Shown here one piece after another: positions 1-64,000 of a stretch of DNA of 64,000 nt; position 1 is the stretch's first letter, and each line of letters starts with the position of its first letter. This DNA is from an uncultured delta proteobacterium (lineage in GTDB: Bacteria > Desulfobacterota > Binatia > DP-6), in NCBI GenBank assembly GCA_963815115.1, contig CAWFFN010000012.1:736001-800000 (forward strand), written 5' to 3'. The position numbers and the translations under genes are program-made. Under the pieces are notes generated by a model that made no database searches, was not told the DNA's origin, and saw only the letters and a program-made list of their open reading frames with translations.

Positions 1-2
1 CC

Positions 3-1961
3 GCATTCCTCGAGCTGCTGGCGCTGCCCGGCAGCCGCTACGACGCGGGCCGGCTCCTGGCCTTGCTCGAGACGCCGGCGGTGTACCGTCGCTTCGGCTT
101 CGCGGCCGCCGATCTCGATCTGGCGCGGCGGCTGGTGGCCGGGAGCGGCATCCGCTGGGGTGTCGACGCCGCCGCGCGCGCCCGCGCCGGGCTCCCGGGC
201 ACCCCCGAGCACACCTGGCGCTTCGGCCTCGACCGGCTGCTGCTCGGCTTCGCGCTGGCGAGCGGCGAGCGGCGGCTGATCGGCGAGGTGCTGCCGTACG
301 ACGCCGTCGAGGGCAGCGAGGCGCAGGTGCTCGGTCGCCTCGCGGGCTTCGTCGAGGCGGCGGCCGCGCTCGCCGAGACGCTCTCCGCGCCGCGGGCGGT
401 GCCGGCGTGGTGTGCGACCCTGGCCGACGTGCTGGAGCGCTTCCTCGACCCCGACGACGCCGACGCCGAGGCGGCGCAGGCGGTGCGCGGCGCGCTCGAC
501 CGCGTGGCCGACGATGCGACCCGGGCGGGCTTCGAGGCCGTCATCCCGCTCGACCTCGTCCGGGCCCTGCTGCACGCGGAGCTCGAACGTCCGGCGCCGA
601 GGGGCCGCTTTCTCGCCGGCGGGGTCACCTGCTGCGCGCTGGTGCCGATGCGCAGCCTGCCGTTCGAGGTCGTCTGCCTGGTCGGGATGAACGACGGCAG
701 CTTCCCGCGCTCGCGCCCGCCGCTCTCCTTCGACCTGATGGCCGCGCATCCCGAGCGCGGGGACCGCTCGCGGCGCGACGACGACCGCTATCTCTTCCTG
801 GAGGCGCTGCTGTCCGCGCGCCGCTGTCTCTACCTGAGCTACGTCGGACGCAGCATCCGCGACAACGCGCCGATCCCGCCCTCGGTCGTGGTCAGCGAGC
901 TGCTCGATGCCGTGCAACGCGGCTTCGACGGCGCGGACGTGGTGACCGAGCACCCGCTGCAGCCGTTCAGCCCGCGCTACTTCGCGAGCCCGCCCGAGCG
1001 CGGGCTGCTGAGCTACTCGGCGGAGCTGTGCCGGGCGAGCCAGGTGCGCCTCGGCGAGCCCGTGGCGGTGCGGCGGCTCCTCGAGGCACGGCTGCCCGAC
1101 GCCCCCGAGTGGCGCCGGGTCACCCTGCGCGACTTCCTCGACTTCTACGCCAATCCCACCGCCTTTCTCCTGCGCCGGCGGTTGCGGCTCCGGCTGGAGA
1201 AGGCGGCCGCGCCGGTCGAGAGCCGCGAGCCCTTCGTCCTGGGTGCCCTCGACGTGTACCGGCTGCGGAGCGAGCTCCTCGCCCTGCACTCCGAGGAGCA
1301 CGACCTGGGCGAGGTCCTGCCGCTGGTGCGGGCGCGCGGGCTCCTGCCGCACGGGAGGGTGGGAGAGGTCGAGCTCGCCCGCCAGCGCGCCGTGGTCGAG
1401 GACTTCGCCGCGCGCCTGGCCGCGATCGCTCCGGGCGAGGCGCTGGCGCCGCTGCCGGTCGATCTCACGCTCGGCCCGATCGTGCTCGAGGGGACGCTGC
1501 ACGGGGTGGCCCGTCACGGCCTCGTCGACTATCGCCTGGCCAAGGCGAAGCCGCGCGACCAGCTTCTCCTGTGGATCCGCCATCTGGTGATGCACCTGGT
1601 GGGGCCTCCCGAGGCTGCGCGGCGGAGCGTGTGGCTCGGGAACGATCGGGCCCTCGCCTTCGGAGCCGTCGACGACGCGCTCGTGGAGCTCACCCGGCTC
1701 GGGGCGCTCTTCCACGAGGGCATGCACCGCCTGCTGCCGCTCTTTCCGGCCACCTCGCTCAGATGGGTCGAGGAGGACCGCATGAAGCTGATCCGCGCGC
1801 GCGAGACCTGGGAGGGGACCGACTTCGTCGACGGCGAGGCCGACGAGCCGCACCTGACGTTCGCCTGGCGCGAGCAGGATCCGTTCGACGCCGAGTTCGA
1901 GACCCTCGCGCAGCAGGTCATGGGGCCGCTGGTGGCGCACCGGAGCGAGGAGAGCGCGTGA
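3..1961 (+). CDS. recC: Exodeoxyribonuclease V gamma subunit RecC (5' truncated by window edge)
   Basis: Frame open from nt 3. RecC motifs GIRWG, TWRFGLDRLLLG, LVPMRSLPFEVVCLVGMNDGSFPR, RGDRSRRDDDRYLFLEALLSAR, HPLQPFS. Stop overlaps the recB start (GTGA). Confidence 0.96.
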   Translation, partial: AFLELLALPGSRYDAGRLLALLETPAVYRRFGFAAADLDLARRLVAGSGIRWGVDAAARARAGLPGTPEHTWRFGLDRLLLGFALASGERRLIGEVLPYDAVEGSEAQVLGRLAGFVEAAAALAETLSAPRAVPAWCATLADVLERFLDPDDADAEAAQAVRGALDRVADDATRAGFEAVIPLDLVRALLHAELERPAPRGRFLAGGVTCCALVPMRSLPFEVVCLVGMNDGSFPRSRPPLSFDLMAAHPERGDRSRRDDDRYLFLEALLSARRCLYLSYVGRSIRDNAPIPPSVVVSELLDAVQRGFDGADVVTEHPLQPFSPRYFASPPERGLLSYSAELCRASQVRLGEPVAVRRLLEARLPDAPEWRRVTLRDFLDFYANPTAFLLRRRLRLRLEKAAAPVESREPFVLGALDVYRLRSELLALHSEEHDLGEVLPLVRARGLLPHGRVGEVELARQRAVVEDFAARLAAIAPGEALAPLPVDLTLGPIVLEGTLHGVARHGLVDYRLAKAKPRDQLLLWIRHLVMHLVGPPEAARRSVWLGNDRALAFGAVDDALVELTRLGALFHEGMHRLLPLFPATSLRWVEEDRMKLIRARETWEGTDFVDGEADEPHLTFAWREQDPFDAEFETLAQQVMGPLVAHRSEESA

Positions 1962-4900
1962 CCGCGACCGGCGTTCCGCGACCGCTCGACCTGCTCTCGG
2001 TGCCGTTGCGGGGCATGCAGGTGATCGAAGCCAGCGCGGGCACGGGCAAGACGCACACCATCACGCGGCTCTTCCTCCGCCTGGTGCTGGAAGCCGGGAT
2101 CCCCGTGGAGCGCATCCTCGTCGTCACCTACACGGTGGCCGCCACCGAGGAGCTGCGCGAGCGCATCCGCGCCCTCCTCGGCGCGGCCCTCGCGGCGCTG
2201 CGCGGCAACCAGGGGATCGACCCGCTGGTGGAAGAGCTCGCGGCACGCGTCTCGCACCGGGACGAGGCCGTACGCCGCGTGCAGCACTCGCTGTGGAACT
2301 TCGATCAGGCGGGCATCCACACCATCCACGGTTTCTGCCAGCGCGTGCTCGTCGACAGCGCCTTCGAGAGCGGCCTGCCGTTCGCCTGCGAGCTCCTGCC
2401 CGACGTGAGCGACCTCCTCCAGGAGATCGTGGACGACTTCTGGCGGGCGCGGCTGGTCGAGGCCCCGACGCTGTTCGTGCAGCACCTGCTCGACCGTCGG
2501 GCGAGTCCCGAGCTCCTCGCGGCCGCGGTGAGCCCGCACCTCGGCCGTCCGGATCTGCATCTCGTCTTCCCGGATGCGGTGCCGGACGAGGCGGCGCGCT
2601 ACGAAGCCTGTCGCGCGGCGTGGGGCACGCTCCGGGCGCAATGGCCGGCGGCGCGCTCCGCGGTCGAGGCGCTGCTGCTCGATCCCGGCTTGAAGCGCAA
2701 TCAGTACCCGCTCGAATCCGTCCCCACCTGGTTGCGGCGCATGGACGGCTACCTGCGCGCCGACCTTCCCGGGCTGCGGCCGTTCGCGCAGCTCCAGAAG
2801 CTCACCGCCGGGGTGGTCGGGCGCGCGTGGAAGAAGGGCGCGACCCCGCGCACGCACGCCGCGCTCGATGCGTGCGAGGCGTTCGCGCGGGCGCTCGAGC
2901 GTGCCGTCGAGGCCGCCGAGGTGCGCCTCAAGCGCCTCAAGGCGGAGCTCCTGCTCGCTGCCCGCCGCACGCTCGAGGTGCGCAAGCGCCGCGACCGTCT
3001 GCGCTCGTACGACGACCTGCTGCTCGGGCTGCGGCGCGCGCTCGAGGGTGCCGGCGGCGACGCGCTCGCCGAGCGGCTCCGCACGCGCTGGGCGGCCGCG
3101 CTGGTGGACGAGTTCCAGGACACCGACCCGGCACAGTACGAGATCGTGCGGCGCGTCTGGAGCCACGCCTCCCAGCCCGTCTTCCTGGTCGGCGATCCGA
3201 AGCAGGCCATCTATCGCTTCCGCGGCGCCGACGTCTACGCGTATCTCGCCGCCCGCGCCCACGCCGACGCGAGCCACGTGCTCGACGTCAACTGGCGCTC
3301 GGATCCCGGCCTCGTTGCCGCCGTCAACGCGGTCTTCGGGCGCGCGCGCAGGCCCTTCGTGCTGGACGCCATCCCGTTCTTTGCCGCACGCCCCGCGGCG
3401 ACGCCGCGCCAGGAGCTGGTGCTGGCGGGCGAGCCGCCAGAGCCGTTCCGGGTGTGGCTCCTCGACCGCGGCGGGGCGACCACCTTCATGCCGAAGAACG
3501 AGACCTCGCGGCGTGCCGCATCGGCGACGGCCGCGGAGATCGCGCGCCTGCTCCGGCTCGCCGACGACGGGGGCGCCCGCCTCGGCGACCGTGCGCTCGC
3601 CGGCGGGGACATCGCCGTGCTCGTCCGCAATCACCGCCAGGGCCGGCTCGTGCGGGACGCGCTCGCCCGGCTCGGCGTGCCCAGCGTGCAGCAGGCCGAG
3701 GACAGCGTGTTCGCGAGCCGGGAGGCGGACCAGCTGCGCCGCGTGCTGCTGGCCGTGGCCGAGCCGGGCCGCGACGACATCCTGCGCGCCGCGCTCGGCA
3801 CCGAGCTCCTCGGCGTGTCGGGCGAGGAGCTGGTGCGCCTGCTCGGGGTCGAGGCGGAGTGGACGGAGCGGGTGGAGTCCTTTCACGACTACCATCGCCT
3901 GTGGCGCGAGCACGGCTTCGCCCGCATGTTCCGCGGTCTCGTCACGGCGGAGCGCATCGCGCCGCGACTGCTCGCCCTCGCCGACGGCGAGCGGCGGCTC
4001 ACCAACCTGCTGCACCTCGGCGAGCTGCTGGCCGACGAGGCCGCGCGGCAGCCGCGCGGCCTCGAGGGGCTCGCGCAGTGGATGGCGTCGCGCGCGGCCG
4101 ATCCCCATCCCGAGAGCGAGGAGCAGCAGCTCCGGCTCGAGAGCGACGAGCACGTGGTGAAGATCGTCACCATCCACAAGAGCAAGGGGCTCCAGTACCC
4201 CATCGTGTTCTGCCCCTTCGTGTGGGATGGCCGGCTGTTCGCGGAGCGCGACCCCGACGTCGCCTGTCACGACGCGACCGCGGACGACCGAGCGACGCTC
4301 GAGGTCGAGGCGAGCCCGCGGAGCCCCCTCCGGGTCCAGGCCTGCCGCGAGGAGCTGGCCGAGGGCCTGCGTCTGCTCTACGTGGCGCTGACGCGCGCCC
4401 AGCACCGCTGCACGGTGGTGTGGGGTGCGGCAGGCGACTCCGCGACCTCGGCGCTGTTCTGGCTGCTGCACGCACCGGACGGAACGGAGCAGCCCGTGCC
4501 GTTGCGCGCGTGCCTGAAGGGCATGGACGACGCGGCGCTGCGAGGACACCTGGATGCGCTGATCGCGCGCAGCGCGGGCAGCATCCGGGTCGATCCCCTG
4601 CCGTCGGGTCGAGGCGAGCGCCACCGCCCGCGCGCGGCGGATGCCGCTTCGCTCGAGGCGCGCGCGCTGCTGCGGCCGGTGCCGGCAGGGTGGGGGCTGG
4701 CGAGCTTCTCGGCGCTCGCCGGCGAGCGCAGCGCGGAGGGGCCCGATCACGATGCCGGCGTCGCGCCCGCGCCCACCGACGAGGCGCCCGCCGAGCGGAG
4801 CGGATTCACCTTCCCGAGCGGCGCCCGCGCCGGCAGCTGCCTGCACGCCATCCTGGAGCGCCTCGACTTCGCCGACGCGGACGTCGCGCGGCGCCGCGAG

Positions 4901-5533
4901 ACGATCGCGCGCGAGCTGCGCCGCTTCGGCTTCGCCGCCGACTGGCTGCCGGCCGTCGAGGCGGTGATCGGCCGCGTCCTCGCGACCCCGCTCGACGAAG
5001 CCGGGCGCCTGCGCCTCGCCAACCTCCCCCGCGAGCGGCGGCTCGACGAGCTCGAGTTCGCCTATCCCCTGGCACGCTTCGACGTCGCCGGGCTGAGCGC
5101 GCTGCTTCGCGAGCAGCGCTTCACCGACGGGCCGCTCGGCGACGTGCTCGGCGCGCTCGGCTTCGCACCCGTCACCGGGTTCATGCGTGGCTTCATCGAC
5201 CTCGTGTTCGAGGCGGACGGACGCTACTGGCTCGCCGACTACAAGTCGAACTGGCTCGGGCCGGCGCTCGACGACTATGCCGCCGCGCGGCTGCCGGCGG
5301 TGATGGCGCGCGAGACCTACTGGCTGCAGTACCTGATCTACACGGTGGTGCTGCACCGCCTGCTCCGGCAGCGGCTTCCCGGATACGACTACGACGTCCA
5401 CGTGGGCGGCGTCCTCTACCTCTTCCTGCGCGGCATGGACCCGGCGCGCGGCGTGGCGTGCGGTGTCTTCCACGACCGTCCGGCGCGCGCCCTCGTGGAA
5501 GCGCTCGATCGCTGGATCGGGGAGGCACCATGA
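1958..5533 (+). CDS. recB: Exodeoxyribonuclease V beta subunit RecB (UvrD-type helicase plus nuclease)
   Basis: IEASAGTGKT Walker A, VDEFQDTD, VGDPKQAIYRFRGAD, TIHKSKGLQY, RLLYVALTRA; C-terminal nuclease GFIDLVF...DYKSN. GTG start at 1958 is coupled to the recC stop. Confidence 0.97.
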   Translation: MTATGVPRPLDLLSVPLRGMQVIEASAGTGKTHTITRLFLRLVLEAGIPVERILVVTYTVAATEELRERIRALLGAALAALRGNQGIDPLVEELAARVSHRDEAVRRVQHSLWNFDQAGIHTIHGFCQRVLVDSAFESGLPFACELLPDVSDLLQEIVDDFWRARLVEAPTLFVQHLLDRRASPELLAAAVSPHLGRPDLHLVFPDAVPDEAARYEACRAAWGTLRAQWPAARSAVEALLLDPGLKRNQYPLESVPTWLRRMDGYLRADLPGLRPFAQLQKLTAGVVGRAWKKGATPRTHAALDACEAFARALERAVEAAEVRLKRLKAELLLAARRTLEVRKRRDRLRSYDDLLLGLRRALEGAGGDALAERLRTRWAAALVDEFQDTDPAQYEIVRRVWSHASQPVFLVGDPKQAIYRFRGADVYAYLAARAHADASHVLDVNWRSDPGLVAAVNAVFGRARRPFVLDAIPFFAARPAATPRQELVLAGEPPEPFRVWLLDRGGATTFMPKNETSRRAASATAAEIARLLRLADDGGARLGDRALAGGDIAVLVRNHRQGRLVRDALARLGVPSVQQAEDSVFASREADQLRRVLLAVAEPGRDDILRAALGTELLGVSGEELVRLLGVEAEWTERVESFHDYHRLWREHGFARMFRGLVTAERIAPRLLALADGERRLTNLLHLGELLADEAARQPRGLEGLAQWMASRAADPHPESEEQQLRLESDEHVVKIVTIHKSKGLQYPIVFCPFVWDGRLFAERDPDVACHDATADDRATLEVEASPRSPLRVQACREELAEGLRLLYVALTRAQHRCTVVWGAAGDSATSALFWLLHAPDGTEQPVPLRACLKGMDDAALRGHLDALIARSAGSIRVDPLPSGRGERHRPRAADAASLEARALLRPVPAGWGLASFSALAGERSAEGPDHDAGVAPAPTDEAPAERSGFTFPSGARAGSCLHAILERLDFADADVARRRETIARELRRFGFAADWLPAVEAVIGRVLATPLDEAGRLRLANLPRERRLDELEFAYPLARFDVAGLSALLREQRFTDGPLGDVLGALGFAPVTGFMRGFIDLVFEADGRYWLADYKSNWLGPALDDYAAARLPAVMARETYWLQYLIYTVVLHRLLRQRLPGYDYDVHVGGVLYLFLRGMDPARGVACGVFHDRPARALVEALDRWIGEAP

Positions 5534-7368
5534 CGGTGGTGGCGCAGCTCGCCGCGCTCCGCGACGCGGGCCATCTCACCGACCTCGACGTCCATCTCGC
5601 CGATCTCCTCGCCCGCCTCTCGGGCGGCGAGGTGCCGGAGCTCTCCCTCGCCGCCGCGCTCGTGAGTCACCGGACGGGCGAGGGCCACGTGTGCGCCGAC
5701 CTGACGGCGGCCGCCGGCCGGCCGCTCGTCGACGCGGCCGCCGATGCGCCGGTCGCGCCGGATCTCGCGTCCTGGACGGCGGCCTTGCGGGCGACGCCGG
5801 TGGTCGGCACCGCGGAGGACGACACCCCGCTCGTGCTCGATGCGGCGGGACGCCTCTACCTCCGGCGCTACTGGGCCTACGAACGCACGCTGGCCGACGA
5901 CCTCGCGGCGCGCGCGGTCGCGCAGCCCGCCGACGTCGACGAGGCACGGCTCCGCGCGGCGGCGGCGACCGTGCTCCCGCGCGCCCCCGGCGCCGCCGGC
6001 ACCGACTGGCAGCGCGTCGCCGCCGTCACCGCCGTCCTGCGGCGGCTGTGCGTCATCTCGGGCGGCCCCGGGACCGGCAAGACCAGCACCGTGGTGCGGC
6101 TCCTCGGCCTGCTCGCCGCGGCCGCGCGGGCGCCGTCGCGGGTCGTCCTCGCCGCGCCGACCGGCAAGGCGGCCGCGCGCCTCCAGGCGGCGGTGCGCGC
6201 CGGCCGTGCCGCCCTCCCGCTGCCCGACGACCTCCAGTCGGCGATCCCGGACCAGGCGTCCACGGTGCATCGCCTGCTCGGCGCGCGCCTGGACTCGCCC
6301 GCGGTGAGCCACGACGCGCGCAACCCGCTCGCGGCCGATCTGGTCGTCGTCGACGAGGCGTCGATGGTGGACCTCGCGCTCATGGCGAAGCTGGTGCGGG
6401 CGCTGCGGCCGGAGGCGCGGCTCGTGCTGCTCGGCGACAAGGACCAGCTGGCATCGGTCGAGGCGGGAGCCGTGCTGGGCGACGTGTGCGGCCCGGCGCC
6501 CGGATTCTCGCCGGAGTTCGCCGCCCGCGTCGCGCGCGTCACCGGGGAGTCGCTGCCGCCCGACGCTGGCGGCGGCGCGTCAGCACTGCGTGACGCGGTC
6601 GTGCTGCTGCGCGACAGCCGGCGCTTCCCGGCGTCGAGCGGCATCGCCCGTCTCGCCGGCGCGGTGAACCGTGGCGACGCCGAGGGTGCGCTCGCGGTGC
6701 TCGCCGCCGGTCACGACGACGTGGGGTGGCGGCCACTCGGAACGGGCGGCTGGCGGAACGCCTTCGTCGCCACCGCCGTGGAGGGCTTCGCCCCGTATCT
6801 CGAGCGCGTCCGCGCGGGTGCCGCCGCCGAAGCGGTGTTCGCCGCCTTCGCCGGCTTCCGCGTCCTGTGTGCCCATCGCCAGGGAGCCGCCGGGGTCGAG
6901 CGCGTGAACCGCCTCCTCGAGGACGCCCTCGCGACGCACCGTCTGATCCGGCCGCGCGGCCCATGGTATCCGGGCCGCCCGGTGATGGTCACCCGGAACG
7001 ACTACGCGCTCCGCATCTTCAACGGTGACGTCGGCATCGTCCATCCCGATCCCGACGCCCCTGGCGGCGTCCAGGTGGTCTTCGAGGGACCGGACGGCTC
7101 GCCACGGCCGGTGGCGCCGGCGCGGCTGCCGTCCCACGAGACCGTCTTCGCCATGACCGTTCACAAGAGCCAGGGCTCCGAGTTCGACCGCGTGCTCCTG
7201 CTGCTGCCGCCCGAGCCGTCCCGCGTGGTGACCCGCGAGCTGCTCTACACCGCGATCACCCGGGCACGGACCCGGGTCGACGTGTGGGCGAGCGAAGCGG
7301 CGCTGCGGGCGGCGGTCGCGAGGCGCATCGAGCGTTCGTCGGGGCTGCGCGACGCGCTCTGGGGCTGA
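5530..7368 (+). CDS. recD: Exodeoxyribonuclease V alpha subunit RecD
   Basis: ATGA overlap with recB; ISGGPGTGKT, AAPTGKAAARL, VDEASMVD, LGDKDQLASVEAG, AMTVHKSQGSEF, RELLYTAITRAR. Confidence 0.97.
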   Translation: MTVVAQLAALRDAGHLTDLDVHLADLLARLSGGEVPELSLAAALVSHRTGEGHVCADLTAAAGRPLVDAAADAPVAPDLASWTAALRATPVVGTAEDDTPLVLDAAGRLYLRRYWAYERTLADDLAARAVAQPADVDEARLRAAAATVLPRAPGAAGTDWQRVAAVTAVLRRLCVISGGPGTGKTSTVVRLLGLLAAAARAPSRVVLAAPTGKAAARLQAAVRAGRAALPLPDDLQSAIPDQASTVHRLLGARLDSPAVSHDARNPLAADLVVVDEASMVDLALMAKLVRALRPEARLVLLGDKDQLASVEAGAVLGDVCGPAPGFSPEFAARVARVTGESLPPDAGGGASALRDAVVLLRDSRRFPASSGIARLAGAVNRGDAEGALAVLAAGHDDVGWRPLGTGGWRNAFVATAVEGFAPYLERVRAGAAAEAVFAAFAGFRVLCAHRQGAAGVERVNRLLEDALATHRLIRPRGPWYPGRPVMVTRNDYALRIFNGDVGIVHPDPDAPGGVQVVFEGPDGSPRPVAPARLPSHETVFAMTVHKSQGSEFDRVLLLLPPEPSRVVTRELLYTAITRARTRVDVWASEAALRAAVARRIERSSGLRDALWG

Positions 7369-7411
7369 TCGCCGCTCGCCGCGCCCGACTTGCGTGTCGT
7401 GTTTGCGCCGC

Positions 7412-8935
7412 CTACTGCCCACTCGGCCGGCCGCGAATTCGGTAGCTGAAGCTCTTCTCGGCGCTGACCTGAGGAATGAAGACGGTCGCCTGCCAGTTAT
7501 CATTGATCTTGGCGGTGTCCGGCAACAGGTTCCTGACCTGAACCGTCTCGTGCAGGAGATCCAACGACTGCCCGACCGGTACGACGACCTCCGCTCCCGC
7601 GGGAAGCTGCAGGACGTGCGTGCACGTCTCGTCGGGCTTGCATTGCGGGCAGGGCGGGTTCTGCCCCGTCGCCTCACACCCCGCGTCGTTCGTGCAGCGC
7701 ACCGTGAACGTCTGCGAGCAGTGAGATTGGGTGAGGCAGATCTCGCCCGGGCTGCACGTGCTGCACCTCGCGAGGCTGCAGTCGCTGTTGGACTGACACG
7801 GCTGGCTCGTCGTCTGCGAGCAATGCAGCAGGTCGAACTGTGTCGTCTTGGTGTCCTTGACTCCGCCCACGTTGAGCGACGCCACGCAGCTGAGAACGTC
7901 TGCTCCCCGCAGCAGGAAGTTGCACGGCGGGAGTCCTCCCTCCGCGTGGCTCGCGTTCCGCAGTCGGACCGTGAGGTCGATCGTGCTCGCTCCAGGATTC
8001 GCCGGATCGTACGTGCTCCGCTTGGGGGACGGGATGACCTGTAGCTTGGGGTTGGCCGCACAGGTGCCGGTTCGGACCGTGATCTTGTCGCACAGGGAAC
8101 TGCCGTCCACGTAGCGCACCTCGACGGTCGGGAACGAGCGGCCGGCGCTCAGCAGGTCGAGCTCGTCGCAGGCGTCGAACTGCGGGAACTGGCCGCAGCT
8201 GTTGGCCTCGGACGTCTTCACCGATCCCTCTCCGTCGAAGAAGAACGTGCGGATGCCCTGGGGCGGCGCTGGATTCGGCTGCTGGATGATCTGGGCAGCT
8301 TCGATCGTCGCCGCGGACACGTCCACCCCGTTCGGCTTGCCGATTCCGTCCTCGAACTTTCCCTGCACGTCCAGTACGGAGATCGTGACTTCTCCATTGT
8401 GACCCCAGCCGATCCCGATCGTGGCACGCCCGAGCTTTCGTTTGCCGGCGGTCACCTGGAGCTTCACTTTGGTTGTCCCTCCACCGAACCGCTTCGACGT
8501 TTTGCTGGGGAGGACGTCGCAGGTCGGCGCCGCGAAGAACACCGTCGGCTCGTTGTAGAACCGCTGCTTGTCCTGGGTCAGGACGCACGCGTTGCCGAAC
8601 TCGGCGCACATGCCCGAGATCGTGGGGACTTCCCCGCCTGGCCCGAGGTCGAGATCCGCCCCGAGCAGACCCTGCGCGCTGGAAGAGAGCGACCAGCGGT
8701 ACACGAGGGGAACGCCTGCGGGTGCGTCCTGCACCGTTGCACGCAGCCTTGCGACGTAGAACGGGAGCATCGAGTCGTCGGTGATGGCGTGCAGCATCGA
8801 GCAGTCGGGGTTGGCGTTCTGGGAATAGAGCAGCTCGTTGCGGGACGCCGACGCGCTCACGGCCGCATGGCCGTATCCGACCGTAGCCCCGAGCGTGAGG
8901 ACGGTCGCCAGCGTGATCGCCAGGGCCGTTTTCAT
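7412..8935 (-). CDS. Secreted hypothetical protein with C-terminal Cys-rich segment
   Basis: GGAGG RBS then MKTALAITLATVLTLGATVGYGHA signal peptide; beta-rich body; duplicated CSQT..C..xxxC motif near the C-terminus. Confidence 0.75.
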   Translation of the reverse strand: MKTALAITLATVLTLGATVGYGHAAVSASASRNELLYSQNANPDCSMLHAITDDSMLPFYVARLRATVQDAPAGVPLVYRWSLSSSAQGLLGADLDLGPGGEVPTISGMCAEFGNACVLTQDKQRFYNEPTVFFAAPTCDVLPSKTSKRFGGGTTKVKLQVTAGKRKLGRATIGIGWGHNGEVTISVLDVQGKFEDGIGKPNGVDVSAATIEAAQIIQQPNPAPPQGIRTFFFDGEGSVKTSEANSCGQFPQFDACDELDLLSAGRSFPTVEVRYVDGSSLCDKITVRTGTCAANPKLQVIPSPKRSTYDPANPGASTIDLTVRLRNASHAEGGLPPCNFLLRGADVLSCVASLNVGGVKDTKTTQFDLLHCSQTTSQPCQSNSDCSLARCSTCSPGEICLTQSHCSQTFTVRCTNDAGCEATGQNPPCPQCKPDETCTHVLQLPAGAEVVVPVGQSLDLLHETVQVRNLLPDTAKINDNWQATVFIPQVSAEKSFSYRIRGRPSGQ

Positions 8936-9068
8936 CCCACCGCCTCCTCCCGCGTCACACGGCACGATGGAGCCGAATTTCCCTCCACGAGGACAACCGA
9001 GCGCCCCTTCCCCATTTTGGGATTGACCGGCGGGAAGGGTTCGGTAAGTCATCTGTCTCAGGATGGGA

Positions 9069-10589
9069 ATGTCACGAAGGGCGCAGATCCTTGGTTTCCT
9101 GCTGGTTCTTCTGGGTCTCTCTGCGGCTCGATCTGGTCCTGCCCTCGCCGGCGCGCCCTCTTTGCTGCTCGCCTCCGACGCCAGCTGGGACGCCTTCTCC
9201 GGCGACCCCACCATCCCCGGCGCGGTGTTTCTCGGAAAGGCGCAGCCCGTGTGCCTGAACGCGACCACGCCCGCAGGCTGCCCTGCGGGTGCCGTCCTCT
9301 ATGGCGACCCGGCGACCATCGCGTGGACAGCCGACCTCTCCACGATTCCCGGGGCCGTCTGGGTCTGGGCCCCGGGCGTGACCGGCGCGACGACCCCGGC
9401 GGATCTCGCCCAGGTGTTCCTCACGAAGACGATCACGCTCCCGGCAATTCCCCTCTCGGCCTCCATCTCGGTGGCAGCAGACGACTTCGCGGAGGTCGTG
9501 GTGAACGGCGTGCCGGTGGGCGCGACCGGCAGCGTCACCGATCCCGCTCTCGCCGCTGCTGCGAGCTCGACGCTCACCACCTTCGACATCACCTCGCGAT
9601 TGCTCGTGGGTGACAATCGAATCGTCATCCAGGGGATCAACGGCCCGGCGAGCTTCGCGTGCGGGCTGGGGCCGTGTAGCTACCAGCAGAATCCGGCCGG
9701 CGTGGTCTTCGGCGGTCTCATCAGCTCCGACCGACCGCCGCTCTGCGACCAGGCCTTCGCGGTCCCGGGCAACGCCTGGCCTCCCAACCACAAGCCCGTC
9801 ACGGTCACCGTGGCAGACGTCACCGACCCCGACGGCGACCCGGTCGCGATCACCATAGACGCCATCCGCCAGGACGAGCCGGTCGATGACGGCAGCTGCT
9901 CCGGCGCCGGCGGCATCGGCACCGATCACGCCACCGTGCCCGTGGAGCGCAGCGGCCAGGGGGACGGACGCGTGTATCACTTCTTTTTCCGAGCCGAGGA
10001 TCCCTCCGGTGGCGCCTGCACGGGCGACGTGACGCTCTGCGTTCCGCATGATCAGGGTCACGGAGGGGGCTGCGGCGACGGGGGACCGCTGTTCGACTCG
10101 GTGGGTTTTTGCGGGGTACCCCCTCCCGTGCCCTGCGCGGCGTGTGACGACGGTGATCCGTGCACCGTCGACGTCTGCACGCCCACAGGATGCGCTCACT
10201 CGCCGGTCTCGTGCGACGACGGCGTTGCCTGCACCGTGGACACGTGCCTGGCCGGGATCTGCCAGCATGTGCCGGCGACCGGCTTCGACGACTGCCGTTG
10301 CAAGTTCGACGAGCTGCCCCCGCCGGAGGCGGACTGCTTCGACCGCCTGCCGGGCAACCTCCGCGCCCTCCTCGAGGGGACCGCCCAACTGGTCGCCCGT
10401 GCGCCAGGCCGCGACGACCCTCATGCGGCGCGCCCCATGGTCAGGCGGGCACTTCGGCATCTCGCTAGGGCGTCTCGTCTGCTGCAGCGGGCACGCAGCA
10501 AGGACATCGCGACGGCGTGCCTCGAGGACGTGAGGAGTCGGATCCGCAGCGCCCGCCTGGCTGCGCGCGGCTGGCTCTCAGCGCGATAG
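9069..10589 (+). CDS. Secreted multidomain protein (jelly-roll/lectin-like N-domain, WPPNHK Ig-like domain, CDDGxxCTxDxC repeats)
   Basis: Signal peptide; WVW...ADDFAEVVVNG jelly-roll-like segment; WPPNHK motif; two CDDGxxCTVDxC repeats; basic helical C-terminus. Alternative start at 9063. Confidence 0.75.
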   Translation: MSRRAQILGFLLVLLGLSAARSGPALAGAPSLLLASDASWDAFSGDPTIPGAVFLGKAQPVCLNATTPAGCPAGAVLYGDPATIAWTADLSTIPGAVWVWAPGVTGATTPADLAQVFLTKTITLPAIPLSASISVAADDFAEVVVNGVPVGATGSVTDPALAAAASSTLTTFDITSRLLVGDNRIVIQGINGPASFACGLGPCSYQQNPAGVVFGGLISSDRPPLCDQAFAVPGNAWPPNHKPVTVTVADVTDPDGDPVAITIDAIRQDEPVDDGSCSGAGGIGTDHATVPVERSGQGDGRVYHFFFRAEDPSGGACTGDVTLCVPHDQGHGGGCGDGGPLFDSVGFCGVPPPVPCAACDDGDPCTVDVCTPTGCAHSPVSCDDGVACTVDTCLAGICQHVPATGFDDCRCKFDELPPPEADCFDRLPGNLRALLEGTAQLVARAPGRDDPHAARPMVRRALRHLARASRLLQRARSKDIATACLEDVRSRIRSARLAARGWLSAR

Positions 10590-10647
10590 CTGCCGAGCAA
10601 CTCGGCATCTCATGCGGGAGCGCCGACGCTCCGCCCGGTCGGGTGGT

Positions 10648-12150
10648 TCATTGCGGTGGAGCAGTGCGGGGGTCGAACGTTGGCGGAGCGCCGGGGTCGT
10701 ACGTTGGCTCAGTGCCGGGGTAGCCTGATGGAGGCTGGTTGGCATCGAAGGGAGGATTCGGGTTGAGGAGGACGCCCGGGATACGCGGGCGCGTCACCTC
10801 GGCCGGCTCCCACTTGGTCTTCATCTCGTCCCAGGTGAGCGGGCCGCGATCTGCCGGTGTGGCCAGCTCCGTGCCCGGCGGGAGCGGGGCCACCAGGTGC
10901 GGCGTCACGATGACCATCAGCTCGGTCATCGAGTCGCTGTAAGTCGTGTCCCGGAAGACGTAGCCGATGGCGGGGATGTTCATCAGGTAGGGGATGCCGC
11001 GCACGCTCTCGGTCCGATCGTTCTGCAGGAGGCCTCCGACGACGAGGGTCTCACCGTTGCGCAGCCTGGCGCTGGTGGACGCCCGGCGGGTGACGAAGCT
11101 CGGGACCCCCTCGACCTCGTTCGTGAAGTCGGGCCGGCTCACCTCCGGGGTGACGGTCAGGATGATGTCGCCCTCGTCGGTGAGACGCGGCACGAAGTTG
11201 ACCAGGGTGCCGAAAGGCTTGAACTGAACGTCTGCGGCGAAGCCCGACACGATCCGGATCGGGATCTCGCCGCCTACCTGGAAGACGGCGTTCTGCCCGC
11301 TCATGGCCAGGATCTTGGGTTGGGCGAGCACGGTCGCCAGCCCCTCGCTCTGCAGCAGCTTGATGAAGGCCGTGAGATCCGTCTTCGGCAGTTGGAAGAC
11401 ATACTGCGGCGCGGTGCTGTTGAGGTTGAGAGGCAGGAGCGGCTGGGTGATCTGCGGTGGAACGGTCTGGCCCAGGATCGGGGCGGCGCCGCCGCCCAGG
11501 AAGAAGGCGGTCACGAACGTGGTCCCGATCCTCCGGAAGTCGATGCCGTGCTCTTCCATCGCCGTCCGGTTGAGCTCGGCCACCGTGACCTCGAGCATCA
11601 CCTGCTGGGTCGAGAAGTCGGCGACGAAGAGGCTGTGGACCTGGGGCTGGCCGGCGCCCGATTCCCACACCGTGAGGGTCGTCTCGCCGTAGTACGGTTC
11701 CGGCGTGAACGTCTTGTTGGACACCGTGGCCAAGCGCAGCGCCGTGACCATGGGACCTTCCTGGCCTCCCTCGCGCTTCGGCAGCTGCTTTGCGTTGACC
11801 ATGATCGTGCGGGGACCGAGCACGACGACGCCCGCGATGTCGGGGTTCCCGATCGATACGCGTTGCACGGGACTCCGGAACTGGATGATCCGGCTCTTCC
11901 CGCTCCGGATCCAGAGTGGATCTCCCGGGCCGAGCATGGTCTCGGCGGGAGCTGGCCTGGGCTCGTATCCGGGCGGCACCCTCTGTGCCTCGACGCCGTC
12001 GGTCACCGCATGACCCGCGGTCCATTCGATGAGCCTCTTCTCGAACCCCGGGTGAGGCTGGGGCGGCGCCGGCGTGATGGCGCAGGCCCAGAGCAGCGTG
12101 ACCCCGACGAGTGCACCCGTGCGGGTGACTTGCCGACGGAGCACATCCAT
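10648..12150 (-). CDS. cpaC: Tad/Flp pilus secretin CpaC/RcpA
   Basis: N-terminal RVSIGNPDIA (T2SS-T3SS_pil_N-like); QVMLEVTVAELNR, VLAQPKILAMSGQNAVFQVGGEIPI, LRNGETLVVGGLL, TELMVIVTPHLV secretin motifs; lies in a Tad locus. Confidence 0.92.
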   Translation of the reverse strand: MDVLRRQVTRTGALVGVTLLWACAITPAPPQPHPGFEKRLIEWTAGHAVTDGVEAQRVPPGYEPRPAPAETMLGPGDPLWIRSGKSRIIQFRSPVQRVSIGNPDIAGVVVLGPRTIMVNAKQLPKREGGQEGPMVTALRLATVSNKTFTPEPYYGETTLTVWESGAGQPQVHSLFVADFSTQQVMLEVTVAELNRTAMEEHGIDFRRIGTTFVTAFFLGGGAAPILGQTVPPQITQPLLPLNLNSTAPQYVFQLPKTDLTAFIKLLQSEGLATVLAQPKILAMSGQNAVFQVGGEIPIRIVSGFAADVQFKPFGTLVNFVPRLTDEGDIILTVTPEVSRPDFTNEVEGVPSFVTRRASTSARLRNGETLVVGGLLQNDRTESVRGIPYLMNIPAIGYVFRDTTYSDSMTELMVIVTPHLVAPLPPGTELATPADRGPLTWDEMKTKWEPAEVTRPRIPGVLLNPNPPFDANQPPSGYPGTEPTYDPGAPPTFDPRTAPPQ

Positions 12151-12248
12151 CCCATTCCCCTCCTCACCCCGTGTCCGTGGACGACAGGGTTTCTAACCCG
12201 CGGCGTCGGCTGGCTATGACCTCCGGGCCCGATCCGTCCCAGCGCCGA

Positions 12249-13091
12249 TCAGAAGAGCTCCTGTCGCGTCACCTGGTCCCCGAGCAGCACTTCCACCGAG
12301 TACCTGGGGCGCCGCCTCGGCGGGCTCGGCGCTGGTGCCCGCGGCGGCGCCGCCGGAGGGGCGACCGTGCGCGCCGGGCTCTCGAAGAGGGCGGCCGTCG
12401 AGAGACCGGGCGTGCCCACCACCTGATCGTCGCTGTAGTTCCGGAGTGCGAGTCGCACCGGCTCGTAGCGCGTCGCGAGCGTGAGCTTCTCGGCGTCTGC
12501 GGGCGAGACGAGCAAGGTGACGGTGGGGACCTCGACCGGCTTCTCCTGGGTTTGCGTGATGCTCTTCCCGATCGCGAGCACGCGAATACCCTGCAGGATC
12601 AGTTTGCTCCGCTGCCCCTGGTTGCCCTCGGCATCGGCGGCGCCGGCGACGAGCACATCCACCCGGCTGTTCGGTGTGATGAAGCCGCTGACGCCGGTGA
12701 CGTCGTCGACCCGCACCGACATCGCCCGCATGCCGTCCGGGATCATCAGGGGCAGTACCTCCGCGCCCTGACCCAGCAGCTGTGACTGGCTGAGGGGCTG
12801 ATTCTTCTCGATCGTGACCCGCGCGACCGAATTGACGACGGTTTTCGGATCGGTGATCGCCCCGTCCGGCACGATCTTTTCGGGCCATGCGGCGACCTTC
12901 ACCTGCTGCTCCCCGATACGGGACCCGACGGGAATGGTGTCGCTCGCAACGACGACGTCGACGGTGGCGGGTGCGGCCTGGTGCGTCGACTCGATCTCGC
13001 TGCGCAGAGCACGCAGTTGTCGGTAGACCAGTGCGGAGACGAGAGCGCCGATGACGATCGCCAGCAGCAGCAGGTTCCCGGGTTTCCGCAT
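12249..13091 (-). CDS. cpaB: Flp pilus assembly protein CpaB/RcpC
   Basis: N-terminal TM, SAF domain (VVVASDTIPVG), GMRAMSVRVDDVTGVSGFITPNSRVDVL, VTLLVSPADAEKL. Confidence 0.93.
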   Translation of the reverse strand: MRKPGNLLLLAIVIGALVSALVYRQLRALRSEIESTHQAAPATVDVVVASDTIPVGSRIGEQQVKVAAWPEKIVPDGAITDPKTVVNSVARVTIEKNQPLSQSQLLGQGAEVLPLMIPDGMRAMSVRVDDVTGVSGFITPNSRVDVLVAGAADAEGNQGQRSKLILQGIRVLAIGKSITQTQEKPVEVPTVTLLVSPADAEKLTLATRYEPVRLALRNYSDDQVVGTPGLSTAALFESPARTVAPPAAPPRAPAPSPPRRRPRYSVEVLLGDQVTRQELF

Positions 13092-13282
13092 CACCTACTC
13101 CTCGCGAGATCACCTGCCGCCGCCCTCGACGCGTCCGAGTCGAGCGAACGATCGCGGCGTGCGTGCTGCCTCTTCGCGATCAGGCGTCCTTCGGCGATCA
13201 CCATGGGCGGCCGATGTCCGCGTAGAAAACTGGCTCCGGCTAACACGACGCCATCGGGGACGCAATCGACGACCCGCACGGC

Positions 13283-13546
13283 CTACCTCCTGCGGACCCG
13301 CTCGCTGCGCTCGCAGCGGTAGCGGAGGAGCGGACCGAGGACGGTCGATGATTGGCCGCCCTGCTTCTTCGACGTTTCCACCGCCAGGTCATTGGCCTCC
13401 TGTCGCCGGCCCTCCTCGCAGAGCCACGCGGTGTCGTACTCGCGCATCTTCTTCCAGTCCGCCAGGGGCGGATTGGCGAGGTCCGGCGTCCGGTTGAAGA
13501 GGAGCATCCAGCCCCCGAGCAGGATGACGGTACCGGTGGCCCGCAT
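13283..13546 (-). CDS. Small hypothetical protein (87 aa) inside the exeAB-cpaBC run
   Basis: MRATGTVILLGGWMLLFNRTPDLANPPLADWKKMREYDTAWLCEEGR...RYRCER; hydrophobic N-terminus, two Cys, co-oriented with neighbours. Confidence 0.6.
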   Translation of the reverse strand: MRATGTVILLGGWMLLFNRTPDLANPPLADWKKMREYDTAWLCEEGRRQEANDLAVETSKKQGGQSSTVLGPLLRYRCERSERVRRR

Positions 13547-13587
13547 CACGCCGCGGCGCGGAGGAGCATGTGGGGCCGGAGGCGGGA

Positions 13588-14253
13588 TCAGGGCTCGACC
13601 TCGACCGCGAACACGTCCGGTCCATGCCGAACGTAGACGGCCTCGCGCAGGATGAGCTGCACCTCGACCCCGCTCGCGGATTCGCCCTGGCGCAAGGTCA
13701 CTGCTGGCGCTCCGCCGATCGTGAGGGTTGCGGTCCGCTTCTCGGGGAGCGTTGCAAAGCCGATCGATCGCACGCGTACGGCGGGCTCGCTCTCGGCTAC
13801 CGGGGACGGGACGCCCGGAGCAACGGCGACGGCGCCGGCCGCCGGACCGGCAGCAGCCGCCTCGGGCGCAGCCGCCGGAGCCGATCCCGTGACCGTCGCT
13901 CCCGCAGCGACACCCGGTGAGGCGACTACGGGCGGGACGACCGGCCGTCGGCGCTCGACCCGTGCTCGCGGGGGCTCGCTGCTTCCGCCAACCGGAACGC
14001 TCGCGGGCCCGGCGGCCTGCTCGCGTGTCGACACCGCTCCCCGGGGAGACGCAGGTGGGTCGAGCCGCGCAGGCACGGGCGTGTCGAATGCCCGACGAGC
14101 CAGCAGCGCACCCGCCGCGACCACCATCCCGACACCGAGGATGGCCCACCGACGCAGCCGCCACCCGTGGCGGTCCCGCCAGGTGATCAAGTTCCCACCG
14201 GCTGCGGCGAGCCGCGGCTCCCGAGCCTGCAGGGCCTCCAGGATCGTGCTCAC
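13588..14253 (-). CDS. gspB: ExeB/GspB-like protein
   Basis: N-terminal MSTILEALQ resembles GspB MSYILDALK; one TM, Pro/Ala linker, C-terminal beta domain (ATLTIGG..LRQGE). Start overlaps the exeA stop. Confidence 0.7.
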   Translation of the reverse strand: MSTILEALQAREPRLAAAGGNLITWRDRHGWRLRRWAILGVGMVVAAGALLARRAFDTPVPARLDPPASPRGAVSTREQAAGPASVPVGGSSEPPRARVERRRPVVPPVVASPGVAAGATVTGSAPAAAPEAAAAGPAAGAVAVAPGVPSPVAESEPAVRVRSIGFATLPEKRTATLTIGGAPAVTLRQGESASGVEVQLILREAVYVRHGPDVFAVEVEP

Positions 14254-15956
14254 GACGCTGCGCCCGCCGGGATCATCAGTGCCGGCCGGCGGTACGCATC
14301 ACCACCTCCGGCGTACAGAACGATGCGTGTGATGGGTCCGACGAGCCCGTCGGCGTCGAGCTGGTGCCTGCGCTGGAACTCCACGACGGCCTTTGCGGTG
14401 GCGGAATCAAACGTCCCCGTGGGCGCCAGGCCGTCCGTCCCGACCCGACGCAGAAGCGCCTGTAAGTGCGCCACGGCGGCGCCGCGCACCCCGGGACGCA
14501 GCGTGGGGCCGAGCGCGTCGAAGTCCTTCCAGAGGATGTGCGCCTGGCCCGTCCAGAGGGGCTCCAGGAGGACCGTGTCGGCGGTGATGGACATCCCCTC
14601 GATCGAGAGCACCATCCAGGAGTCGTCGATTCCCGTGATGGCGGCCCAGCAGGGGACGGTGGCGCCGGGAGGGCGCAGCTCGAGCAGCGCGGGAAGATCG
14701 AGCAGGCGCAGCATGCTGCGGTTGGCCGTGAGCTGCAGCTCCTCGAGGCCGCGTCGCCAGGCGACGGACTCGAGATCTTCGGGGAGGCGAGCCTCGCCTT
14801 CGACCAGGGGACGCGCTCCCCATACGGTGAGGAGGGTCGCGGTCGCCGCGCGGGCGGTGGCCTGCGTATCGCGGCCGGCGAGAAGGCGTCCCAGCTCGGC
14901 GGCTGAGGTGATCGGGGCGGGGACGTCCGCAGGCGGCGCGGCAGCCGGCCCGGTAGACGGGGTGGAATCCGTGGGCCCGCTGGTCGCGTCGGCTGTGGGC
15001 GAAGGGCCGGATGGGGTCGCCAGGGACGGGGGAACGCGGAACAACCGATCGACCTCCGGCGCGCCGACCGCGACGAGCGACGCGCCGATCGCGAGGCCAC
15101 AACCGGCGAGTGCCGCCCTTCGCGCCAGGGTCAGCGTCCCCGGCAGGGGAACGGCCTGGATCTCCCGATAGGCTCGTGCGACGATGCGACGGCTCACGCG
15201 TGGCTCTCGCGCGACGAACGCCGCCAGCAACGCCCGGTGTGCAATCATGTTGATGAGGCGTGGAACTCCCCCCGAGACTCCATGCAGGAGGCGCAGCGCC
15301 GGACGCGTGAACAGGCGTCTCGCGCGACCGCCGCTGGCAACTGCGAGCCGATGGTGGACGTAGGCGCGCGTTTCCCGGGATGAGAGCGGCCCGAGGTGCC
15401 AGCGCAGCGTGATGCGTTGATTCAGCTGCGCCAGCTCCGGGTCGAGGAGGAGCCTGCGCAGCTGCGGCTGCCCAACCAGCACGACGCGCAAGAGCTTGCG
15501 GGTCTCGGTCTCGAGGTTCAGGAGCAGCCGGATCTGCTCCAGCAGCTCGATCGAGAGCGCCTGGGCTTCATCCAGTACGACGACGCACGACCGTCCCAGC
15601 GCGCTCTGTTCGATCAGGTAGGCATGGAGCCCATCGACGAGATCGGTCTGACTGTCTCCTGCCGGGGTGACTCTGAACTCGCGGCAGACCCTGCGCAGGA
15701 GATCGAGCGCCGACAGCGGTGGTGTGAGGGCGTAGGCGGCGGTGATCTCGGGGCCGAGCTCGGCCAGGAAGACCCGCAGCAGGGTCGTCTTGCCCGTGCC
15801 CACATCTCCGGTGATGCAGACGAAACCGCTCGATTCCGTGAGCCCGAGCCGCAGGTGGGCGAGCGCCTCGGCGTGCTTGGCTGACAGAAACAGGTAGCGT
15901 GTATCGGGCGTCAGTCGAAACGGCTCGTCATCCAGCCCGAAGAACTGCTCGTACAA
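14250..15956 (-). CDS. exeA: ExeA/GspA-type AAA ATPase with C-terminal peptidoglycan-binding domain
   Basis: TTG start after GGAGG; YEQFFGLDDEPFRLTPD, GDVGTGKTT, VVLDEAQ, LVGQPQL, QLNQRI, SGGVPRLIN; C-terminal PG_binding_1 (AVVEFQRRHQLDADGLVGP). Confidence 0.9.
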   Translation of the reverse strand: MYEQFFGLDDEPFRLTPDTRYLFLSAKHAEALAHLRLGLTESSGFVCITGDVGTGKTTLLRVFLAELGPEITAAYALTPPLSALDLLRRVCREFRVTPAGDSQTDLVDGLHAYLIEQSALGRSCVVVLDEAQALSIELLEQIRLLLNLETETRKLLRVVLVGQPQLRRLLLDPELAQLNQRITLRWHLGPLSSRETRAYVHHRLAVASGGRARRLFTRPALRLLHGVSGGVPRLINMIAHRALLAAFVAREPRVSRRIVARAYREIQAVPLPGTLTLARRAALAGCGLAIGASLVAVGAPEVDRLFRVPPSLATPSGPSPTADATSGPTDSTPSTGPAAAPPADVPAPITSAAELGRLLAGRDTQATARAATATLLTVWGARPLVEGEARLPEDLESVAWRRGLEELQLTANRSMLRLLDLPALLELRPPGATVPCWAAITGIDDSWMVLSIEGMSITADTVLLEPLWTGQAHILWKDFDALGPTLRPGVRGAAVAHLQALLRRVGTDGLAPTGTFDSATAKAVVEFQRRHQLDADGLVGPITRIVLYAGGGDAYRRPALMIPAGAAS

Positions 15957-16440
15957 CCCCACCCCTCCGCTACGAACCCCAAGAGACAGTAGCAGTCTTT
16001 CCTGTAGCGATCCACGCCCTCGAGGAAAAAACACGGCGTTTCCTGCCTGACAGCCAGCCACGCCAGCCGCCATTCCATCGTGGAACCGGACCCGAGCACG
16101 ATTCTGACGCGCGTCCGCGCGGCACAGCCCCGGGCGAAGCTTGCAAGCCAGATCCGCGAGGGATCGCCAATCGTGAACGAGTGCAGACGGGGAACTCCGC
16201 AATCGTTGGCGCCTTGAACGCTGCCTGGTGGGGATCACCCGAGATGGGATTCGGGTTTTCCCGTACTCAAAACTCGCCGTCAGATCGAAGGCTTGCCCTT
16301 CAGACCAGGTGGGCATGGATCGCCTGGAACAACGACACAGCCGACCCCAGGCACGCGTCTCTCAACCAACTACCCAGGAACAGGGGCTTCGCTCGGCGCA
16401 AGGCCCTGTCTCTAGAAATCCCGACAGAAGGAGTCCCGGA

Positions 16441-16611
16441 ATGAGTTTCATCAAGAGGCTGCTCGCCGACGACTCGGCCCAGGACCTCGCCGAGTACGGC
16501 ATCGCGCTCGCGGTGATCGCCGTCGGCGCCGGCGTCATCGCCGTCGCCATCGCCGGCAACGTCAACACCCTCTGGCAGAACGCCCAGACCGCGATCGCCG
16601 CTGCGGTGTGA
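16441..16611 (+). CDS. flp: Flp/Fap type IVb pilin (copy 1)
   Basis: MSFIKRLLADDSAQDLAEYGIALAVIAVG...; Flp xxxxEY motif and hydrophobic helix; AAGGAG RBS. Confidence 0.92.
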   Translation: MSFIKRLLADDSAQDLAEYGIALAVIAVGAGVIAVAIAGNVNTLWQNAQTAIAAAV

Positions 16612-16655
16612 CCCGACCGAAGAGAACGCAGGGGAAACCCGGAAAGGAGAAGCAC

Positions 16656-16829
16656 ATGCGGAACCTGATCAAGAAGCTGGTTGCCGATGAGAGCGGACAG
16701 GACCTCGCCGAGTACGGCATCGCGCTCGCGGTGATCGCGGTCGGTGCCGGCGCCATCGCCGTCGCCATCGCCGGCAACGTCAAGACCCTTTGGACGAACG
16801 CCCAGACTGCAATCGCAGCGGCGGTCTGA
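16656..16829 (+). CDS. flp: Flp/Fap type IVb pilin (copy 2)
   Basis: MRNLIKKLVADESG|QDLAEYGIALAVIAVG; AAGGAG RBS. Confidence 0.95.
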   Translation: MRNLIKKLVADESGQDLAEYGIALAVIAVGAGAIAVAIAGNVKTLWTNAQTAIAAAV

Positions 16830-16926
16830 CTGAGAGAAACGGACAGGTCGCCGTGCGTCGTGCCCTCATCGGGCAAACGCTGGCACCCCAACAGCCCCGG
16901 GGAAACCGGGAAAAAAAGGAAGAGCC

Positions 16927-17100
16927 ATGCAGAACCTGATCAAGAAGCTGGTTGCCGATGAGAGTGGGCAGGACCTCGCCGAGTACGGCATCGCGCTGGC
17001 GGTCATCGCCGTGGGCGCCGGCGTCATCGCCGTTGCCATCGCCGGCAACGTCAAGACCCTCTGGACGAATGCCCAGACCGCGATCGCAGCTGCGGTGTAG
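16927..17100 (+). CDS. flp: Flp/Fap type IVb pilin (copy 3; below the ORF track length cutoff)
   Basis: Read directly from sequence: MQNLIKKLVADESG|QDLAEYGIALAVIAVGAGVIAVAIAGNVKTLWTNAQTAIAAAV-TAG. Confidence 0.95.
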   Translation: MQNLIKKLVADESGQDLAEYGIALAVIAVGAGVIAVAIAGNVKTLWTNAQTAIAAAV

Positions 17101-17130
17101 GGCCGGGGCAACCGATCAAACACGAACCGT

Positions 17131-17166
17131 CGGGAGAGGGGGCGGAATCCCCGCTCCCCTCTCCCG
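17131..17166 (+). terminator. GC-rich stem-loop between flp3 and cpaA (attenuator or mRNA stabiliser)
   Basis: CGGGAGAGGGG-GCGG...CCGC-T-CCCCTCTCCCG inverted repeat; no clear U-tract. Confidence 0.55.
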
Positions 17167-17184
17167 GCAAAACACCCATCGAGC

Positions 17185-17718
17185 ATGATCCCTTCCCCCA
17201 CGATCGCCGCCACGCTCGCCTTCGTCGCACTCTGCGTCGCGACCGATGTGCGGAGCCGGCGCATCCCGAACCTGGTCTCCGGGATCGGCATGCTGGCCGG
17301 CCTGATGCTCAACGTCTTCTACTTCGGCGGCGACGGCCTGGTCGCCAGTGCGGGTGGCCTTTTCGCCACGGTCGCGCTGCTCCTGTTCCCGTTCGCCATG
17401 GGCGGCATCGGCGGAGGCGACGTGAAGATGATGGGCGCGATCGGCGCGCTCCTGGGCTTGCACGTCGGCCTTGTCGCGCTGCTCGTCGGGCTCGCGTTCG
17501 GTGGGGTCATCATGGCCATCCACCTCGCGCGTCGGCGCCGCCTGGGACGGACGGTGCTGACCGTCGGCACCATGGCGTCGGCGAGCGTCCTCACCGGCTC
17601 GCTCGAGCCGCTGCGACTCTCGGCCGCGCAGCCGGACGCGATCAGCCTGCCCTACAGCGTGCCGCTCGGCCTCGGGACGATCGTGGCGCTGGCCATGTCG
17701 GGGAGCCTCGGGCTGTGA
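17185..17718 (+). CDS. cpaA: Prepilin peptidase CpaA/TadV (A24 family)
   Basis: TDVRSRRIPN and GGIGGGDVKMM catalytic Asp motifs, C-terminal LPYSVPL; multi-TM; no PilD methyltransferase domain. Confidence 0.93.
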   Translation: MIPSPTIAATLAFVALCVATDVRSRRIPNLVSGIGMLAGLMLNVFYFGGDGLVASAGGLFATVALLLFPFAMGGIGGGDVKMMGAIGALLGLHVGLVALLVGLAFGGVIMAIHLARRRRLGRTVLTVGTMASASVLTGSLEPLRLSAAQPDAISLPYSVPLGLGTIVALAMSGSLGL

Positions 17719-18131
17719 CGACGCGTCCGGAACGACGGGGACAGTGCGGCCAGGCCATGGTGGAGACGGCCATCGTGGTCGTGCTCTTCGTCACGCTGGT
17801 CATGTGCGCGCTCGAGTTCGGCCGCGCCTGGATGGTCGCCAACATGATCACCCACGCCGCGCGGGACGGGGCTCGCATCGCGGCCGTCGTGCCAGCCACG
17901 GGCCGGAGCTCGAGCGGGGTCATCTCGAGCACGTCGTCGATCCAGAGCCAGGTGCTGACCGACATCCAGAACGTCGTGCCCACGACCGGCCTCACCGTCA
18001 ACGTCACCCAGCCGACGGTCAGCGGCATCCCGATGGTGCAGGTTCAGGTCAGCGGCACCGTTCCCTACCTGTTCTACAACTCGAACATATCGGTCTCCCG
18101 CACGGTCACCTTCCGCGACGAGGGCCGATGA
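17715..18131 (+). CDS. tadE: TadE-like pseudopilin
   Basis: GQAMVETAIVVVLFVTLVMCALEFGRAW...AARDGARIAAV. Confidence 0.9.
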   Translation: MTTRPERRGQCGQAMVETAIVVVLFVTLVMCALEFGRAWMVANMITHAARDGARIAAVVPATGRSSSGVISSTSSIQSQVLTDIQNVVPTTGLTVNVTQPTVSGIPMVQVQVSGTVPYLFYNSNISVSRTVTFRDEGR

Positions 18132-19120
18132 TGTTCCGCGCTGATTCGCCGAGAGGAACACACCGAGTGACACACACGAGAGCACGGACGTCGATGCGAG
18201 GGGGACGAAAGGACGAGCGGGGCGTGGCCGTGGTGGCCCTCGCCCTCTCGATGACCGCGCTCTTCGGGCTCGCCGCGGTCGCGGTCGACGTCGGGCGGAT
18301 CGCACACACCGCCACCGAGGTGCAGACCGTGGCGGACATCGCAGCGACGGCCGGCGCAACGAACCTGCTGAAGGGCGGCACTGCGGCCAGCGCGCGGACG
18401 GACGCGCAGTCGGTGGTGGCGCAGAACAAGGTCGCGGGATCGGCGGCCACGATCCAGTCGGCCAACATCGAGGTGGGCCAGTACAATCCGCAGACCAACG
18501 CCTTCACCAACGGCGCCACGCCGCCGAACGCGGTGCGCGCGACCCCGAGCCAGACCGTAGCGAACCTGTTCGCGGGATTCTTCGGCTCGAGCTTCGCGAA
18601 CACGACGATCACCAAGACGGCAACGGCGGGATTCGTCGGGCTCGGCCAGGCCGCGCCCACACTGCCACTCGCGATCGGCGCCTGCAACTTCCAGGCGCTA
18701 CAGTCCTGCTTCGCCAGCTCGAACTGCCTTCCCAGATTTACCCAGGCCCCCAACGGCACCGACAACACCGGCTGGATCAAAACCGGCGACTTCCTCCCCA
18801 CGGCCTGCGGCGGCAGCCCGACCACGGTGAACATCGGCGACTCGCTCCCGCTCCAGAACGGCCAGACGAGCGGTCTGAAGGACATCAGCGACTGCTTCCA
18901 GCAGGGGACCACCGAGTACACGGTTCCGATCGTGGACGGGCCGTGCGACGGAAACTTCAACCATTCGCGCACGGTGGTGGGCTTCGCGACGGTCGTCGTG
19001 ACGGCCGTGAAGGCCACCGGCAGCAACAAGGGCATCGATCTCGGCGCGATCTTCAAGCAGGTCTCGGGGCCGGCAGGCGGCGGCGCCTACGGAACCGGGC
19101 AGATGCGAATGTTCAACTGA
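18128..19120 (+). CDS. tadG: TadG-like pilus assembly protein (Tad N-terminal domain)
   Basis: ERGVAVVALAL..LFGLAAVAVDVGR...EVQTVADIAATAGA; ATGA overlap with tadE (alternative start 18194). Confidence 0.8.
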   Translation: MMFRADSPRGTHRVTHTRARTSMRGGRKDERGVAVVALALSMTALFGLAAVAVDVGRIAHTATEVQTVADIAATAGATNLLKGGTAASARTDAQSVVAQNKVAGSAATIQSANIEVGQYNPQTNAFTNGATPPNAVRATPSQTVANLFAGFFGSSFANTTITKTATAGFVGLGQAAPTLPLAIGACNFQALQSCFASSNCLPRFTQAPNGTDNTGWIKTGDFLPTACGGSPTTVNIGDSLPLQNGQTSGLKDISDCFQQGTTEYTVPIVDGPCDGNFNHSRTVVGFATVVVTAVKATGSNKGIDLGAIFKQVSGPAGGGAYGTGQMRMFN

Positions 19121-19144
19121 GCCCAGGAGGAGAGAACAGCGAGT

Positions 19145-20329
19145 ATGACGAGCCAGGGAAACATGATCTGGGCCGGTGACGGGGCCGAGGGCCGAGCGCT
19201 CATCGAAGCCACCGCGCGCGAGGTCGGGCTCGACGTCCGCTTCTGCGCGCTGCGAGAGCTCGGCGACAAGACCCCGACCGGTCGGGACGAGCTGATCGGC
19301 ATCGAGGTCGGTGCCGACCCGGCACGCGCCCTCACCCTGGTGACGCAGCTGCACGGCCGCTTGCCGCGTGCGGCCATCCTCGTGGCCTCGCCCGACGGCA
19401 GCGTCGGCTTCGTCCGCCAGGCGATCCAGGCGGGCGCGAGCGACGTGCTGTCGCTGCCGCTACAGTCGAACGAACTGCACAAGGCGCTCATCCGCTCGGC
19501 GCACACGGGACCAAGGATGCCCGCGGCGCAGGAATCGCTCGGCGACGTCATCACGGTGTGCGGCGCCCGCGGCGGCCTCGGCGCGACCACGCTGGCCGTC
19601 AACCTGGCCTCCAAGCTCGCCTGTGTCGCCGAGGGCGAGGTGGTGCTGGTCGACCTCGACCTGCAGCGCGGCGATGTCGCCGCCTTCCTGAACCTCACGC
19701 CGATGAACTCGCTCGCCAATCTGGCCACGGCGCCGGGCGAGATCGACGAGATCTTCCTGGCCGGCACCCTGACCCGGCACCCGAACGGCGTGTTCGTGCT
19801 GCCCGCGCCGACCGAGATCGAGGAAGCCGACTCGGTCGGTCACGACGAGATCAAGCTCGCGCTCGATCTGCTGCGCGCCCGGTTCCGTTACACGGTGGTG
19901 GACACGTCGCGCACGGTGACCGGCGTCACCGTGGCGGCGATCGAGGCCAGCCGGAGGGTGCTGCTTCTGAGCGATCTCTCGGTGCCCGGAGTTCGCGCGG
20001 CACGGCGTACCGTCGAGCTGCTCGCCAGACTCGGGCTGCCGCAGGATCGCATCGAGCTACTGGTAACCGAGGCCGTCCCCGGTCCTGTCAGCCTGCAAGA
20101 CGCCGCCCGTGCGATCGGGAAGACCCCGTTCTTCGTGGTCCCGCGCGACGATGCCTCGGCCGCCGAGGCGATGAATCACGGTGCGCCGCTCAACGGCAAG
20201 CCGACCAAGCTCGCGCTCGCGATGGCCGAGCTGGCCGCCAAGGTGGCGGGCGTTCCCGCCGTCGGCAAACCCGGGACGGGCCAGCGGCTGCGCAGGCTCT
20301 TCACCCGCAACGAGAGGGTCCACGCATGA
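19145..20329 (+). CDS. cpaE: CpaE/TadZ pilus localisation protein (atypical receiver plus MinD/ParA-like)
   Basis: Degenerate REC domain ([10 protein letters not shown]), [27 protein letters not shown]. Confidence 0.88.
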
Positions 20330-21699
20330 AGCTCCGCGATCGCTTCGGAATCGTTCCCAAGGTCACGCCGGTCCCCGCCAAGAGCGCGGAGCCCGTCGTC
20401 CGCCTCGTCACCCGGACGCGCTCGACGCCGGCGGACCGCAACTACCAGGACCTGAAGCTGCGCATCCACCGCGACCTGATCGACCGCATCGACCTGAGCA
20501 ACCTCGGGCGAGTGGACCTGGAGAGCGCAAACGCCGAGCTGCGGCGGGCGATCGTCGAGCTGATCGACGAGCAGGCCGTGCCGCTCAGCCAGCGCGACCG
20601 CGAGCAGCTCGGTGAGGAGATCCTGAACGAGGTGCACGGCCTGGGCCCGATCGAGCCGCTGATGCACGACCCCGATGTGTGCGACATCCTGGTCAACACG
20701 GCGCGGCAGGTCTACGTCGAGCGCAACGGCAAGCTCGAGCTGACGCCGGTCGTGTTCCGGGACAGCACCCACCTGCTGCAGATCATCGACCGGATCGTCT
20801 CGCGAGTGGGCCGGCGCATCGACGAGTCGTCGCCCATGGTCGACGCCCGCCTGCCCGACGGCTCGCGCGTGAATGCGGTGATCCCGCCCCTCGCGCTGGA
20901 CGGCCCTCTGCTCTCGATCCGCCGCTTCGGTCGCGACCCGCTCACCGTCGACGACCTGGTGGGGCTCGGATCGCTCACGCCCGAACTGGTCGCGGTGCTG
21001 CACGAGATGGTGCGGGCGCGGCTCAACATCCTGGTCTCCGGCGGCACGGGATCGGGGAAGACGACGCTCCTCAACTGCCTCTCGTCCTTCATCCCCGACT
21101 CGGAGCGCATCGTCACCATCGAGGACTCGGCCGAGCTGCAGCTCCAGCAGTCCCACGTGTGCCGGCTGGAGACCCGCCCCGCCAACGTCGAAGGCCGAGG
21201 CGAGATCACGCAGCGCGACCTGCTGCGCAACACGCTGCGCATGCGGCCCGACCGCATCATCGTCGGCGAGGTGCGCGGCGCCGAGGCGCTCGACATGCTG
21301 CAGGCGATGAACACCGGCCACGACGGCTCGATCTCCACCCTGCACGCCAACGCGCCGCGCGATGCGATCAACCGCCTCGAGATGATGATCCAGATGGCCG
21401 GCTTCGAGCTGCCATCGAAAGCCATGCGGCAGCAGATCAGCCTCGCCCTCGACGTCATCGTGCAGACGGCACGGCTCGCCGACGGCACGCGCAGGATCAC
21501 CTCCGTGAGCGAGGTCGCCGGCATGGAGGGCGACACCATCATGCTGCAGGAGCTGTTCGCCTTCGAGCGCGACGGCGTCGAGGACGGCCGCGTCGTCGGG
21601 CGGCTCGTGTCGACGGGCCTCCGACCGCGGTTCGCGGATCGGGTGAAGGCGTCGAGCCACGAGGTCGATCCCACGGTCTTCGACTATCTGAAGGGCTGA
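20326..21699 (+). CDS. cpaF: CpaF/TadA pilus assembly ATPase
   Basis: [70 protein letters not shown]. Confidence 0.97.
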
Positions 21700-21711
21700 G
21701 GGGGTACGGAC

Positions 21712-22674
21712 ATGTTCGCCGGACTTGCGCTGCTGATATTCGTCTCCCTGGCCCTCGCGGGGTACGCGCTCGCGACCATCCTGCGCGCCCGCGACGAGGC
21801 GAGAGCGATCCTCGACCGACGCCTCTGGACGATGACGGGCGCGGGGGACGGCAAGCTCCACAAGGCGGTGCTGAAGGACCGGCGGCTCTCCGCCATCGGC
21901 TTCGTGAACGCGTTGCTGCCGCGCCTCGGCGTCGTGCAGCCGCTGATGCGAATGACCGCCCGCGCGGGACTCAAGAAGCGCGTCGGCGAGGTCCTGCTCT
22001 ACGTCGCGCTGGCGGCGTGCGCGGTCACCCTGCTCGTCACGCTGGCGACGGGGAACTTGCTGCTCGGCATCCTGAGCGGAGCCGTCGGTGGTGTTGTCCC
22101 GCTCCTGGTCGTCCGCCGGATGGCCCGCCGACGCTCGCAGCGCTTCGCCGAGCAGCTTCCCGACGCACTCGACCTCGCGCGGGCGGCGCTCCAGGCCGGG
22201 CACGGCTTCATGGCGGCGCTGAGCGTCGTGGCGGACGAGTTCCCGGATCCGATCGCGCAGGAGTTCCGGGAGGTCACCGAGGAGGTCCGGCTCGGGCTCT
22301 CGCTGCGCGAGGCGCTCGACGACATGGCCGACCGGGTCGGCACTCCGGACCTCGCGCTCCTCCAGGTGGGCGTGCTGGTCGCGCAGGACATCGGCGGCAA
22401 TCTCGCCGAGGTGCTGGACAACATCAGCTACACCATCCGCGAGCGCTTCAAGGTGCAGCGGGAGACGAGGGTGCTCACCGCGCAGGGCCGGCTGTCGGGC
22501 GGCGTGCTGACCGTGCTGCCCTTCCTGGTGGCCATCGGCATGTCGATCTTCAACCCGGGCTACCTCTCCCCCATGTTCGAGTCCGAAACCGGCCGGCACA
22601 TGCTCATGTATGCCGCTGGCAGCCTGCTCGTCGGACACTTCGTCATCCGTCGGCTCGTCTCTATCAAGGTCTGA
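21712..22674 (+). CDS. tadB: TadB (T2SSF domain)
   Basis: QLPDALDL..ALQAGH, GGNLAEVLDN, LTAQGRLS; position after tadA. Confidence 0.93.
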   Translation: MFAGLALLIFVSLALAGYALATILRARDEARAILDRRLWTMTGAGDGKLHKAVLKDRRLSAIGFVNALLPRLGVVQPLMRMTARAGLKKRVGEVLLYVALAACAVTLLVTLATGNLLLGILSGAVGGVVPLLVVRRMARRRSQRFAEQLPDALDLARAALQAGHGFMAALSVVADEFPDPIAQEFREVTEEVRLGLSLREALDDMADRVGTPDLALLQVGVLVAQDIGGNLAEVLDNISYTIRERFKVQRETRVLTAQGRLSGGVLTVLPFLVAIGMSIFNPGYLSPMFESETGRHMLMYAAGSLLVGHFVIRRLVSIKV

Positions 22675-22681
22675 GGACGCC

Positions 22682-23611
22682 ATGACCATCGAGCTGCTCA
22701 CCTTCGCCACCTTCGTCACCGTTACCGGACTGGCCCTCGCCCTCTTCCAGGCGGTGATGGGCGAGTCGGCGGTCGCCCAGCGCGTGAGGGCCCTCGTCGG
22801 TGAGCCCGCACGAACCGGGGCAGATCGCGGGGCACCACGCGCAGCCCGCCCGGGACTCACCGCCCGCGCGCTCGCCCAGATCGGCCAGTACGGCCCCTCG
22901 GGCGACAGGTCGCTTTCCCAGCGTCTGGTGGTCGCGGGCTTTCGTCGCGCGAATGCGCCCGCCGTCTTTCTCGGGGTGCGCACGGTTCTGAGCCTCGCTC
23001 CGGCGCTGCTGCTCCTCGTGAAGGGGGTGTCCAGCGGCATGCCTCTCGGCGGCGCCCTAGCGACCGCGGGTATGGTCTGGCTGAACGGCCATGTGCTCGC
23101 GAACATGTTGCTCAAGCGCCGCGCCCGTACTCGGGCCAACCAGATCACGACCGCGCTGCCCGATGCGCTCGATCTGATGGTCGTCTGTCTCGAGGCCGGG
23201 ATGGGGCTGAACGCGACCATCGCGAAGGTAGGCGAGGAGCGCTCGACGATCGAGGACATCCTCGGCGACGAGTTCGCGCAGGTGGCCCTGGAGCTGCGTA
23301 ACGGGCGGACCCGTGAGGAAGCCCTGCGGTCGCTCGCCAACCGCAACGGCTCCGATGATCTGAAGTCGCTGGTCGGCCTCGTCATCCAGAGCGATCGGCT
23401 GGGTGCCAGCATGGCGAAGACGCTCCGCACGCATGCCGACCTCCTGCGTACGAAGCGGCGCCAGCGCGCCGAGGAGGCGGCCCGCAAGCTGCCCATCAAG
23501 ATGCTCATTCCGCTGGCGGCATTGATCCTGCCGGCGCTCTTCGTGGTCACGACGGGCCCCGCGATCCTCAAGATCGGCGATCTGGGCACGATCATGGGTG
23601 GCAAGCACTGA
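22682..23611 (+). CDS. tadC: TadC (T2SSF domain)
   Basis: LPDALDLMVVCLEAGMGL, RRQRAEEAARKLPIKMLIPL. Confidence 0.93.
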   Translation: MTIELLTFATFVTVTGLALALFQAVMGESAVAQRVRALVGEPARTGADRGAPRAARPGLTARALAQIGQYGPSGDRSLSQRLVVAGFRRANAPAVFLGVRTVLSLAPALLLLVKGVSSGMPLGGALATAGMVWLNGHVLANMLLKRRARTRANQITTALPDALDLMVVCLEAGMGLNATIAKVGEERSTIEDILGDEFAQVALELRNGRTREEALRSLANRNGSDDLKSLVGLVIQSDRLGASMAKTLRTHADLLRTKRRQRAEEAARKLPIKMLIPLAALILPALFVVTTGPAILKIGDLGTIMGGKH

Positions 23612-23616
23612 GGGCC

Positions 23617-24606
23617 ATGGAGAGAACGGACCGCATGCTCCGTGCGAGTGCCGGCCCGGTGGTACTGGCCGACCGGCTGCGTCCCGCACACACGCACTGG
23701 ACGCGGCTGCGGGGGCTGCTTGGCACCAGGCATCTCGCCCCTGGCGAGGGCCTCTGGATCAGGCCCTCGAGCCAGGTCCACTCCTTCGGCATGGCCTACG
23801 CGCTCGACCTGGTCTTCCTCGACGAAGCCGGCCGCGTGCTGCACTTGGTGCACGCCCTGGCACCGAATCGGATCTCGCCGCGCGTGGCGGGCGCGACCAG
23901 CGTGCTCGAGCTGCCCGCGGGAACGCTGGCGGGCGTCGCGCTGACGCAGGGCGACCGCGTCGAGATCGACGGCGTGACGGAGTCGATGCGATCGATACGG
24001 GCCGACGTGGTCGGTGCGCTCCTGTCGAACCTCACGCTCGCATTGCTGTACGGCCTCTTCGCCGCAGCGCACGTGACCAACGCCGTCGCGACGGGACAGT
24101 GGGCGACCACGATGCCCCTGGTGGCACAGGAGGCGTTACTCGTGGTGCTCTTCCTCACCCGCCGCCGCAGCGTCGCCACGTCGGGCCGCGCGCTGGATTG
24201 GATCGTAGGCGTTGCCGGAACGGTGCTGCCGCTCTTCATGCGGCCCGGCGATGTGCTCGGCCCGCTCAGCTGGTTCGGACAGCCGTTGCAGTGCCTCGGA
24301 CTGGCAGCCGCGGTCCTCGGTCTCGCGTCCCTGGGACGCAGCGTCGGGGTGGTTGCCGCCAACCGCGGCATCAAGACGTCCGGCCTCTACCAGTTCGTGC
24401 GCCACCCGGCATACGCGGGGTACCTGCTGGGCTACGTCGGCTACGTCATCTCCTACCCGACTCCCCGCAACGCGCTGCTCGCGGCCGCCACCCTGCTCGC
24501 GCTCAACGCGCGCGCGATCGTCGAGGAGCGCTTCCTTGCGCAGGACGCGGGCTACCGCGTCTACCTGCGCGGGATCCGCTGGCGCTTCCTACCCTACGTC
24601 TACTAG
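23617..24606 (+). CDS. DUF192 domain in frame with an isoprenylcysteine carboxyl methyltransferase (ICMT/PEMT)-family membrane domain
   Basis: N-half RLRGLLG..GEGL..VHSFGMAYALDLVFLD..SVLELPAG (DUF192); C-half ANRGIKTSGLYQFVRHPAY..EERFL..Y..RFLP (ICMT). Could be two genes joined by an indel. Confidence 0.8.
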   Translation: MERTDRMLRASAGPVVLADRLRPAHTHWTRLRGLLGTRHLAPGEGLWIRPSSQVHSFGMAYALDLVFLDEAGRVLHLVHALAPNRISPRVAGATSVLELPAGTLAGVALTQGDRVEIDGVTESMRSIRADVVGALLSNLTLALLYGLFAAAHVTNAVATGQWATTMPLVAQEALLVVLFLTRRRSVATSGRALDWIVGVAGTVLPLFMRPGDVLGPLSWFGQPLQCLGLAAAVLGLASLGRSVGVVAANRGIKTSGLYQFVRHPAYAGYLLGYVGYVISYPTPRNALLAAATLLALNARAIVEERFLAQDAGYRVYLRGIRWRFLPYVY

Positions 24607-26093
24607 GGAAACGTGGTCGGTAGTAGCTGACCGCGGCGGTCGGCGCGTGGGAGCGCGAGACCGGGCCTCGCGAACAGCTGGTAGACGTCGTCCTGATAGA
24701 CGAGTGGCCACGAGGCGTTCTCCTCGAGTGCGAGCGACAGGCGTCGCGACCTTGGCACCAGGACCGCATCGGTAGGGTACCTCTCGAGGACGTCGCGCCA
24801 CCCGGGCGACGCATCGTACAGGCCGACGTTCTCGGCCAGTGCCTCCGGAGGATAGGCAGCCTCGAAGCGACCGTCGAAGCTGACCTTGACGGCGGGATGG
24901 AGCTTCCAGCTGACGAACGCGCCGACCTCGAAGGGGACCATGAGGTTGCCGTGGAACCCGTTCTGCCGGAGGTAGTCGACGGCGCCCACCGGGTAAAGAA
25001 CGGAGGGGTGCTCGCCGGGATTCGCGGGGAGGTACACGTCCCAGGGCCTCTCCCGGACCACGGCGACGGCTGCGAGCATGGCCACGAGACCCCACAGCGC
25101 TACCGGCGCGCGACGTCGAGCCCAGAACGCCCGCAGCATCGCCCCGAGCCGCGTCGGCTCGATCTGTGCGGGCACGTGGCAGAGCCAGACGACGGCGTAG
25201 ATCGACAGGTGGCGCTGGTGGCGCAGCGCCGCGTAGCCGGCGACGAGCACGAGCGGCCACCCGGGTGCATCGCGCACGCCGCGCATCGCCAGGGCGTAGC
25301 CGATGACGGCGAGCGAGACGCCGAACGGCGCCAGGTTCGGGACTCCGCCCGCCCACAACGGTTGCCATTCGGCCACCAGCGAGCGATCGAGGCGGAGGGC
25401 GGTCCACAGGTACGGGAAGTAGTGGTACCCGTAGGGATTGGCCGCGATGAGCGCGACCATCGCGACGCCGACCAGGACGAGGTGGACCGCCGGCCTCCGT
25501 CGGACGATCTGCTCGAGCGTGTGCAGCCAGAAGAAGACGAGCCCGACGACGAAGCCCCCGTGGCAGTTGAGCCAGAGAACGTAGAGCGCGAGCCACGGGA
25601 CGATCCAGCCCCTCCGTCCGCGTCGGTCGGCCTCCAGACACCAGAGCAGCACCACCACGAACAGCAGCGTGAAGACCTGGGCGCGGAGCGTGGTCATGCC
25701 CACCCAGCTCATCATGATCGCGACCGGCGTCAGCACGGTCAGGACGCCCAGGCTCGCGCCGCGGCGGCGGGCGAGCTCGAAGGCGCCCGTCGCGATGCCG
25801 AGCGTGAGGATCCACTTGAGGGCCTGCAGTCCCGCGAGACCACCGCGCGTGAGCGCCACATAGACGATCGCCGCCTCGGCCCACTCGTGGTGCACGACAG
25901 GGTAGACGGTCGGGGTGTACGCGAAGCGGTCCTCGAGGGGGATGCGGCCGAGCGCGTGGCTCTCCCGGACGAGGGCGATCCCGTGGAACATGTCGGGATC
26001 GACGAACGTTGCGACACCCGAGGCGAACAGGAGCAGGAGAGCTGCGAGAGCGAGCGCGTTCTTGGCATGGCCCGCTGACGCTGGGGATCGCAT
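24603..26093 (-). CDS. Polytopic membrane protein, putative GT-C-fold glycosyltransferase
   Basis: TM1 followed by DPD...D.FAYT..V.HEW loop, RAQVFT, LWLNCHGGF, NPYG, EWQP, V.FDGR; about 11 TM segments. Confidence 0.65.
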   Translation of the reverse strand: MRSPASAGHAKNALALAALLLLFASGVATFVDPDMFHGIALVRESHALGRIPLEDRFAYTPTVYPVVHHEWAEAAIVYVALTRGGLAGLQALKWILTLGIATGAFELARRRGASLGVLTVLTPVAIMMSWVGMTTLRAQVFTLLFVVVLLWCLEADRRGRRGWIVPWLALYVLWLNCHGGFVVGLVFFWLHTLEQIVRRRPAVHLVLVGVAMVALIAANPYGYHYFPYLWTALRLDRSLVAEWQPLWAGGVPNLAPFGVSLAVIGYALAMRGVRDAPGWPLVLVAGYAALRHQRHLSIYAVVWLCHVPAQIEPTRLGAMLRAFWARRRAPVALWGLVAMLAAVAVVRERPWDVYLPANPGEHPSVLYPVGAVDYLRQNGFHGNLMVPFEVGAFVSWKLHPAVKVSFDGRFEAAYPPEALAENVGLYDASPGWRDVLERYPTDAVLVPRSRRLSLALEENASWPLVYQDDVYQLFARPGLALPRADRRGQLLPTTFP

Positions 26094-26255
26094 GGAGGGG
26101 ATGAGGTTGCTCGGCGGCGACCCCACCTGCAAGCGGGTCTCGGCTGCGAATGCGTTTCAACTCCGAGCGTCCCCGTTGACGCGGGCGGGGAGCCGGGGGT
26201 AGCGGAGCGCGAGCCGAACGGCCCGCTCCGGAGTATCCGGGGGAGGGGAGAATCG

Positions 26256-26611
26256 ATGATACCGCCGTCCGTCGCCGCTCGCATGACCGTCGTGGCCCTG
26301 TTGGCCGTCCTGCAAGCTCCGGGAGTGGCAACCGGTCAGCCCGACTCTCGACGACGACGACCACGAGTGGCACGACGTCGAGCCCGAAGGCCACTCAGGC
26401 GCCGGGCTGCTCGGCACTCGGCGCGATGTGCGGCCACTGCGGGCCAGCGGGACAATGCCTGGAGCATGTGGATCCTGGACCGCCGGCGCGGGTGTGCGTG
26501 AACGGCGGATTCTGCGTCGAGGTCGGCTGCGGCGCCGACGCGCAATGCCTGCCACACCAGACCTGCGCCACCCTCGGTGATGTCAGCGCGTGCTGTGCGC
26601 GCTGTCCCTGA
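26256..26611 (+). CDS. Small secreted Thr-linker/12-Cys protein interrupted by one frameshift (about 26346)
   Basis: GGAGGGGAG RBS and signal-like MIPPSVAARMTVVALLAVLQAPGVATG; the adjacent frame continues STTTTTSGTTSSPKATQAPGC...ACCARCP-stop. Confidence 0.6.
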
Positions 26612-26637
26612 ATCTCCCCGGCGCCGACGCCTCGGGC

Positions 26638-27867
26638 TCACGTCATCCCGGAGCGCGTCTTCGCCTGGCGGATGTAGCGCTGGAGATCCTCGCGATCGAT
26701 GAGCGACATGATCTCGACCCGGTTGCCTTCGAGCGTGCGGTAGATCAGGCGAACGTCGGTGGCGACGCGGATGCGATAGCAGCCGGGCAGTCCCTCGAGC
26801 GGGATGGCCCGCAGGCTCGGGTGACGCCAGTCCTCGGCGAGACGGTAGGTCTTCTCGAAGGCGTTGCGCACCACCTTGCGGTCCCAGCGCCGGATCGACT
26901 CGTAGAACTCGTCGGTGAAGATCGGCAGGCTCCACGCCGCGGCGGGGGCCGAGGGGCGTGCGGCCTCGTCGGTCGTGATGCGCGCCGGCCGCTCGTCCGC
27001 CTGCGCGCGCAACCGCGCCGACAGTGCGGACTCCGACTCGCGCGCTTCCTCGAGCTCGCCCTCGAGGGCGCGCAGGCGGCGACGGGCCGCCTCGAGCTCG
27101 CCAGTGAGGCGCGTGACCTCGCCGGCGGTACCCTCCCGGAGCTGGGCGCGCAGCGCGTCGCGCTCGCGCAGCAAGCGGTCGCGCTCCGTCTCGAGACGCT
27201 CGCGCGCGTCCTCCGCGGCACGCGCCTCGCGCCGGGCGGCCGCGACGCCACCTTCGAGCTCGACCAGCCGATCCTTCATCGTATCGACGCGCCTGAGCGC
27301 CCGCTCGCGCGCGCGCTGGGCGTGCGCCGCTTCCTTCTCCTTCTCCCTGGCGACGCGCTCGGCCTCCGTCTCGCCCGGCTCGCTGGCCGGCGCCGTGTCG
27401 GGCTCCTCCTCCGCGGCCTTGGCGCGCTCGTCGGCGTCGTCGAATTCCTTGACGATGGTCTGGACGAGCTCGACAGCCAGCGGGCCGCTCGCCGGCGTCT
27501 CGGCGACGAGCAGCGCCCACGCCAGGTCGCGCGCCGGATCGCGCGACGCGAGCACCAGGTTGCGCACCGCCTCGGCGCCGCCGTCGGTGCGCACGGCGGA
27601 GAGGAGAGGGGGCTCGCCCAGGTCTCTCAGCAGCGTCTTGTCGACGGTGCGGGCGACCTCGGCGTCGTCCTCGTAGTAGTCGACCAGGCTCCAGGCGAGG
27701 TCCCATGCCGACATGGTCTCGAGGCGCGTGCCGGGAGGCGCGGTGCCGAGGCGGCCGACGAGCTTCAGCAGCGCCTTCGGCGCCAGCGAGACGACGATGA
27801 AGGTCGTTCGCTGGTCGGCGGTGAGCGGGGAGAGCAGGGCCACGCCCCGATTGTATTCGTCCGCCAC
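26638..27867 (-). CDS. Coiled-coil protein with C-terminal RelE/ParE-like domain
   Basis: Helical N-domain, long E/R/A heptad region, C-terminal IFTDEFYESI..HPSLRAIPLEG..YRIRVATDVRLIY..VEIMSLIDREDL. Confidence 0.75.
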   Translation of the reverse strand: MADEYNRGVALLSPLTADQRTTFIVVSLAPKALLKLVGRLGTAPPGTRLETMSAWDLAWSLVDYYEDDAEVARTVDKTLLRDLGEPPLLSAVRTDGGAEAVRNLVLASRDPARDLAWALLVAETPASGPLAVELVQTIVKEFDDADERAKAAEEEPDTAPASEPGETEAERVAREKEKEAAHAQRARERALRRVDTMKDRLVELEGGVAAARREARAAEDARERLETERDRLLRERDALRAQLREGTAGEVTRLTGELEAARRRLRALEGELEEARESESALSARLRAQADERPARITTDEAARPSAPAAAWSLPIFTDEFYESIRRWDRKVVRNAFEKTYRLAEDWRHPSLRAIPLEGLPGCYRIRVATDVRLIYRTLEGNRVEIMSLIDREDLQRYIRQAKTRSGMT

Positions 27868-27889
27868 GGATGCGCCAGGAGCGGCGGGG

Positions 27890-29002
27890 TCAGATCCCGC
27901 CTGCCCGGGCGGCCGCACGCCGGGCGAGGGCGGCGAGCTGACCCTCCTCGACCTCGCGCAGGCGCTCGAGCGTGCCGGACATGGTCCGGAGCCAGCCCAG
28001 GGGGTCGGCCGGATCGGGCTCGGCGCGGCGCAGTCCCGCCAGCGCGGTGCTCTCTCGCGCCTCGAGCAGCGCGAGATACGACTTCGCCATGCGTCCGTAC
28101 TCCGCGTCCGGCATCACGGCAGCGATCGACGCGGCGACCGCGACGAGCTGGTGGTCGATGCGGCCGTAGCTCTGGATGGCGGTGTCGAGCGTCGCCGCGG
28201 CGCGCCGGATGGCCGGCAGCTCGGCGAGCGCGGCCAGCGCGGTGACGATCGCAGCGTGAACGGGCTCGGGGAGGCGTGGCCCGCCGGCGGTGACGAAGCC
28301 GGCGAGATCCGTGATTCCGCGGTCGGTGGTGATCTGCTGCGCGGCGAGCTGGCCGGCGAGCGGCTGCCGCTCCGAGGCGACGTGCACGCAGGCGAGCCCG
28401 CGCTCCTGCTGCAGCTCGTAGAGCAACCGGCCGACGCGCAACGCCAGGTCGGCGAGGAGCTGGAGCCCGCCCTCGACCCCCTCCGCGGGGTCCGCGCCCG
28501 GCGTCCGCGGTCTGCCCTCGCGGTGGACCTCGACCACGAGGCCCGCGGCGCGGGCCGGGGCGAACACTGCCTCGACCCGTGCCGCGACGCGGTCCGGCTG
28601 TCCGGGACCCAGGATGACCTCGAGACGCCGGTAGCGTCCCGGCACGCGCGCGTCCTCGACGATGGTCTCCACCATGTACGGGCTGAGCTCGACGAGACGC
28701 TCGAGCAACGGCCGGTCGGGCTCGGCGGGGATCACACGCACCCACACCGGTCCGATGGGCGGTACCTCTTCCCGGCTGCGACTCGCCACCCGCCGCGCGA
28801 TCAGCGCGGCGAAGTCCCGGCAGGTGCGGGCGCCGTCGAGATCGTCCTCCGCCAGGGTGACGCCGAAGGCGTTCTCGAGCGCTCGCGCGACGTCGAGGAG
28901 CGCGATCGGGTCGAGCCGCAGCGCCGTTCCGGGCTCGAGCGCGTTCGCATCGCACCCGAGACTCGCCGCAACCACGCGTCGCACGCGTGGCTCGACGGCC
29001 AT
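27890..29002 (-). CDS. ACP-like domain (no Ppant Ser) plus unknown domain plus NIT-like nitrate/nitrite-sensing domain
   Basis: VRRVVAASLG..LRLDPIALLDVARALENAFGVTL..TCRDF (ACP pattern); LLYELQQERGL..AS..LAAQQITTD and YLALLEARE (NIT pattern). Confidence 0.65.
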   Translation of the reverse strand: MAVEPRVRRVVAASLGCDANALEPGTALRLDPIALLDVARALENAFGVTLAEDDLDGARTCRDFAALIARRVASRSREEVPPIGPVWVRVIPAEPDRPLLERLVELSPYMVETIVEDARVPGRYRRLEVILGPGQPDRVAARVEAVFAPARAAGLVVEVHREGRPRTPGADPAEGVEGGLQLLADLALRVGRLLYELQQERGLACVHVASERQPLAGQLAAQQITTDRGITDLAGFVTAGGPRLPEPVHAAIVTALAALAELPAIRRAAATLDTAIQSYGRIDHQLVAVAASIAAVMPDAEYGRMAKSYLALLEARESTALAGLRRAEPDPADPLGWLRTMSGTLERLREVEEGQLAALARRAAARAGGI

Positions 29003-29114
29003 GTATGACCTCGGCAAGCCGGACCTCCGGTGGCTGGCGCCTCGCGCAGGGAGCAGACGTTCTGCTCTCCCGAGTCCTAGCATCGCCGGGTGGGCTTGAG
29101 AACCCTGTCTTCGG

Positions 29115-30605
29115 CTATCCCGTGGCGGCCCGGCCGACCGCGTTGCGGCCCGCCCCTTTGATGGTGAAGAGCGCGTGGTCGGCGCCGGCCAGGATGCTCT
29201 GCACGTCGCGTGCGTCCTCGGGGAAGGTGGCCACCCCGAGGCTCATGGTGAGCGACACCGTGTGGCCGGCGGCGGCGAGGTAGATGGTGTGCGCCACGCG
29301 CGTGCGGATGGTCTCCGCCGTGGCGACCGCGGCGTCCTTCCCGAAGCCGGGCAGCACGACCACGAACTCGTCGCCGGCGTACGCGACCGCGAAGCCGCCC
29401 TCGGGAAGCGCCGCCCGGATCGTCGTGGCCACCTCCTGGATCACCCGGCTGCCGTTCAGGTGGCCGTAGGTGTCGACGACGCGCTTGAAGCGGTCGAGGT
29501 CCATGAAGACGACCGAGAACCGTCCCCGATTGGCGGCGCCTTCCTCGACCAGCCGCTCGAGCGCATCGTAGAGATAACGCGTGTTGTACAGCCCGGTGAG
29601 GCTGTCGTGGACGGCGAGGAACGCGAAGTTCTCGGCACTGGCCCGCAACGCCTCCTCCGCCTGCTTGCGCGCGGTGATGTCGACCACCGCGAGCAGGGTG
29701 CGGGAGAGGCTTTCCTCGTGACCGGGCACGACCGTGGCGTGCATGACGGCGGTCCGCCGGTTGCCCCGCAACGTGCGCAGCGAGGTCTCGCGCTCGAGCG
29801 AAGCGACCTTTCCGGCCGCCACCGCGCGCAGGATCTCGGGTCCGGCGCGGCCGACGCCGATCGCCTCGGTGAGCACGCGCACGGCGTCGAGCGCCTGGTC
29901 GTCGCGTGCCTCGAGCAGCTCGACCAGGGCCGCGTTCCAGTCGGTGGTGCGGATCATATCCAGGCAGCGCGCGAGTGCGTCGGGATCGCGCGCCACGCTC
30001 TCCACGTCGCCGCCGCCGGCCACCAGGTCGTCGAGATGGACCTTGAGCGCCGACGCGTCGCCCTCGACCAGCGCGACGGGCGTCGACTGGAAGAGCACGC
30101 GGTAGCGGTCCTCGCTCTCGCGCAGCGCCTCTTCCGCCCGCTTGCGCTGCGTGATGTCGATGCCCGTCGACACGATCTCGCGCAGCCGCCCGCCCTGATC
30201 GAGGACGGGCCGGTTGCGCCACGTCACCCACACCCGCTCGCCGTCGCGGCGCACGTTCTCGTTCTCGTTCGAGAGGTAGCGCTCGGGATGGCGGAGCACG
30301 TCCTCCATCAGGTGGGCGAGATCCCGCCCGCTGGTCTCCGTCCGGGGCACGATCGTCCCGACGACCGAGCGGCCGACGAGCTCGCTCAACGCGTATCCGA
30401 AGAAGTCCTGGCCGTACTCGTTGAGGTACAGGATGCGGCCCTGAGCATCCCAGCGCAGCACGATGCCGTTGATGTTCCACACCAGCTCGCGCTGCTCGGC
30501 CACCGTCGCCGACAGGTTCCGCACCGCCTCGCGCAGCACGGCGGCCTCGGCGCGCAGGCGGTCGAGCTCGGCGCGCGGCTCCGCGTGCGGGATGTCCGAC
30601 GACAT
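29115..30605 (-). CDS. PAS-PAS-GGDEF dinucleotide cyclase, Hypr/GacA-like
   Basis: Two PAS/PAC domains (NENENVRRDGERVWVTW..GIDITQRK; VVDITARK); HDSLTGLYN, DLDRFKRVVDTYGHLNGS, AYAGDEF, SLGVATFPEDA. Confidence 0.9.
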   Translation of the reverse strand: MSSDIPHAEPRAELDRLRAEAAVLREAVRNLSATVAEQRELVWNINGIVLRWDAQGRILYLNEYGQDFFGYALSELVGRSVVGTIVPRTETSGRDLAHLMEDVLRHPERYLSNENENVRRDGERVWVTWRNRPVLDQGGRLREIVSTGIDITQRKRAEEALRESEDRYRVLFQSTPVALVEGDASALKVHLDDLVAGGGDVESVARDPDALARCLDMIRTTDWNAALVELLEARDDQALDAVRVLTEAIGVGRAGPEILRAVAAGKVASLERETSLRTLRGNRRTAVMHATVVPGHEESLSRTLLAVVDITARKQAEEALRASAENFAFLAVHDSLTGLYNTRYLYDALERLVEEGAANRGRFSVVFMDLDRFKRVVDTYGHLNGSRVIQEVATTIRAALPEGGFAVAYAGDEFVVVLPGFGKDAAVATAETIRTRVAHTIYLAAAGHTVSLTMSLGVATFPEDARDVQSILAGADHALFTIKGAGRNAVGRAATG

Positions 30606-30677
30606 GGCTCTGGCAGGGGGCGGTATACGCCTGGCCCGCGGCGCGGGGCAATGGCGGCCGTCTCACGCCCACCGGCG

Positions 30678-32051
30678 TCAGCGCCACAGCAGGCTGATCT
30701 CCTCGAGCGTCTTCCCCTTGGTCTCGGGGACCCGGGCCAGGACGAAGATCAGGGTGACGACGCCCAGGGCGGCGTAGGTGAAGAAGGTCGCCGACGAGCC
30801 CAGGTGATGGGTCATGATCGGGAAGGTGAAGCTCACCACGAAGTTCGCGCCCCAGTTGGCTGCCGTCGACACCCCGACGGCCTGGGCTCGGTTCTGCAGC
30901 GGATAGATCTCGGAGATCATCAACCACACGATCGGGCCCAGGGAGAAGGCGAAGAAGACGATGTACGCCGCGAGGCAGACCACGGTGATGGCGCCGAGGT
31001 CGGCGCCGGGGCCGCCCGGGGCGTGGTCGCGGAAGGCGAGGCCGAGGACCGCCAGGGTGGCGACCATCCCGAGCACGCCGGCGATCAGGAGCGGCCTGCG
31101 ACCCGCCCGGTCGACCAGCCAGATGGCGATGAAGGTCGCCAGCACGTTGATGGTGCCGATGCCGGTGGTGGCGCCGAGCGCCGCCGCATCGGAGGTGAAG
31201 CCCGCGCTCTGGAAGATCTGCGGCGCGTAGTAGATCACGGCATTGATCCCCGTGATCTGCTGGAACACCGCGAGCCCGATCCCGACGATCAAGGCCGGGC
31301 GGAGCGCGCGATGGAGGAGCTCGCCCCACGTTCCCTGACCCTCGGCGGCGAGGTCGCTCTCGAGCCGGAGGAGCGCGGCGTCGGCGTCGCCGTGCGGGTC
31401 GATCTGGGCGAGGACCGCCCGCGCCTCGCGCTCGCGTCCCTGCTTCACGAGCCAGCGCGGGCTCTCCGGCATCAGCGTCATGCCGATCGCGAGCAGTAGC
31501 CCCGGGAAGGCTCCGAGGCCCAGCATCCACCGCCAGGCGTGCGCCGCGGCGAGGAGCGCGCACGCGATGTAGGCGAGCAGGATGCCGATCGTCAGGGCGA
31601 GCTGGAAGAGGGACACGAAGGTGCCCCGGATGCGCGCCGGCGACGCCTCCGCGATGTACATGGGACCGCCGACCGAGGTGAGGCCGATGCCGCAGCCGAC
31701 CAGGAAGCGCCCCGCGACGAGCGTCGACACGCTGGTGGCGACGGCGCAGAGGATCGAGGAGACCGCGAAGACCACACCCGCGGCAATGTTGGTGAGGCGC
31801 CGGCCGCCGCGGTCGGCGAGCACCCCGGCACCCATCGCGGCCACGAGGGCGCCGAGCGTCACGGCGCTCACGGTCAGCCCCTCGGCGCCGACGCTCATGG
31901 GGAACGTCTCCTTGATGTAGAGGATCGCCCCCGAGATGACGCCGGTGTCGTAGCCGAAGAGGCCCCCGCCGATGGCCGCGATGGCGGCCACCATGACCAC
32001 GAAGAGGGACGCTCCGGCCTCGCGCGCCGCTCCGCCCGTCGTCGTGGTCAC
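30678..32051 (-). CDS. Sugar porter family MFS transporter (GalP/XylE-like)
   Basis: GGLFGYDTGVISGA, DRGGRR, PMYIAEASP..RG, PESPRWL, QQITGINAVIYY, PETKGKTLEEI. Confidence 0.95.
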   Translation of the reverse strand: MTTTTGGAAREAGASLFVVMVAAIAAIGGGLFGYDTGVISGAILYIKETFPMSVGAEGLTVSAVTLGALVAAMGAGVLADRGGRRLTNIAAGVVFAVSSILCAVATSVSTLVAGRFLVGCGIGLTSVGGPMYIAEASPARIRGTFVSLFQLALTIGILLAYIACALLAAAHAWRWMLGLGAFPGLLLAIGMTLMPESPRWLVKQGREREARAVLAQIDPHGDADAALLRLESDLAAEGQGTWGELLHRALRPALIVGIGLAVFQQITGINAVIYYAPQIFQSAGFTSDAAALGATTGIGTINVLATFIAIWLVDRAGRRPLLIAGVLGMVATLAVLGLAFRDHAPGGPGADLGAITVVCLAAYIVFFAFSLGPIVWLMISEIYPLQNRAQAVGVSTAANWGANFVVSFTFPIMTHHLGSSATFFTYAALGVVTLIFVLARVPETKGKTLEEISLLWR

Positions 32052-32122
32052 CCGCCCCCCTTTCCGCGGCGTGGCCGCGCGGCAGAGACGGACGGCGATC
32101 TACCAGAAAGGCCCGATGGTCG

Positions 32123-33007
32123 TCACGCCGACAGGAGCGCGGAGGCGAGCTCCCGCCACTGTGGCAACGGAAGCGCCCGAGGATCGGCGGGCAGCACCTG
32201 CACGCAGACATGGTCTGCGCCGGCAGCGAGATGCGCGCGCACCCGGGCCAGGAGCGCGTCGGCGTCGCCCCACGCCACGATGGCGTCGACCAGGCGGTCG
32301 CTGCCGCCGTCGCGCAGGTCGTCGTCGCCGAAGCCGAGGGAGCGCAGGTTGCGCACGTAGTTGGGCAGGCCGAGATACATCGCCATGTGCCCCCGGGCGA
32401 TGGTGCGTGCCTTTGCCGGGTCGGTCTCGAGGACGAGAGCCTGCTCGGGCGCCAGGAGCGGCCCGCGCCCCATGATCTCGCGGGCGCGCGCGGTGTGCTC
32501 CGGAGGCACGAAGTAGGGATGCGCCCCGGCGGTGCGCTGGCCGGCCAGCGCGAGCATCTTCGGCGCGAGCGCGCCGATCACGCGGCGAGGAGGCTCGCTC
32601 GGCGGCGCCGCCAGGAACGGCGCCGCATCCATGGCATCGAGGTAGCGGCGCATGAACGAGAGAGGCTTGTCGTAGCGGTGCCCGCGGAGCCCCTCGACGA
32701 GGGGAGCGTGGCTGACGCCGATGCCGAGGAGGAAGCGCCCGGGGTACGCCTCGTCGAGCGTCTTCTCCGCCGCGGCCATGGTCATGGCGTCACGTCCCCA
32801 GACGTTGGCGATGCCGGTGGCCACGGTCAGGCGACGCGTGGCGGCGAGCAGCAGCCCGGCGTGCGTGAACGCCTCGCGCCCCATGGCCTCGGGGATCCAG
32901 AGTGCGGGATAGCCGAGCGACTCGATCTCGGCGGCCGCCTCCTGCGCCTTCGCGGCGGGCTGCAGCTCGAGTGCGAACGTCCAGATGCCGACACGTCCGA
33001 TGTCCAT
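32123..33007 (-). CDS. LLM-class F420-dependent oxidoreductase (MSMEG_4141-like)
   Basis: MDIGRVGIW, ALWIPE, VATGIANVW, GRFLLGIGVSH, AGAHPY, AGADHVCVQV. Confidence 0.9.
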   Translation of the reverse strand: MDIGRVGIWTFALELQPAAKAQEAAAEIESLGYPALWIPEAMGREAFTHAGLLLAATRRLTVATGIANVWGRDAMTMAAAEKTLDEAYPGRFLLGIGVSHAPLVEGLRGHRYDKPLSFMRRYLDAMDAAPFLAAPPSEPPRRVIGALAPKMLALAGQRTAGAHPYFVPPEHTARAREIMGRGPLLAPEQALVLETDPAKARTIARGHMAMYLGLPNYVRNLRSLGFGDDDLRDGGSDRLVDAIVAWGDADALLARVRAHLAAGADHVCVQVLPADPRALPLPQWRELASALLSA

Positions 33008-33107
33008 CGCGTCCGTGTGGCACGGGCACGGTCCGATGCCAAGGGGCGGACCCGCGTTGCCGTCGCGACCGCACGGCGCTAGAGGGGCCGCGGGAGGGCC
33101 CCGACCC

Positions 33108-33665
33108 ATGAGTCGACGTGCCGCCGCGATCGCCGCCGTCCTGTTCCTCACGCCCCTCGGAGCCGCCGCCGTCGAGGTCGCCGGCGTGTCGTTCCCGCCC
33201 ACGGTGCAGGCCGGTGGCAAGACCCTCACCCTCAACGGTGCCGGGCTGCGGACGCGGTTCTTCTTCAAGGTGTATGCGATGGGCCTCTATCTGGAGCATC
33301 CCAGCAGCGACGCCAGGGCGATCCTCGCTGCAGACGGGGTGCGCCGGGCCGAGCTCCACATGCTGCGCTCGGTGTCAGGCGCCGAGATGGGCGACGCCAT
33401 CGCGACGGCCGTCAACGCCAACGCCGGCAGCGCGGCCGGCCGGCTGAAGGATCGCGTCGACCGCCTGAAGGCCATGTTCACGAGCGCCAACCAGGGCGAG
33501 GTCATCACCCTCACCTACCTCCCCGGCACCGGCACGGTGGTCGCCGCGAAGGGCAGCGACGTCGGCACCATCGAGGGCAAGGACTTCGCAGATGCGCTCT
33601 TCGGCGCGTGGATCGGCACGGCGCCGGTGGACGACTCGCTCAAGCAGGCGCTCCTCGCGGGCTAG
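33108..33665 (+). CDS. Chalcone isomerase-like family secreted protein
   Basis: Signal peptide; LTLNGAGLRTRFFFKVYAMGLYL, FADALFGAWIG..PVDDSLKQALL. Confidence 0.9.
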   Translation: MSRRAAAIAAVLFLTPLGAAAVEVAGVSFPPTVQAGGKTLTLNGAGLRTRFFFKVYAMGLYLEHPSSDARAILAADGVRRAELHMLRSVSGAEMGDAIATAVNANAGSAAGRLKDRVDRLKAMFTSANQGEVITLTYLPGTGTVVAAKGSDVGTIEGKDFADALFGAWIGTAPVDDSLKQALLAG

Positions 33666-33788
33666 AGCGATCCGAGGTTCCGTCTCGGGTCGCTCAGCTG
33701 CGCATTCCGTCGCCAGGGAGTGCCGCGATCGCGAGCATCCCTGTCCGATCGGGCGAAGACCCACCGCGTCCGCACGTGGGCGGGACGC

Positions 33789-33804
33789 TGGCACCGCGGT
33801 TGCT
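33789..33804 (+). promoter_or_regulatory. Sigma-54 (-24/-12) promoter of the patatin gene
   Basis: TGGCAC-CGCGG-TTGCT, an exact match to TGGCAC-N5-TTGCW, ending 21 nt before ATG 33826. Confidence 0.7.
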
Positions 33805-33825
33805 GGAACGCGAGGCGATCCGTTC

Positions 33826-35097
33826 ATGCTCGGACTGGTGCTGACGGCCGGGGGCGCGCGCGGCGCCTATCAAGCCGGTGTGCTGAAGCGCATCGGCGAG
33901 ATCCCCGGGCTGCGCGAGGCGCCGTCGCCGTTCTCCATCGTCACCGGGGCGTCCGCGGGGGCCATCAACGTCGCCGCCGTCGCCGCCGGCAGCGCGAGCT
34001 TTCACGACGCCACCCAGCAGCTCGCCGCCATGTGGTGCCAGCTCCAGGTGGAGCAGGTGTTCCGGACCGACGCGCTCTCGCTCGGGCTGGGGGCGTTCGG
34101 CATGCTGCGCGACCTGGCGCTGGGTGGTCTCTTCGGCCGCACCGTCACCCAGGCGCTCTTCGACACCGCACCGCTGCGGGAGCTGCTCGCCCGCGCGCTG
34201 CCGCTCGACGGCATCGCCGAGGCGATCCGGCTCGGCCACCTCTATGCCATCGCCGTGTCGGCCACGAGCTACCACTCGGGTCGCTCGTTCACCTTCGTCC
34301 AGGGCCGACCCGGGCATCCCGTGTGGCGGAAGTCCAGGCGCGTCGTCCTGCCGGTCGAGCTGACCCTCGACCACGTGTGCGCATCGGCGGCCATCCCGAT
34401 CGTGTTCCCGCCCGTGCGCGTGCGCTCGCCGGCGGGCGACCTGTACTTCGGCGACGGCGCGCTCCGCCTGTTCACGCCCTTCAGCCCCGCCATCCGTCTC
34501 GGCGCCAGCCGCGTGCTGGCCGTCGGCGTGCGCTCCCAGCGTGCCGCCGACACGCTGTCGCGCGAGGAGCTCGCGACCGCGGAGGAGACCGGCGCGGCCG
34601 GGTCGGTGCTGCCATCGCCGCCGCTGGCGCAGATCTGCGGCGTGTTCCTGAACGCCATCTTCCTGGACCACCTCGACGGCGACCTGGACCATTTGCGGCG
34701 CATGAACGAGCTCATCCTCGCCTACGGCGGGGACCTCGAGGCGCGCAAGGAACGCGCCGCGGCCGCGCGCGTCAGCGAGCCGATGCGGCTGGTGACCCCG
34801 CTCGTGGTCAGCCCGTCGGAGGACCTGGCGATGGTCGCGCAGCGCTTCGCGCACCGCATGCCGCGTCTCGTGCGCTACCTGATGGACGGACTCGGCACCC
34901 CGGACGCGCAGAGCGCCGACCTGATGAGCTACCTGCTGTTCGACGCCGCCTACACGCGAGCGCTCGTCGACATCGGCCACCGCGATGCCAGCGAGCGCAT
35001 CGGCGAGATCGAGGCCTTTCTCCGCGTGTCACGGTCGTCGCGCAGCAAGGGAAGGGTACGCGCGGGCCGCCCGGACCGGGAACGCGCCGCCGGCTGA
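33826..35097 (+). CDS. Patatin-like phospholipase
   Basis: LVLTAGGARGAYQAG oxyanion motif, GASAG nucleophile, ASAAIPIVFPP, DGA catalytic Asp. Confidence 0.93.
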   Translation: MLGLVLTAGGARGAYQAGVLKRIGEIPGLREAPSPFSIVTGASAGAINVAAVAAGSASFHDATQQLAAMWCQLQVEQVFRTDALSLGLGAFGMLRDLALGGLFGRTVTQALFDTAPLRELLARALPLDGIAEAIRLGHLYAIAVSATSYHSGRSFTFVQGRPGHPVWRKSRRVVLPVELTLDHVCASAAIPIVFPPVRVRSPAGDLYFGDGALRLFTPFSPAIRLGASRVLAVGVRSQRAADTLSREELATAEETGAAGSVLPSPPLAQICGVFLNAIFLDHLDGDLDHLRRMNELILAYGGDLEARKERAAAARVSEPMRLVTPLVVSPSEDLAMVAQRFAHRMPRLVRYLMDGLGTPDAQSADLMSYLLFDAAYTRALVDIGHRDASERIGEIEAFLRVSRSSRSKGRVRAGRPDRERAAG

Positions 35098-35287
35098 GCA
35101 GCGCCCGCGACGCTCTCGCGCGCCCTTGATTCGCCCGCGTCGGCTCGCGCCCGCCGGCCGAGATGTTCGCCGGGCCGAACGTGCTCGAGGTGCACGAGGT
35201 GATGACCAGTACCGACCTGGACCTCGCGTGACGCGTTAGAAGAAAAGTGGCTTGACACGAATCGCCGACCGGCGCCAACGGGTCGGC

Positions 35288-36334
35288 ATGACGACGCTCC
35301 ATCGAGGTCTCACGCTGTTCATCCTCGGAGCGCTCGTGCTGGGCGCCGGTAGTCCGGTAGCGGCCAAACCCACTCCCACCCAGAAGTGCACCGCCGCCAA
35401 GGTGAAAGCGGCCGCGAAGAAGCTGTCGGCGAAGCTCGCGTGCTACGCCAAGGCAGCGACGAAGAACGCTCCAGTCGACGACGAATGCCTGGGCAAGGCC
35501 GAAACCAGCTTCAGGACGGCCTTCTCGAAGGCCGAATCGAAGGGCGGCTGCATCACCAGCGGCGACGCGACCGCGGTCGAGGCCGGGATCGAAGCCTTCG
35601 TCCAATCGTTGGCGACTGCCCTTCCCGACGGCGGTACGAAGGACGGGGGGAAGTGCGCGTCCGGGAAGCGCAAGGCGGCGGGAAAGAAGGCGATGGCCAA
35701 GCTCCTGTGCTACGCAAAATCCGCCACCAAGAACGTGCCGGTGGATGCCGGCTGCCTCGGCAAGGCGGAGGCCAACCTCGAGAAGGCCTTCAGCAAGGCG
35801 GAGAAGAAGGGCGGGTGCACGACGAGCGGAGACGCGGCGACGGTCGAGGACGCGGTCGACGCCATCGTCGCGCAGGTGGTGGCGCAGCTCACCACCCCGC
35901 CGACGACGACCACGACCGCCACGACCACCACGGCGGGGGGGCCGACCACCACGGCAACGGGGCCGACCACCACCGCGACCGGAGCGAGCACCACCTCGAC
36001 GACGATGGCGCCGGCCGTTCACGTCGTCATGGTCGGACCCAACGACATGCTGGTCTTCGACCCGGCGTCGCTTCCCATCCACGTGGGCGAGACCGTGCGC
36101 TGGGTGTGGGCCACGAGCTTTCACAGCGTGGTGAGTGGCACGGTGTCCACGGACGGGACCCGGATGCCGGACGGCCTGTTCTGCTCGCCGAACAACACCG
36201 CGTGCGACACGCTCCAGACCTCCAACGCGGGTGACACGTACGAGCGCACGTTCAACACCACGGGCACGTTCCCGTACTACTGTGCTCCGCACGGCAACAT
36301 GGGCATGGTCGGGACGATCGTGGTGCAACCCTAG
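35288..36334 (+). CDS. Secreted protein: two Cys-paired helical repeats, Thr-rich linker, cupredoxin (type 1 copper) domain
   Basis: Signal peptide; repeat KC..K.KAA.K...KL.CYAK.A.KN.PVD..CLGKAE...AFSKAE.KGGC twice; FHSVV...YYCAPHGNMGMVGTIVV supplies His/Cys/His/Met ligands. Confidence 0.88.
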   Translation: MTTLHRGLTLFILGALVLGAGSPVAAKPTPTQKCTAAKVKAAAKKLSAKLACYAKAATKNAPVDDECLGKAETSFRTAFSKAESKGGCITSGDATAVEAGIEAFVQSLATALPDGGTKDGGKCASGKRKAAGKKAMAKLLCYAKSATKNVPVDAGCLGKAEANLEKAFSKAEKKGGCTTSGDAATVEDAVDAIVAQVVAQLTTPPTTTTTATTTTAGGPTTTATGPTTTATGASTTSTTMAPAVHVVMVGPNDMLVFDPASLPIHVGETVRWVWATSFHSVVSGTVSTDGTRMPDGLFCSPNNTACDTLQTSNAGDTYERTFNTTGTFPYYCAPHGNMGMVGTIVVQP

Positions 36335-37038
36335 GCAGACGAGGGCTGCGTGGTGCGGTCGGGCGCGCCCCGTCGCCCCGCCGCCCGCGGGGAGCGCAGC
36401 AGCAGGCGGTCGAGCACGGCGATCGTGAGCAGCGAGAGCAGCGCGGAGAACGCGACGTCGCTCACGAAGTGGGCTCCCGACAGCACCCGCACGGCGCTGA
36501 CCGCGACCCCCGCGGCCAGCGCCGCGCCCACCGCGAAGGCCGATCCCGCAGCGACGCCGAGGGCGGTGAGCGCGAAGGCCGCGGCCGCGTCGCCGCTGGG
36601 AAAGGCGCAGTTCCGCCGGCATTGCGCCGCCGGAATTCCCGCGCGCGAGAACTGCGCGCCGCCGCCGAACTGACTGATCTCGCTCGGACGGGCACGGCCC
36701 CAGTGCTGCTTCAGTATCGAGTTGACGATGAGGCCGGGCCCGACGAGGAACGTGAGCAGGACCAGAAGGAGGCGGGGTGTGTCGAAGCCTCGCAGGATCG
36801 GGCGCCCGGCCATGCGGTTGGCCGCCAGGAGCACGATCGCGCCGACGACGGCCAGCCAGCAGCTGATCGAGACCAGCCAGCTCATCCGCAGCGCCAGCCC
36901 GTAGCGCGACAGCAGGAACTCGCCCGGACGGGAACGGTAGACCAGGCTCGAGATGGCGAGGTCGAGCCGCGGAAAGACGACGAAGAATGTGCCGATGACC
37001 GCCGCCGTCCCGATCGCCGCCCACAGGAGCCGCCGCAC
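36331..37038 (-). CDS. PAP2-family membrane phosphatase (LpxF-like)
   Basis: KQHWGRARP (C1), FPSGD (C2 variant), RVLSGAHFVSDV (C3). Confidence 0.85.
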   Translation of the reverse strand: MRRLLWAAIGTAAVIGTFFVVFPRLDLAISSLVYRSRPGEFLLSRYGLALRMSWLVSISCWLAVVGAIVLLAANRMAGRPILRGFDTPRLLLVLLTFLVGPGLIVNSILKQHWGRARPSEISQFGGGAQFSRAGIPAAQCRRNCAFPSGDAAAAFALTALGVAAGSAFAVGAALAAGVAVSAVRVLSGAHFVSDVAFSALLSLLTIAVLDRLLLRSPRAAGRRGAPDRTTQPSSA

Positions 37039-37120
37039 GGGGGTGAGTCCTAGGCGCGCGAGGCGTCTCCGTCCAGTGCGGGTGGGCGGTCGCCGGAAGC
37101 GGAGAGCGGGGGCACGCTGG

Positions 37121-37501
37121 TCAGACGTTCCCCGGCCCGCGCAGGTTCTCGGGGCCTCCCTCCACCCAGATCAGGTCCTCGACGAGCTCCTCCAGGAACG
37201 TCGGGTGGTCGTCGCCCCGGCGACCACCCGGGATGGGGTGGCTCGTGCCGTCGTTGGCGCTCGCGGGCGCGTCGCGCAGCGTGTCCAGGATCACCTGGCG
37301 CAGTCCGGCGAGGCTGCGGCCCTGGAAGTCCGCGAGATCTCCCAGGCTGTCACCGCCGGTGAGTCGTTCCCGCAGATCGGCCTCTCCGATCTTCAGGTAG
37401 CGTGCCGCCGCCGCGTGCACGGCGACGAACCGGGACCGGACTGCTTCGAGATAGGCCTGCAGGCTCGACACGCCGCCGCTTACTTCGATTCTGATCTCCA
37501 T
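37121..37501 (-). CDS. Hypothetical protein
   Basis: GGAGG RBS; MEIRIEVSGG...AAARYLKIGEADLRERLTGGDSLGDLADFQGRS helical motif. Confidence 0.6.
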   Translation of the reverse strand: MEIRIEVSGGVSSLQAYLEAVRSRFVAVHAAAARYLKIGEADLRERLTGGDSLGDLADFQGRSLAGLRQVILDTLRDAPASANDGTSHPIPGGRRGDDHPTFLEELVEDLIWVEGGPENLRGPGNV

Positions 37502-37630
37502 CGTCGTCCTCCGGGTTGCGCCATCCGTCCGTCCGGAAGGCGATGCGCGACCTGCATCCCCTTGAGGGCGGGATGGGCGCGTTCGGTTGACCCGGGCGCC
37601 CGGCGGTAGCGAAGATGCTACCCTCGGACG

Positions 37631-38089
37631 ATGGCAGATCAGACCATCGAAGGATGTGGGTGCCCGCCGACGGTGACCCCCATCCCGTCCACGGGCGGCG
37701 TGCACCACGTTTTCATCACGGTGAACGACCTGGCGCGCTCGCGTCCCTTCTATGCCGCCCTCATGCCGCGGCTCGGCTACCCGGCGACCTGGGAGTACGA
37801 GGGTCTGAGCGCGGGCTGGCTCAGCCCCGGCGGAAGCTTCTGGATCAAGCAGGCCGATGCGCGGCACGTCGGCGCGAGCTTCTCGAAGGACCGCGTCGGG
37901 CTCTGCGAGGTGGCGTTCCGCGCCGAGAGCCGCGAGCAGGTGGATGCGCTGGCACGTGACGTCGAGAGCTTCGGCGGGACGATCCTGGATGCGCCCCGTG
38001 AGTACCCGGAGTACGTCCGGGGCTACTATGCGGTCTTCTTCGCAGACCCGGACGGGATCAAGCTCGAGCTGGTGCACATTCCGGCCTGA
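37631..38089 (+). CDS. VOC/glyoxalase family protein
   Basis: VHHVFITVNDLARSRPFY, VAFRAESREQVD, YYAVFFADPDGIKLELVH. Confidence 0.92.
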   Translation: MADQTIEGCGCPPTVTPIPSTGGVHHVFITVNDLARSRPFYAALMPRLGYPATWEYEGLSAGWLSPGGSFWIKQADARHVGASFSKDRVGLCEVAFRAESREQVDALARDVESFGGTILDAPREYPEYVRGYYAVFFADPDGIKLELVHIPA

Positions 38090-38145
38090 AGCGTTCCGGC
38101 GCCCGTCCCGTTGCCAGGGACCGGGATCCTCAGTAGCGGTGCGCG

Positions 38146-39099
38146 ATGGACCTCGGGGACACGAGCGGGCGCGATCCGAAGACCGTCCTCCTCGTGCTGC
38201 TCGCGCTGCTCGCCGTCGTCTTCACCGTGGGGTGGATCCGCGAGCTGCGCCGCGCCCATCGCCGGGACGGGGAGCCCGGTACCGAGCCGGGGAGGCCCGG
38301 AGCGCTCGAGGTCGCCGTCGGCGCGGTCGCGGACTTCTTCGACACGCTCGGCATCGGCTCGTTCGCGACCACGACGTCGATCTTCAAGCTGCTGCAGATG
38401 GTGCCCGACCGCCTGATCCCCGGCACCCTGAACGTCGGCCACGCCCTGCCGTCGGTGGCGCAGGCGCTCATCTTCATCGCCATCGTCGAGGTGGAGACGC
38501 GGACGCTGGCGCTGATGGTCGGCGCCTCGGTCCTCGGGGCGTGGCTCGGTGCCGGCGTGGTGGCGGGCTGGCCGCGCCGCCGCGTGCAGATCGGCATGGG
38601 CAGCGCGCTGCTGGTCGCCGCCGCGCTCACGCTCCGCCAGCTCCTGCAGGGGAGCCTCTCCGGTGCCGGCGCGCTGTCGCTCTCGGGCGTGTCGCTCGGC
38701 GTCGGCGTCGCGGGCAACTTCGTTCTCGGCGCGCTCATGACGCTCGGGATCGGGCTCTACGCGCCGTGCATGATCCTGGTGGTCCTCCTCGGCATGGACG
38801 CCCGCGCCGCCTTTCCCATCATGATGGGCTCGTGCGGCTTCCTGACCCTCGTCGCCGGCATGCGCTTCATCGCGCGCCGGGCGTACGCGCCGCGTGCGGC
38901 GCTCGGACTCACCCTCGGTGGCACGCCGGCGGTGCTGGTGGCCGCGTTCGTCGTGAAGTCGCTGTCGCTCGACGCGGTGAGGCTGCTCGTGCTCGTGGTC
39001 GTGGTGTACACGGCCGTGGCCCTGCTGCGATCGGCGGCGGACGCGCCGCCGGCGCTCGCGCCCGACGAAGCGCCGGAGAGCGCCGCGGGCGGGGCGTGA
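38146..39099 (+). CDS. TauE/SafE (TSUP) family transporter
   Basis: DFFDTLGIGSFATTT, IPGTLNVGH, GIGLYAPCM, AFPIMMGSC; multi-TM. Confidence 0.85.
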   Translation: MDLGDTSGRDPKTVLLVLLALLAVVFTVGWIRELRRAHRRDGEPGTEPGRPGALEVAVGAVADFFDTLGIGSFATTTSIFKLLQMVPDRLIPGTLNVGHALPSVAQALIFIAIVEVETRTLALMVGASVLGAWLGAGVVAGWPRRRVQIGMGSALLVAAALTLRQLLQGSLSGAGALSLSGVSLGVGVAGNFVLGALMTLGIGLYAPCMILVVLLGMDARAAFPIMMGSCGFLTLVAGMRFIARRAYAPRAALGLTLGGTPAVLVAAFVVKSLSLDAVRLLVLVVVVYTAVALLRSAADAPPALAPDEAPESAAGGA

Positions 39100-39354
39100 C
39101 GCGGCGGAGCGCTGGGCAGGCGAGCTCGACAGCGCAGGCGATCCGCAACCTGGCGGGGATCGAGCGCCGCATCCTCGTGTACGGCGGGAGCGACTCGTGG
39201 CGAACCGACGACGGCGTCGAGGTGATGTCCGACGCCCGGTTCAAGGGCGAGCTGGCGAAGGGGCTCTGAACCCGGACGCACCGTCGCCCAACTCCCGCTC
39301 ACCCGACGCATGATCCGCACACCGGGCCGATTCGCGGAAGGCGCTGAAAACGCG

Positions 39355-39780
39355 TCATCGGCCGTTCGCCGGCGTCACGGATGATGGTGGTCCTGAAGTT
39401 CCCTCCACTCCGAGCGCCTCGTTCAGCGGCCCGATCGCGAACAGCCAGAGCAGGTAGTAGACCACCGGCAGGAACACCGGCAGCACGATGGCGGCGGGAA
39501 ACCACGCGCCTTCCGCCAGGAAGAGCAGGTTGACGCCGACCGCCGCGAGGAAACCCAGGAGCGCGCCCCACGCGCCGATCCCGAGCCGCGGCTGCCGGCG
39601 CGCCCAGAGCAGATTCCACAGGCCCCACAGGATCGGTAGCAGGAAGAACGGCACCTGCCGGAGGGGCATCGCCGGGACCAGCGACGCCATCGACGTGCGC
39701 AGCGCGTACGGCCCGACGAGCACCGTTCCCGCCACGCCGGCGCCGATCAGGTAGGCGAGCAGGTCGCGGCGGCGAACCAT
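39355..39780 (-). CDS. Small 4-TM membrane protein in the ECF operon
   Basis: Four hydrophobic segments (PILWGLWNLLW; YYLLWLFAIGPLNEALG); starts 3 nt after the anti-sigma stop. Confidence 0.75.
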   Translation of the reverse strand: MVRRRDLLAYLIGAGVAGTVLVGPYALRTSMASLVPAMPLRQVPFFLLPILWGLWNLLWARRQPRLGIGAWGALLGFLAAVGVNLLFLAEGAWFPAAIVLPVFLPVVYYLLWLFAIGPLNEALGVEGTSGPPSSVTPANGR

Positions 39781-39783
39781 GCG

Positions 39784-39996
39784 TCAGAGGAGGCCGCCGG
39801 CCGTGAGCACGCGAAGCGGGTCGGGCACCACGGCGAGGGTAGCGATCGCGACGGCGAGCGCCGCCATCTCGCCCCAGCCCATCGCCGGCAGGCGCAGCGG
39901 GACGCGCTCGTCGCGTCCCAGCCGGGCCCGGACTCGCGGCCAGAGGTCGCGGTCGGGTGCGGGCGTGCCGGAGCGGATCAGGTCGAGCGTTTGCAT
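39784..39996 (-). CDS. Putative minimal membrane anti-sigma factor (70 aa)
   Basis: Directly downstream of the ECF sigma gene; P.RDLWPRVRARL anti-sigma helix-4-like motif followed by one TM. Confidence 0.65.
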   Translation of the reverse strand: MQTLDLIRSGTPAPDRDLWPRVRARLGRDERVPLRLPAMGWGEMAALAVAIATLAVVPDPLRVLTAGGLL

Positions 39997-40003
39997 TCGT
40001 GGA

Positions 40004-40552
40004 TCACTCCTCTGGCTCCAGGTCTGCGAGCATGACACGGAGCCGGCGCAGGCCGTGGAACAGGCGGGACTTGACGGTGCCGAGCGGCGCACGCGTCACG
40101 CGCGCGATCTCCTCCAGCGACAGCTCGCCGAGCAGGCGCAGCGAGCATGCCTCGCGCTGCGCCACCGGCAGCGCGGCGAACGCCGCCGCAACCCGCTGCT
40201 GGATGTCGTCCCGGACCTCCGCGGGCGGGGTGCCGATCTCCGGCGCGTCCGACAGCGGCAGCCAACCCCACAGGCGTCTGGCGCGCAGGCGATTGCGGGC
40301 CAAGTTGCGTGCGATGGCGAAGATCCAGGGACGCAGGGGCGCGCCCTCGCGCCAGCGCTCCCGGTGTCGGTGCAAGCGCAGGAACGTCTCCACCACCAGA
40401 TCCTCTGCGGTCGCCGGGTCGTCCAGGATGCGCGCCAGATGGCGGCCCAGCGGTGCCTGGTAGCGGCGGAAGATGATCTCGAGAGCCGTGGGATCCCCCG
40501 CTCGGAAGGCCGCAAAGAGCGCCTCGTCGCTCGGCTGCGGCGCAGCTGACAT
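40004..40552 (-). CDS. ECF RNA polymerase sigma factor
   Basis: SDEAL..GD..A, AEDLVVETFLRL, PWIFAIARNLARNRLR, LSLEEIA..PLGTVKSRLFHG. Confidence 0.95.
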   Translation of the reverse strand: MSAAPQPSDEALFAAFRAGDPTALEIIFRRYQAPLGRHLARILDDPATAEDLVVETFLRLHRHRERWREGAPLRPWIFAIARNLARNRLRARRLWGWLPLSDAPEIGTPPAEVRDDIQQRVAAAFAALPVAQREACSLRLLGELSLEEIARVTRAPLGTVKSRLFHGLRRLRVMLADLEPEE

Positions 40553-40566
40553 CCGTCATGCCTGCT

Positions 40567-40634
40567 GTACCCCGGAAGCGGGCAGGAAGTTCAATGGCTC
40601 CGGCCATTGAACCCGGGACGCGCCTTGCGGGTAC
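40567..40634. promoter_or_regulatory. Back-to-back ECF-type promoters TGAAC[CT]-N16-GGTAC on both strands
   Basis: Minus: TGAACT (40593-40588), N16, GGTAC (40571-40567). Plus: TGAACC (40608-40613), N16, GGTAC (40630-40634). Centred on the inverted repeat GTTCAATGGC-TCCG-GCCATTGAAC (40589-40612). Confidence 0.72.
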
Positions 40635-40666
40635 CTGGAGACGAGTGCAAGGAGAGGAGGCCGGTG

Positions 40667-40855
40667 ATGATCCCCTTCGACTACGGGTTCGGTGCCTTCC
40701 AGGCGCCCGTCGCGCGGGCGCTCGCCTGGCTCGCCACCCTCGGTGCCGGCGCGACGATCGCCGTCGTGGCGCTCGTGGCCGTCGAGCTGCGGCGAGCGAC
40801 TCGCCGCAGCTCGACCGTTCGTTCCGTGCCGCCGACGCTCCGCGAGGCGGCCTGA
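40667..40855 (+). CDS. Small single-TM membrane protein (62 aa)
   Basis: Strong GGAGAGGAGG RBS; MIPFDYGFGAFQAPVARALAWLATLGAGATIAVVALVAVELRR; ends 2 nt before the next start. Confidence 0.7.
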   Translation: MIPFDYGFGAFQAPVARALAWLATLGAGATIAVVALVAVELRRATRRSSTVRSVPPTLREAA

Positions 40856-40857
40856 TC

Positions 40858-43470
40858 GTGCTGCGCCGCTTCGTCGCCTACCGCGTGCTCCGCATCGCCG
40901 CCGTCGCGGTGCCGGCGATCGTGCGCTACCGCTGGCTCGATCTGCGCGAGCGACTCGGGCGGCCTGCACCGCCCGAGGCCTGGGAGCGGGTGCACGACCA
41001 CGTCGCGCTCGGACTGCACGACCTGGGCGTCCATCTTGCCGGGCTCTTCGTGAAGCTCTGCCAGGTGGTGGGCGCCCGCGCGGACAACTTTCCCGCTCCC
41101 TTCATCCGCCGGCTCGGGCGGTTCCACGACGCCGTCCCGCCGCGTTCCTTCTCCGAGATGCGGCGGCAGATCGAGCGCGAGCTGGGTCGGCCCCTCGAGG
41201 AGGTCTTCCTCGACGTCGACGAGGCGCCGCTGGCGGCCGCCTCGCTGGCCCAGGTGCACCGCGCCACGCTGCTGGACGGCACCCCGGTCGCGATCAAGGT
41301 GCAGTACCCGGAGATCGCGCACCTCGCGCGTGTCGATCTGGCCAGCCTGCGCCTGGTCGGCCGCGCCGCCGGAAGCCTGCTGCGCGTCTTCGACCTGCGC
41401 AGCATCATCGACGAGATCGCCGAGTTCGTCGCGCTCGAGCTCGACTTCGCCCGCGAGGGCGACACGACGGAGCGCATCCGCGCGGCCCTGGCGGACGACC
41501 CGACGGTGCGCGTGCCGCGCGTCCACCGCCGCTACACCACGGGCAAGCTCCTGGTCCTCGAGTATCTCGACGGCATCAAGGTGACCGACCTCGACCGGCT
41601 CCGGGCGGCGGGCCACGACCTGGCCGAGGTCGCGCGCCGCATCGGGCGCCTCTATGCGCGCATGATCTTCGAGCAGGGCTTCTTTCAGGGCGACCCGCAC
41701 CCCGGGAACCTCCTCGTGCTCCCGGGCACCGTCATCGGGCTGCTCGACTTCGGCCTGGCCAAGGAGCTGCCCCCCGGCTTCGGCACCGCGGTCGGCGAGC
41801 TCGTCACCCGCGGCCTCGCGGGTGACGCCGGCGGAGCGCTCGCCGCCGCACGGCGCGCCGGCTTCGTCGTGCCCGACGATCAGGCGACGGCGCTGCCGGG
41901 GCTCGTGCTGGTGCTCCTCGGCGACCGTGACGAGCAGGCCAACGCGGCGGCGCTCATCGCCCAGACGCCGGTCACGCGAGTGCCGAGCCATTTCGGCCTC
42001 ATCGCTCGCGTCATCCTGCTGCTGAACGGCCTCTCGCACCGCCTCGCCCCCGGCCAGCTCCTGGTGCAGCGCGCCCTGGTCGAGGCGATCGCCGAGCAGT
42101 CGCCCGGGCCGGGCGCGCAGCCCGCAGCCGGCGACGGACTCCCGCCCGGTCCCGACGGACCACCCCTGCTCCAGGTCCTGCGCTGGCTGCAGTGGCCCCT
42201 GCCGCTGCTCGACGAATGCGCCCGCCGCTTCGGCGACACCTTCACGCTCCGCCTCCCCGGCAGCTCACCCGTCGTCTTCTTCTCCCACCCCGACGCCATC
42301 CGCGCCATCTTCACCGGCGACGAGGAGGATCTGCGCGCCGGCGAGGCCAACGCCACCCGTCTCGAGTCGATCCTCGGGAAGCATTCGCTCCTCCTGCTCG
42401 ACGGTCAGGAGCATCTGCGCGAACGCCGGATGCTACAGCCGCCCTTCCACGGCGATCGCATGGAGGCCTACGGGACGGTGATGCGCGACATCGCTGCCCG
42501 CGCCGTCGACGCCTGGCCCGCCCGGCGTCCATTCCCGATCCATCCGGAGATGCAGGGCGTCACCCTCGACGTCATCCTGCGCACCGTCTTCGGGCTCGAC
42601 GAGGGTCCCGCCAAGCGCGAGCTGCGGGGGGCGCTGATCGAGCTCCTCGGCATGGGCGCGAATCCGCAGCTCCTGCTTGCCGCTGCGCAATCGAACGGGA
42701 ACCCGGCGGGAGCGGCGGCCCGGCTCCTGGCAGTTCGCACGCGCGTCGACGAATTGCTCTTCGGCGAGATCGCGACGCGCCGGCGGGCCGACGTCGCCGG
42801 CCGCAGCGACGTCCTCTCGCTCCTCGTCCAGGCGCGCGACGAGGACGGCCGCCTCCTCGACGATCAGGCCCTGCGCGACGAGCTGGTGACGATTCTCCTC
42901 GCGGGTCACGAGACCACGGCGACGGCGCTGGCGTGGGCCGTGAGCCATGTCCTCGCGCACCCCGACGTGCGCCGGCGGTTGCACGACGAGCTGCGCGGCG
43001 CCGGTCCCGCTCCGCTCGATCCGCAGCGCGTCACCCGCCTCGAGTACCTCGACGCGGTGTGCCGCGAGACCCTCCGCCTGACGCCCATCCTGCCGATCGT
43101 GGGCCGCCGGCTGACCCGGCCGATGCGCCTGGGAGGCGTCGACCTGCCTGCCGGGGCGGTGGCGGCTCCGTGCATCTATCTGGCCCACCGCCGCGTCGAG
43201 CGCTGGCCGGAGCCCGAGCGCTTCCGGCCCGAGCGCTTCCTCGAGAGCAAGCCCACGCCGTACGAGTTCTTCCCCTTCGGCGGCGGCGTGCGCCGCTGCC
43301 TCGGCATGGCGTTCGCGCTCGCCGAGATGAAGATCGTCCTCGCCGAGGTGCTCACCCGGGTCGAGCTCACGGCAGCGCCCGGCTACCAGGTCCGGGTGGT
43401 TCGCCGCAGCGTCACCCTGGCGCCGTCGGAGGGCATGCCGGTCGTGGTCGAGCGTCGGGCGGCTGCCTGA
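40858..43470 (+). CDS. UbiB/AarF/ABC1 atypical kinase fused to cytochrome P450 (870 aa)
   Basis: ABC1: VKLCQ (KxGQ-like), AAASLAQVHRA, VAIKVQYP, FQGDPHPGN, LLDFG. P450: LPPGP, AGHETTA, ETLR, PERF, FGGGVRRCLGMAFA. One uninterrupted frame. Confidence 0.9.
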   Translation: MLRRFVAYRVLRIAAVAVPAIVRYRWLDLRERLGRPAPPEAWERVHDHVALGLHDLGVHLAGLFVKLCQVVGARADNFPAPFIRRLGRFHDAVPPRSFSEMRRQIERELGRPLEEVFLDVDEAPLAAASLAQVHRATLLDGTPVAIKVQYPEIAHLARVDLASLRLVGRAAGSLLRVFDLRSIIDEIAEFVALELDFAREGDTTERIRAALADDPTVRVPRVHRRYTTGKLLVLEYLDGIKVTDLDRLRAAGHDLAEVARRIGRLYARMIFEQGFFQGDPHPGNLLVLPGTVIGLLDFGLAKELPPGFGTAVGELVTRGLAGDAGGALAAARRAGFVVPDDQATALPGLVLVLLGDRDEQANAAALIAQTPVTRVPSHFGLIARVILLLNGLSHRLAPGQLLVQRALVEAIAEQSPGPGAQPAAGDGLPPGPDGPPLLQVLRWLQWPLPLLDECARRFGDTFTLRLPGSSPVVFFSHPDAIRAIFTGDEEDLRAGEANATRLESILGKHSLLLLDGQEHLRERRMLQPPFHGDRMEAYGTVMRDIAARAVDAWPARRPFPIHPEMQGVTLDVILRTVFGLDEGPAKRELRGALIELLGMGANPQLLLAAAQSNGNPAGAAARLLAVRTRVDELLFGEIATRRRADVAGRSDVLSLLVQARDEDGRLLDDQALRDELVTILLAGHETTATALAWAVSHVLAHPDVRRRLHDELRGAGPAPLDPQRVTRLEYLDAVCRETLRLTPILPIVGRRLTRPMRLGGVDLPAGAVAAPCIYLAHRRVERWPEPERFRPERFLESKPTPYEFFPFGGGVRRCLGMAFALAEMKIVLAEVLTRVELTAAPGYQVRVVRRSVTLAPSEGMPVVVERRAAA

Positions 43471-43573
43471 GCGCGGGCTGCCCTGGTCGGCTGATCGAGG
43501 CGCCCCGGGAGGCCCGGATGGGTCACCAAAATAGATGTTGTAAGTGCAGTCCAACCCGGAGTAGTACGGCCCG

Positions 43574-43587
43574 ACTGACATGTCAGT
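43574..43587. promoter_or_regulatory. 14-bp perfect palindrome, candidate transcription factor operator
   Basis: ACTGACATGTCAGT in an AT-richer intergenic region, with an extra TGTCAG half-site just downstream. Confidence 0.45.
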
Positions 43588-43671
43588 ATTGGATGTCAGG
43601 CGAGCGCGGTGCGGACCGCGTGAGAGCCGAAACCCATGCCCAGACCCGGAGCGCCCGCTCCGGGCATCGCC

Positions 43672-43709
43672 GACGGATGCCTAGCCAACAGACGGATGCC
43701 TAGCCAACA
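43672..43709 (+). repeat. Perfect 19-bp tandem duplication immediately before the RBS
   Basis: GACGGATGCCTAGCCAACA twice, followed by AAGGAGG and ATG 43726. Confidence 0.9.
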
Positions 43710-43725
43710 AAGGAGGGGGTTCAAC

Positions 43726-45903
43726 ATGAGACTGTCTGCTTTCGCGAGCGTCTTGGTCCTCGCCGCACTCGTCAGAGGTGCCGCTGCACAGGTCGTCCCG
43801 CCACCATTGACCGCCACCGTGGTCAACTTCGACGACATGGTGGCCAGTGATACCTGCATGCCCAACGGGCCCATCACCAACGAGTACGCGGGGCTCGGTC
43901 TGATCTTCAGCGGCTTCGGGCTGAGTGGCGGCGCCCTCATCAACGGAAATTGCAACTACGGCAACAACGGCATGGCGGTGTCGCCGCCGAACCTCATGGG
44001 CTTCGCCACCATCATCAACTACCCGAACGGCGGCGCCGAGATATCTCCCGAGACCCTCACCTTCTACCCGCCGATCACCTACCTGCAGTTGGACACCTTC
44101 ACTTTCTCCGACATCTGCGAAGGGACCAACATGTTCTTCGCCAACGCATTCGCGGAGGACGGCACACCGGTCGGCAATATCTCTTTCGTGAACGGCGACC
44201 CCAGGACGGTACAATTCACGTTCTCGCCGACGCCCGCGCAGAAGGTGGTCATCACCAGCAACAAGACATGCGGAAATTCGTTCCTCAAGGGCGTCGAGAC
44301 GTTCACCCTCGACAACATCGCCTGGATTTCCGTGCCGGCCGCCGCGAGCAAGTGCGCGCAGGGCGAGATCGACGCCGCCGGCAAGAAGGCCAAGGCCATC
44401 GCGACCTGCTACTCCAAGGCGCTCCAGAAGGGCCTCGAGGTCGATCAGAGCTGCATCCAGAAGGCCGTCAACACCTTCAACAGCAGCGTCGCCAAGTCGC
44501 AGGACAAGGGCGATTGCCTGGTCGGTGGCCGCCATGGTGACAACCAGGACGTGAGCCAGCTCGAGGCCGCCGTCGACAACCTGATCGCGAGCAGCCTCCA
44601 GATGGTGACCGGCGGGCAGCCGGGACCCAGCATCTGCTTCGGCAAGAAGCTCGCCTCGATCGGCAAGAAGGCGCAGTCCTTCACGAGCTGCTGGTCCAAG
44701 GCGGCAAAGAGCGGGACGAACCCGGACGAGGCATGCGCCCAGAAGGCCGCGAGCTCGTTCAACGGGTCGCTCAAGACGTGCGGCACTCCGACCCAGCTCG
44801 CCCCGCTCGAGTTCCTGATCGACCAGTTCGGGAATGCCGTCTCCCGGAGCATCCAGGTGCCGACGACCACGACGACCACGACGACCACGAGCACCACCAC
44901 CACCACCCAGCCGCCGCCGCTGGGCGACCACCTGAGCTTCACGACCACGCCGGGCACCGCCAACTGCACGATCGCGCCGACGGATGACCCGATGACGTCG
45001 TTGCCGGCCCCGCCGTTCTCGGGCGAGCTCGACTCCGACACGGCCGGCACCACCAAGATCGCCGATCTCGGCCTGGGCTGCCTCTACATCGGCGGCGGGA
45101 TCGCCACCGTCGCGCCGTCGCAGATTCCGGAGAATGCGACCTCGATCTTCAACACCACCGATGGGATCAACCTGACGGCGAGCCTCGGCACGAGCCGGGA
45201 GGATTGCACGACGGGACCGCAGCCGACCCTGCACTGCGTCAACAATGGCGCCGTCGAGTGCACGAGCGACGCCGACTGCGCCAACACGCCCGGCGGCTGC
45301 GCGCCCGATGCCACCTGCTTCTTCGGTCCCCCGATCCCGGTCAACGGCTTCCCGCCGACCTGCGTCATCAACGTCTTCGCGGCCGACGGGAGCGGGACGC
45401 TGGACATCCCCACCGGCCAGTCGAGCGTCAGCATCAACCTCGGCTCGCGCGTCTACCTCGCGCCGTTGTTCAGCGGCATGACCTGCCCGTCGTGCAGCGG
45501 TGGCTTCTGCGACAGTGGACAGAACGCCGGACAGCCGTGCTCGACGGCGAACAGCGCCAACACCAGTCTCGAGTGCCCGCCGTTCGACTCGCAGTTCATC
45601 TCCACCCTGCCCGTCGACCTGACCCCGCTCAGCAGCGGGACGACCACGGTCACCGCAGCCGATGGCATCTTCTGCTCTGGGCAGATCAATGCGGGCGCAT
45701 TCGGTCAGGCGGCGACGCAGGCAATCACCCAGGTGGGCTCGCCATCCGGAGATCTGTCGGACGGCCTGCCCCATGCCGGCGTCCTGGTCAGCGACTTCTG
45801 CATCCCGGCGACGGGCAACGTCGCCCTCGACGGGATCGCCGACCTGCCCGGTCCGGGCTCGCTCAGCCTGCCGGGGAACGCGACGTTCGTCACCGTACCG
45901 TAG
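43726..45903 (+). CDS. Large secreted Cys-rich protein (beta N-domain, Cys-paired helical repeats, poly-Thr linker, Cys-rich C-domain)
   Basis: AGGAGG RBS and signal peptide; KCAQGEIDAAGKKAKAIATCYSKA..VDQSCIQKA repeats; PTTTTTTTTTSTTTTTQ linker; C-terminal FCIPATGN..DLPGPGSLSLPG. Confidence 0.85.
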   Translation: MRLSAFASVLVLAALVRGAAAQVVPPPLTATVVNFDDMVASDTCMPNGPITNEYAGLGLIFSGFGLSGGALINGNCNYGNNGMAVSPPNLMGFATIINYPNGGAEISPETLTFYPPITYLQLDTFTFSDICEGTNMFFANAFAEDGTPVGNISFVNGDPRTVQFTFSPTPAQKVVITSNKTCGNSFLKGVETFTLDNIAWISVPAAASKCAQGEIDAAGKKAKAIATCYSKALQKGLEVDQSCIQKAVNTFNSSVAKSQDKGDCLVGGRHGDNQDVSQLEAAVDNLIASSLQMVTGGQPGPSICFGKKLASIGKKAQSFTSCWSKAAKSGTNPDEACAQKAASSFNGSLKTCGTPTQLAPLEFLIDQFGNAVSRSIQVPTTTTTTTTTSTTTTTQPPPLGDHLSFTTTPGTANCTIAPTDDPMTSLPAPPFSGELDSDTAGTTKIADLGLGCLYIGGGIATVAPSQIPENATSIFNTTDGINLTASLGTSREDCTTGPQPTLHCVNNGAVECTSDADCANTPGGCAPDATCFFGPPIPVNGFPPTCVINVFAADGSGTLDIPTGQSSVSINLGSRVYLAPLFSGMTCPSCSGGFCDSGQNAGQPCSTANSANTSLECPPFDSQFISTLPVDLTPLSSGTTTVTAADGIFCSGQINAGAFGQAATQAITQVGSPSGDLSDGLPHAGVLVSDFCIPATGNVALDGIADLPGPGSLSLPGNATFVTVP

Positions 45904-45924
45904 TTTCGATCCGACGTGAGCAAC

Positions 45925-45958
45925 GCCCGGCGCCGGCCCGTGTGGGCCGGCGCCGGGC
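45925..45958. terminator. 15-bp perfect hairpin after the secreted-protein gene
   Basis: GCCCGGCGCCGGCCC-GTGT-GGGCCGGCGCCGGGC, 21 nt after the stop; no U-tract. Confidence 0.6.
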
Positions 45959-46146
45959 CGCACTTCCCTCGGTGCGATACGAGACTGGCGGACAGCGCGT
46001 CGCCAGGATCGCCGCGGCGGAGCCGGCCGCTAGCGCGGCAGCGACGCGGAGTGGCGCCGTCCGGACGGGGCGGGCGGCGCCCCTCCCTCATCGGGGATCC
46101 GCGATGCACCCTGCCACGTCGTGGCCGGCTGCAGGATCCAGCGGAG

Positions 46147-46178
46147 CACGCGCCCCCAGAACGATCTGGGGGCGCGTG
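46147..46178. terminator. 14-bp perfect hairpin downstream of amt
   Basis: CACGCGCCCCCAGA-ACGA-TCTGGGGGCGCGTG, about 50 nt past the amt stop. Confidence 0.6.
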
Positions 46179-46229
46179 GTGGCCGGCGGAAGCGGATCAC
46201 CCTGGCAGGCATCCCGAGACGATTTCGTA

Positions 46230-47915
46230 TCAGGCTTCCGCCGCGACGACCATGTCTTCCGGATACGCCGGCATCCCGAACTCCGGCACGTCGAGCCCCT
46301 CGAGCTCGATCGCGGCCGAGACCCGCAGGCTCCGTACCGCGTTCACGATCTTGAAGACGACGAACGTGGCGCCGAACGCCCACGCCGCACACAGGGTGGC
46401 GCCGATCAGCTGGCAGAGGAACTGGCTCGTGTCGCCATGGAGCAGCCCGGTGACACCCTGCCCGGCGGTCCCGAGATAGCTCGTGGCGCCGACGCCGTTC
46501 CAGCCCGCGCCGTAGGTGCCGTCGGCGAAGATGCCGAGGGCCACCGCGCCGAACCAGCCGCAGTAGCCGTGGACCGAGATCGCGCCGCAGGGATCATCCA
46601 CGTGGATCACGCGCTCGTTGAAGAGGACTCCGCCACAGACGATCATCCCCGCCAGGATGCCGATCACCACGGCGGCATTGGCGCCGACGAACGCGCAGGG
46701 TGCCGTGATCGCGACCAGCCCGGCGAGCATGCCGTTGCAGGCCATCGAGATGTCGGGCTTGCCGAACATGAAATACCACACCGTCATCGCCGAGGCCGCG
46801 CCGGCGACCGCCGCCAGGTTCGTGTTGATCGCGATCACCGAGATGCGGAGATCGGTCGCGCCGAGGGTCGAGCCCGGGTTGAAGCCCATCCAGCCGAACA
46901 GCAGGATGAAGGTGCCCGTGACGACGAAGACGACGTTGTGGGCCGGGAAGGCACGCGGCTTCCCGTCCGCGGAGTACTTGCCTATCCGCGGTCCGAGGAT
47001 GATCGCGAGCGCCATGGCGGCGAACCCGCCGACGGCGTGGACGACCGTGGAGCCGGCGAAGTCGCAGTAGCCGTGGCCGAGGCCGAGCGTGGTACCCCAC
47101 TGCGACATCCATCCACCGCCCCAGACCCAGCAGCCGAAGATCGGGTAGAGGATCGCGCCCATGAAGATTTCGGTCAGCAGGAAGGCACCGAAGGTGATGC
47201 GCTCGCAGATGGCGCCGACGATGATGTACCCGGCGGTCTCCATGAAGACGACCTCGAACATGGCGAGGACGTTGACGCCGGCGTCGTACCCGGTGCCGCT
47301 CAGGAAGAAGCCGTGTCCGCCGAGGAAGCCCCACGAGCCGCCACCCAGGAGCCACTGGTTGAGGGTCGGCGTCCCGCCGAGGTTGAGCGGCGCCGCGTTC
47401 ACGGCGACCGCGCCGAACTGGAAGGCGAAGCCGCACACGTAGTAGGCGAGGAAGGCGAAGACGTAGGCGGCGAAGTTGAGCATCATCAGGTGGCCCGCGT
47501 TCTTCTTCCGCACCAGGCCGCAGGTGAGGAGCGCGAATCCCGCCTGCATGAAGAGGACGAGGTAGCCGGTGTTGAGGGTCCAGGCGAAGTTCGTGGCGAG
47601 GCGAATGTGACCGACGGCATCGGCCAGCTTCGTCGCCAGCGGCTCCCGCTCCGCCTGCGCCTGGAACTCATCGAAATCCTTCTTCTTGGAGACGTAGTCC
47701 TCCGCCGTCTTGTCCGCGGGCTCGACGACGACGAAGGCCGTGCCTCCCGCGTCGTAGACGCTGGCCCGGTCTCCCGTTGCGATGCCGGCGGGATCGGGCT
47801 TCGGCTCATCGTCCGCGCGGCAGACGCCGCCATGGCCGGCAATCACCATCGCGACGACGGCCGCCAGGATCGCCTGCGCGCGGCGACGCCCGGTTCCGAG
47901 CAAGGGTTCCACCAT
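46230..47915 (-). CDS. amtB: Ammonium transporter (Amt family)
   Basis: LFMQAGFALL..G..R.KN, DFAGSTVVH, GPRIGKY, FGWMGFNPGS, NGMLAGLVAITA, VDDPCGAISVHG, ELEGLD..EFG..AY. Confidence 0.96.
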   Translation of the reverse strand: MVEPLLGTGRRRAQAILAAVVAMVIAGHGGVCRADDEPKPDPAGIATGDRASVYDAGGTAFVVVEPADKTAEDYVSKKKDFDEFQAQAEREPLATKLADAVGHIRLATNFAWTLNTGYLVLFMQAGFALLTCGLVRKKNAGHLMMLNFAAYVFAFLAYYVCGFAFQFGAVAVNAAPLNLGGTPTLNQWLLGGGSWGFLGGHGFFLSGTGYDAGVNVLAMFEVVFMETAGYIIVGAICERITFGAFLLTEIFMGAILYPIFGCWVWGGGWMSQWGTTLGLGHGYCDFAGSTVVHAVGGFAAMALAIILGPRIGKYSADGKPRAFPAHNVVFVVTGTFILLFGWMGFNPGSTLGATDLRISVIAINTNLAAVAGAASAMTVWYFMFGKPDISMACNGMLAGLVAITAPCAFVGANAAVVIGILAGMIVCGGVLFNERVIHVDDPCGAISVHGYCGWFGAVALGIFADGTYGAGWNGVGATSYLGTAGQGVTGLLHGDTSQFLCQLIGATLCAAWAFGATFVVFKIVNAVRSLRVSAAIELEGLDVPEFGMPAYPEDMVVAAEA

Positions 47916-47956
47916 GGTCGTGTTCTCCTTTCGGACGCGGTGGTCCTGCGCCTCCT

Positions 47957-47972
47957 AGCAATGACGACACCA
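47957..47972 (-). promoter_or_regulatory. Candidate sigma-54 promoter for amt
   Basis: Minus strand TGGTGT-CGTCA-TTGCT (GG-N10-GC, perfect -12 box) about 40 nt upstream of the ATG; amt genes are commonly sigma-54/NtrC controlled. Confidence 0.45.
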
Positions 47973-48339
47973 CATGAACGCCGGCGCGGAGCGGAGTCGG
48001 CGATTTCTCGGGGTGACGGACGCCAGCCGTCGAATCGTGCTCGAAGATGAGGCGGCAGTGCTCCGCCGACGAGCAGAAAATCGTTGGTAGACTGGAAGCT
48101 AGTAGCGCGCGGCAGCTTGCGGAGTGCAGTTCCCGTCCCGCAGATCGTGGGGCGGGGTGCACCACGGCCCCCACGGCCATTGCAATCTGCATCGTCGCCG
48201 GCGGCGCCTCCGGCGAGTCGCCGGTCGACCGAGGGCGATCGGGAGCCGGATGACGCGCGCTCGCCCAGGCTGATGGCTCGGCCCCGGCCGGCCGTCGGTG
48301 CCGCCTCGCCCCGGGGGGCCGGCCACCCGGCTCTTGCAG

Positions 48340-48597
48340 TCAGCGTCCGCTACGGAGCGGCCGATTGCCCCCCGGCGCGGCCGCGTCGAGGCGGGCGTCG
48401 CGCTCCGCCAGCACGGCTGCGATGCGTTCGACCAGCTCGTCGACGGCGTCGCCCCTCGCGATGAAGGACGTCTCGAGCCAGCCGTCGACCAGCCGACGTG
48501 CCTCGACGGCCTGGGCCGAGGGCGGTGCAGGCGGCGGCGTCGGCTCGGAGGTGACGCGGGTGGATCCTCTGCGAACGAGCTCCAATCGTGCGAGCAT
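48340..48597 (-). CDS. Small hypothetical protein (85 aa)
   Basis: GGGGAG RBS; MLARLELVRRG..EARRLVDGWLETSFIARGDAVDELVERIAAVLAERD amphipathic helices. Confidence 0.45.
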   Translation of the reverse strand: MLARLELVRRGSTRVTSEPTPPPAPPSAQAVEARRLVDGWLETSFIARGDAVDELVERIAAVLAERDARLDAAAPGGNRPLRSGR

Positions 48598-48886
48598 CAG
48601 GTCACTCCCCTGTGCGGACCATCGCGGCGTTTCGCCCGCCGGGCAGCGGCGGGAGCTCCGGAACCGGCGTCGCGTTGCGCTTGGTCGTGTCCGGAGACCC
48701 GAGATCGCGCCCAGCAATACGCCGGGAAACCCCACACCGGATGGCGTGAGCACCGTCCGGTCAGGTCGTCGCCCCGGGCGGGTCGAGGGGCGGCGCAATG
48801 CATCATTTGCCTTGGCAAGCGCTGGGTTAGGCCAGGTTCATGAAACTGTTGCCAAAACTGCGCTTGGCCATGTTAAGTCGCCCGCC

Positions 48887-51800
48887 ATGCTTTTTTCCCG
48901 AACGGTGTCCGTTGCGCTCGTCTGCGCCTTCCTCGCGCTGGCCTCTGGTCCCGCCCAGGCCGCGATCTCGTTCGTGCAGGGACTCGGCACCGCTCAGGCG
49001 AACAGTGGCTCGACGCTCTCGATCGAGCTCGGCGCAGCCATCACGGTCCCGGTCGGCGATACGATCATCGTGAGCTTCGCGATGAACCCGCGGGGTGAGC
49101 GTCGGCGACGTGCAGTGCTCGGACTCGGGCGCGAACGTGTGGCACGTCGATGGGGACGTGACGCGCGGCTCGGCAATCGACGGCGTGCGCGCGGTGACGT
49201 GCTCGACCCGCGTCACCACCGCGCTCGCGAACGGGCGACTCGATCACCGTGAGCCATCCTGCGAACGCGGACGAGCGCGCCATGACGGCGACCGAGTTCT
49301 CGGGGCTGCGCGCGAACGCGGTCGACCGCGTGGCCACCGGCCTGGGCGTCGATGACCCCAGCCCGCTGACCGCCATCACGGCCGTCACGACGATCGCCAA
49401 CGAGCTCCTGGTGGGTACGATCGGCGTCGAGGGAACACCCCAAGCCCCCGATACCTTCACGGTGGGTGCGGGCTACCTTCCGCTCGCGCGCGCGGGAACG
49501 CTGGGTGGCGGCGCGGCGGGCAACATCTCGGTCAACGGCGAGTACCGGATCGTGAGCGCCACGGGCCAGTACGTCGCCAACGCGACGCTCGGCGTGGCGC
49601 GAGACTGGGCCGCGATCATCACGACCTACGAATCCGCATGCGGGAACGGCGTGGTCGACCCCGGCGAGCAGTGCGACGACGGCAACGCGGTCGCCGGCGA
49701 CTGCTGCTCGGCTGCGTGCACCTTCGAGCCCGCCATCACGGTCTGCCGGGCCTCGGCGGGCTTCTGCGACGTCGCCGAGACCTGCACCGGCTCGAGCGGC
49801 ACGTGTCCGGCCGATGCGAAGAGCACCGCCGTATGCCGGGCGTCGGGCGGCGACTGCGACGGCGCCGAGTCCTGCGACGGCGTGCACGACGACTGTCCAC
49901 CCGACACCCTGCCGGCGATGGCCGGAACCGTGTGCCGCCCGAGCGCCGGGGCCTGCGACATCGAGGACACCTGCGACGGCGTGCACCCGACCTGTCCGCC
50001 CGACGCCAAGAGCACGGCCGTCTGCCGCGGGGCGGCGGGGCCCTGCGACGTGGCCGAGTCCTGCGACGGCGTCAACAACGCGTGTCCGCCCGACGTCCTG
50101 GCGAGCGCGCAAACCCCCTGCCGCGCCGCCGCCACCTTCTGCGATCAAGTCGAGAACTGCACCGGCTCGAACGCGCTATGTCCGCCGGACGCCAAGAAGG
50201 CCGCGACGATCGTGTGCCGCCAGGCCGCGGGCATCTGCGACGTGGCCGAGTTCTGCGACGGCATCACCGATGATTGCCCGGCGAACGGCTTCAAGGGAGC
50301 GGGGGACGGAGTGCCGCGGCTGCCGGCGGAGTCTGCGACCTTGCAGAGAGCGTGCACCGGCTCGAGCGCCGCCTGTCCCGCCGACGTGAAGAGCACCTCT
50401 CCGTGCCGCCCGGCGGCTGGCGCGTGCGACGCCGCCGAGTCGTGCGACGGCGTCCATGACACCTGCCCGGCCGACGAGTCTCGCCCTCGTGGGTACGACC
50501 TGTCGAGACGCTGCTGGCGATTGTGACGTCGCCGAGACCTGCACCGGGATCGAGCCGAGCCTGTCCGCCCGACGCCTTCGCACCTGCCACGGTCACGTGT
50601 CGGCCTGCGGCCACATTTTGTGACGCCCCCGAGTCCTGCACGGGGTCGAACGCGGCCTGTCCTCCCGACGCGAAGAAGCCGCCGAGTGTCGTCTGCCGGG
50701 GGGCCGTGGGCACGTGCGACGTGGCCGAGTTCTGCGACGGCGCCAACAATGCCTGCCCGCCGAACGTCTTCGTCACGGGCGGGACGGAATGTCGGGCCTC
50801 CGCGGGCGATTGCGATCCCGCCGAGACCTGCACGGGCTCGAGCGGGGCGTGCCCCGCCGACGCCAAGAGCACGGCGGTCTGCCGGCCCGCGGTGGGCGCG
50901 TGTGATTCCGCCGAATCGTGCGACGGCGTCAGCAACGGCTGCCCGCCCGACGTGATGGCGCCCGCCGGCGCCGACTGCCGTGCGTCCGCCGGCACGTGCG
51001 ACGTCGTCGAGAAGTGCGACGGCAACGGCACGGCCTGCCCCCAGGACAAGTTCGTGACGGCAGGGATCGTCTGCCGCCCGGTCGCCGGCACCTGCGACGT
51101 CGCGGAGACGTGCACGGGCAGCAGCCCGCTGTGTCCGGCGAACGGATTCGTCGCGCCCGGCGTCGAGTGCCGTGCCTCGGCGCGGCGTGTGCGACCCGGC
51201 CGAGCAGTGTACCGGCTCGGCAGCCGCGTGTCCGCCCGATGCGAAGAGCACGGCGACGTGCCGCCCGACCGCGGGCGACTGCGATCTTCCCGAATCATGC
51301 AATGGCTCGAGCAACGACTGCCCGACCGATGCGAAGAAGACCGGTGTGTGCCGCCAGGCTGCCGGCACGTGCGACGCCGTGGAGTCCTGCAACGGCACGA
51401 GCAACGACTGCCCCCAGGATCTCTTCCTGCCGGGCGGCACGACCTGCCGTGCCGTCGCTGCCGGTTCGGCGGGCGCGTGTGACATCGCCGAGCAATGCAC
51501 CGGGTCGAGTCCCATCTGCCCGACCGACGACATCAAGGACGCTGGCGTGCCGTGCCGGGCAGCCGCCGGCCAGTGCGACGTGGCCGAGGCGTGCGACGGG
51601 GTGCACCCGGCCTGCCCGGCCGATGCCAAGAGCACCGCACAGTGCCGCGCCTCGGCGGGTGACTGCGATCCCGCGGAGTCGTGCGACGGCACGCACAACC
51701 ACTGCCCCGCCGACGCGAAGAGCGCCGCCGTCTGCCGGCCCGCCGTCGGAGCGTGCGACGTCGCCGAGTCGTGCAACAACAGGGACAACGACTGTCCCGC

Positions 51801-53070
51801 CGACAAGATCGCGACCGCCGGGACCACCTGCCGCGCCGTCGCCGGCGACTGCGACGTCGCCGAGACCTGTGACGGCGCGAGCTTCGCGTGCCCGGTGGAC
51901 AAGTTCGTCCTCGGAGGCACCCCGTGCCGCGCCGCGGGCGGGACCTGTGACATCGCCGAGCAATGCACGGGCTCGAGCGCGGCCTGCCCGGTCGACGTGA
52001 AGAGCACGGCGATCTGTCGTCCTTCCACGGGTCCCTGCGACGCCGCGGAGTCCTGCGATGGCGTGGGCAACGGCTGTCCGCCGGATGTCCTGGCGGTGAA
52101 CGGCACGCCGTGCCGTCCGGCCGCGGGCGTCTGCGACGCCGTCGAGACGTGCGACGGGACCAGCGTCACGTGTCCTGCCGACCAGAAGCGGACGGGCGAC
52201 TGCCGGCCGCCGGCGGGGCCGTGCGACGTTGCCGAGCGCTGCGATGGCATCAGCGACACCTGCCCCGCCGACCGCGTCGTGGCCGCGGGCTCCACCTGTC
52301 GCGCGGTGGCCGGCGCATGCGACGTCGTCGAGACGTGTGACGGCACCAACGTCACGTGTCCCGCCGACAGCTTCGTCTCGGCTGGAACCACGTGTCGGCC
52401 GGCGGCCAGCTCGTGCGACGTCGTCGAGACCTGCACCGGTACGAGTGCCACCTGTCCGCCCGACACCAATGGTCCCGACGCCGATCGCGACGGGGTCTGC
52501 GATCCTCAGGACGATTGCCCCGGCACCGCCGACCCCGCCCAGGGCGACGCCGACGGAGATGGCATCGGTGACGCCTGCGACCCGTGCACCAGGTCCGACG
52601 CGGGCGCCATGACGGCCCGCGCGCTCAGGGTGAAGGGGCTCAGGAGCGGTAAGGGAGAGCAGACCCTGACGTTCCATGGCACGATGACGGTGCCGACGAA
52701 CCCCGAGATCGACCCGGTGGCGAGGGGGGTCCGCGTCCTCATCACGACGGCGGCCGGCGATGTGGTGGTGGACGTGACCATTCCGGGTGGTGGCGGTTGG
52801 AAGACCAACCGCGCCCGGACGACGTGGAGCTACCACGGTGGCGCGGGAGGCCGCATCAGGGAAGTCACGATGCGCCGGAGCCGCTCTGCACCGGGCACGA
52901 TCCGCTTCAGCGTGAGCGGAAAGGGGGCGAACCTCGCGCCGCCCGACGGCACGCCGATCACGGCGACGATCGTGCTGGACGCGCCGTTCGCCACGACGGG
53001 CCAGTGCGGCGAGGCCGACTTCGGATCGTGCAAGAAGTCGAAGTCGGGGAAGGCGCTCGTCTGTAGCTGA
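48887..53070 (+). CDS. Giant secreted protein with about 29 disintegrin-like Cys repeats, TSP3 repeats and a C-terminal beta domain; multiple frameshifts (probable sequence errors)
   Basis: Signal peptide MLFSRTVSVALVCAFLALASGPAQA; CGNGVVDPGEQCDDGN (Myxococcus Cys-rich/DUF4215-like); repeats CRxxAGxCDxAExCxGxxxxCPxD; DADRDGVCD..DADGDGIGDACD. Frame changes near 49091, 49234, 50300-50352, 50479, 50549 and 51183. Confidence 0.8.
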
Positions 53071-53119
53071 CGCGCACTGCCTGATGGTCTCGGCTTCCGG
53101 GCGCCGGTAGGCTGCAGCC

Positions 53120-53956
53120 GTGCGGCTCGCCACCTGGAACGTCAACTCCGCGCGCGCGCGGCAGGCGCGCCTCCTCGAATGGCTCGACCAGCGCCGGCCG
53201 GACGTCGCGTGTCTCCAGGAGACCAAGATGAGCGACGCCGAGTTCGCCAAGGTCTTCGGCGACGAGCTCACCCGCCGGGGCTACGTCGCGGCCCACCACG
53301 GCGACGGCCGCTGGAATGGCGTGGCCATCGTGTCGCGTTCCGGGCTGGAGGACGTCCGTCGGGGCCTGCTCGACCAGCCCGGATTCCCCGATCCCGAGGC
53401 GCGGGCGCTGGCGGCGACGTGTGCCGGGGTGCGGGTCTGGTCGGTCTATGTTCCGAACGGGCGGACGCCCGACGATCCACACTTCGCCTACAAGCTGGCG
53501 TGGCTGGCCGCGCTGCCACGGACGCTGGCCGCGGAGACCGCCGCCAGCACGGTGGTGTGCGGCGATTTCAACGTCGCCCCCAGCGATGCGGACGTCTGGG
53601 ATCCTGCCGCGTTCGCGGGCTGCACGCACGTGACCCCGATGGAGCGGGGCGCGGTGGCGGATCTGGTGACCGGCGGCCTGGTCGATCTGGTCCGGCGGCG
53701 CTGGCCGGATCAGCGCGTGTTCACCTACTGGGACTATCGCGCCGGCATGTTCCATCAGGACCTCGGCATGCGTATCGATCTGGTGCTGGCGAGTTCGGAC
53801 GTCGCCGCGCGCGCGAAGGCCGTCTGGATCGATCGCCAGGCTCGCAAGGGCACTGCGCCGAGCGATCACGCGCCGATCATCGTCGATCTCGATGACGCGC
53901 CCGACGGTGACATCGGACCGCTGGTGCCGCCGCCGTCCGCGGCTCGTCGTCGCTGA
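53120..53956 (+). CDS. xth: Exodeoxyribonuclease III
   Basis: MRLATWNVNS, CLQETK, NGVAI, SVYVPNG, CGDFNVAP, FTYWDYR, RIDLVL, PSDHAP. Confidence 0.96.
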   Translation: MRLATWNVNSARARQARLLEWLDQRRPDVACLQETKMSDAEFAKVFGDELTRRGYVAAHHGDGRWNGVAIVSRSGLEDVRRGLLDQPGFPDPEARALAATCAGVRVWSVYVPNGRTPDDPHFAYKLAWLAALPRTLAAETAASTVVCGDFNVAPSDADVWDPAAFAGCTHVTPMERGAVADLVTGGLVDLVRRRWPDQRVFTYWDYRAGMFHQDLGMRIDLVLASSDVAARAKAVWIDRQARKGTAPSDHAPIIVDLDDAPDGDIGPLVPPPSAARRR

Positions 53957-53987
53957 AGGATCTTCGAGCGAGTGCGTTGCTACGCGC

Positions 53988-55268
53988 TCAGTGGGGCCCG
54001 TCGTGGCCGCGATCGAAGCAGTCCCGCCGGAAGCGTCCGAACTGCTGGGGCGCAAACCCGGGAAGGTCCGATCGATCGATCGCGAACACGAAGAATCGAT
54101 TCGGCTGGGTGGGCACGAAGTCGTTGTCGTTGGTGACGACGAGCAGGTGGCGGCCATCCTGCAGGTCGGGGCCGAAGGCGAGGCCCTCGATCTTCTCGGG
54201 GAACGACGCCCCCGCCAGCCCGAAGGCAGGATCGAGCAGGTCGAGGAAAGGCGCCTTCGCGACCGGAGTCACGCCGTCCGGCGTCCCCGTCTGGGGCAGC
54301 GTGGCGACGGCGCGGATGTCGCTCGCCCCCGAGATGTCGATGCGGAAGATCTTCTTGAACGCCGCCGAGGTCCCGGCATTGCCGTCGCGCTCGATGACGA
54401 GGAACTCGTGGTCGTTCACCGCCAGGATCTCGTTGACGCCGTTGCTCTTGCTGTCGAGCTGATACAGGAACTCCCGGATGGCGCCGCTGTCCAGGTCGAT
54501 CTCGACGAGGCGGTTGTTGGTGCCGACGCGCTTGAGCGACGCGTCCAGCGCGCCGTCCTGGATCAACGCGCTCTGCATCAGGCCGTACAGCTTCCCGCCA
54601 TCGGGTGAGATCGCCAGTCCTTCCATGCCGCGGTTCGACTGACGCCCGCTGATGTTGGCCGCCAGCTCGACGTTGCCGTCGGCCGACGGGAGGTCGATCA
54701 GGAGCTTGTTCGGGAGCTTGAGCGAGCGCAGGCGCGTGCCCCGATCGAGGTCGAACTCGTGGACGAAGGGGCCGTACTCGTCCGAGACGAAGGCGGTCTG
54801 GCCGCAGCGGTCGACGCGGATGCCTTCCGGATCGAAGCGCAGGCTGTCGGGCGAGTTGGTGGCGTCGAACGCGCCGGCCGAGCCGGTGAGGAAATCGTGG
54901 CCGTCGTGCATGAGCCGCGTCGCGAGCAGCGCGGGCGTGATGGCGAATCCGTTCCGGCCCTTCGTGACCGCGAGGCGGATCGTGTAGATGCGATCGACGT
55001 ACGAGGTGGTCCCGTCCGCCGGCCCGCGATCCGGCGTCGCGACGTACAGGCTGTCGATGCCGGTGTAGGTGATCGCGGAGCCCAGGCCGCCCACCCGGTT
55101 GCCCGGGGTCACGCCGTCTTCGAGGACCTTCGTGAGACCGGACTGGTCGGTGGCGGTGCCGGGGATGTCCCCCTCGCCGATGAAGGTGACGGTTGCGGAT
55201 GCGCTCGCCGCCGAGAGCAGCAGGGCGAGAGCGAGGGTGGGACGCTGCGAGGACGATCGTGTCATCAT
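53988..55268 (-). CDS. Secreted esterase-like activity of phytase family protein
   Basis: Signal peptide; GGLGSAITY, PDRGP, DPEGI, VSDEYGP, NRGMEGLAISPDG, KIEGLAFGP, NDNDF. Confidence 0.9.
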   Translation of the reverse strand: MMTRSSSQRPTLALALLLSAASASATVTFIGEGDIPGTATDQSGLTKVLEDGVTPGNRVGGLGSAITYTGIDSLYVATPDRGPADGTTSYVDRIYTIRLAVTKGRNGFAITPALLATRLMHDGHDFLTGSAGAFDATNSPDSLRFDPEGIRVDRCGQTAFVSDEYGPFVHEFDLDRGTRLRSLKLPNKLLIDLPSADGNVELAANISGRQSNRGMEGLAISPDGGKLYGLMQSALIQDGALDASLKRVGTNNRLVEIDLDSGAIREFLYQLDSKSNGVNEILAVNDHEFLVIERDGNAGTSAAFKKIFRIDISGASDIRAVATLPQTGTPDGVTPVAKAPFLDLLDPAFGLAGASFPEKIEGLAFGPDLQDGRHLLVVTNDNDFVPTQPNRFFVFAIDRSDLPGFAPQQFGRFRRDCFDRGHDGPH

Positions 55269-55382
55269 GCTTCCTCCGTCGGGGATCGGGATGTGGCCGA
55301 TACGAAGGAAGCACTGTAGGCCGCGGACCTTTACGGGTCGGTTGCCGCAGGGTGACAGTTGTCCGTTGACAATCGAGCTGGA

Positions 55383-55586
55383 CTAGCGCGCGTTGCGACC
55401 CATGCGCACGTAGTTCGCGATCGCGAGCACGACGATCGCGATCGCGGCGACGCCGAACCAGGGAGTCAGGGGCGCGCCGGTATCGCCGACGTAGCTGTAG
55501 ATCCAGTATCCCGCGAACGCCAGCGCGAGCACCAGCAATGCGGCCGTCACCAGGGTGCCGTACTCCGGAGGCTCTTCGCTGGCCAT
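55383..55586 (-). CDS. Small two-TM membrane protein (67 aa)
   Basis: AAGGAG RBS; MASEEPPEYGTLVTAALLVLALAFAGYWIY...WFGVAAIAIVVLAIANYVR. Confidence 0.7.
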   Translation of the reverse strand: MASEEPPEYGTLVTAALLVLALAFAGYWIYSYVGDTGAPLTPWFGVAAIAIVVLAIANYVRMGRNAR

Positions 55587-55660
55587 GCTGGCTCCTTCTC
55601 GCACCCTTCTCGAACCCCGGGCCGATGCGGTCAACAGGGGGTCCGGTGCGACGGCCGCTC

Positions 55661-58630
55661 CTACGCGAGCGTCGCGGCGTCCGCGGCACCGGCGTCCAGG
55701 AGTGTGGCGGCTTCGCGCAGGTCCGGCGCGTCGTGGCCCTCCCTGAACCAGCCGTACACGGCGGCGAGCCCGTCCCGAGCCTCCGCGTCCCGTTCCCGAC
55801 CTCGCAGCAGGCGACTCAGGCTGACCGCGGCCCGAAGCTCGAGCGATCTGGCCTGCTGGCGGCGTGCAATGTCGACCGCGCTCCGGAAACACCGCTCCGC
55901 GTCGGGGTGGTCCGGCGGCGGGTCGCCAGTACCGTCGCGCCGCAGGAGCAGGTCGCCCTTCAGCCGGAGCAGCTCCGCCTCGAAGTAGCGCTCCCCGTGG
56001 CGCTCCAGCGCGTCGAACGCCTGCAGCAGCTCGTGGTGCGCGTCGTCCAGCCGGCCGATGCGGGTGTAGCCCTGCACCGCAAGGGCGCGATAGGCGGCCT
56101 CGTGGGTGCCGGCACCCATGCCGCAGTAGCTGCGGATGCCGCGCTGCAAGAGCTCGACGGCCTCGGAGCCCGGTGCGAGCTCGGCCAGCGCCCAACCCCG
56201 TTGCACCGAAGCGATGGCGGTCCAGTACGCGAGGCCGTATTCCCCTGCCAGCGCGAGCACGCCGCGCGCCAGCTCGTCGACGCGGCGGTGATCCTGTCGC
56301 AGCACGTGGACCCAGGCCGCGTGCGTCAACGCGAGGGCCAGCGTCGGCGGATGGGACAGGCTCTGCGCCCAGCCGAGCGCCGCCTCGGCGCACGACCGCG
56401 CTTGCTCGGGATGGCCGGCGAGCCACAGGACGCGGGCGAGGTGACCGAGGCAGCACACCTTGGGGTCGTGGCCGCTGAAGCGATGCGCATCGGGCGGCGG
56501 CTCACGATCGTAGAGCGCGATGCATTGCTCGAGATGTGCTCTCGCGGCCGCCAGATCCGTCGCCCGCAGGCGGTTGCATCCCATCGCATGGTGGCCCTCG
56601 ATCAGGAGGGCGCCATCGCCGGACTCCTCGCCGAGACGGAGCAACTGCCGCGCCAACGGGCTACCTGTCTCCAGGTCTCCCCGGATGCTGTAGAAAGCCT
56701 CGAGGCCCCCGATCACCACGAAGCGCTCCGGGCAGTCGCCGATGCGCTCGGACAGCGCGAGGGCACGCGCATAGACGGCGCCGACCTCTGGCGCCGCGAA
56801 GCCCTGCACCTGAGACAGCGCCCCGCCCAGGGCGATCTGCACCTGGAGCTCGTCGAGCGTCCGCGTCCCGGCGTCGGGTGAGCCCGGGAGCTCCCGGAGC
56901 GCGGCACGGAGATGGGCCGCGGCTTCGGTGAATGCGTTGCGCAGGACGGCCTGCTCGCCGGCATGGCGGTGATGGCGGAAGGCGCGGGCGTGATCCCCGG
57001 AACGCGCGAAGTGGCCCGCCAGGGTGACGGCGATCTCCGGCGTGCGGCGCCCGTAGGCTGCCTCGAGTCGCTCGCCGATCCGCTGGTGCAGCCGTCTCCG
57101 GACGCTCTCGGGAACGAGACCCAGCAGCACCTCGAGATGCAGAGCGTGCGTGAAGGCATACTTCCCGCTCGCCGTCCCGTCCGGCCACTCGCCGATCCCG
57201 AGGCGGCGCAGGAACTGTCCCCGCCGTGCCAGCGCGGCGCACGATGCGTCCACCGCCTCGACGTCCTCCTCGAGCGCAACCGCCACCTCTCCCGCGCTGA
57301 ACTCCATCCCCGCGACGCCGGCCGCCTCGAGGATCCGCTGGTGCTGCCTCCCCACCCGCCCGATCTGCTTCTCGATGGCTCCGCTCAGGCTTCTCGGCAT
57401 CTCACGGAGCAGGGTCTCGAGATCGGGCGTCGTCGCGCCTCCGCCGCCGTTCGTCTCCTCGCTCGCGGCCCTCAGGCTCGAGGTGACGTGCGCCACGAAG
57501 AGGGGGTTGCCACCCGTCCGCCGATGCAGGGCGTGTGCGAAGCCCTCCGGAAGTGGGCGGTCTCCCAGGCGCGCCCGCAGGTACTCCTCGGTCGCGGCCT
57601 CGGTGAGCGGCGGCAGCGGCACCTCGGCGCAGGACTCGCCGTGCTCCAGGAGACGACGGATCGCGTCCAGCGAGTGGTCGTCGATGCCGGCCTCGACTGA
57701 TCGATAGGTCCCGACCACCAGCAGGCGCGCGGGGCCGCGTTGATGAGCCAGCGCCACGAGCATGTCGAGCGTCGAGGGATCGCTCCAGTGCAGATCCTCC
57801 AGCACGACGACGATCGGCGTCCGGGTGGTGAGTGCTTCGATGCCGACGACCATCTCGCGCAGCATCCGTAGCCGCGTCACTCCGGCATGCTGCCGCTTGA
57901 GCGCCTCCCGATCGGAGGCAGAGATGAGCCCCGAGAGCTGCAGCAGCCAGGATGGCGCGTGCTCGCGCAGAAGGGATACGAGTTGATCCCCCGTCGGCCC
58001 GCGGCAGAGACGATCCAGCGCCTCCAGCACCGGCATGAAGGCTTCACCGGGCCCGTTCTGCTCGACGCACTGCCCGCGGGCGATTCCCAACACGCCCCGG
58101 GTCGCGGCACGTTCCAGGAACGCCTCGACGAGCGTGGTCTTCCCGATTCCCGGACCGCCGGTCACGAAGACGATCTGACGCTGGCCAGCCAGGGCACGCT
58201 GGAGGTGGCCGTCGAGGCGCTCGAGCTCCGGGTCGCGACCCACGATCGGGCAGCGCGGTCGCCTGCCCCCGCCGACGGGTCCCTCTCCGGCACCAACCGC
58301 CGCGATGAACCGGTACCCGCGACCATGAACGGTCTCGATGAAGCGGGGCACTCTCGCGCTGTCGCCCAGGGCCTTGCGGAGCTCGCTCATGCAGACCGCG
58401 AGGACGACCTCGCTCACCGAGACCTCAGACCACACGGCACCCAGCAGCTCGTCCTTGGTCACGAGTCGGTTCGGGCGCAACGCCAGGAAGTGCAGCAGAG
58501 CAAGCGCCCGATGGCGAAGGGGAACCACCTCGTCCCCGCGCACCAGGCGCCCCTCGGCCATGTCGAGCACGTAGGAGGCGAAGCGAATCGGCGGGGCTGG
58601 CAGCTTGGGATGCTCGGGCGGCCTGGTCAT
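55661..58630 (-). CDS. wHTH (Trans_reg_C)-AAA_16 STAND ATPase-TPR transcriptional regulator
   Basis: LVTKDELLGAVW..ELRKALGD..FIETVHGRGYRF; VGRDPEL, GGPGIGKTTL, LEDLHWSD, RTGGNPLF; C-terminal ARSLELRAA..Y.WF.EG..DL.EA. Confidence 0.92.
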   Translation of the reverse strand: MTRPPEHPKLPAPPIRFASYVLDMAEGRLVRGDEVVPLRHRALALLHFLALRPNRLVTKDELLGAVWSEVSVSEVVLAVCMSELRKALGDSARVPRFIETVHGRGYRFIAAVGAGEGPVGGGRRPRCPIVGRDPELERLDGHLQRALAGQRQIVFVTGGPGIGKTTLVEAFLERAATRGVLGIARGQCVEQNGPGEAFMPVLEALDRLCRGPTGDQLVSLLREHAPSWLLQLSGLISASDREALKRQHAGVTRLRMLREMVVGIEALTTRTPIVVVLEDLHWSDPSTLDMLVALAHQRGPARLLVVGTYRSVEAGIDDHSLDAIRRLLEHGESCAEVPLPPLTEAATEEYLRARLGDRPLPEGFAHALHRRTGGNPLFVAHVTSSLRAASEETNGGGGATTPDLETLLREMPRSLSGAIEKQIGRVGRQHQRILEAAGVAGMEFSAGEVAVALEEDVEAVDASCAALARRGQFLRRLGIGEWPDGTASGKYAFTHALHLEVLLGLVPESVRRRLHQRIGERLEAAYGRRTPEIAVTLAGHFARSGDHARAFRHHRHAGEQAVLRNAFTEAAAHLRAALRELPGSPDAGTRTLDELQVQIALGGALSQVQGFAAPEVGAVYARALALSERIGDCPERFVVIGGLEAFYSIRGDLETGSPLARQLLRLGEESGDGALLIEGHHAMGCNRLRATDLAAARAHLEQCIALYDREPPPDAHRFSGHDPKVCCLGHLARVLWLAGHPEQARSCAEAALGWAQSLSHPPTLALALTHAAWVHVLRQDHRRVDELARGVLALAGEYGLAYWTAIASVQRGWALAELAPGSEAVELLQRGIRSYCGMGAGTHEAAYRALAVQGYTRIGRLDDAHHELLQAFDALERHGERYFEAELLRLKGDLLLRRDGTGDPPPDHPDAERCFRSAVDIARRQQARSLELRAAVSLSRLLRGRERDAEARDGLAAVYGWFREGHDAPDLREAATLLDAGAADAATLA

Positions 58631-58817
58631 TCGGGTCGACTTCACGAATCTTCCCCTGGGCTGTCCCGAGGCCCAGCCACGGGGGCGGGTCTCTACGCCA
58701 AACGTGGCCGTCCGCACAAGTGCCACGATGCCGCGTCCAGATGGAGACCGAAGAATAATTGAAGGACTTGGGCCGTCCGCGCGGGATACGATCGCGGTCA
58801 GAAAGTCGCCCCTGCAT

Positions 58818-59393
58818 ATGACGAAAAAGAGCCCTTCATACGACGTCGAGACTGGGCGGGCTCCAGGCGGCGAACCCCCGGCGACTCCCCCGCGGAGCGA
58901 CGGTGGACGACCCGCTGGGACCGGGCCGAAGGTCGTCCTGCTACGCGGCCGGGGGGCACTCGGGCCGGTCGAACAGCCCCCGGGGACCTCGGATCTGCGG
59001 CTCGATCTGCAAGGCCCGATCGACAGCCTGCGCTCCATCCGGGGCGACCTGGAGCTCTACTACTGGGAGCGCCCCGGCCACGGCGAGCAGCAGGAGCGCG
59101 AGCGGTACCAGGTGAGCCTCTGGATCCGGCAGGTCAGCGAGCGAACGGCGGCGCTGGAGGGCATCCTGCTCCACATGGGTACACCGTCGGTCGTCTTGAG
59201 CGCCGTCGGCACGGCCGAGGGCGAGGCGCTTCGGAGCGAGGCCCGTCTCCTCCGCTGCTGGATCCGGGAGGAGGAGCCGTTCGAGCAGGTCCTCCACACC
59301 GTGGCCGGCGTTCTGCATGCCGCCGACGTCATCTGCCTCGGCGCGGCCGGCGGGAGAGCCGAGGCCAGAGCAGGCCGACCCCGGCTCCCGTAG
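58818..59393 (+). CDS. Hypothetical protein divergent from the STAND regulator
   Basis: Open frame with globular helical composition (LRSIRGDLELYYWERP..YQVSLWIRQVSER); start uncertain. Confidence 0.55.
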   Translation: MTKKSPSYDVETGRAPGGEPPATPPRSDGGRPAGTGPKVVLLRGRGALGPVEQPPGTSDLRLDLQGPIDSLRSIRGDLELYYWERPGHGEQQERERYQVSLWIRQVSERTAALEGILLHMGTPSVVLSAVGTAEGEALRSEARLLRCWIREEEPFEQVLHTVAGVLHAADVICLGAAGGRAEARAGRPRLP

Positions 59394-59443
59394 CACGCGT
59401 CCAGTCACGTCGACGGCAGGCTCGACGTCGACGCCGGCCCGCG

Positions 59444-60487
59444 TCATGGGATCCACGCCACGATCACCTGCGTGCCGGGTGTCGCGCTGGCGGCGCGAGG
59501 TTCGAGCGTCACCTGGATGCCGTCGGGCGAGAGGGCAAGCTCGGGGCTGTCGGCGATCAGGCGGCCACTTCCATCGGCGTCGGGCTGCACCGCGCCCAGC
59601 GAGGTCCAGCTGGTGCCGTGCCGCACCCACACCTGGTACGTCTGTCCAGCCGGCGCCGCCGGGAACCTGGAGAGAGTGATCACGGCGATCGTGGCCCCGG
59701 GGCGCCCGCGGTAGCGGGCGTGGGTGCCCTGGGCTTCCTCGGGCGTCCCGGGTGCGGGGGAGAGGCGGAGGTTCACGCTGTCGCTCGCCGTCACCATCGA
59801 GAGCGCCCGGTCATAGCGTGCCAGCGTGGCGTGCTCCGACCAGTGGCGAATTCCGAGAACGGCCAGCACCGAGAGTGCGGCCAGCGCCGCCCAGTGCGGA
59901 GCGAGCGTCCCGCGCAGCTTCTGGAGGCCCGCACGGATGCGTGTCTTGGCCGTTCCGAGCGGCAGGCCGAGCTCGGCTGCGACCTGCTCGTGCGTGAGAT
60001 CGTCGAGGAAGGCGAGGCTCAGCGCCTGCCGTTGCGCGAGCGGCAGCTCATCGACCGCCGATTGGATGATGGCGCGGCGGCGCTGCTGCGAGGCCGCCTC
60101 GGCGGGCCCGAGGTCACGCGCGGCCAGCCCTTCGAGCACGAACCCGTCGGGATCGGCGACGATCTCCGGCTGGCGGCCGCGCCGACGCAGCTCGTTCAGC
60201 AGGCGGAAGTGCGCGATCTGCAGGAGCCACGAGCGTACCGTGCCGCGCTCGGGATCGAAGCGGGCTGCGTTGCGCCAGACCACCAGGAATACCTCTTGCA
60301 CCAGGTCCTCGGCGGCCGTGCGGTCGAGCGTCTGAGCGGCGAGCGCGAAGATCGGCCGCGCGAAGCGGCGGTGGAGCAGCCCGAGCGCCTCGGCGGAGCC
60401 CTGGGCCACCTGGCGCATCAGCGCCTCATCGCGCGGGGCGTCCTCCCTCGATGGCATCCGCCGGCGTCCGTTGGTGTGAGCGTACAT
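59444..60487 (-). CDS. ECF sigma factor (SigK-like) fused to a TM helix and an RskA-like anti-sigma domain
   Basis: Sigma region AEDLVQEVFLVVWRNAARFDPERG..LPLGTAKTRIRAGLQKLR, then TM, then P.APAGQTYQVW..SLG..VTLEP..S.TP (RskA C-domain). Alternative start 60457. Confidence 0.88.
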   Translation of the reverse strand: MYAHTNGRRRMPSREDAPRDEALMRQVAQGSAEALGLLHRRFARPIFALAAQTLDRTAAEDLVQEVFLVVWRNAARFDPERGTVRSWLLQIAHFRLLNELRRRGRQPEIVADPDGFVLEGLAARDLGPAEAASQQRRRAIIQSAVDELPLAQRQALSLAFLDDLTHEQVAAELGLPLGTAKTRIRAGLQKLRGTLAPHWAALAALSVLAVLGIRHWSEHATLARYDRALSMVTASDSVNLRLSPAPGTPEEAQGTHARYRGRPGATIAVITLSRFPAAPAGQTYQVWVRHGTSWTSLGAVQPDADGSGRLIADSPELALSPDGIQVTLEPRAASATPGTQVIVAWIP

Positions 60488-60503
60488 CGCCAGCCTTCAT
60501 CCA

Positions 60504-60529
60504 TACACCGGGCCGGCCGATCTGGATTT
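60504..60529 (-). promoter_or_regulatory. Candidate autoregulatory SigK-type ECF promoter
   Basis: Minus strand AAATCC-N16-TGTA about 17 nt upstream of ATG 60487, resembling the ATCC-N16-CGTA/CGAA pattern of SigK-like ECFs. Confidence 0.45.
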
Positions 60530-60567
60530 GGTCCGGAGCCGAGCGCTCGTTCACCGGTTCTCCGCCG

Positions 60568-60660
60568 CGGCAGGGGAGGCGACGTCGAGCCGCGTCTTCG
60601 CCGGGGTGCCTTCCCCTTCGACAGGTGGCGAAGTTTCTCGACGAGCGACTCCTCCTGCCG
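60568..60660. other. 93-nt nested multi-stem intergenic structure
   Basis: Pairings CGGCAGG/CCTGCCG, GGAG/CTCC, CGTCGAG/CTCGACG, CTTCGCC/GGCGAAG, GGGG/CCCC, nested in order. Confidence 0.55.
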
Positions 60661-60678
60661 GTGCGCGGGCGCGCCGCT

Positions 60679-61824
60679 TCAGGAGCAGGACGGTAGAGCG
60701 GCCGGGAAGGTCGTATGGGCTACGTTTCCGCTCCAGCAGTTGCCCGTGCCGGTCTCGTCCCAGGCGAGGTCGACGGCGAACACGGGATTGATGAGGGGCG
60801 ACGGGTCGCTCCCGTTCCCGAGCGCGACGTTGGAGCGGATGCGGTTGAAGTCCGGATTGGGCTCGATGTCCAGCGCTGCACAGTCGGCCGTCGACAGGTT
60901 GTTGGCCACGCAGAAGTTCGCCACCGCGATCCCGAACGAGTCGTTGCCGGTCACGAGGTTGTGATCGACCAGGTTCCGGTCCGTGGCGAGGACCAGGATG
61001 CCGGTCCCCGGCGGCACCGCGCACACCTCGTCGGTCGGGTCGAGACAGGTGTTCGGCTTGTTGTTGTTCTGGCTGATGTTGTGGTCGACGCGGTTGTCGG
61101 CGTTCTGCTTCACGTCGAGGAAGATGTTGGTGAAGGTGAGGATGCCGGCCGTGTTGCCCGCAGCGGCGTTGTGGTCGAGGCGAGAGTTCGAGCAGTTCTC
61201 GAGCTCGAAGCCGCTCACGTTCCCCGTCGCCAGGTTGTGGTCGATACGGACGTCGTGTGACTGCCCGATGTAGATGCCCGTGTCGTTGGCGCCGGTGGCG
61301 ACATTCAGGCTGACGCGCCCCGCGCCGCAGTGCGAGGGGAAGATGTCGTACTCGGCGTTGTTGTTGGTGCTCGTGAGCTCGACGCTCCAGTCGTCGACGC
61401 AGAAGAGGAAGATGCCCTCGCCGCCGAACCCGTTGACGGTGAGGCCGCGCACATGCTCACCGTGGAGGCGCTGGGAGGGATCGGCAAAACACGTCGCCCC
61501 GTCCGCGCCCTGCTTCGCGATCGCGATTCCCTGGTCCTGGCCGCCGGGGTTCTCGAGCACGACGGCGCCGAAGCCCGCGAACAGGCCCACGAGCGAGATG
61601 CCGTCCTTGTCGACGACGACGGCGCACGTGTGCGCCGGATCGGTGGGGCAGGGCCGTCCGTGCTCGTGATACCTGCCGGGCGAGATCAGGACGGTGTCGC
61701 CCGGTCTCGCGGCGTCGACCGCCGCTTGGATCGAATGGCCCGGCCTCACGTTCAGGATCCGGGCGTTCGCTGGAAGCGCTCCTCCGACCAGCAGGGAAAC
61801 CATTACGACGACCGTGCGTGTCAT
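60679..61824 (-). CDS. Secreted right-handed parallel beta-helix (PbH1/NosD-like) protein
   Basis: Signal peptide; SIQAAVDAARPGDTVLISPGRY; GANDTGIYIGQS, GNVSGFELEN, N-rich PbH1 repeats. Confidence 0.88.
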   Translation of the reverse strand: MTRTVVVMVSLLVGGALPANARILNVRPGHSIQAAVDAARPGDTVLISPGRYHEHGRPCPTDPAHTCAVVVDKDGISLVGLFAGFGAVVLENPGGQDQGIAIAKQGADGATCFADPSQRLHGEHVRGLTVNGFGGEGIFLFCVDDWSVELTSTNNNAEYDIFPSHCGAGRVSLNVATGANDTGIYIGQSHDVRIDHNLATGNVSGFELENCSNSRLDHNAAAGNTAGILTFTNIFLDVKQNADNRVDHNISQNNNKPNTCLDPTDEVCAVPPGTGILVLATDRNLVDHNLVTGNDSFGIAVANFCVANNLSTADCAALDIEPNPDFNRIRSNVALGNGSDPSPLINPVFAVDLAWDETGTGNCWSGNVAHTTFPAALPSCS

Positions 61825-61916
61825 GGTGGGCCTCCTTCGCGTGCTCTCGCTCCGGGTATGCCCGCCTCGCTGCGATCGTCAAGACGAGAAGCGCTTCGGA
61901 GCGCGTGACGCGCCGC

Positions 61917-61943
61917 GCGCAGCGACGCGCCTGGTCGCTGCGC
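61917..61943 (-). terminator. 10-bp hairpin downstream of the 101-aa gene
   Basis: GCGCAGCGAC-N7-GTCGCTGCGC. Confidence 0.4.
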
Positions 61944-61970
61944 ACGCGGTCAACGGCAGATTGCGGGGCG

Positions 61971-62276
61971 TCAGTAGCAGTAGGTCTCGTTGCCGAGGCG
62001 CTTGCAGGCGTGCGGATCGTTGCTGAAGCTCTGGACGCTGATGACCAGCGTATCCCGCGACGGGAGCGGGCGGTCGAAGGTCACCGGACCGGCAAAGCCC
62101 TGCGTGCGGAGCGCGAGCCCCGCCTCACGGGCGTGCGGATCGGTCTGCGTCCCGAGCCGCATGGCGATCCCTGGCCAGCGGCAATCCAGCTGGGACCCCA
62201 CGCCCACGCAGGCGCCGAGGGCCGACCCCGATAGCAGCAGACTCCCCGCAAGGGTGAGCGCGCCGAGGTGCGACAT
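61971..62276 (-). CDS. Small secreted hypothetical protein (101 aa, 4 Cys)
   Basis: GAGGAGG RBS; signal MSHLGALTLAGSLLLSGSALG; C-terminal CKRLGNETYCY. Confidence 0.7.
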   Translation of the reverse strand: MSHLGALTLAGSLLLSGSALGACVGVGSQLDCRWPGIAMRLGTQTDPHAREAGLALRTQGFAGPVTFDRPLPSRDTLVISVQSFSNDPHACKRLGNETYCY

Positions 62277-62375
62277 GGTTCGAACCTCCTCGCCCACGAT
62301 GAAAGCCCCATGTCGGAGGTGACACAAGCCCCGGACTCGTGCCGCCGGCGCGCCGCGGCAACGATCCGCGGCGAG

Positions 62376-64000
62376 CTACTTCGACCGACTCAGCAGTCGA
62401 GCGCGAGCGCGCTCGAAGCGGTCGGCCAGCGCGCGCGCCGCGTCGTCCAGCGCGGGTCCCAGGTGCGCCCAGCTCGTGCTGGCGCGCTCGACCTCCTGCT
62501 CGACCTGCTGCCGCGACCGTGTCTCGCGATCCGCGCCGCCACCGATCGTGTTGGCGGCGAGCCGTTCCCGCAATGCGAGCGCCATTTCCTGGAGGGAGGT
62601 CTCGCGCGAGACCTCGGGACCGGCGCCGAACAGCGTCTCGAGGCGAGCGCAGAGCTTCTCGCGCCGCTTCCTCGTGACCTCCGGATCGAGCTTGGTTCCT
62701 CGCAGGCTCCCCGGCCGGAGAGCGGCGATCTGCTCGCACGCGCCATGCAGCCGGGCGCGCAGCGCCCGCGCGTCGTCGAGCGTCGCCACACCGAGACCAA
62801 GCCAGGCGCCCCAGGCCTCGTCCACCTTCTGCCCGATTTGATCGGCCGGCGGGCTGTCCTCGCCGGCGAGGGAGGTGGCCAGCGCCTCCAGCTCGTCGCA
62901 GATGGTCTGCGCGCTGCGGATCGTCTCCTCTTGTGCCAGCTCCTCGCGACGGTTTCTCCGGTCGAAGAACCGATCACACGCTGCCCGGAAGCGCTCCCAC
63001 AGCGCATCTGCCTGACCGCGCGGCGGCGTTCCGCTCCGCTTCCATTCCGCCTGGAGCTGCTTGATGGCGGTCGCCGTCTCCTCCCAGTCGGTCGAGTCGG
63101 CGAGCGCCTCGACCTGCTCGCAGAGCGACTCCTTCCGCTTCGCGCTCTCGCGGCGCCCCTCGTCCAGGCGATCGAAGTGCTCCTTGCGGCGCGTGAAGAA
63201 GCGGTCGCAGGGCTCGCGGAATTCCTGCCAGAGGGCCGCCCGTGTATCTGCCCGCTACCGGGCCGATCTCCTTCCACGCCGCCTGGAGTCGCCTGATCTC
63301 GGCCGCCGTCTCGTTCCACTCCGTGGAATCGGCCAGTCCGGCGACCTCCGCGCAGAGCGCCCGCTTCTTCTGGAGGTTGCTCAGGAGGTGGGCGTCGCAG
63401 CGCCGGCGAAGCTCGTTGCGTGCGGTGCGGAAGCGCTCCCAGAGCGCTTGCGAGCGGTCTGCGCTCGTCGTGGCTACCTGCGCCCACTCGTCCTGGAGCC
63501 GGCCGAGCTGCCGCATTCCCTCGGCGAGGTCGTTCGACTCGAGGAGCGCCTCGACGCGAGCGATGAGCTCTTCCTGGGCGCTGGCGTTCGCCCAGCGCCG
63601 CCACTCCTCGGTTTGCTCCACCTGCGAGATCCGCCCCAGGAGCCGGTCGCGCGCTTCGCGGAGCCGCTCGGTCCAGGTCGCGCGCCTCTCCGAGGGAGGC
63701 AGCGGGCCGAGCTCGCCGAGGGCGGCGTCGGCCGCCTGTACCTCGCGTCGCCCCGCGCTCGGCTTGAGCGCCGGCGACTGCGCCATCTCCTCGAGTCGGC
63801 CGTACAGCGCCTGCAGGCGATGCAGGTTCGCCTGCTCGATCTTCGATCGCTGCTGATCGGCCTCCTGCCGTCGCTCCCGGAAACGCTCCTCCGCAGCCGC
63901 GAAGCGGCGCTCGATGGACTCGATCTCCGGACCGGTCTCGTCGCCGCGCGGCCGCGCATTCCAGCGGGTGGCGAGCGCCTTCCAGGCCTGCGCCGATGGC
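62376..64000 (-). CDS. DUF349 repeat protein (5' truncated by window edge; one frameshift at 63239-63241)
   Basis: EEWRRWAN, LWERFRTA, NLQKKRALC, LQAAWKEIGPV; after removing one G from a G3 run the frame continues ALWQEFREPCDRFF..KESLCEQVEAL..LQAEWK to the stop at 62376. Confidence 0.85.

Follow-up and report, generated by a model that had tools for sequence, protein, structure and literature searches.

An ABC1–cytochrome P450 fusion enzyme encoded with a conserved ECF sigma module in a Binatota-like soil bacterium

We report that a Binatota-like soil bacterium has a genuine two-domain enzyme in which an ABC1/UbiB-type domain and a cytochrome P450 are joined in one polypeptide, encoded at positions 40,858–43,470 of a 64,000-nucleotide stretch of DNA (hereafter the window) from an uncultured delta proteobacterium. 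The architecture is uncharacterised, though already present in databases: JGI product names list both domains for database homologues, and the literature that we searched yielded no description of an ABC1–P450 fusion, in agreement with an earlier note on this DNA whose author knew of none. New here are the GTG start of the gene, a conserved five-gene module with its promoters, a second fusion type in Myxococcota together with split gene pairs, and a model of how the two domains dock. To our knowledge, the biochemical role of the UbiB family (UbiB, COQ8/ADCK3 and plant ABC1K) is unsettled; ATPase activity and its modulation by lipids and phenols are known, and we know of no substrate transaction that has been seen. 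We tentatively propose, giving it slightly less than an even chance, that the fusion is a stress-induced enzyme in which an ATPase domain, gated by nucleotide, delivers a lipophilic compound from the membrane to the P450.

The fusion gene

The gene and its parts, with the small open reading frame (ORF) that precedes it, are as follows.

40858–43470, plus strand: ABC1–P450 fusion gene, 870 amino acids, GTG start (translation, Pfam and a match to database entry P0003)
40858–42093, plus strand: ABC1/UbiB-type atypical kinase-like ATPase domain, residues 1–412, including N-terminal KxCQ helices and a C-terminal helical extension (Pfam)
42094–42138, plus strand: linker EQSPGPGAQPAAGDG, residues 413–427 (low pLDDT, variable in the alignment, stop-free in all frames)
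42139–43467, plus strand: cytochrome P450 monooxygenase domain, residues 428–870, from LPPGP to the C terminus (Pfam, motifs, Foldseek)
40667–40855, plus strand: small ORF of 62 amino acids with one transmembrane helix and an Ala-Ala end (GC3 0.90; GGAGAGGAGG upstream)

Translation of the gene gives 870 residues and then a stop, with no internal stop, and the product matches the 870-residue entry P0003 at 100% identity. Pfam finds PF03109 (ABC1; E 3.4e-69, 233.1 bits against a cut-off of 22.9, profile positions 2–236 of 244) and PF00067 (p450; E 2.5e-67, 228.1 bits against a cut-off of 22.8, profile positions 1–446 of 462) in the same frame. The earlier note had described a single 870-residue ORF with a complete ABC1 domain and a complete P450, a description that translation and Pfam bear out, and all the motifs it listed are present (VKLCQ, the AAAS loop, VAIK, DPHPGN, DFG, LPPGP and the heme cysteine at 43,297). 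It was right about the fusion but overlooked both the regulatory context and where the gene truly starts. The open frame extends 5′ to an ATG at 40,558, which would give 970 residues, but we place the start at GTG 40,858, the position at which homologues and the database entry begin. We read the 5′ extension as non-coding because its GC3 is low (0.59, against 0.94 in the ABC1 domain and 0.91 in the P450 domain) and because the 62-residue ORF occupies part of it in another frame.

The fused architecture is widespread. Both Pfam domains occur in 91 of the 120 database clusters listed, and 76 of those 91 listed clusters span at least 97% of the query; these near-full-length clusters stem from independent assemblies from four sources. 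The full-length fused gene is found in the genomes of 10 of 41 relatives, and across the class in 15 of 401 sampled genomes, representing 3 of 20 families. These data bear on whether an error in sequencing or assembly merged two neighbouring genes, or whether the gene is a decaying copy. A copy in a genome of the same genus (G002) is broken into four to five frame-shifted pieces, and read support for the exact window is thin, consisting of low-depth short contigs only, as an artefact or pseudogene might predict. Against this stand the uninterrupted architecture in the 76 clusters and 15 genomes, the high GC3 of both domains, the integrity of every catalytic motif and a junction that is stop-free in all frames. 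As the earlier note had said of the linker, no plus-strand frame contains a stop between 42,060 and 42,170, and the sole start-type codon there, GTG 42,064, lies outside the linker; a soil-metagenome contig from another study also spans the linker without a gap. We regard the artefact reading as close to refuted, and the earlier argument against an indel holds, given the conservation of the fusion in database clusters and in relatives' genomes.

Recurrent association of ABC1 and P450

The association of ABC1 with P450 is recurrent. The fusion studied here falls in one ABC1 clade (SH-aLRT 99) together with a second type of fusion, found in Myxococcota, and with an ABC1 gene adjoining a P450. 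In that second type the P450 is of a CYP107/PikC/EryF-like group; its identity to the P450 studied here is only 26% over 197 residues, which points to independent origins of the two fusion types. Split ABC1 and P450 pairs sit in lipid-related clusters, next to an AMP-binding enzyme, TetR, MAPEG, a thioesterase and PhyH in one Myxococcota genome and next to MMPL and a flavin monooxygenase in one Dehalococcoidia genome. The link is confined to part of the ABC1 subfamily: among 80 loci of standalone ABC1 genes, drawn from many phyla, a P450 lies within 8 kb in only 3.

The ABC1 domain

The ABC1 domain retains the features that define its family: an alanine-rich nucleotide loop (AAASLAQVH, residues 126–134), the catalytic lysine (K147, in VAIK from residue 144), the catalytic-loop aspartate and asparagine (DPHPGN, residues 279–284) and the metal-binding aspartate of DFG (residues 297–299). 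The KxGQ signature is altered to K66-L-C68-Q69 (VKLCQ, from residue 65), in which cysteine replaces glycine and the lysine and glutamine are kept. None of the 54 aligned fused proteins departs from K66-x-C68-Q69, A126–H134, K147, D279–N284 or D297–G299. The earlier note had suggested that the change from KxGQ to KxCQ may alter substrate gating; that the change is special to this fusion is not supported: at the glycine position, standalone relatives from several phyla carry cysteine (8 of 12), glycine (3 of 12) or serine (1 of 12). As cysteine is present in those 8 as well as in all 54 fused proteins, KxCQ is a trait of the subfamily, unspecific to the fusion.

Among solved structures, the nearest to the ABC1 domain are 5yjz (Rv3197/MABP-1) and 7cy2 (MSMEG_1954), at E of about 7e-33 over about 290 aligned residues, and the COQ8A and COQ8B structures match at E values of 1e-20 to 2e-25. 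A housekeeping UbiB identity was rejected: the fusion scores below the cut-offs of the UbiB equivalogs TIGR01982 (225.1 against 487.55) and NF003404 (156.9 against 667), and the same genome holds two further ABC1 genes, with KMAQ and KLGQ motifs, which also score under the UbiB cut-off (231 and 285). Orthology to MABP-1 was likewise rejected (NF050082, 123.4 against a cut-off of 800). Judged by its sequence, the domain is most probably a UbiB-family atypical kinase-like ATPase of a KxCQ subfamily and the third such paralogue in the genome.

MABP-1 (Rv3197, Mycobacterium tuberculosis) and MSMEG_1954 (M. smegmatis) share with the fusion a kinase-like core and an N-terminal accessory (KxGQ) region. 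In contrast to the fusion, which combines KxCQ with a P450, they are standalone proteins of about 440–450 residues with KxGQ and no fused enzyme. The sections of the reports cited here describe both as ATPases with a macrolide pocket that is opened by nucleotide binding (PMC8696161; PMC6208485), and the cited section of the latter finds the ATPase rate of MABP-1 unchanged by erythromycin (PMC6208485), so ligand-coupled use of ATP is not a given in the ABC1 family. Macrolide binding is described for these two proteins, to which the fusion is likened by its ABC1 domain. For COQ8, the part of the report cited describes ATPase activation by cardiolipin membranes and by phenolics that resemble CoQ intermediates, and contact with the membrane through the KxGQ domain (10.1101/149823). 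The UbiB/COQ8 (ADCK3) proteins of ubiquinone biosynthesis belong to the same Pfam family as the fusion and have the alanine-rich loop, catalytic lysine, DPHPGN and DFG in common with it; unlike them, the fusion is non-orthologous, carries KxCQ rather than KxGQ, lacks a strong transmembrane helix, is joined to a P450 and lies outside a quinone-pathway context. Hydropathy analysis revealed no strong transmembrane segment anywhere in the fusion protein, the membrane association of which is putative.

The P450 domain

The P450 domain begins at LPPGP (residue 428) and contains the I-helix motif (A/G)Gx(D/E)T(T/S) as AGHETT (residues 682–687), the K-helix ExxR as ETLR (residues 737–740), PERF (residues 786–789) and the heme-thiolate loop FxxGxRxCxG as FGGGVRRCLG (residues 807–816), in which the heme-ligand Cys814 is encoded at nucleotide 43,297. 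C814, E737 and R740 are invariant across the aligned fused proteins (n = 54). Foldseek places the domain closest to CYP120A1 (2ve3, TMt 0.88) and CYP184A1 (7wzm, TMt 0.84), followed by BM3, CYP3A and CYP51, and the top sequence match to a solved structure is 7wzl (E 3.6e-43). Retinoic acid and oleic acid are the ligands of its closest solved relatives. P450 nomenclature asks for more than 40% identity to named members for assignment to the same family; at just 24–30% identity to its solved relatives, the domain lies outside their named families.

CYP110, CYP120A1 (Synechocystis, retinoic acid), CYP184A1 (Streptomyces avermitilis, oleic acid complex) and the BM3 heme domain share with the fusion a eukaryote-like P450 fold group and an N-terminal PPGP hinge, although identity to the CYP120A1/CYP184A1/BM3-type solved P450s is as low as given above and the CYP110 label comes only from JGI names, which apply 'CYP family 110' to many homologues. 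The Anabaena CYP110 is described, in the part of the report cited, as membrane-associated and binding long-chain fatty acids (PMC1079853). By its motifs and relatives, the domain is probably an ordinary O2-activating monooxygenase of the CYP110/CYP120/CYP184/BM3-like group that acts on long lipophilic substrates.

Natural P450 fusions include BM3/CYP102 and CYP116B, in which a redox partner is fused, and dioxygenase/peroxidase–P450 proteins such as CYP5619 and fungal DOX-CYP. As in those proteins, the P450 here is covalently linked to a second functional domain serving the same reaction sequence; in contrast to their electron-transfer or dioxygenase/peroxidase partners, however, the partner here is an N-terminal ABC1 domain, predicted to lie on the substrate-entry rather than the proximal face. 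The earlier note had drawn the same distinction, and Pfam agrees: at E ≤ 0.01 it gives ABC1 and p450 only, with no fused flavodoxin/FAD reductase, phthalate-family reductase or ferredoxin. As no redox partner is fused, the P450 requires a ferredoxin or reductase in trans. Related P450s elsewhere are fused to AMP-binding, TMEM164 or carbamoyltransferase domains, or to a second P450.

Linker and predicted domain docking

The linker is the variable part of the fused-protein alignment, and in a full-length AlphaFold2 model (pLDDT 81.4, pTM 0.78) its residues 418–422 fall below a pLDDT of 50. When the two domains were modelled as separate chains, they docked with a score of 0.61 against 0.00 for the best control; the score is the model's own confidence, and 58 of 80 solved complexes attain this mark, as do 2 of 110 mismatched pairs, counts that serve only as a rough benchmark given that our alignment was self-made from fused proteins. 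The docking runs share at least 86% of contacts, with a partner pLDDT of at least 83. The predicted interface comprises residues 317–324, 344–369 and 398–415 of ABC1 and residues 434–449 (A′/A helices), 602–620 (F–G loop) and 844–859 (C-terminal β strands) of the P450, which, from knowledge of the P450 fold and the secondary structure of the model, we take to be the substrate-entry face. In this predicted geometry, the C-terminal helices of ABC1 would dock on that face.

Such an arrangement suits a hand-off of substrate at least as well as it suits two consecutive enzymes, in which the P450 would hydroxylate and ABC1, as a small-molecule kinase, would phosphorylate (or the reverse), so that the fusion joins two steps of a pathway or of detoxification. 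The joining of successive steps is a common reason for gene fusions, the kinase-type catalytic set (K147; D279 and N284 of DPHPGN; D297 of DFG) is invariant, and the second-type fusions and the neighbouring ABC1 gene weakly match Pfam APH, a small-molecule phosphotransferase family (E ~1e-5). The ligand pocket of MSMEG_1954 includes the KxGQ lysine and Asp281 in the section cited (PMC8696161) and thus lies beside the ATP site, as Asp281 aligns with the aspartate of DPHPGN. The COQ8 and MABP-1 reports, however, give ATPase activity only in the parts cited here, and we consider the consecutive-enzyme explanation distinctly improbable.

A firm predicted interface would equally suit allostery, and ABC1 might carry no substrate at all, instead gating or stabilising the P450 through its ATP/ADP state or membrane binding, or simply anchoring it to the membrane. 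The same genome encodes standalone paralogues of this P450 that lack an N-terminal anchor and have only a short tail before LPPGP, so that ABC1 could provide membrane targeting, as the KxGQ-mediated membrane contact described in the cited part of the COQ8 report would allow (10.1101/149823). Yet the ATP site, superfluous for a pure anchor, is invariant in 54 sequences, and such a regulatory or chaperone role leaves unexplained the two independent fusions to unrelated P450 clans and the unfused neighbouring pairs; we judge it unlikely.

A conserved ECF sigma module

The fusion gene belongs to a conserved five-gene module, in which an ECF sigma factor gene and genes for 70- and 141-residue membrane proteins form one arm, and the 62-residue membrane protein and the fusion are encoded divergently. 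The remaining features of the module are as follows.

40004–40552, minus strand: ECF sigma factor, 182 amino acids (Sigma70_r2 and Sigma70_r4_2, Pfam; TIGR02937)
39784–39996, minus strand: 70-residue single-pass membrane protein, candidate anti-sigma factor (begins 8 nt past the sigma stop; GC3 0.90)
39355–39780, minus strand: 141-residue multi-pass membrane protein, final gene of the sigma operon (conservation)
40608–40634, plus strand: ECF-type promoter-like motif TGAACC-N13-GCGGGTAC, facing the 62-residue ORF and the fusion
40567–40593, minus strand: promoter-like motif TGAACT-N13-CGGGGTAC, facing the sigma-factor operon

The sigma factor contains sigma-70 regions 2 and 4 only, which identifies it as ECF (group 4), and scores 70.1 bits against the TIGR02937 (NCBIfam) cut-off of 42.9; counterparts of 64–77% identity lie divergently to the fusion in 8 related loci. 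Across the same number of loci the 70-residue protein is 52–73% identical and has a DLWPRLRARL motif; it matched no Pfam family at E ≤ 10 and no NCBIfam family. The 141-residue protein, kept in 7 of 8 fully flanked related loci (49–71% identity), is present in 13 of 41 relatives' genomes and in single copy in the source genome; it too gave no Pfam or NCBIfam match, and its Atlas cluster is named 'hypothetical protein' and drawn mostly from Candidatus Binatota. On the other arm, the 62-residue ORF has a hydropathy peak at residues 18–42 and stops 2 nt upstream of the fusion GTG. Of 9 fusion loci, 6 have an equivalent ORF, as do both of two loci that have the sigma module with another payload, and all 8 of these ORFs end in AA.

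The two promoter-like motifs share −35 and −10 elements and lie back to back between the arms of the module. Each of the 9 intergenic regions has a motif of the TGAACC-N13-GCGGGTAC type at the same spacing (GGGTGC in one region), and the motif facing the sigma operon has exact spacing in 7 of 9 loci, the other two being one-base variants seen by eye. The core TGAAC-N16-GGGTAC has just 5 sites in the 6.9-Mb genome, 2 of them at the fusion locus, and we found no sigma-70-type promoter in the region. It is therefore likely, by our inference, that the ECF sigma factor controls the fusion gene, and from its sequence the sigma promoter appears autoregulated.

CarQ–CarR and SigF–NrsF are ECF sigma systems with small or multi-pass membrane anti-sigma factors. 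In systems of this type, as here, the ECF sigma gene is followed by membrane-protein genes, and the same motif appears on an apparently autoregulated promoter and on the divergent target operon. In contrast to them, the 70- and 141-residue proteins have no recognisable anti-sigma domain among Pfam and NCBIfam families, and the first gene of the target operon encodes a tiny Ala-Ala-ended membrane protein. In two relatives the same sigma module has other payloads, a flavin monooxygenase–hydrolase fusion and MarR with NnrU, so the module itself does not specify the chemistry of the fusion; none of the other genes of the conserved module is a lipid-pathway gene.

The constant company of a sigma module without a recognisable anti-sigma domain raises the idea of a sensor, in which the P450 heme would detect a ligand, gas or redox change and ABC1 would signal by phosphorylation to the sigma or anti-sigma proteins; ECF sigma factors under Ser/Thr kinase control do exist. 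The P450, however, retains the full monooxygenase set, including the I-helix acid–alcohol pair in AGHETT, and no sigma factor of this type was found near the second-type fusions or the split pairs. Because the module carries such different payloads, the payload position looks like an output rather than part of a sensor, which makes this idea highly improbable.

Proposed mechanism

In the mechanism we favour, hand-off of a membrane lipophile to the P450, the fusion gene would be the payload of the dedicated sigma module, transcribed from the ECF-type promoter upon release of the sigma factor; control by such a factor implies that the trigger may be a membrane or envelope-stress signal. The ABC1 domain, seated at the membrane via its KxCQ helices, would bind a lipophilic membrane compound in a nucleotide-gated pocket, as in MABP-1 and MSMEG_1954, and pass it to the substrate-entry face on which its C-terminal helices are predicted to dock, and the P450 would then oxidise it. 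The substrate may be a lipophilic toxin or else a lipid of the fatty acyl, isoprenoid or phenolic kind. With ATP-site and heme-site motifs intact, both domains are predicted to be catalytically competent. The earlier note had proposed ATP-driven capture of a membrane lipid and its hand-off to the P450, an idea that is consistent with the model but unproven; the points that match it are the docking on the entry face, the lipid-related clusters around split pairs and the lipid-binding nearest solved P450s.

Discussion

The list of natural P450 fusions gains a partner that is neither redox nor dioxygenase, and, in a soil phylum as yet uncultured, an unstudied ECF sigma module comes to light. Were the hand-off idea false, an ordinary, uncharacterised bifunctional gene would remain. 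The fusion architecture itself argues that the ABC1 domain serves an oxygenase with a lipophilic substrate, and the heme spin shift with and without nucleotide offers an easily read system for testing UbiB-type function.

A broader and more doubtful reading, possible although we would not expect it, makes the fusion a natural Rosetta stone by which the UbiB family could be read: ABC1 would be an ATP-driven device that lifts a membrane lipophile into an oxygenase, a partnership fused at least twice with two unrelated P450 clans and also kept as neighbouring genes. On the same reading, the module would represent a novel type of ECF sigma system, in which tiny membrane proteins end in Ala-Ala and oxygenase payloads can be exchanged. 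If true, this reading would afford the first direct spectroscopic assay of substrate handling in the UbiB family, since substrate binding to the P450 heme can be read optically. UbiB and COQ8 mutants are blocked at ring-hydroxylation steps, and the same reading would then bear on why they stall there.

Two domains in one reading frame

Translation of window positions 40858–43470 (+) gives 870 residues without an internal stop, and in this same frame Pfam recognizes both ABC1 (PF03109, E 3.4e-69) and cytochrome P450 (PF00067, E 2.5e-67), as the earlier note had read the gene. The motifs by which that note identified both domains all lie where it placed them, including the heme ligand, Cys814, at nucleotide 43297; the P450 additionally contains an I-helix AGHETT, a K-helix ETLR and a PERF motif. 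The linker had been described as free of stop codons, and we found none in any plus-strand frame across 42060–42170.

42094–42138 (+), fusion linker EQSPGPGAQPAAGDG, residues 413–427
40667–40855, small ORF of 62 amino acids, in a different frame from the fusion, third-position GC (GC3) 0.90, preceded by GGAGAGGAGG

The open frame reaches back to ATG 40558, which would give a protein of 970 amino acids. We ruled out this reading and regard the extension as non-coding because its GC3 of 0.59 falls below the values of 0.94 and 0.91 for the ABC1 and P450 domains, because it is overlapped by the well-formed 62-aa ORF, which terminates 2 nt ahead of GTG 40858, and because homologues of the fusion start at the equivalent of that GTG. 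The database copy is likewise 870 amino acids long.

Occurrence of the fusion

Among the protein-search clusters listed, which were drawn from JGI, ENA, NCBI and Logan assemblies, 91 of 120 contain both Pfam domains, and 76 of these two-domain clusters align over 97% or more of the query at 61–90% identity. The full-length fused gene is present in 10 of the 41 whole genomes of relatives. Across the class, 15 of 401 sampled genomes have it, all of them within 3 of 20 families. Those relatives that carry a name are entered as 'Candidatus Binatia bacterium' and 'Thermodesulfobacteriota bacterium'. Read support for the exact sequence is thin, consisting of low-depth soil-metagenome contigs from four sequencing runs, none of which spans the entire gene, and a 334-nt contig from a different study passes through the linker without gaps. 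The recurrence of the architecture and this bridging contig uphold the earlier claim that the fusion is no indel artefact; thin reads notwithstanding, we consider an artefact of any kind extremely improbable.

In one same-genus genome, the gene lies in 4–5 pieces in different frames (locus L098, G002:C5, 7856–10436), which represents either a decaying copy or a sequencing error. The source genome measures 6.9 Mb, with a GC content of about 71%, and we take its owner to be a Binatota-like bacterium.

The P450 and ABC1 domains

The P450 retains the normal set of oxygen-activating motifs. The structures closest to it, at 21–30% identity, include CYP120A1 with retinoic acid and CYP184A1 with oleic acid, together with BM3, CYP3A and CYP51; 7WZL was identified as CYP184A1 through a fold search. 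Pfam detected no redox domain fused to the ABC1–P450 protein. Elsewhere, relatives in the same P450 family have other fusion partners, namely a further P450, an AMP-binding enzyme, a TMEM164-family domain and a carbamoyltransferase (proteins P0125, P0179, P0237 and P0105), and the family appears to combine readily with lipid-related domains. The source genome encodes around 20 P450s, among them standalone paralogues of the fusion P450 at 49–55% identity. Another paralogue, outside the window at C12:682183–683533, matches in two frames at 60–69% identity, a pattern suggestive of a frameshift.

The fused protein has no strong transmembrane segment. We considered whether the ABC1 domain takes the place of a membrane anchor at the P450 N-terminus, and rejected this idea because the standalone paralogues carry no such anchor.

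Every ATP-site element is present in the ABC1 domain and invariant across 54 aligned fused proteins. Among solved structures it is closest to two macrolide-binding ATPases of mycobacteria, Rv3197/MABP-1 and MSMEG_1954, with COQ8A and COQ8B next; it is an orthologue of neither UbiB (225 bits, cut-off 487.55) nor MABP-1 (123, cut-off 800). Two other readings turn on this domain. The ABC1 domain could serve as a regulatory or anchoring unit, which we judge unlikely. A hydroxylase–kinase pair strikes us as somewhat less likely still.

In the fusion, cysteine replaces the glycine of the UbiB-family KxGQ motif, a change that, in the earlier note, might alter substrate gating. The glycine is likewise replaced by cysteine in 8 of 12 standalone relatives, with Myxococcota, Desulfobacterales and Opitutales among the groups represented; KxCQ is thus a mark of an ABC1 subfamily and not of the fusion. 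The two further ABC1 genes of the source genome have KMAQ and KLGQ.

Predicted domain docking

The AlphaFold2 model of the full-length fusion has a mean pLDDT of 81.4 and a pTM of 0.78, with a low-confidence linker. When supplied as two chains, the ABC1 and P450 domains reached a docking score of 0.61, against 0.00 for the best control; 58 of 80 solved complexes attained the docking mark, as did 2 of 110 mismatched pairs, counts that apply only approximately because the analysis used its own alignment as input. The docking runs agreed in at least 86% of contacts, with a partner pLDDT of at least 83. The predicted interface brings ABC1 residues 317–324, 344–369 and 398–415 against P450 residues 434–449, 602–620 and 844–859. 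From the general P450 fold and the secondary structure of the model, we take these P450 segments to be the A′/A helices, the F–G loop and the C-terminal β strands. This face is where substrates enter P450s, and it dips into the membrane in the microsomal enzymes. The arrangement, a model and not a measurement, would leave the proximal, redox-partner face of the P450 free.

A conserved ECF sigma factor module

The fusion lies beside a divergently transcribed sigma factor gene followed by two small membrane-protein genes.

40004–40552, divergent from the fusion, ECF sigma factor (family match)
39784–39996, single-pass membrane protein of 70 amino acids, 8 nt past the sigma stop
39355–39780, multi-pass membrane protein of 141 amino acids, 4 nt past the 70-aa gene

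The sigma gene adjoins the fusion in 8 related loci; the 70-aa gene is likewise present in 8 related loci, and 7 of the 8 fully flanked loci have the 141-aa gene. The source genome has a single copy each of the 70-aa, 141-aa and 62-aa genes. Pfam and NCBIfam yielded no family for their products, apart from a sub-threshold touch of LapA_dom for the 62-aa protein, and the Atlas cluster of the 141-aa protein, most often from Candidatus Binatota, is named only 'hypothetical protein'. All eight small membrane proteins of the 62-aa type, from fusion loci and from loci with other payloads, end in Ala-Ala, an ending that may be reminiscent of protease-recognition tails.

The motif TGAACC-N13-GCGGGTAC is directed at the fusion in all nine intergenic regions and at the sigma gene in seven of the nine loci, with one-base variants in the remaining two. 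Its core, TGAAC-N16-GGGTAC, occurs only 5 times in the source genome. The three other matches lie within an ORF, some 120 nt ahead of a 936-aa gene without a family match, and in a stretch without a called ORF; this genome-wide search revealed no further clear regulon member. We detected no sigma-70-type promoter or terminator in 39200–43800. We infer that the ECF sigma factor is autoregulated and acts chiefly on the operon formed by the 62-aa gene and the fusion.

Two relatives have the same sigma/70-aa/141-aa module with other payloads after the equivalent small membrane protein, namely an FAD_binding_3 monooxygenase fused to an α/β hydrolase, and MarR with an NnrU-family membrane protein.

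L114 (G016:C477) 1754–3783, alternative-payload locus
L113 (G014:C132) 1658–3365, alternative-payload locus

The place of the fusion within a sigma factor module might suggest that it is itself a sensor; with its oxygen-activating motifs intact and other payloads in the same position, we regard this as highly improbable.

Four genes upstream of the fusion suit a lipid theme. A role for them is unsupported because they are not kept beside the fusion in relatives.

32123–33268, luciferase-like monooxygenase
33592–35097, patatin-like phospholipase
35252–36334, cupredoxin-domain protein
36331–37038, PAP2 phosphatase

Directly downstream, 43636–45903 has a lower GC content (0.668) and a strong negative GC skew. 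Either of its strands may be coding, a 755-aa plus-strand ORF being overlapped by minus-strand ORFs at 44445–45056 and 45084–45437; these ORFs have no family match in Pfam or NCBIfam and no conservation beside the fusion in relatives. Further on, the Disintegrin domain (PF00200), familiar mainly from proteins of animals and snake venoms, is repeated in this bacterial genome, with five stretches in ORF 49249–50526 (+) (E 5.8e-40) and eight in ORF 51172–53070 (+) (E 7.5e-65).

Recurrence of the ABC1–P450 pairing

A second set of fused proteins, in Myxococcota, has an ABC1 domain about 48% identical to that of the window fusion, joined to a P450 of the CYP107/PikC/EryF/CYP125 type that shares only 26% identity with the window P450 over 197 residues. 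When 34 ABC1 sequences were placed in a quick maximum-likelihood tree, one clade (SH-aLRT 99) united both fusion types, one P450-neighbouring ABC1 and ten standalone genes, and the two fusion types occupied separate subclades within it. The simplest reading of these sequences is that one ABC1 subfamily was fused twice, independently, to two P450 clans.

Unfused pairs also occur. In a Myxococcota genome, a P450 diverges from a TetR–ABC1–MAPEG–thioesterase–PhyH operon adjoined by an AMP-binding enzyme. The Dehalococcoidia provide a second case, a genome in which a P450 stands head to head with ABC1, an MMPL transporter follows ABC1 and a flavin monooxygenase lies nearby. Both surroundings are lipid-themed. 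The ABC1–P450 link is not general across standalone ABC1 loci. The matches listed in a profile search of genome contigs were all of this standalone kind, with no close relative of the fusion among those listed, and in the background set that they provided a P450 lies within 8 kb in only 3 of 80.

A possible oxygenase for lipophilic membrane compounds

The function that we rate highest, still tentatively, is that of a stress-induced enzyme whose ABC1 domain hands a lipophilic membrane compound to the docked P450. The fusion would be induced under stress, its nucleotide-gated ABC1 ATPase domain would pick up the compound and present it to the P450, and the P450 would oxidize it. There are precedents for these steps: nucleotide opens a ligand pocket in MSMEG_1954 and MABP-1 (PMC8696161; PMC6208485), lipid and phenol activate the COQ8 ATPase (10.1101/149823), and the membrane-associated CYP110 binds fatty acid (PMC1079853).

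The earlier note knew of no described ABC1–P450 fusion, and our search agrees, finding no published description in literature coverage that takes in little of the subscription journals; in the passages covered, the principal paper on Binatota genomics refers to P450 for cyp153 alone (PMC8262859). Yet the databases contain the architecture, and JGI product names give both domains. The ABC1–P450 architecture is therefore unstudied rather than unseen, and it belongs among the natural P450 fusion proteins.
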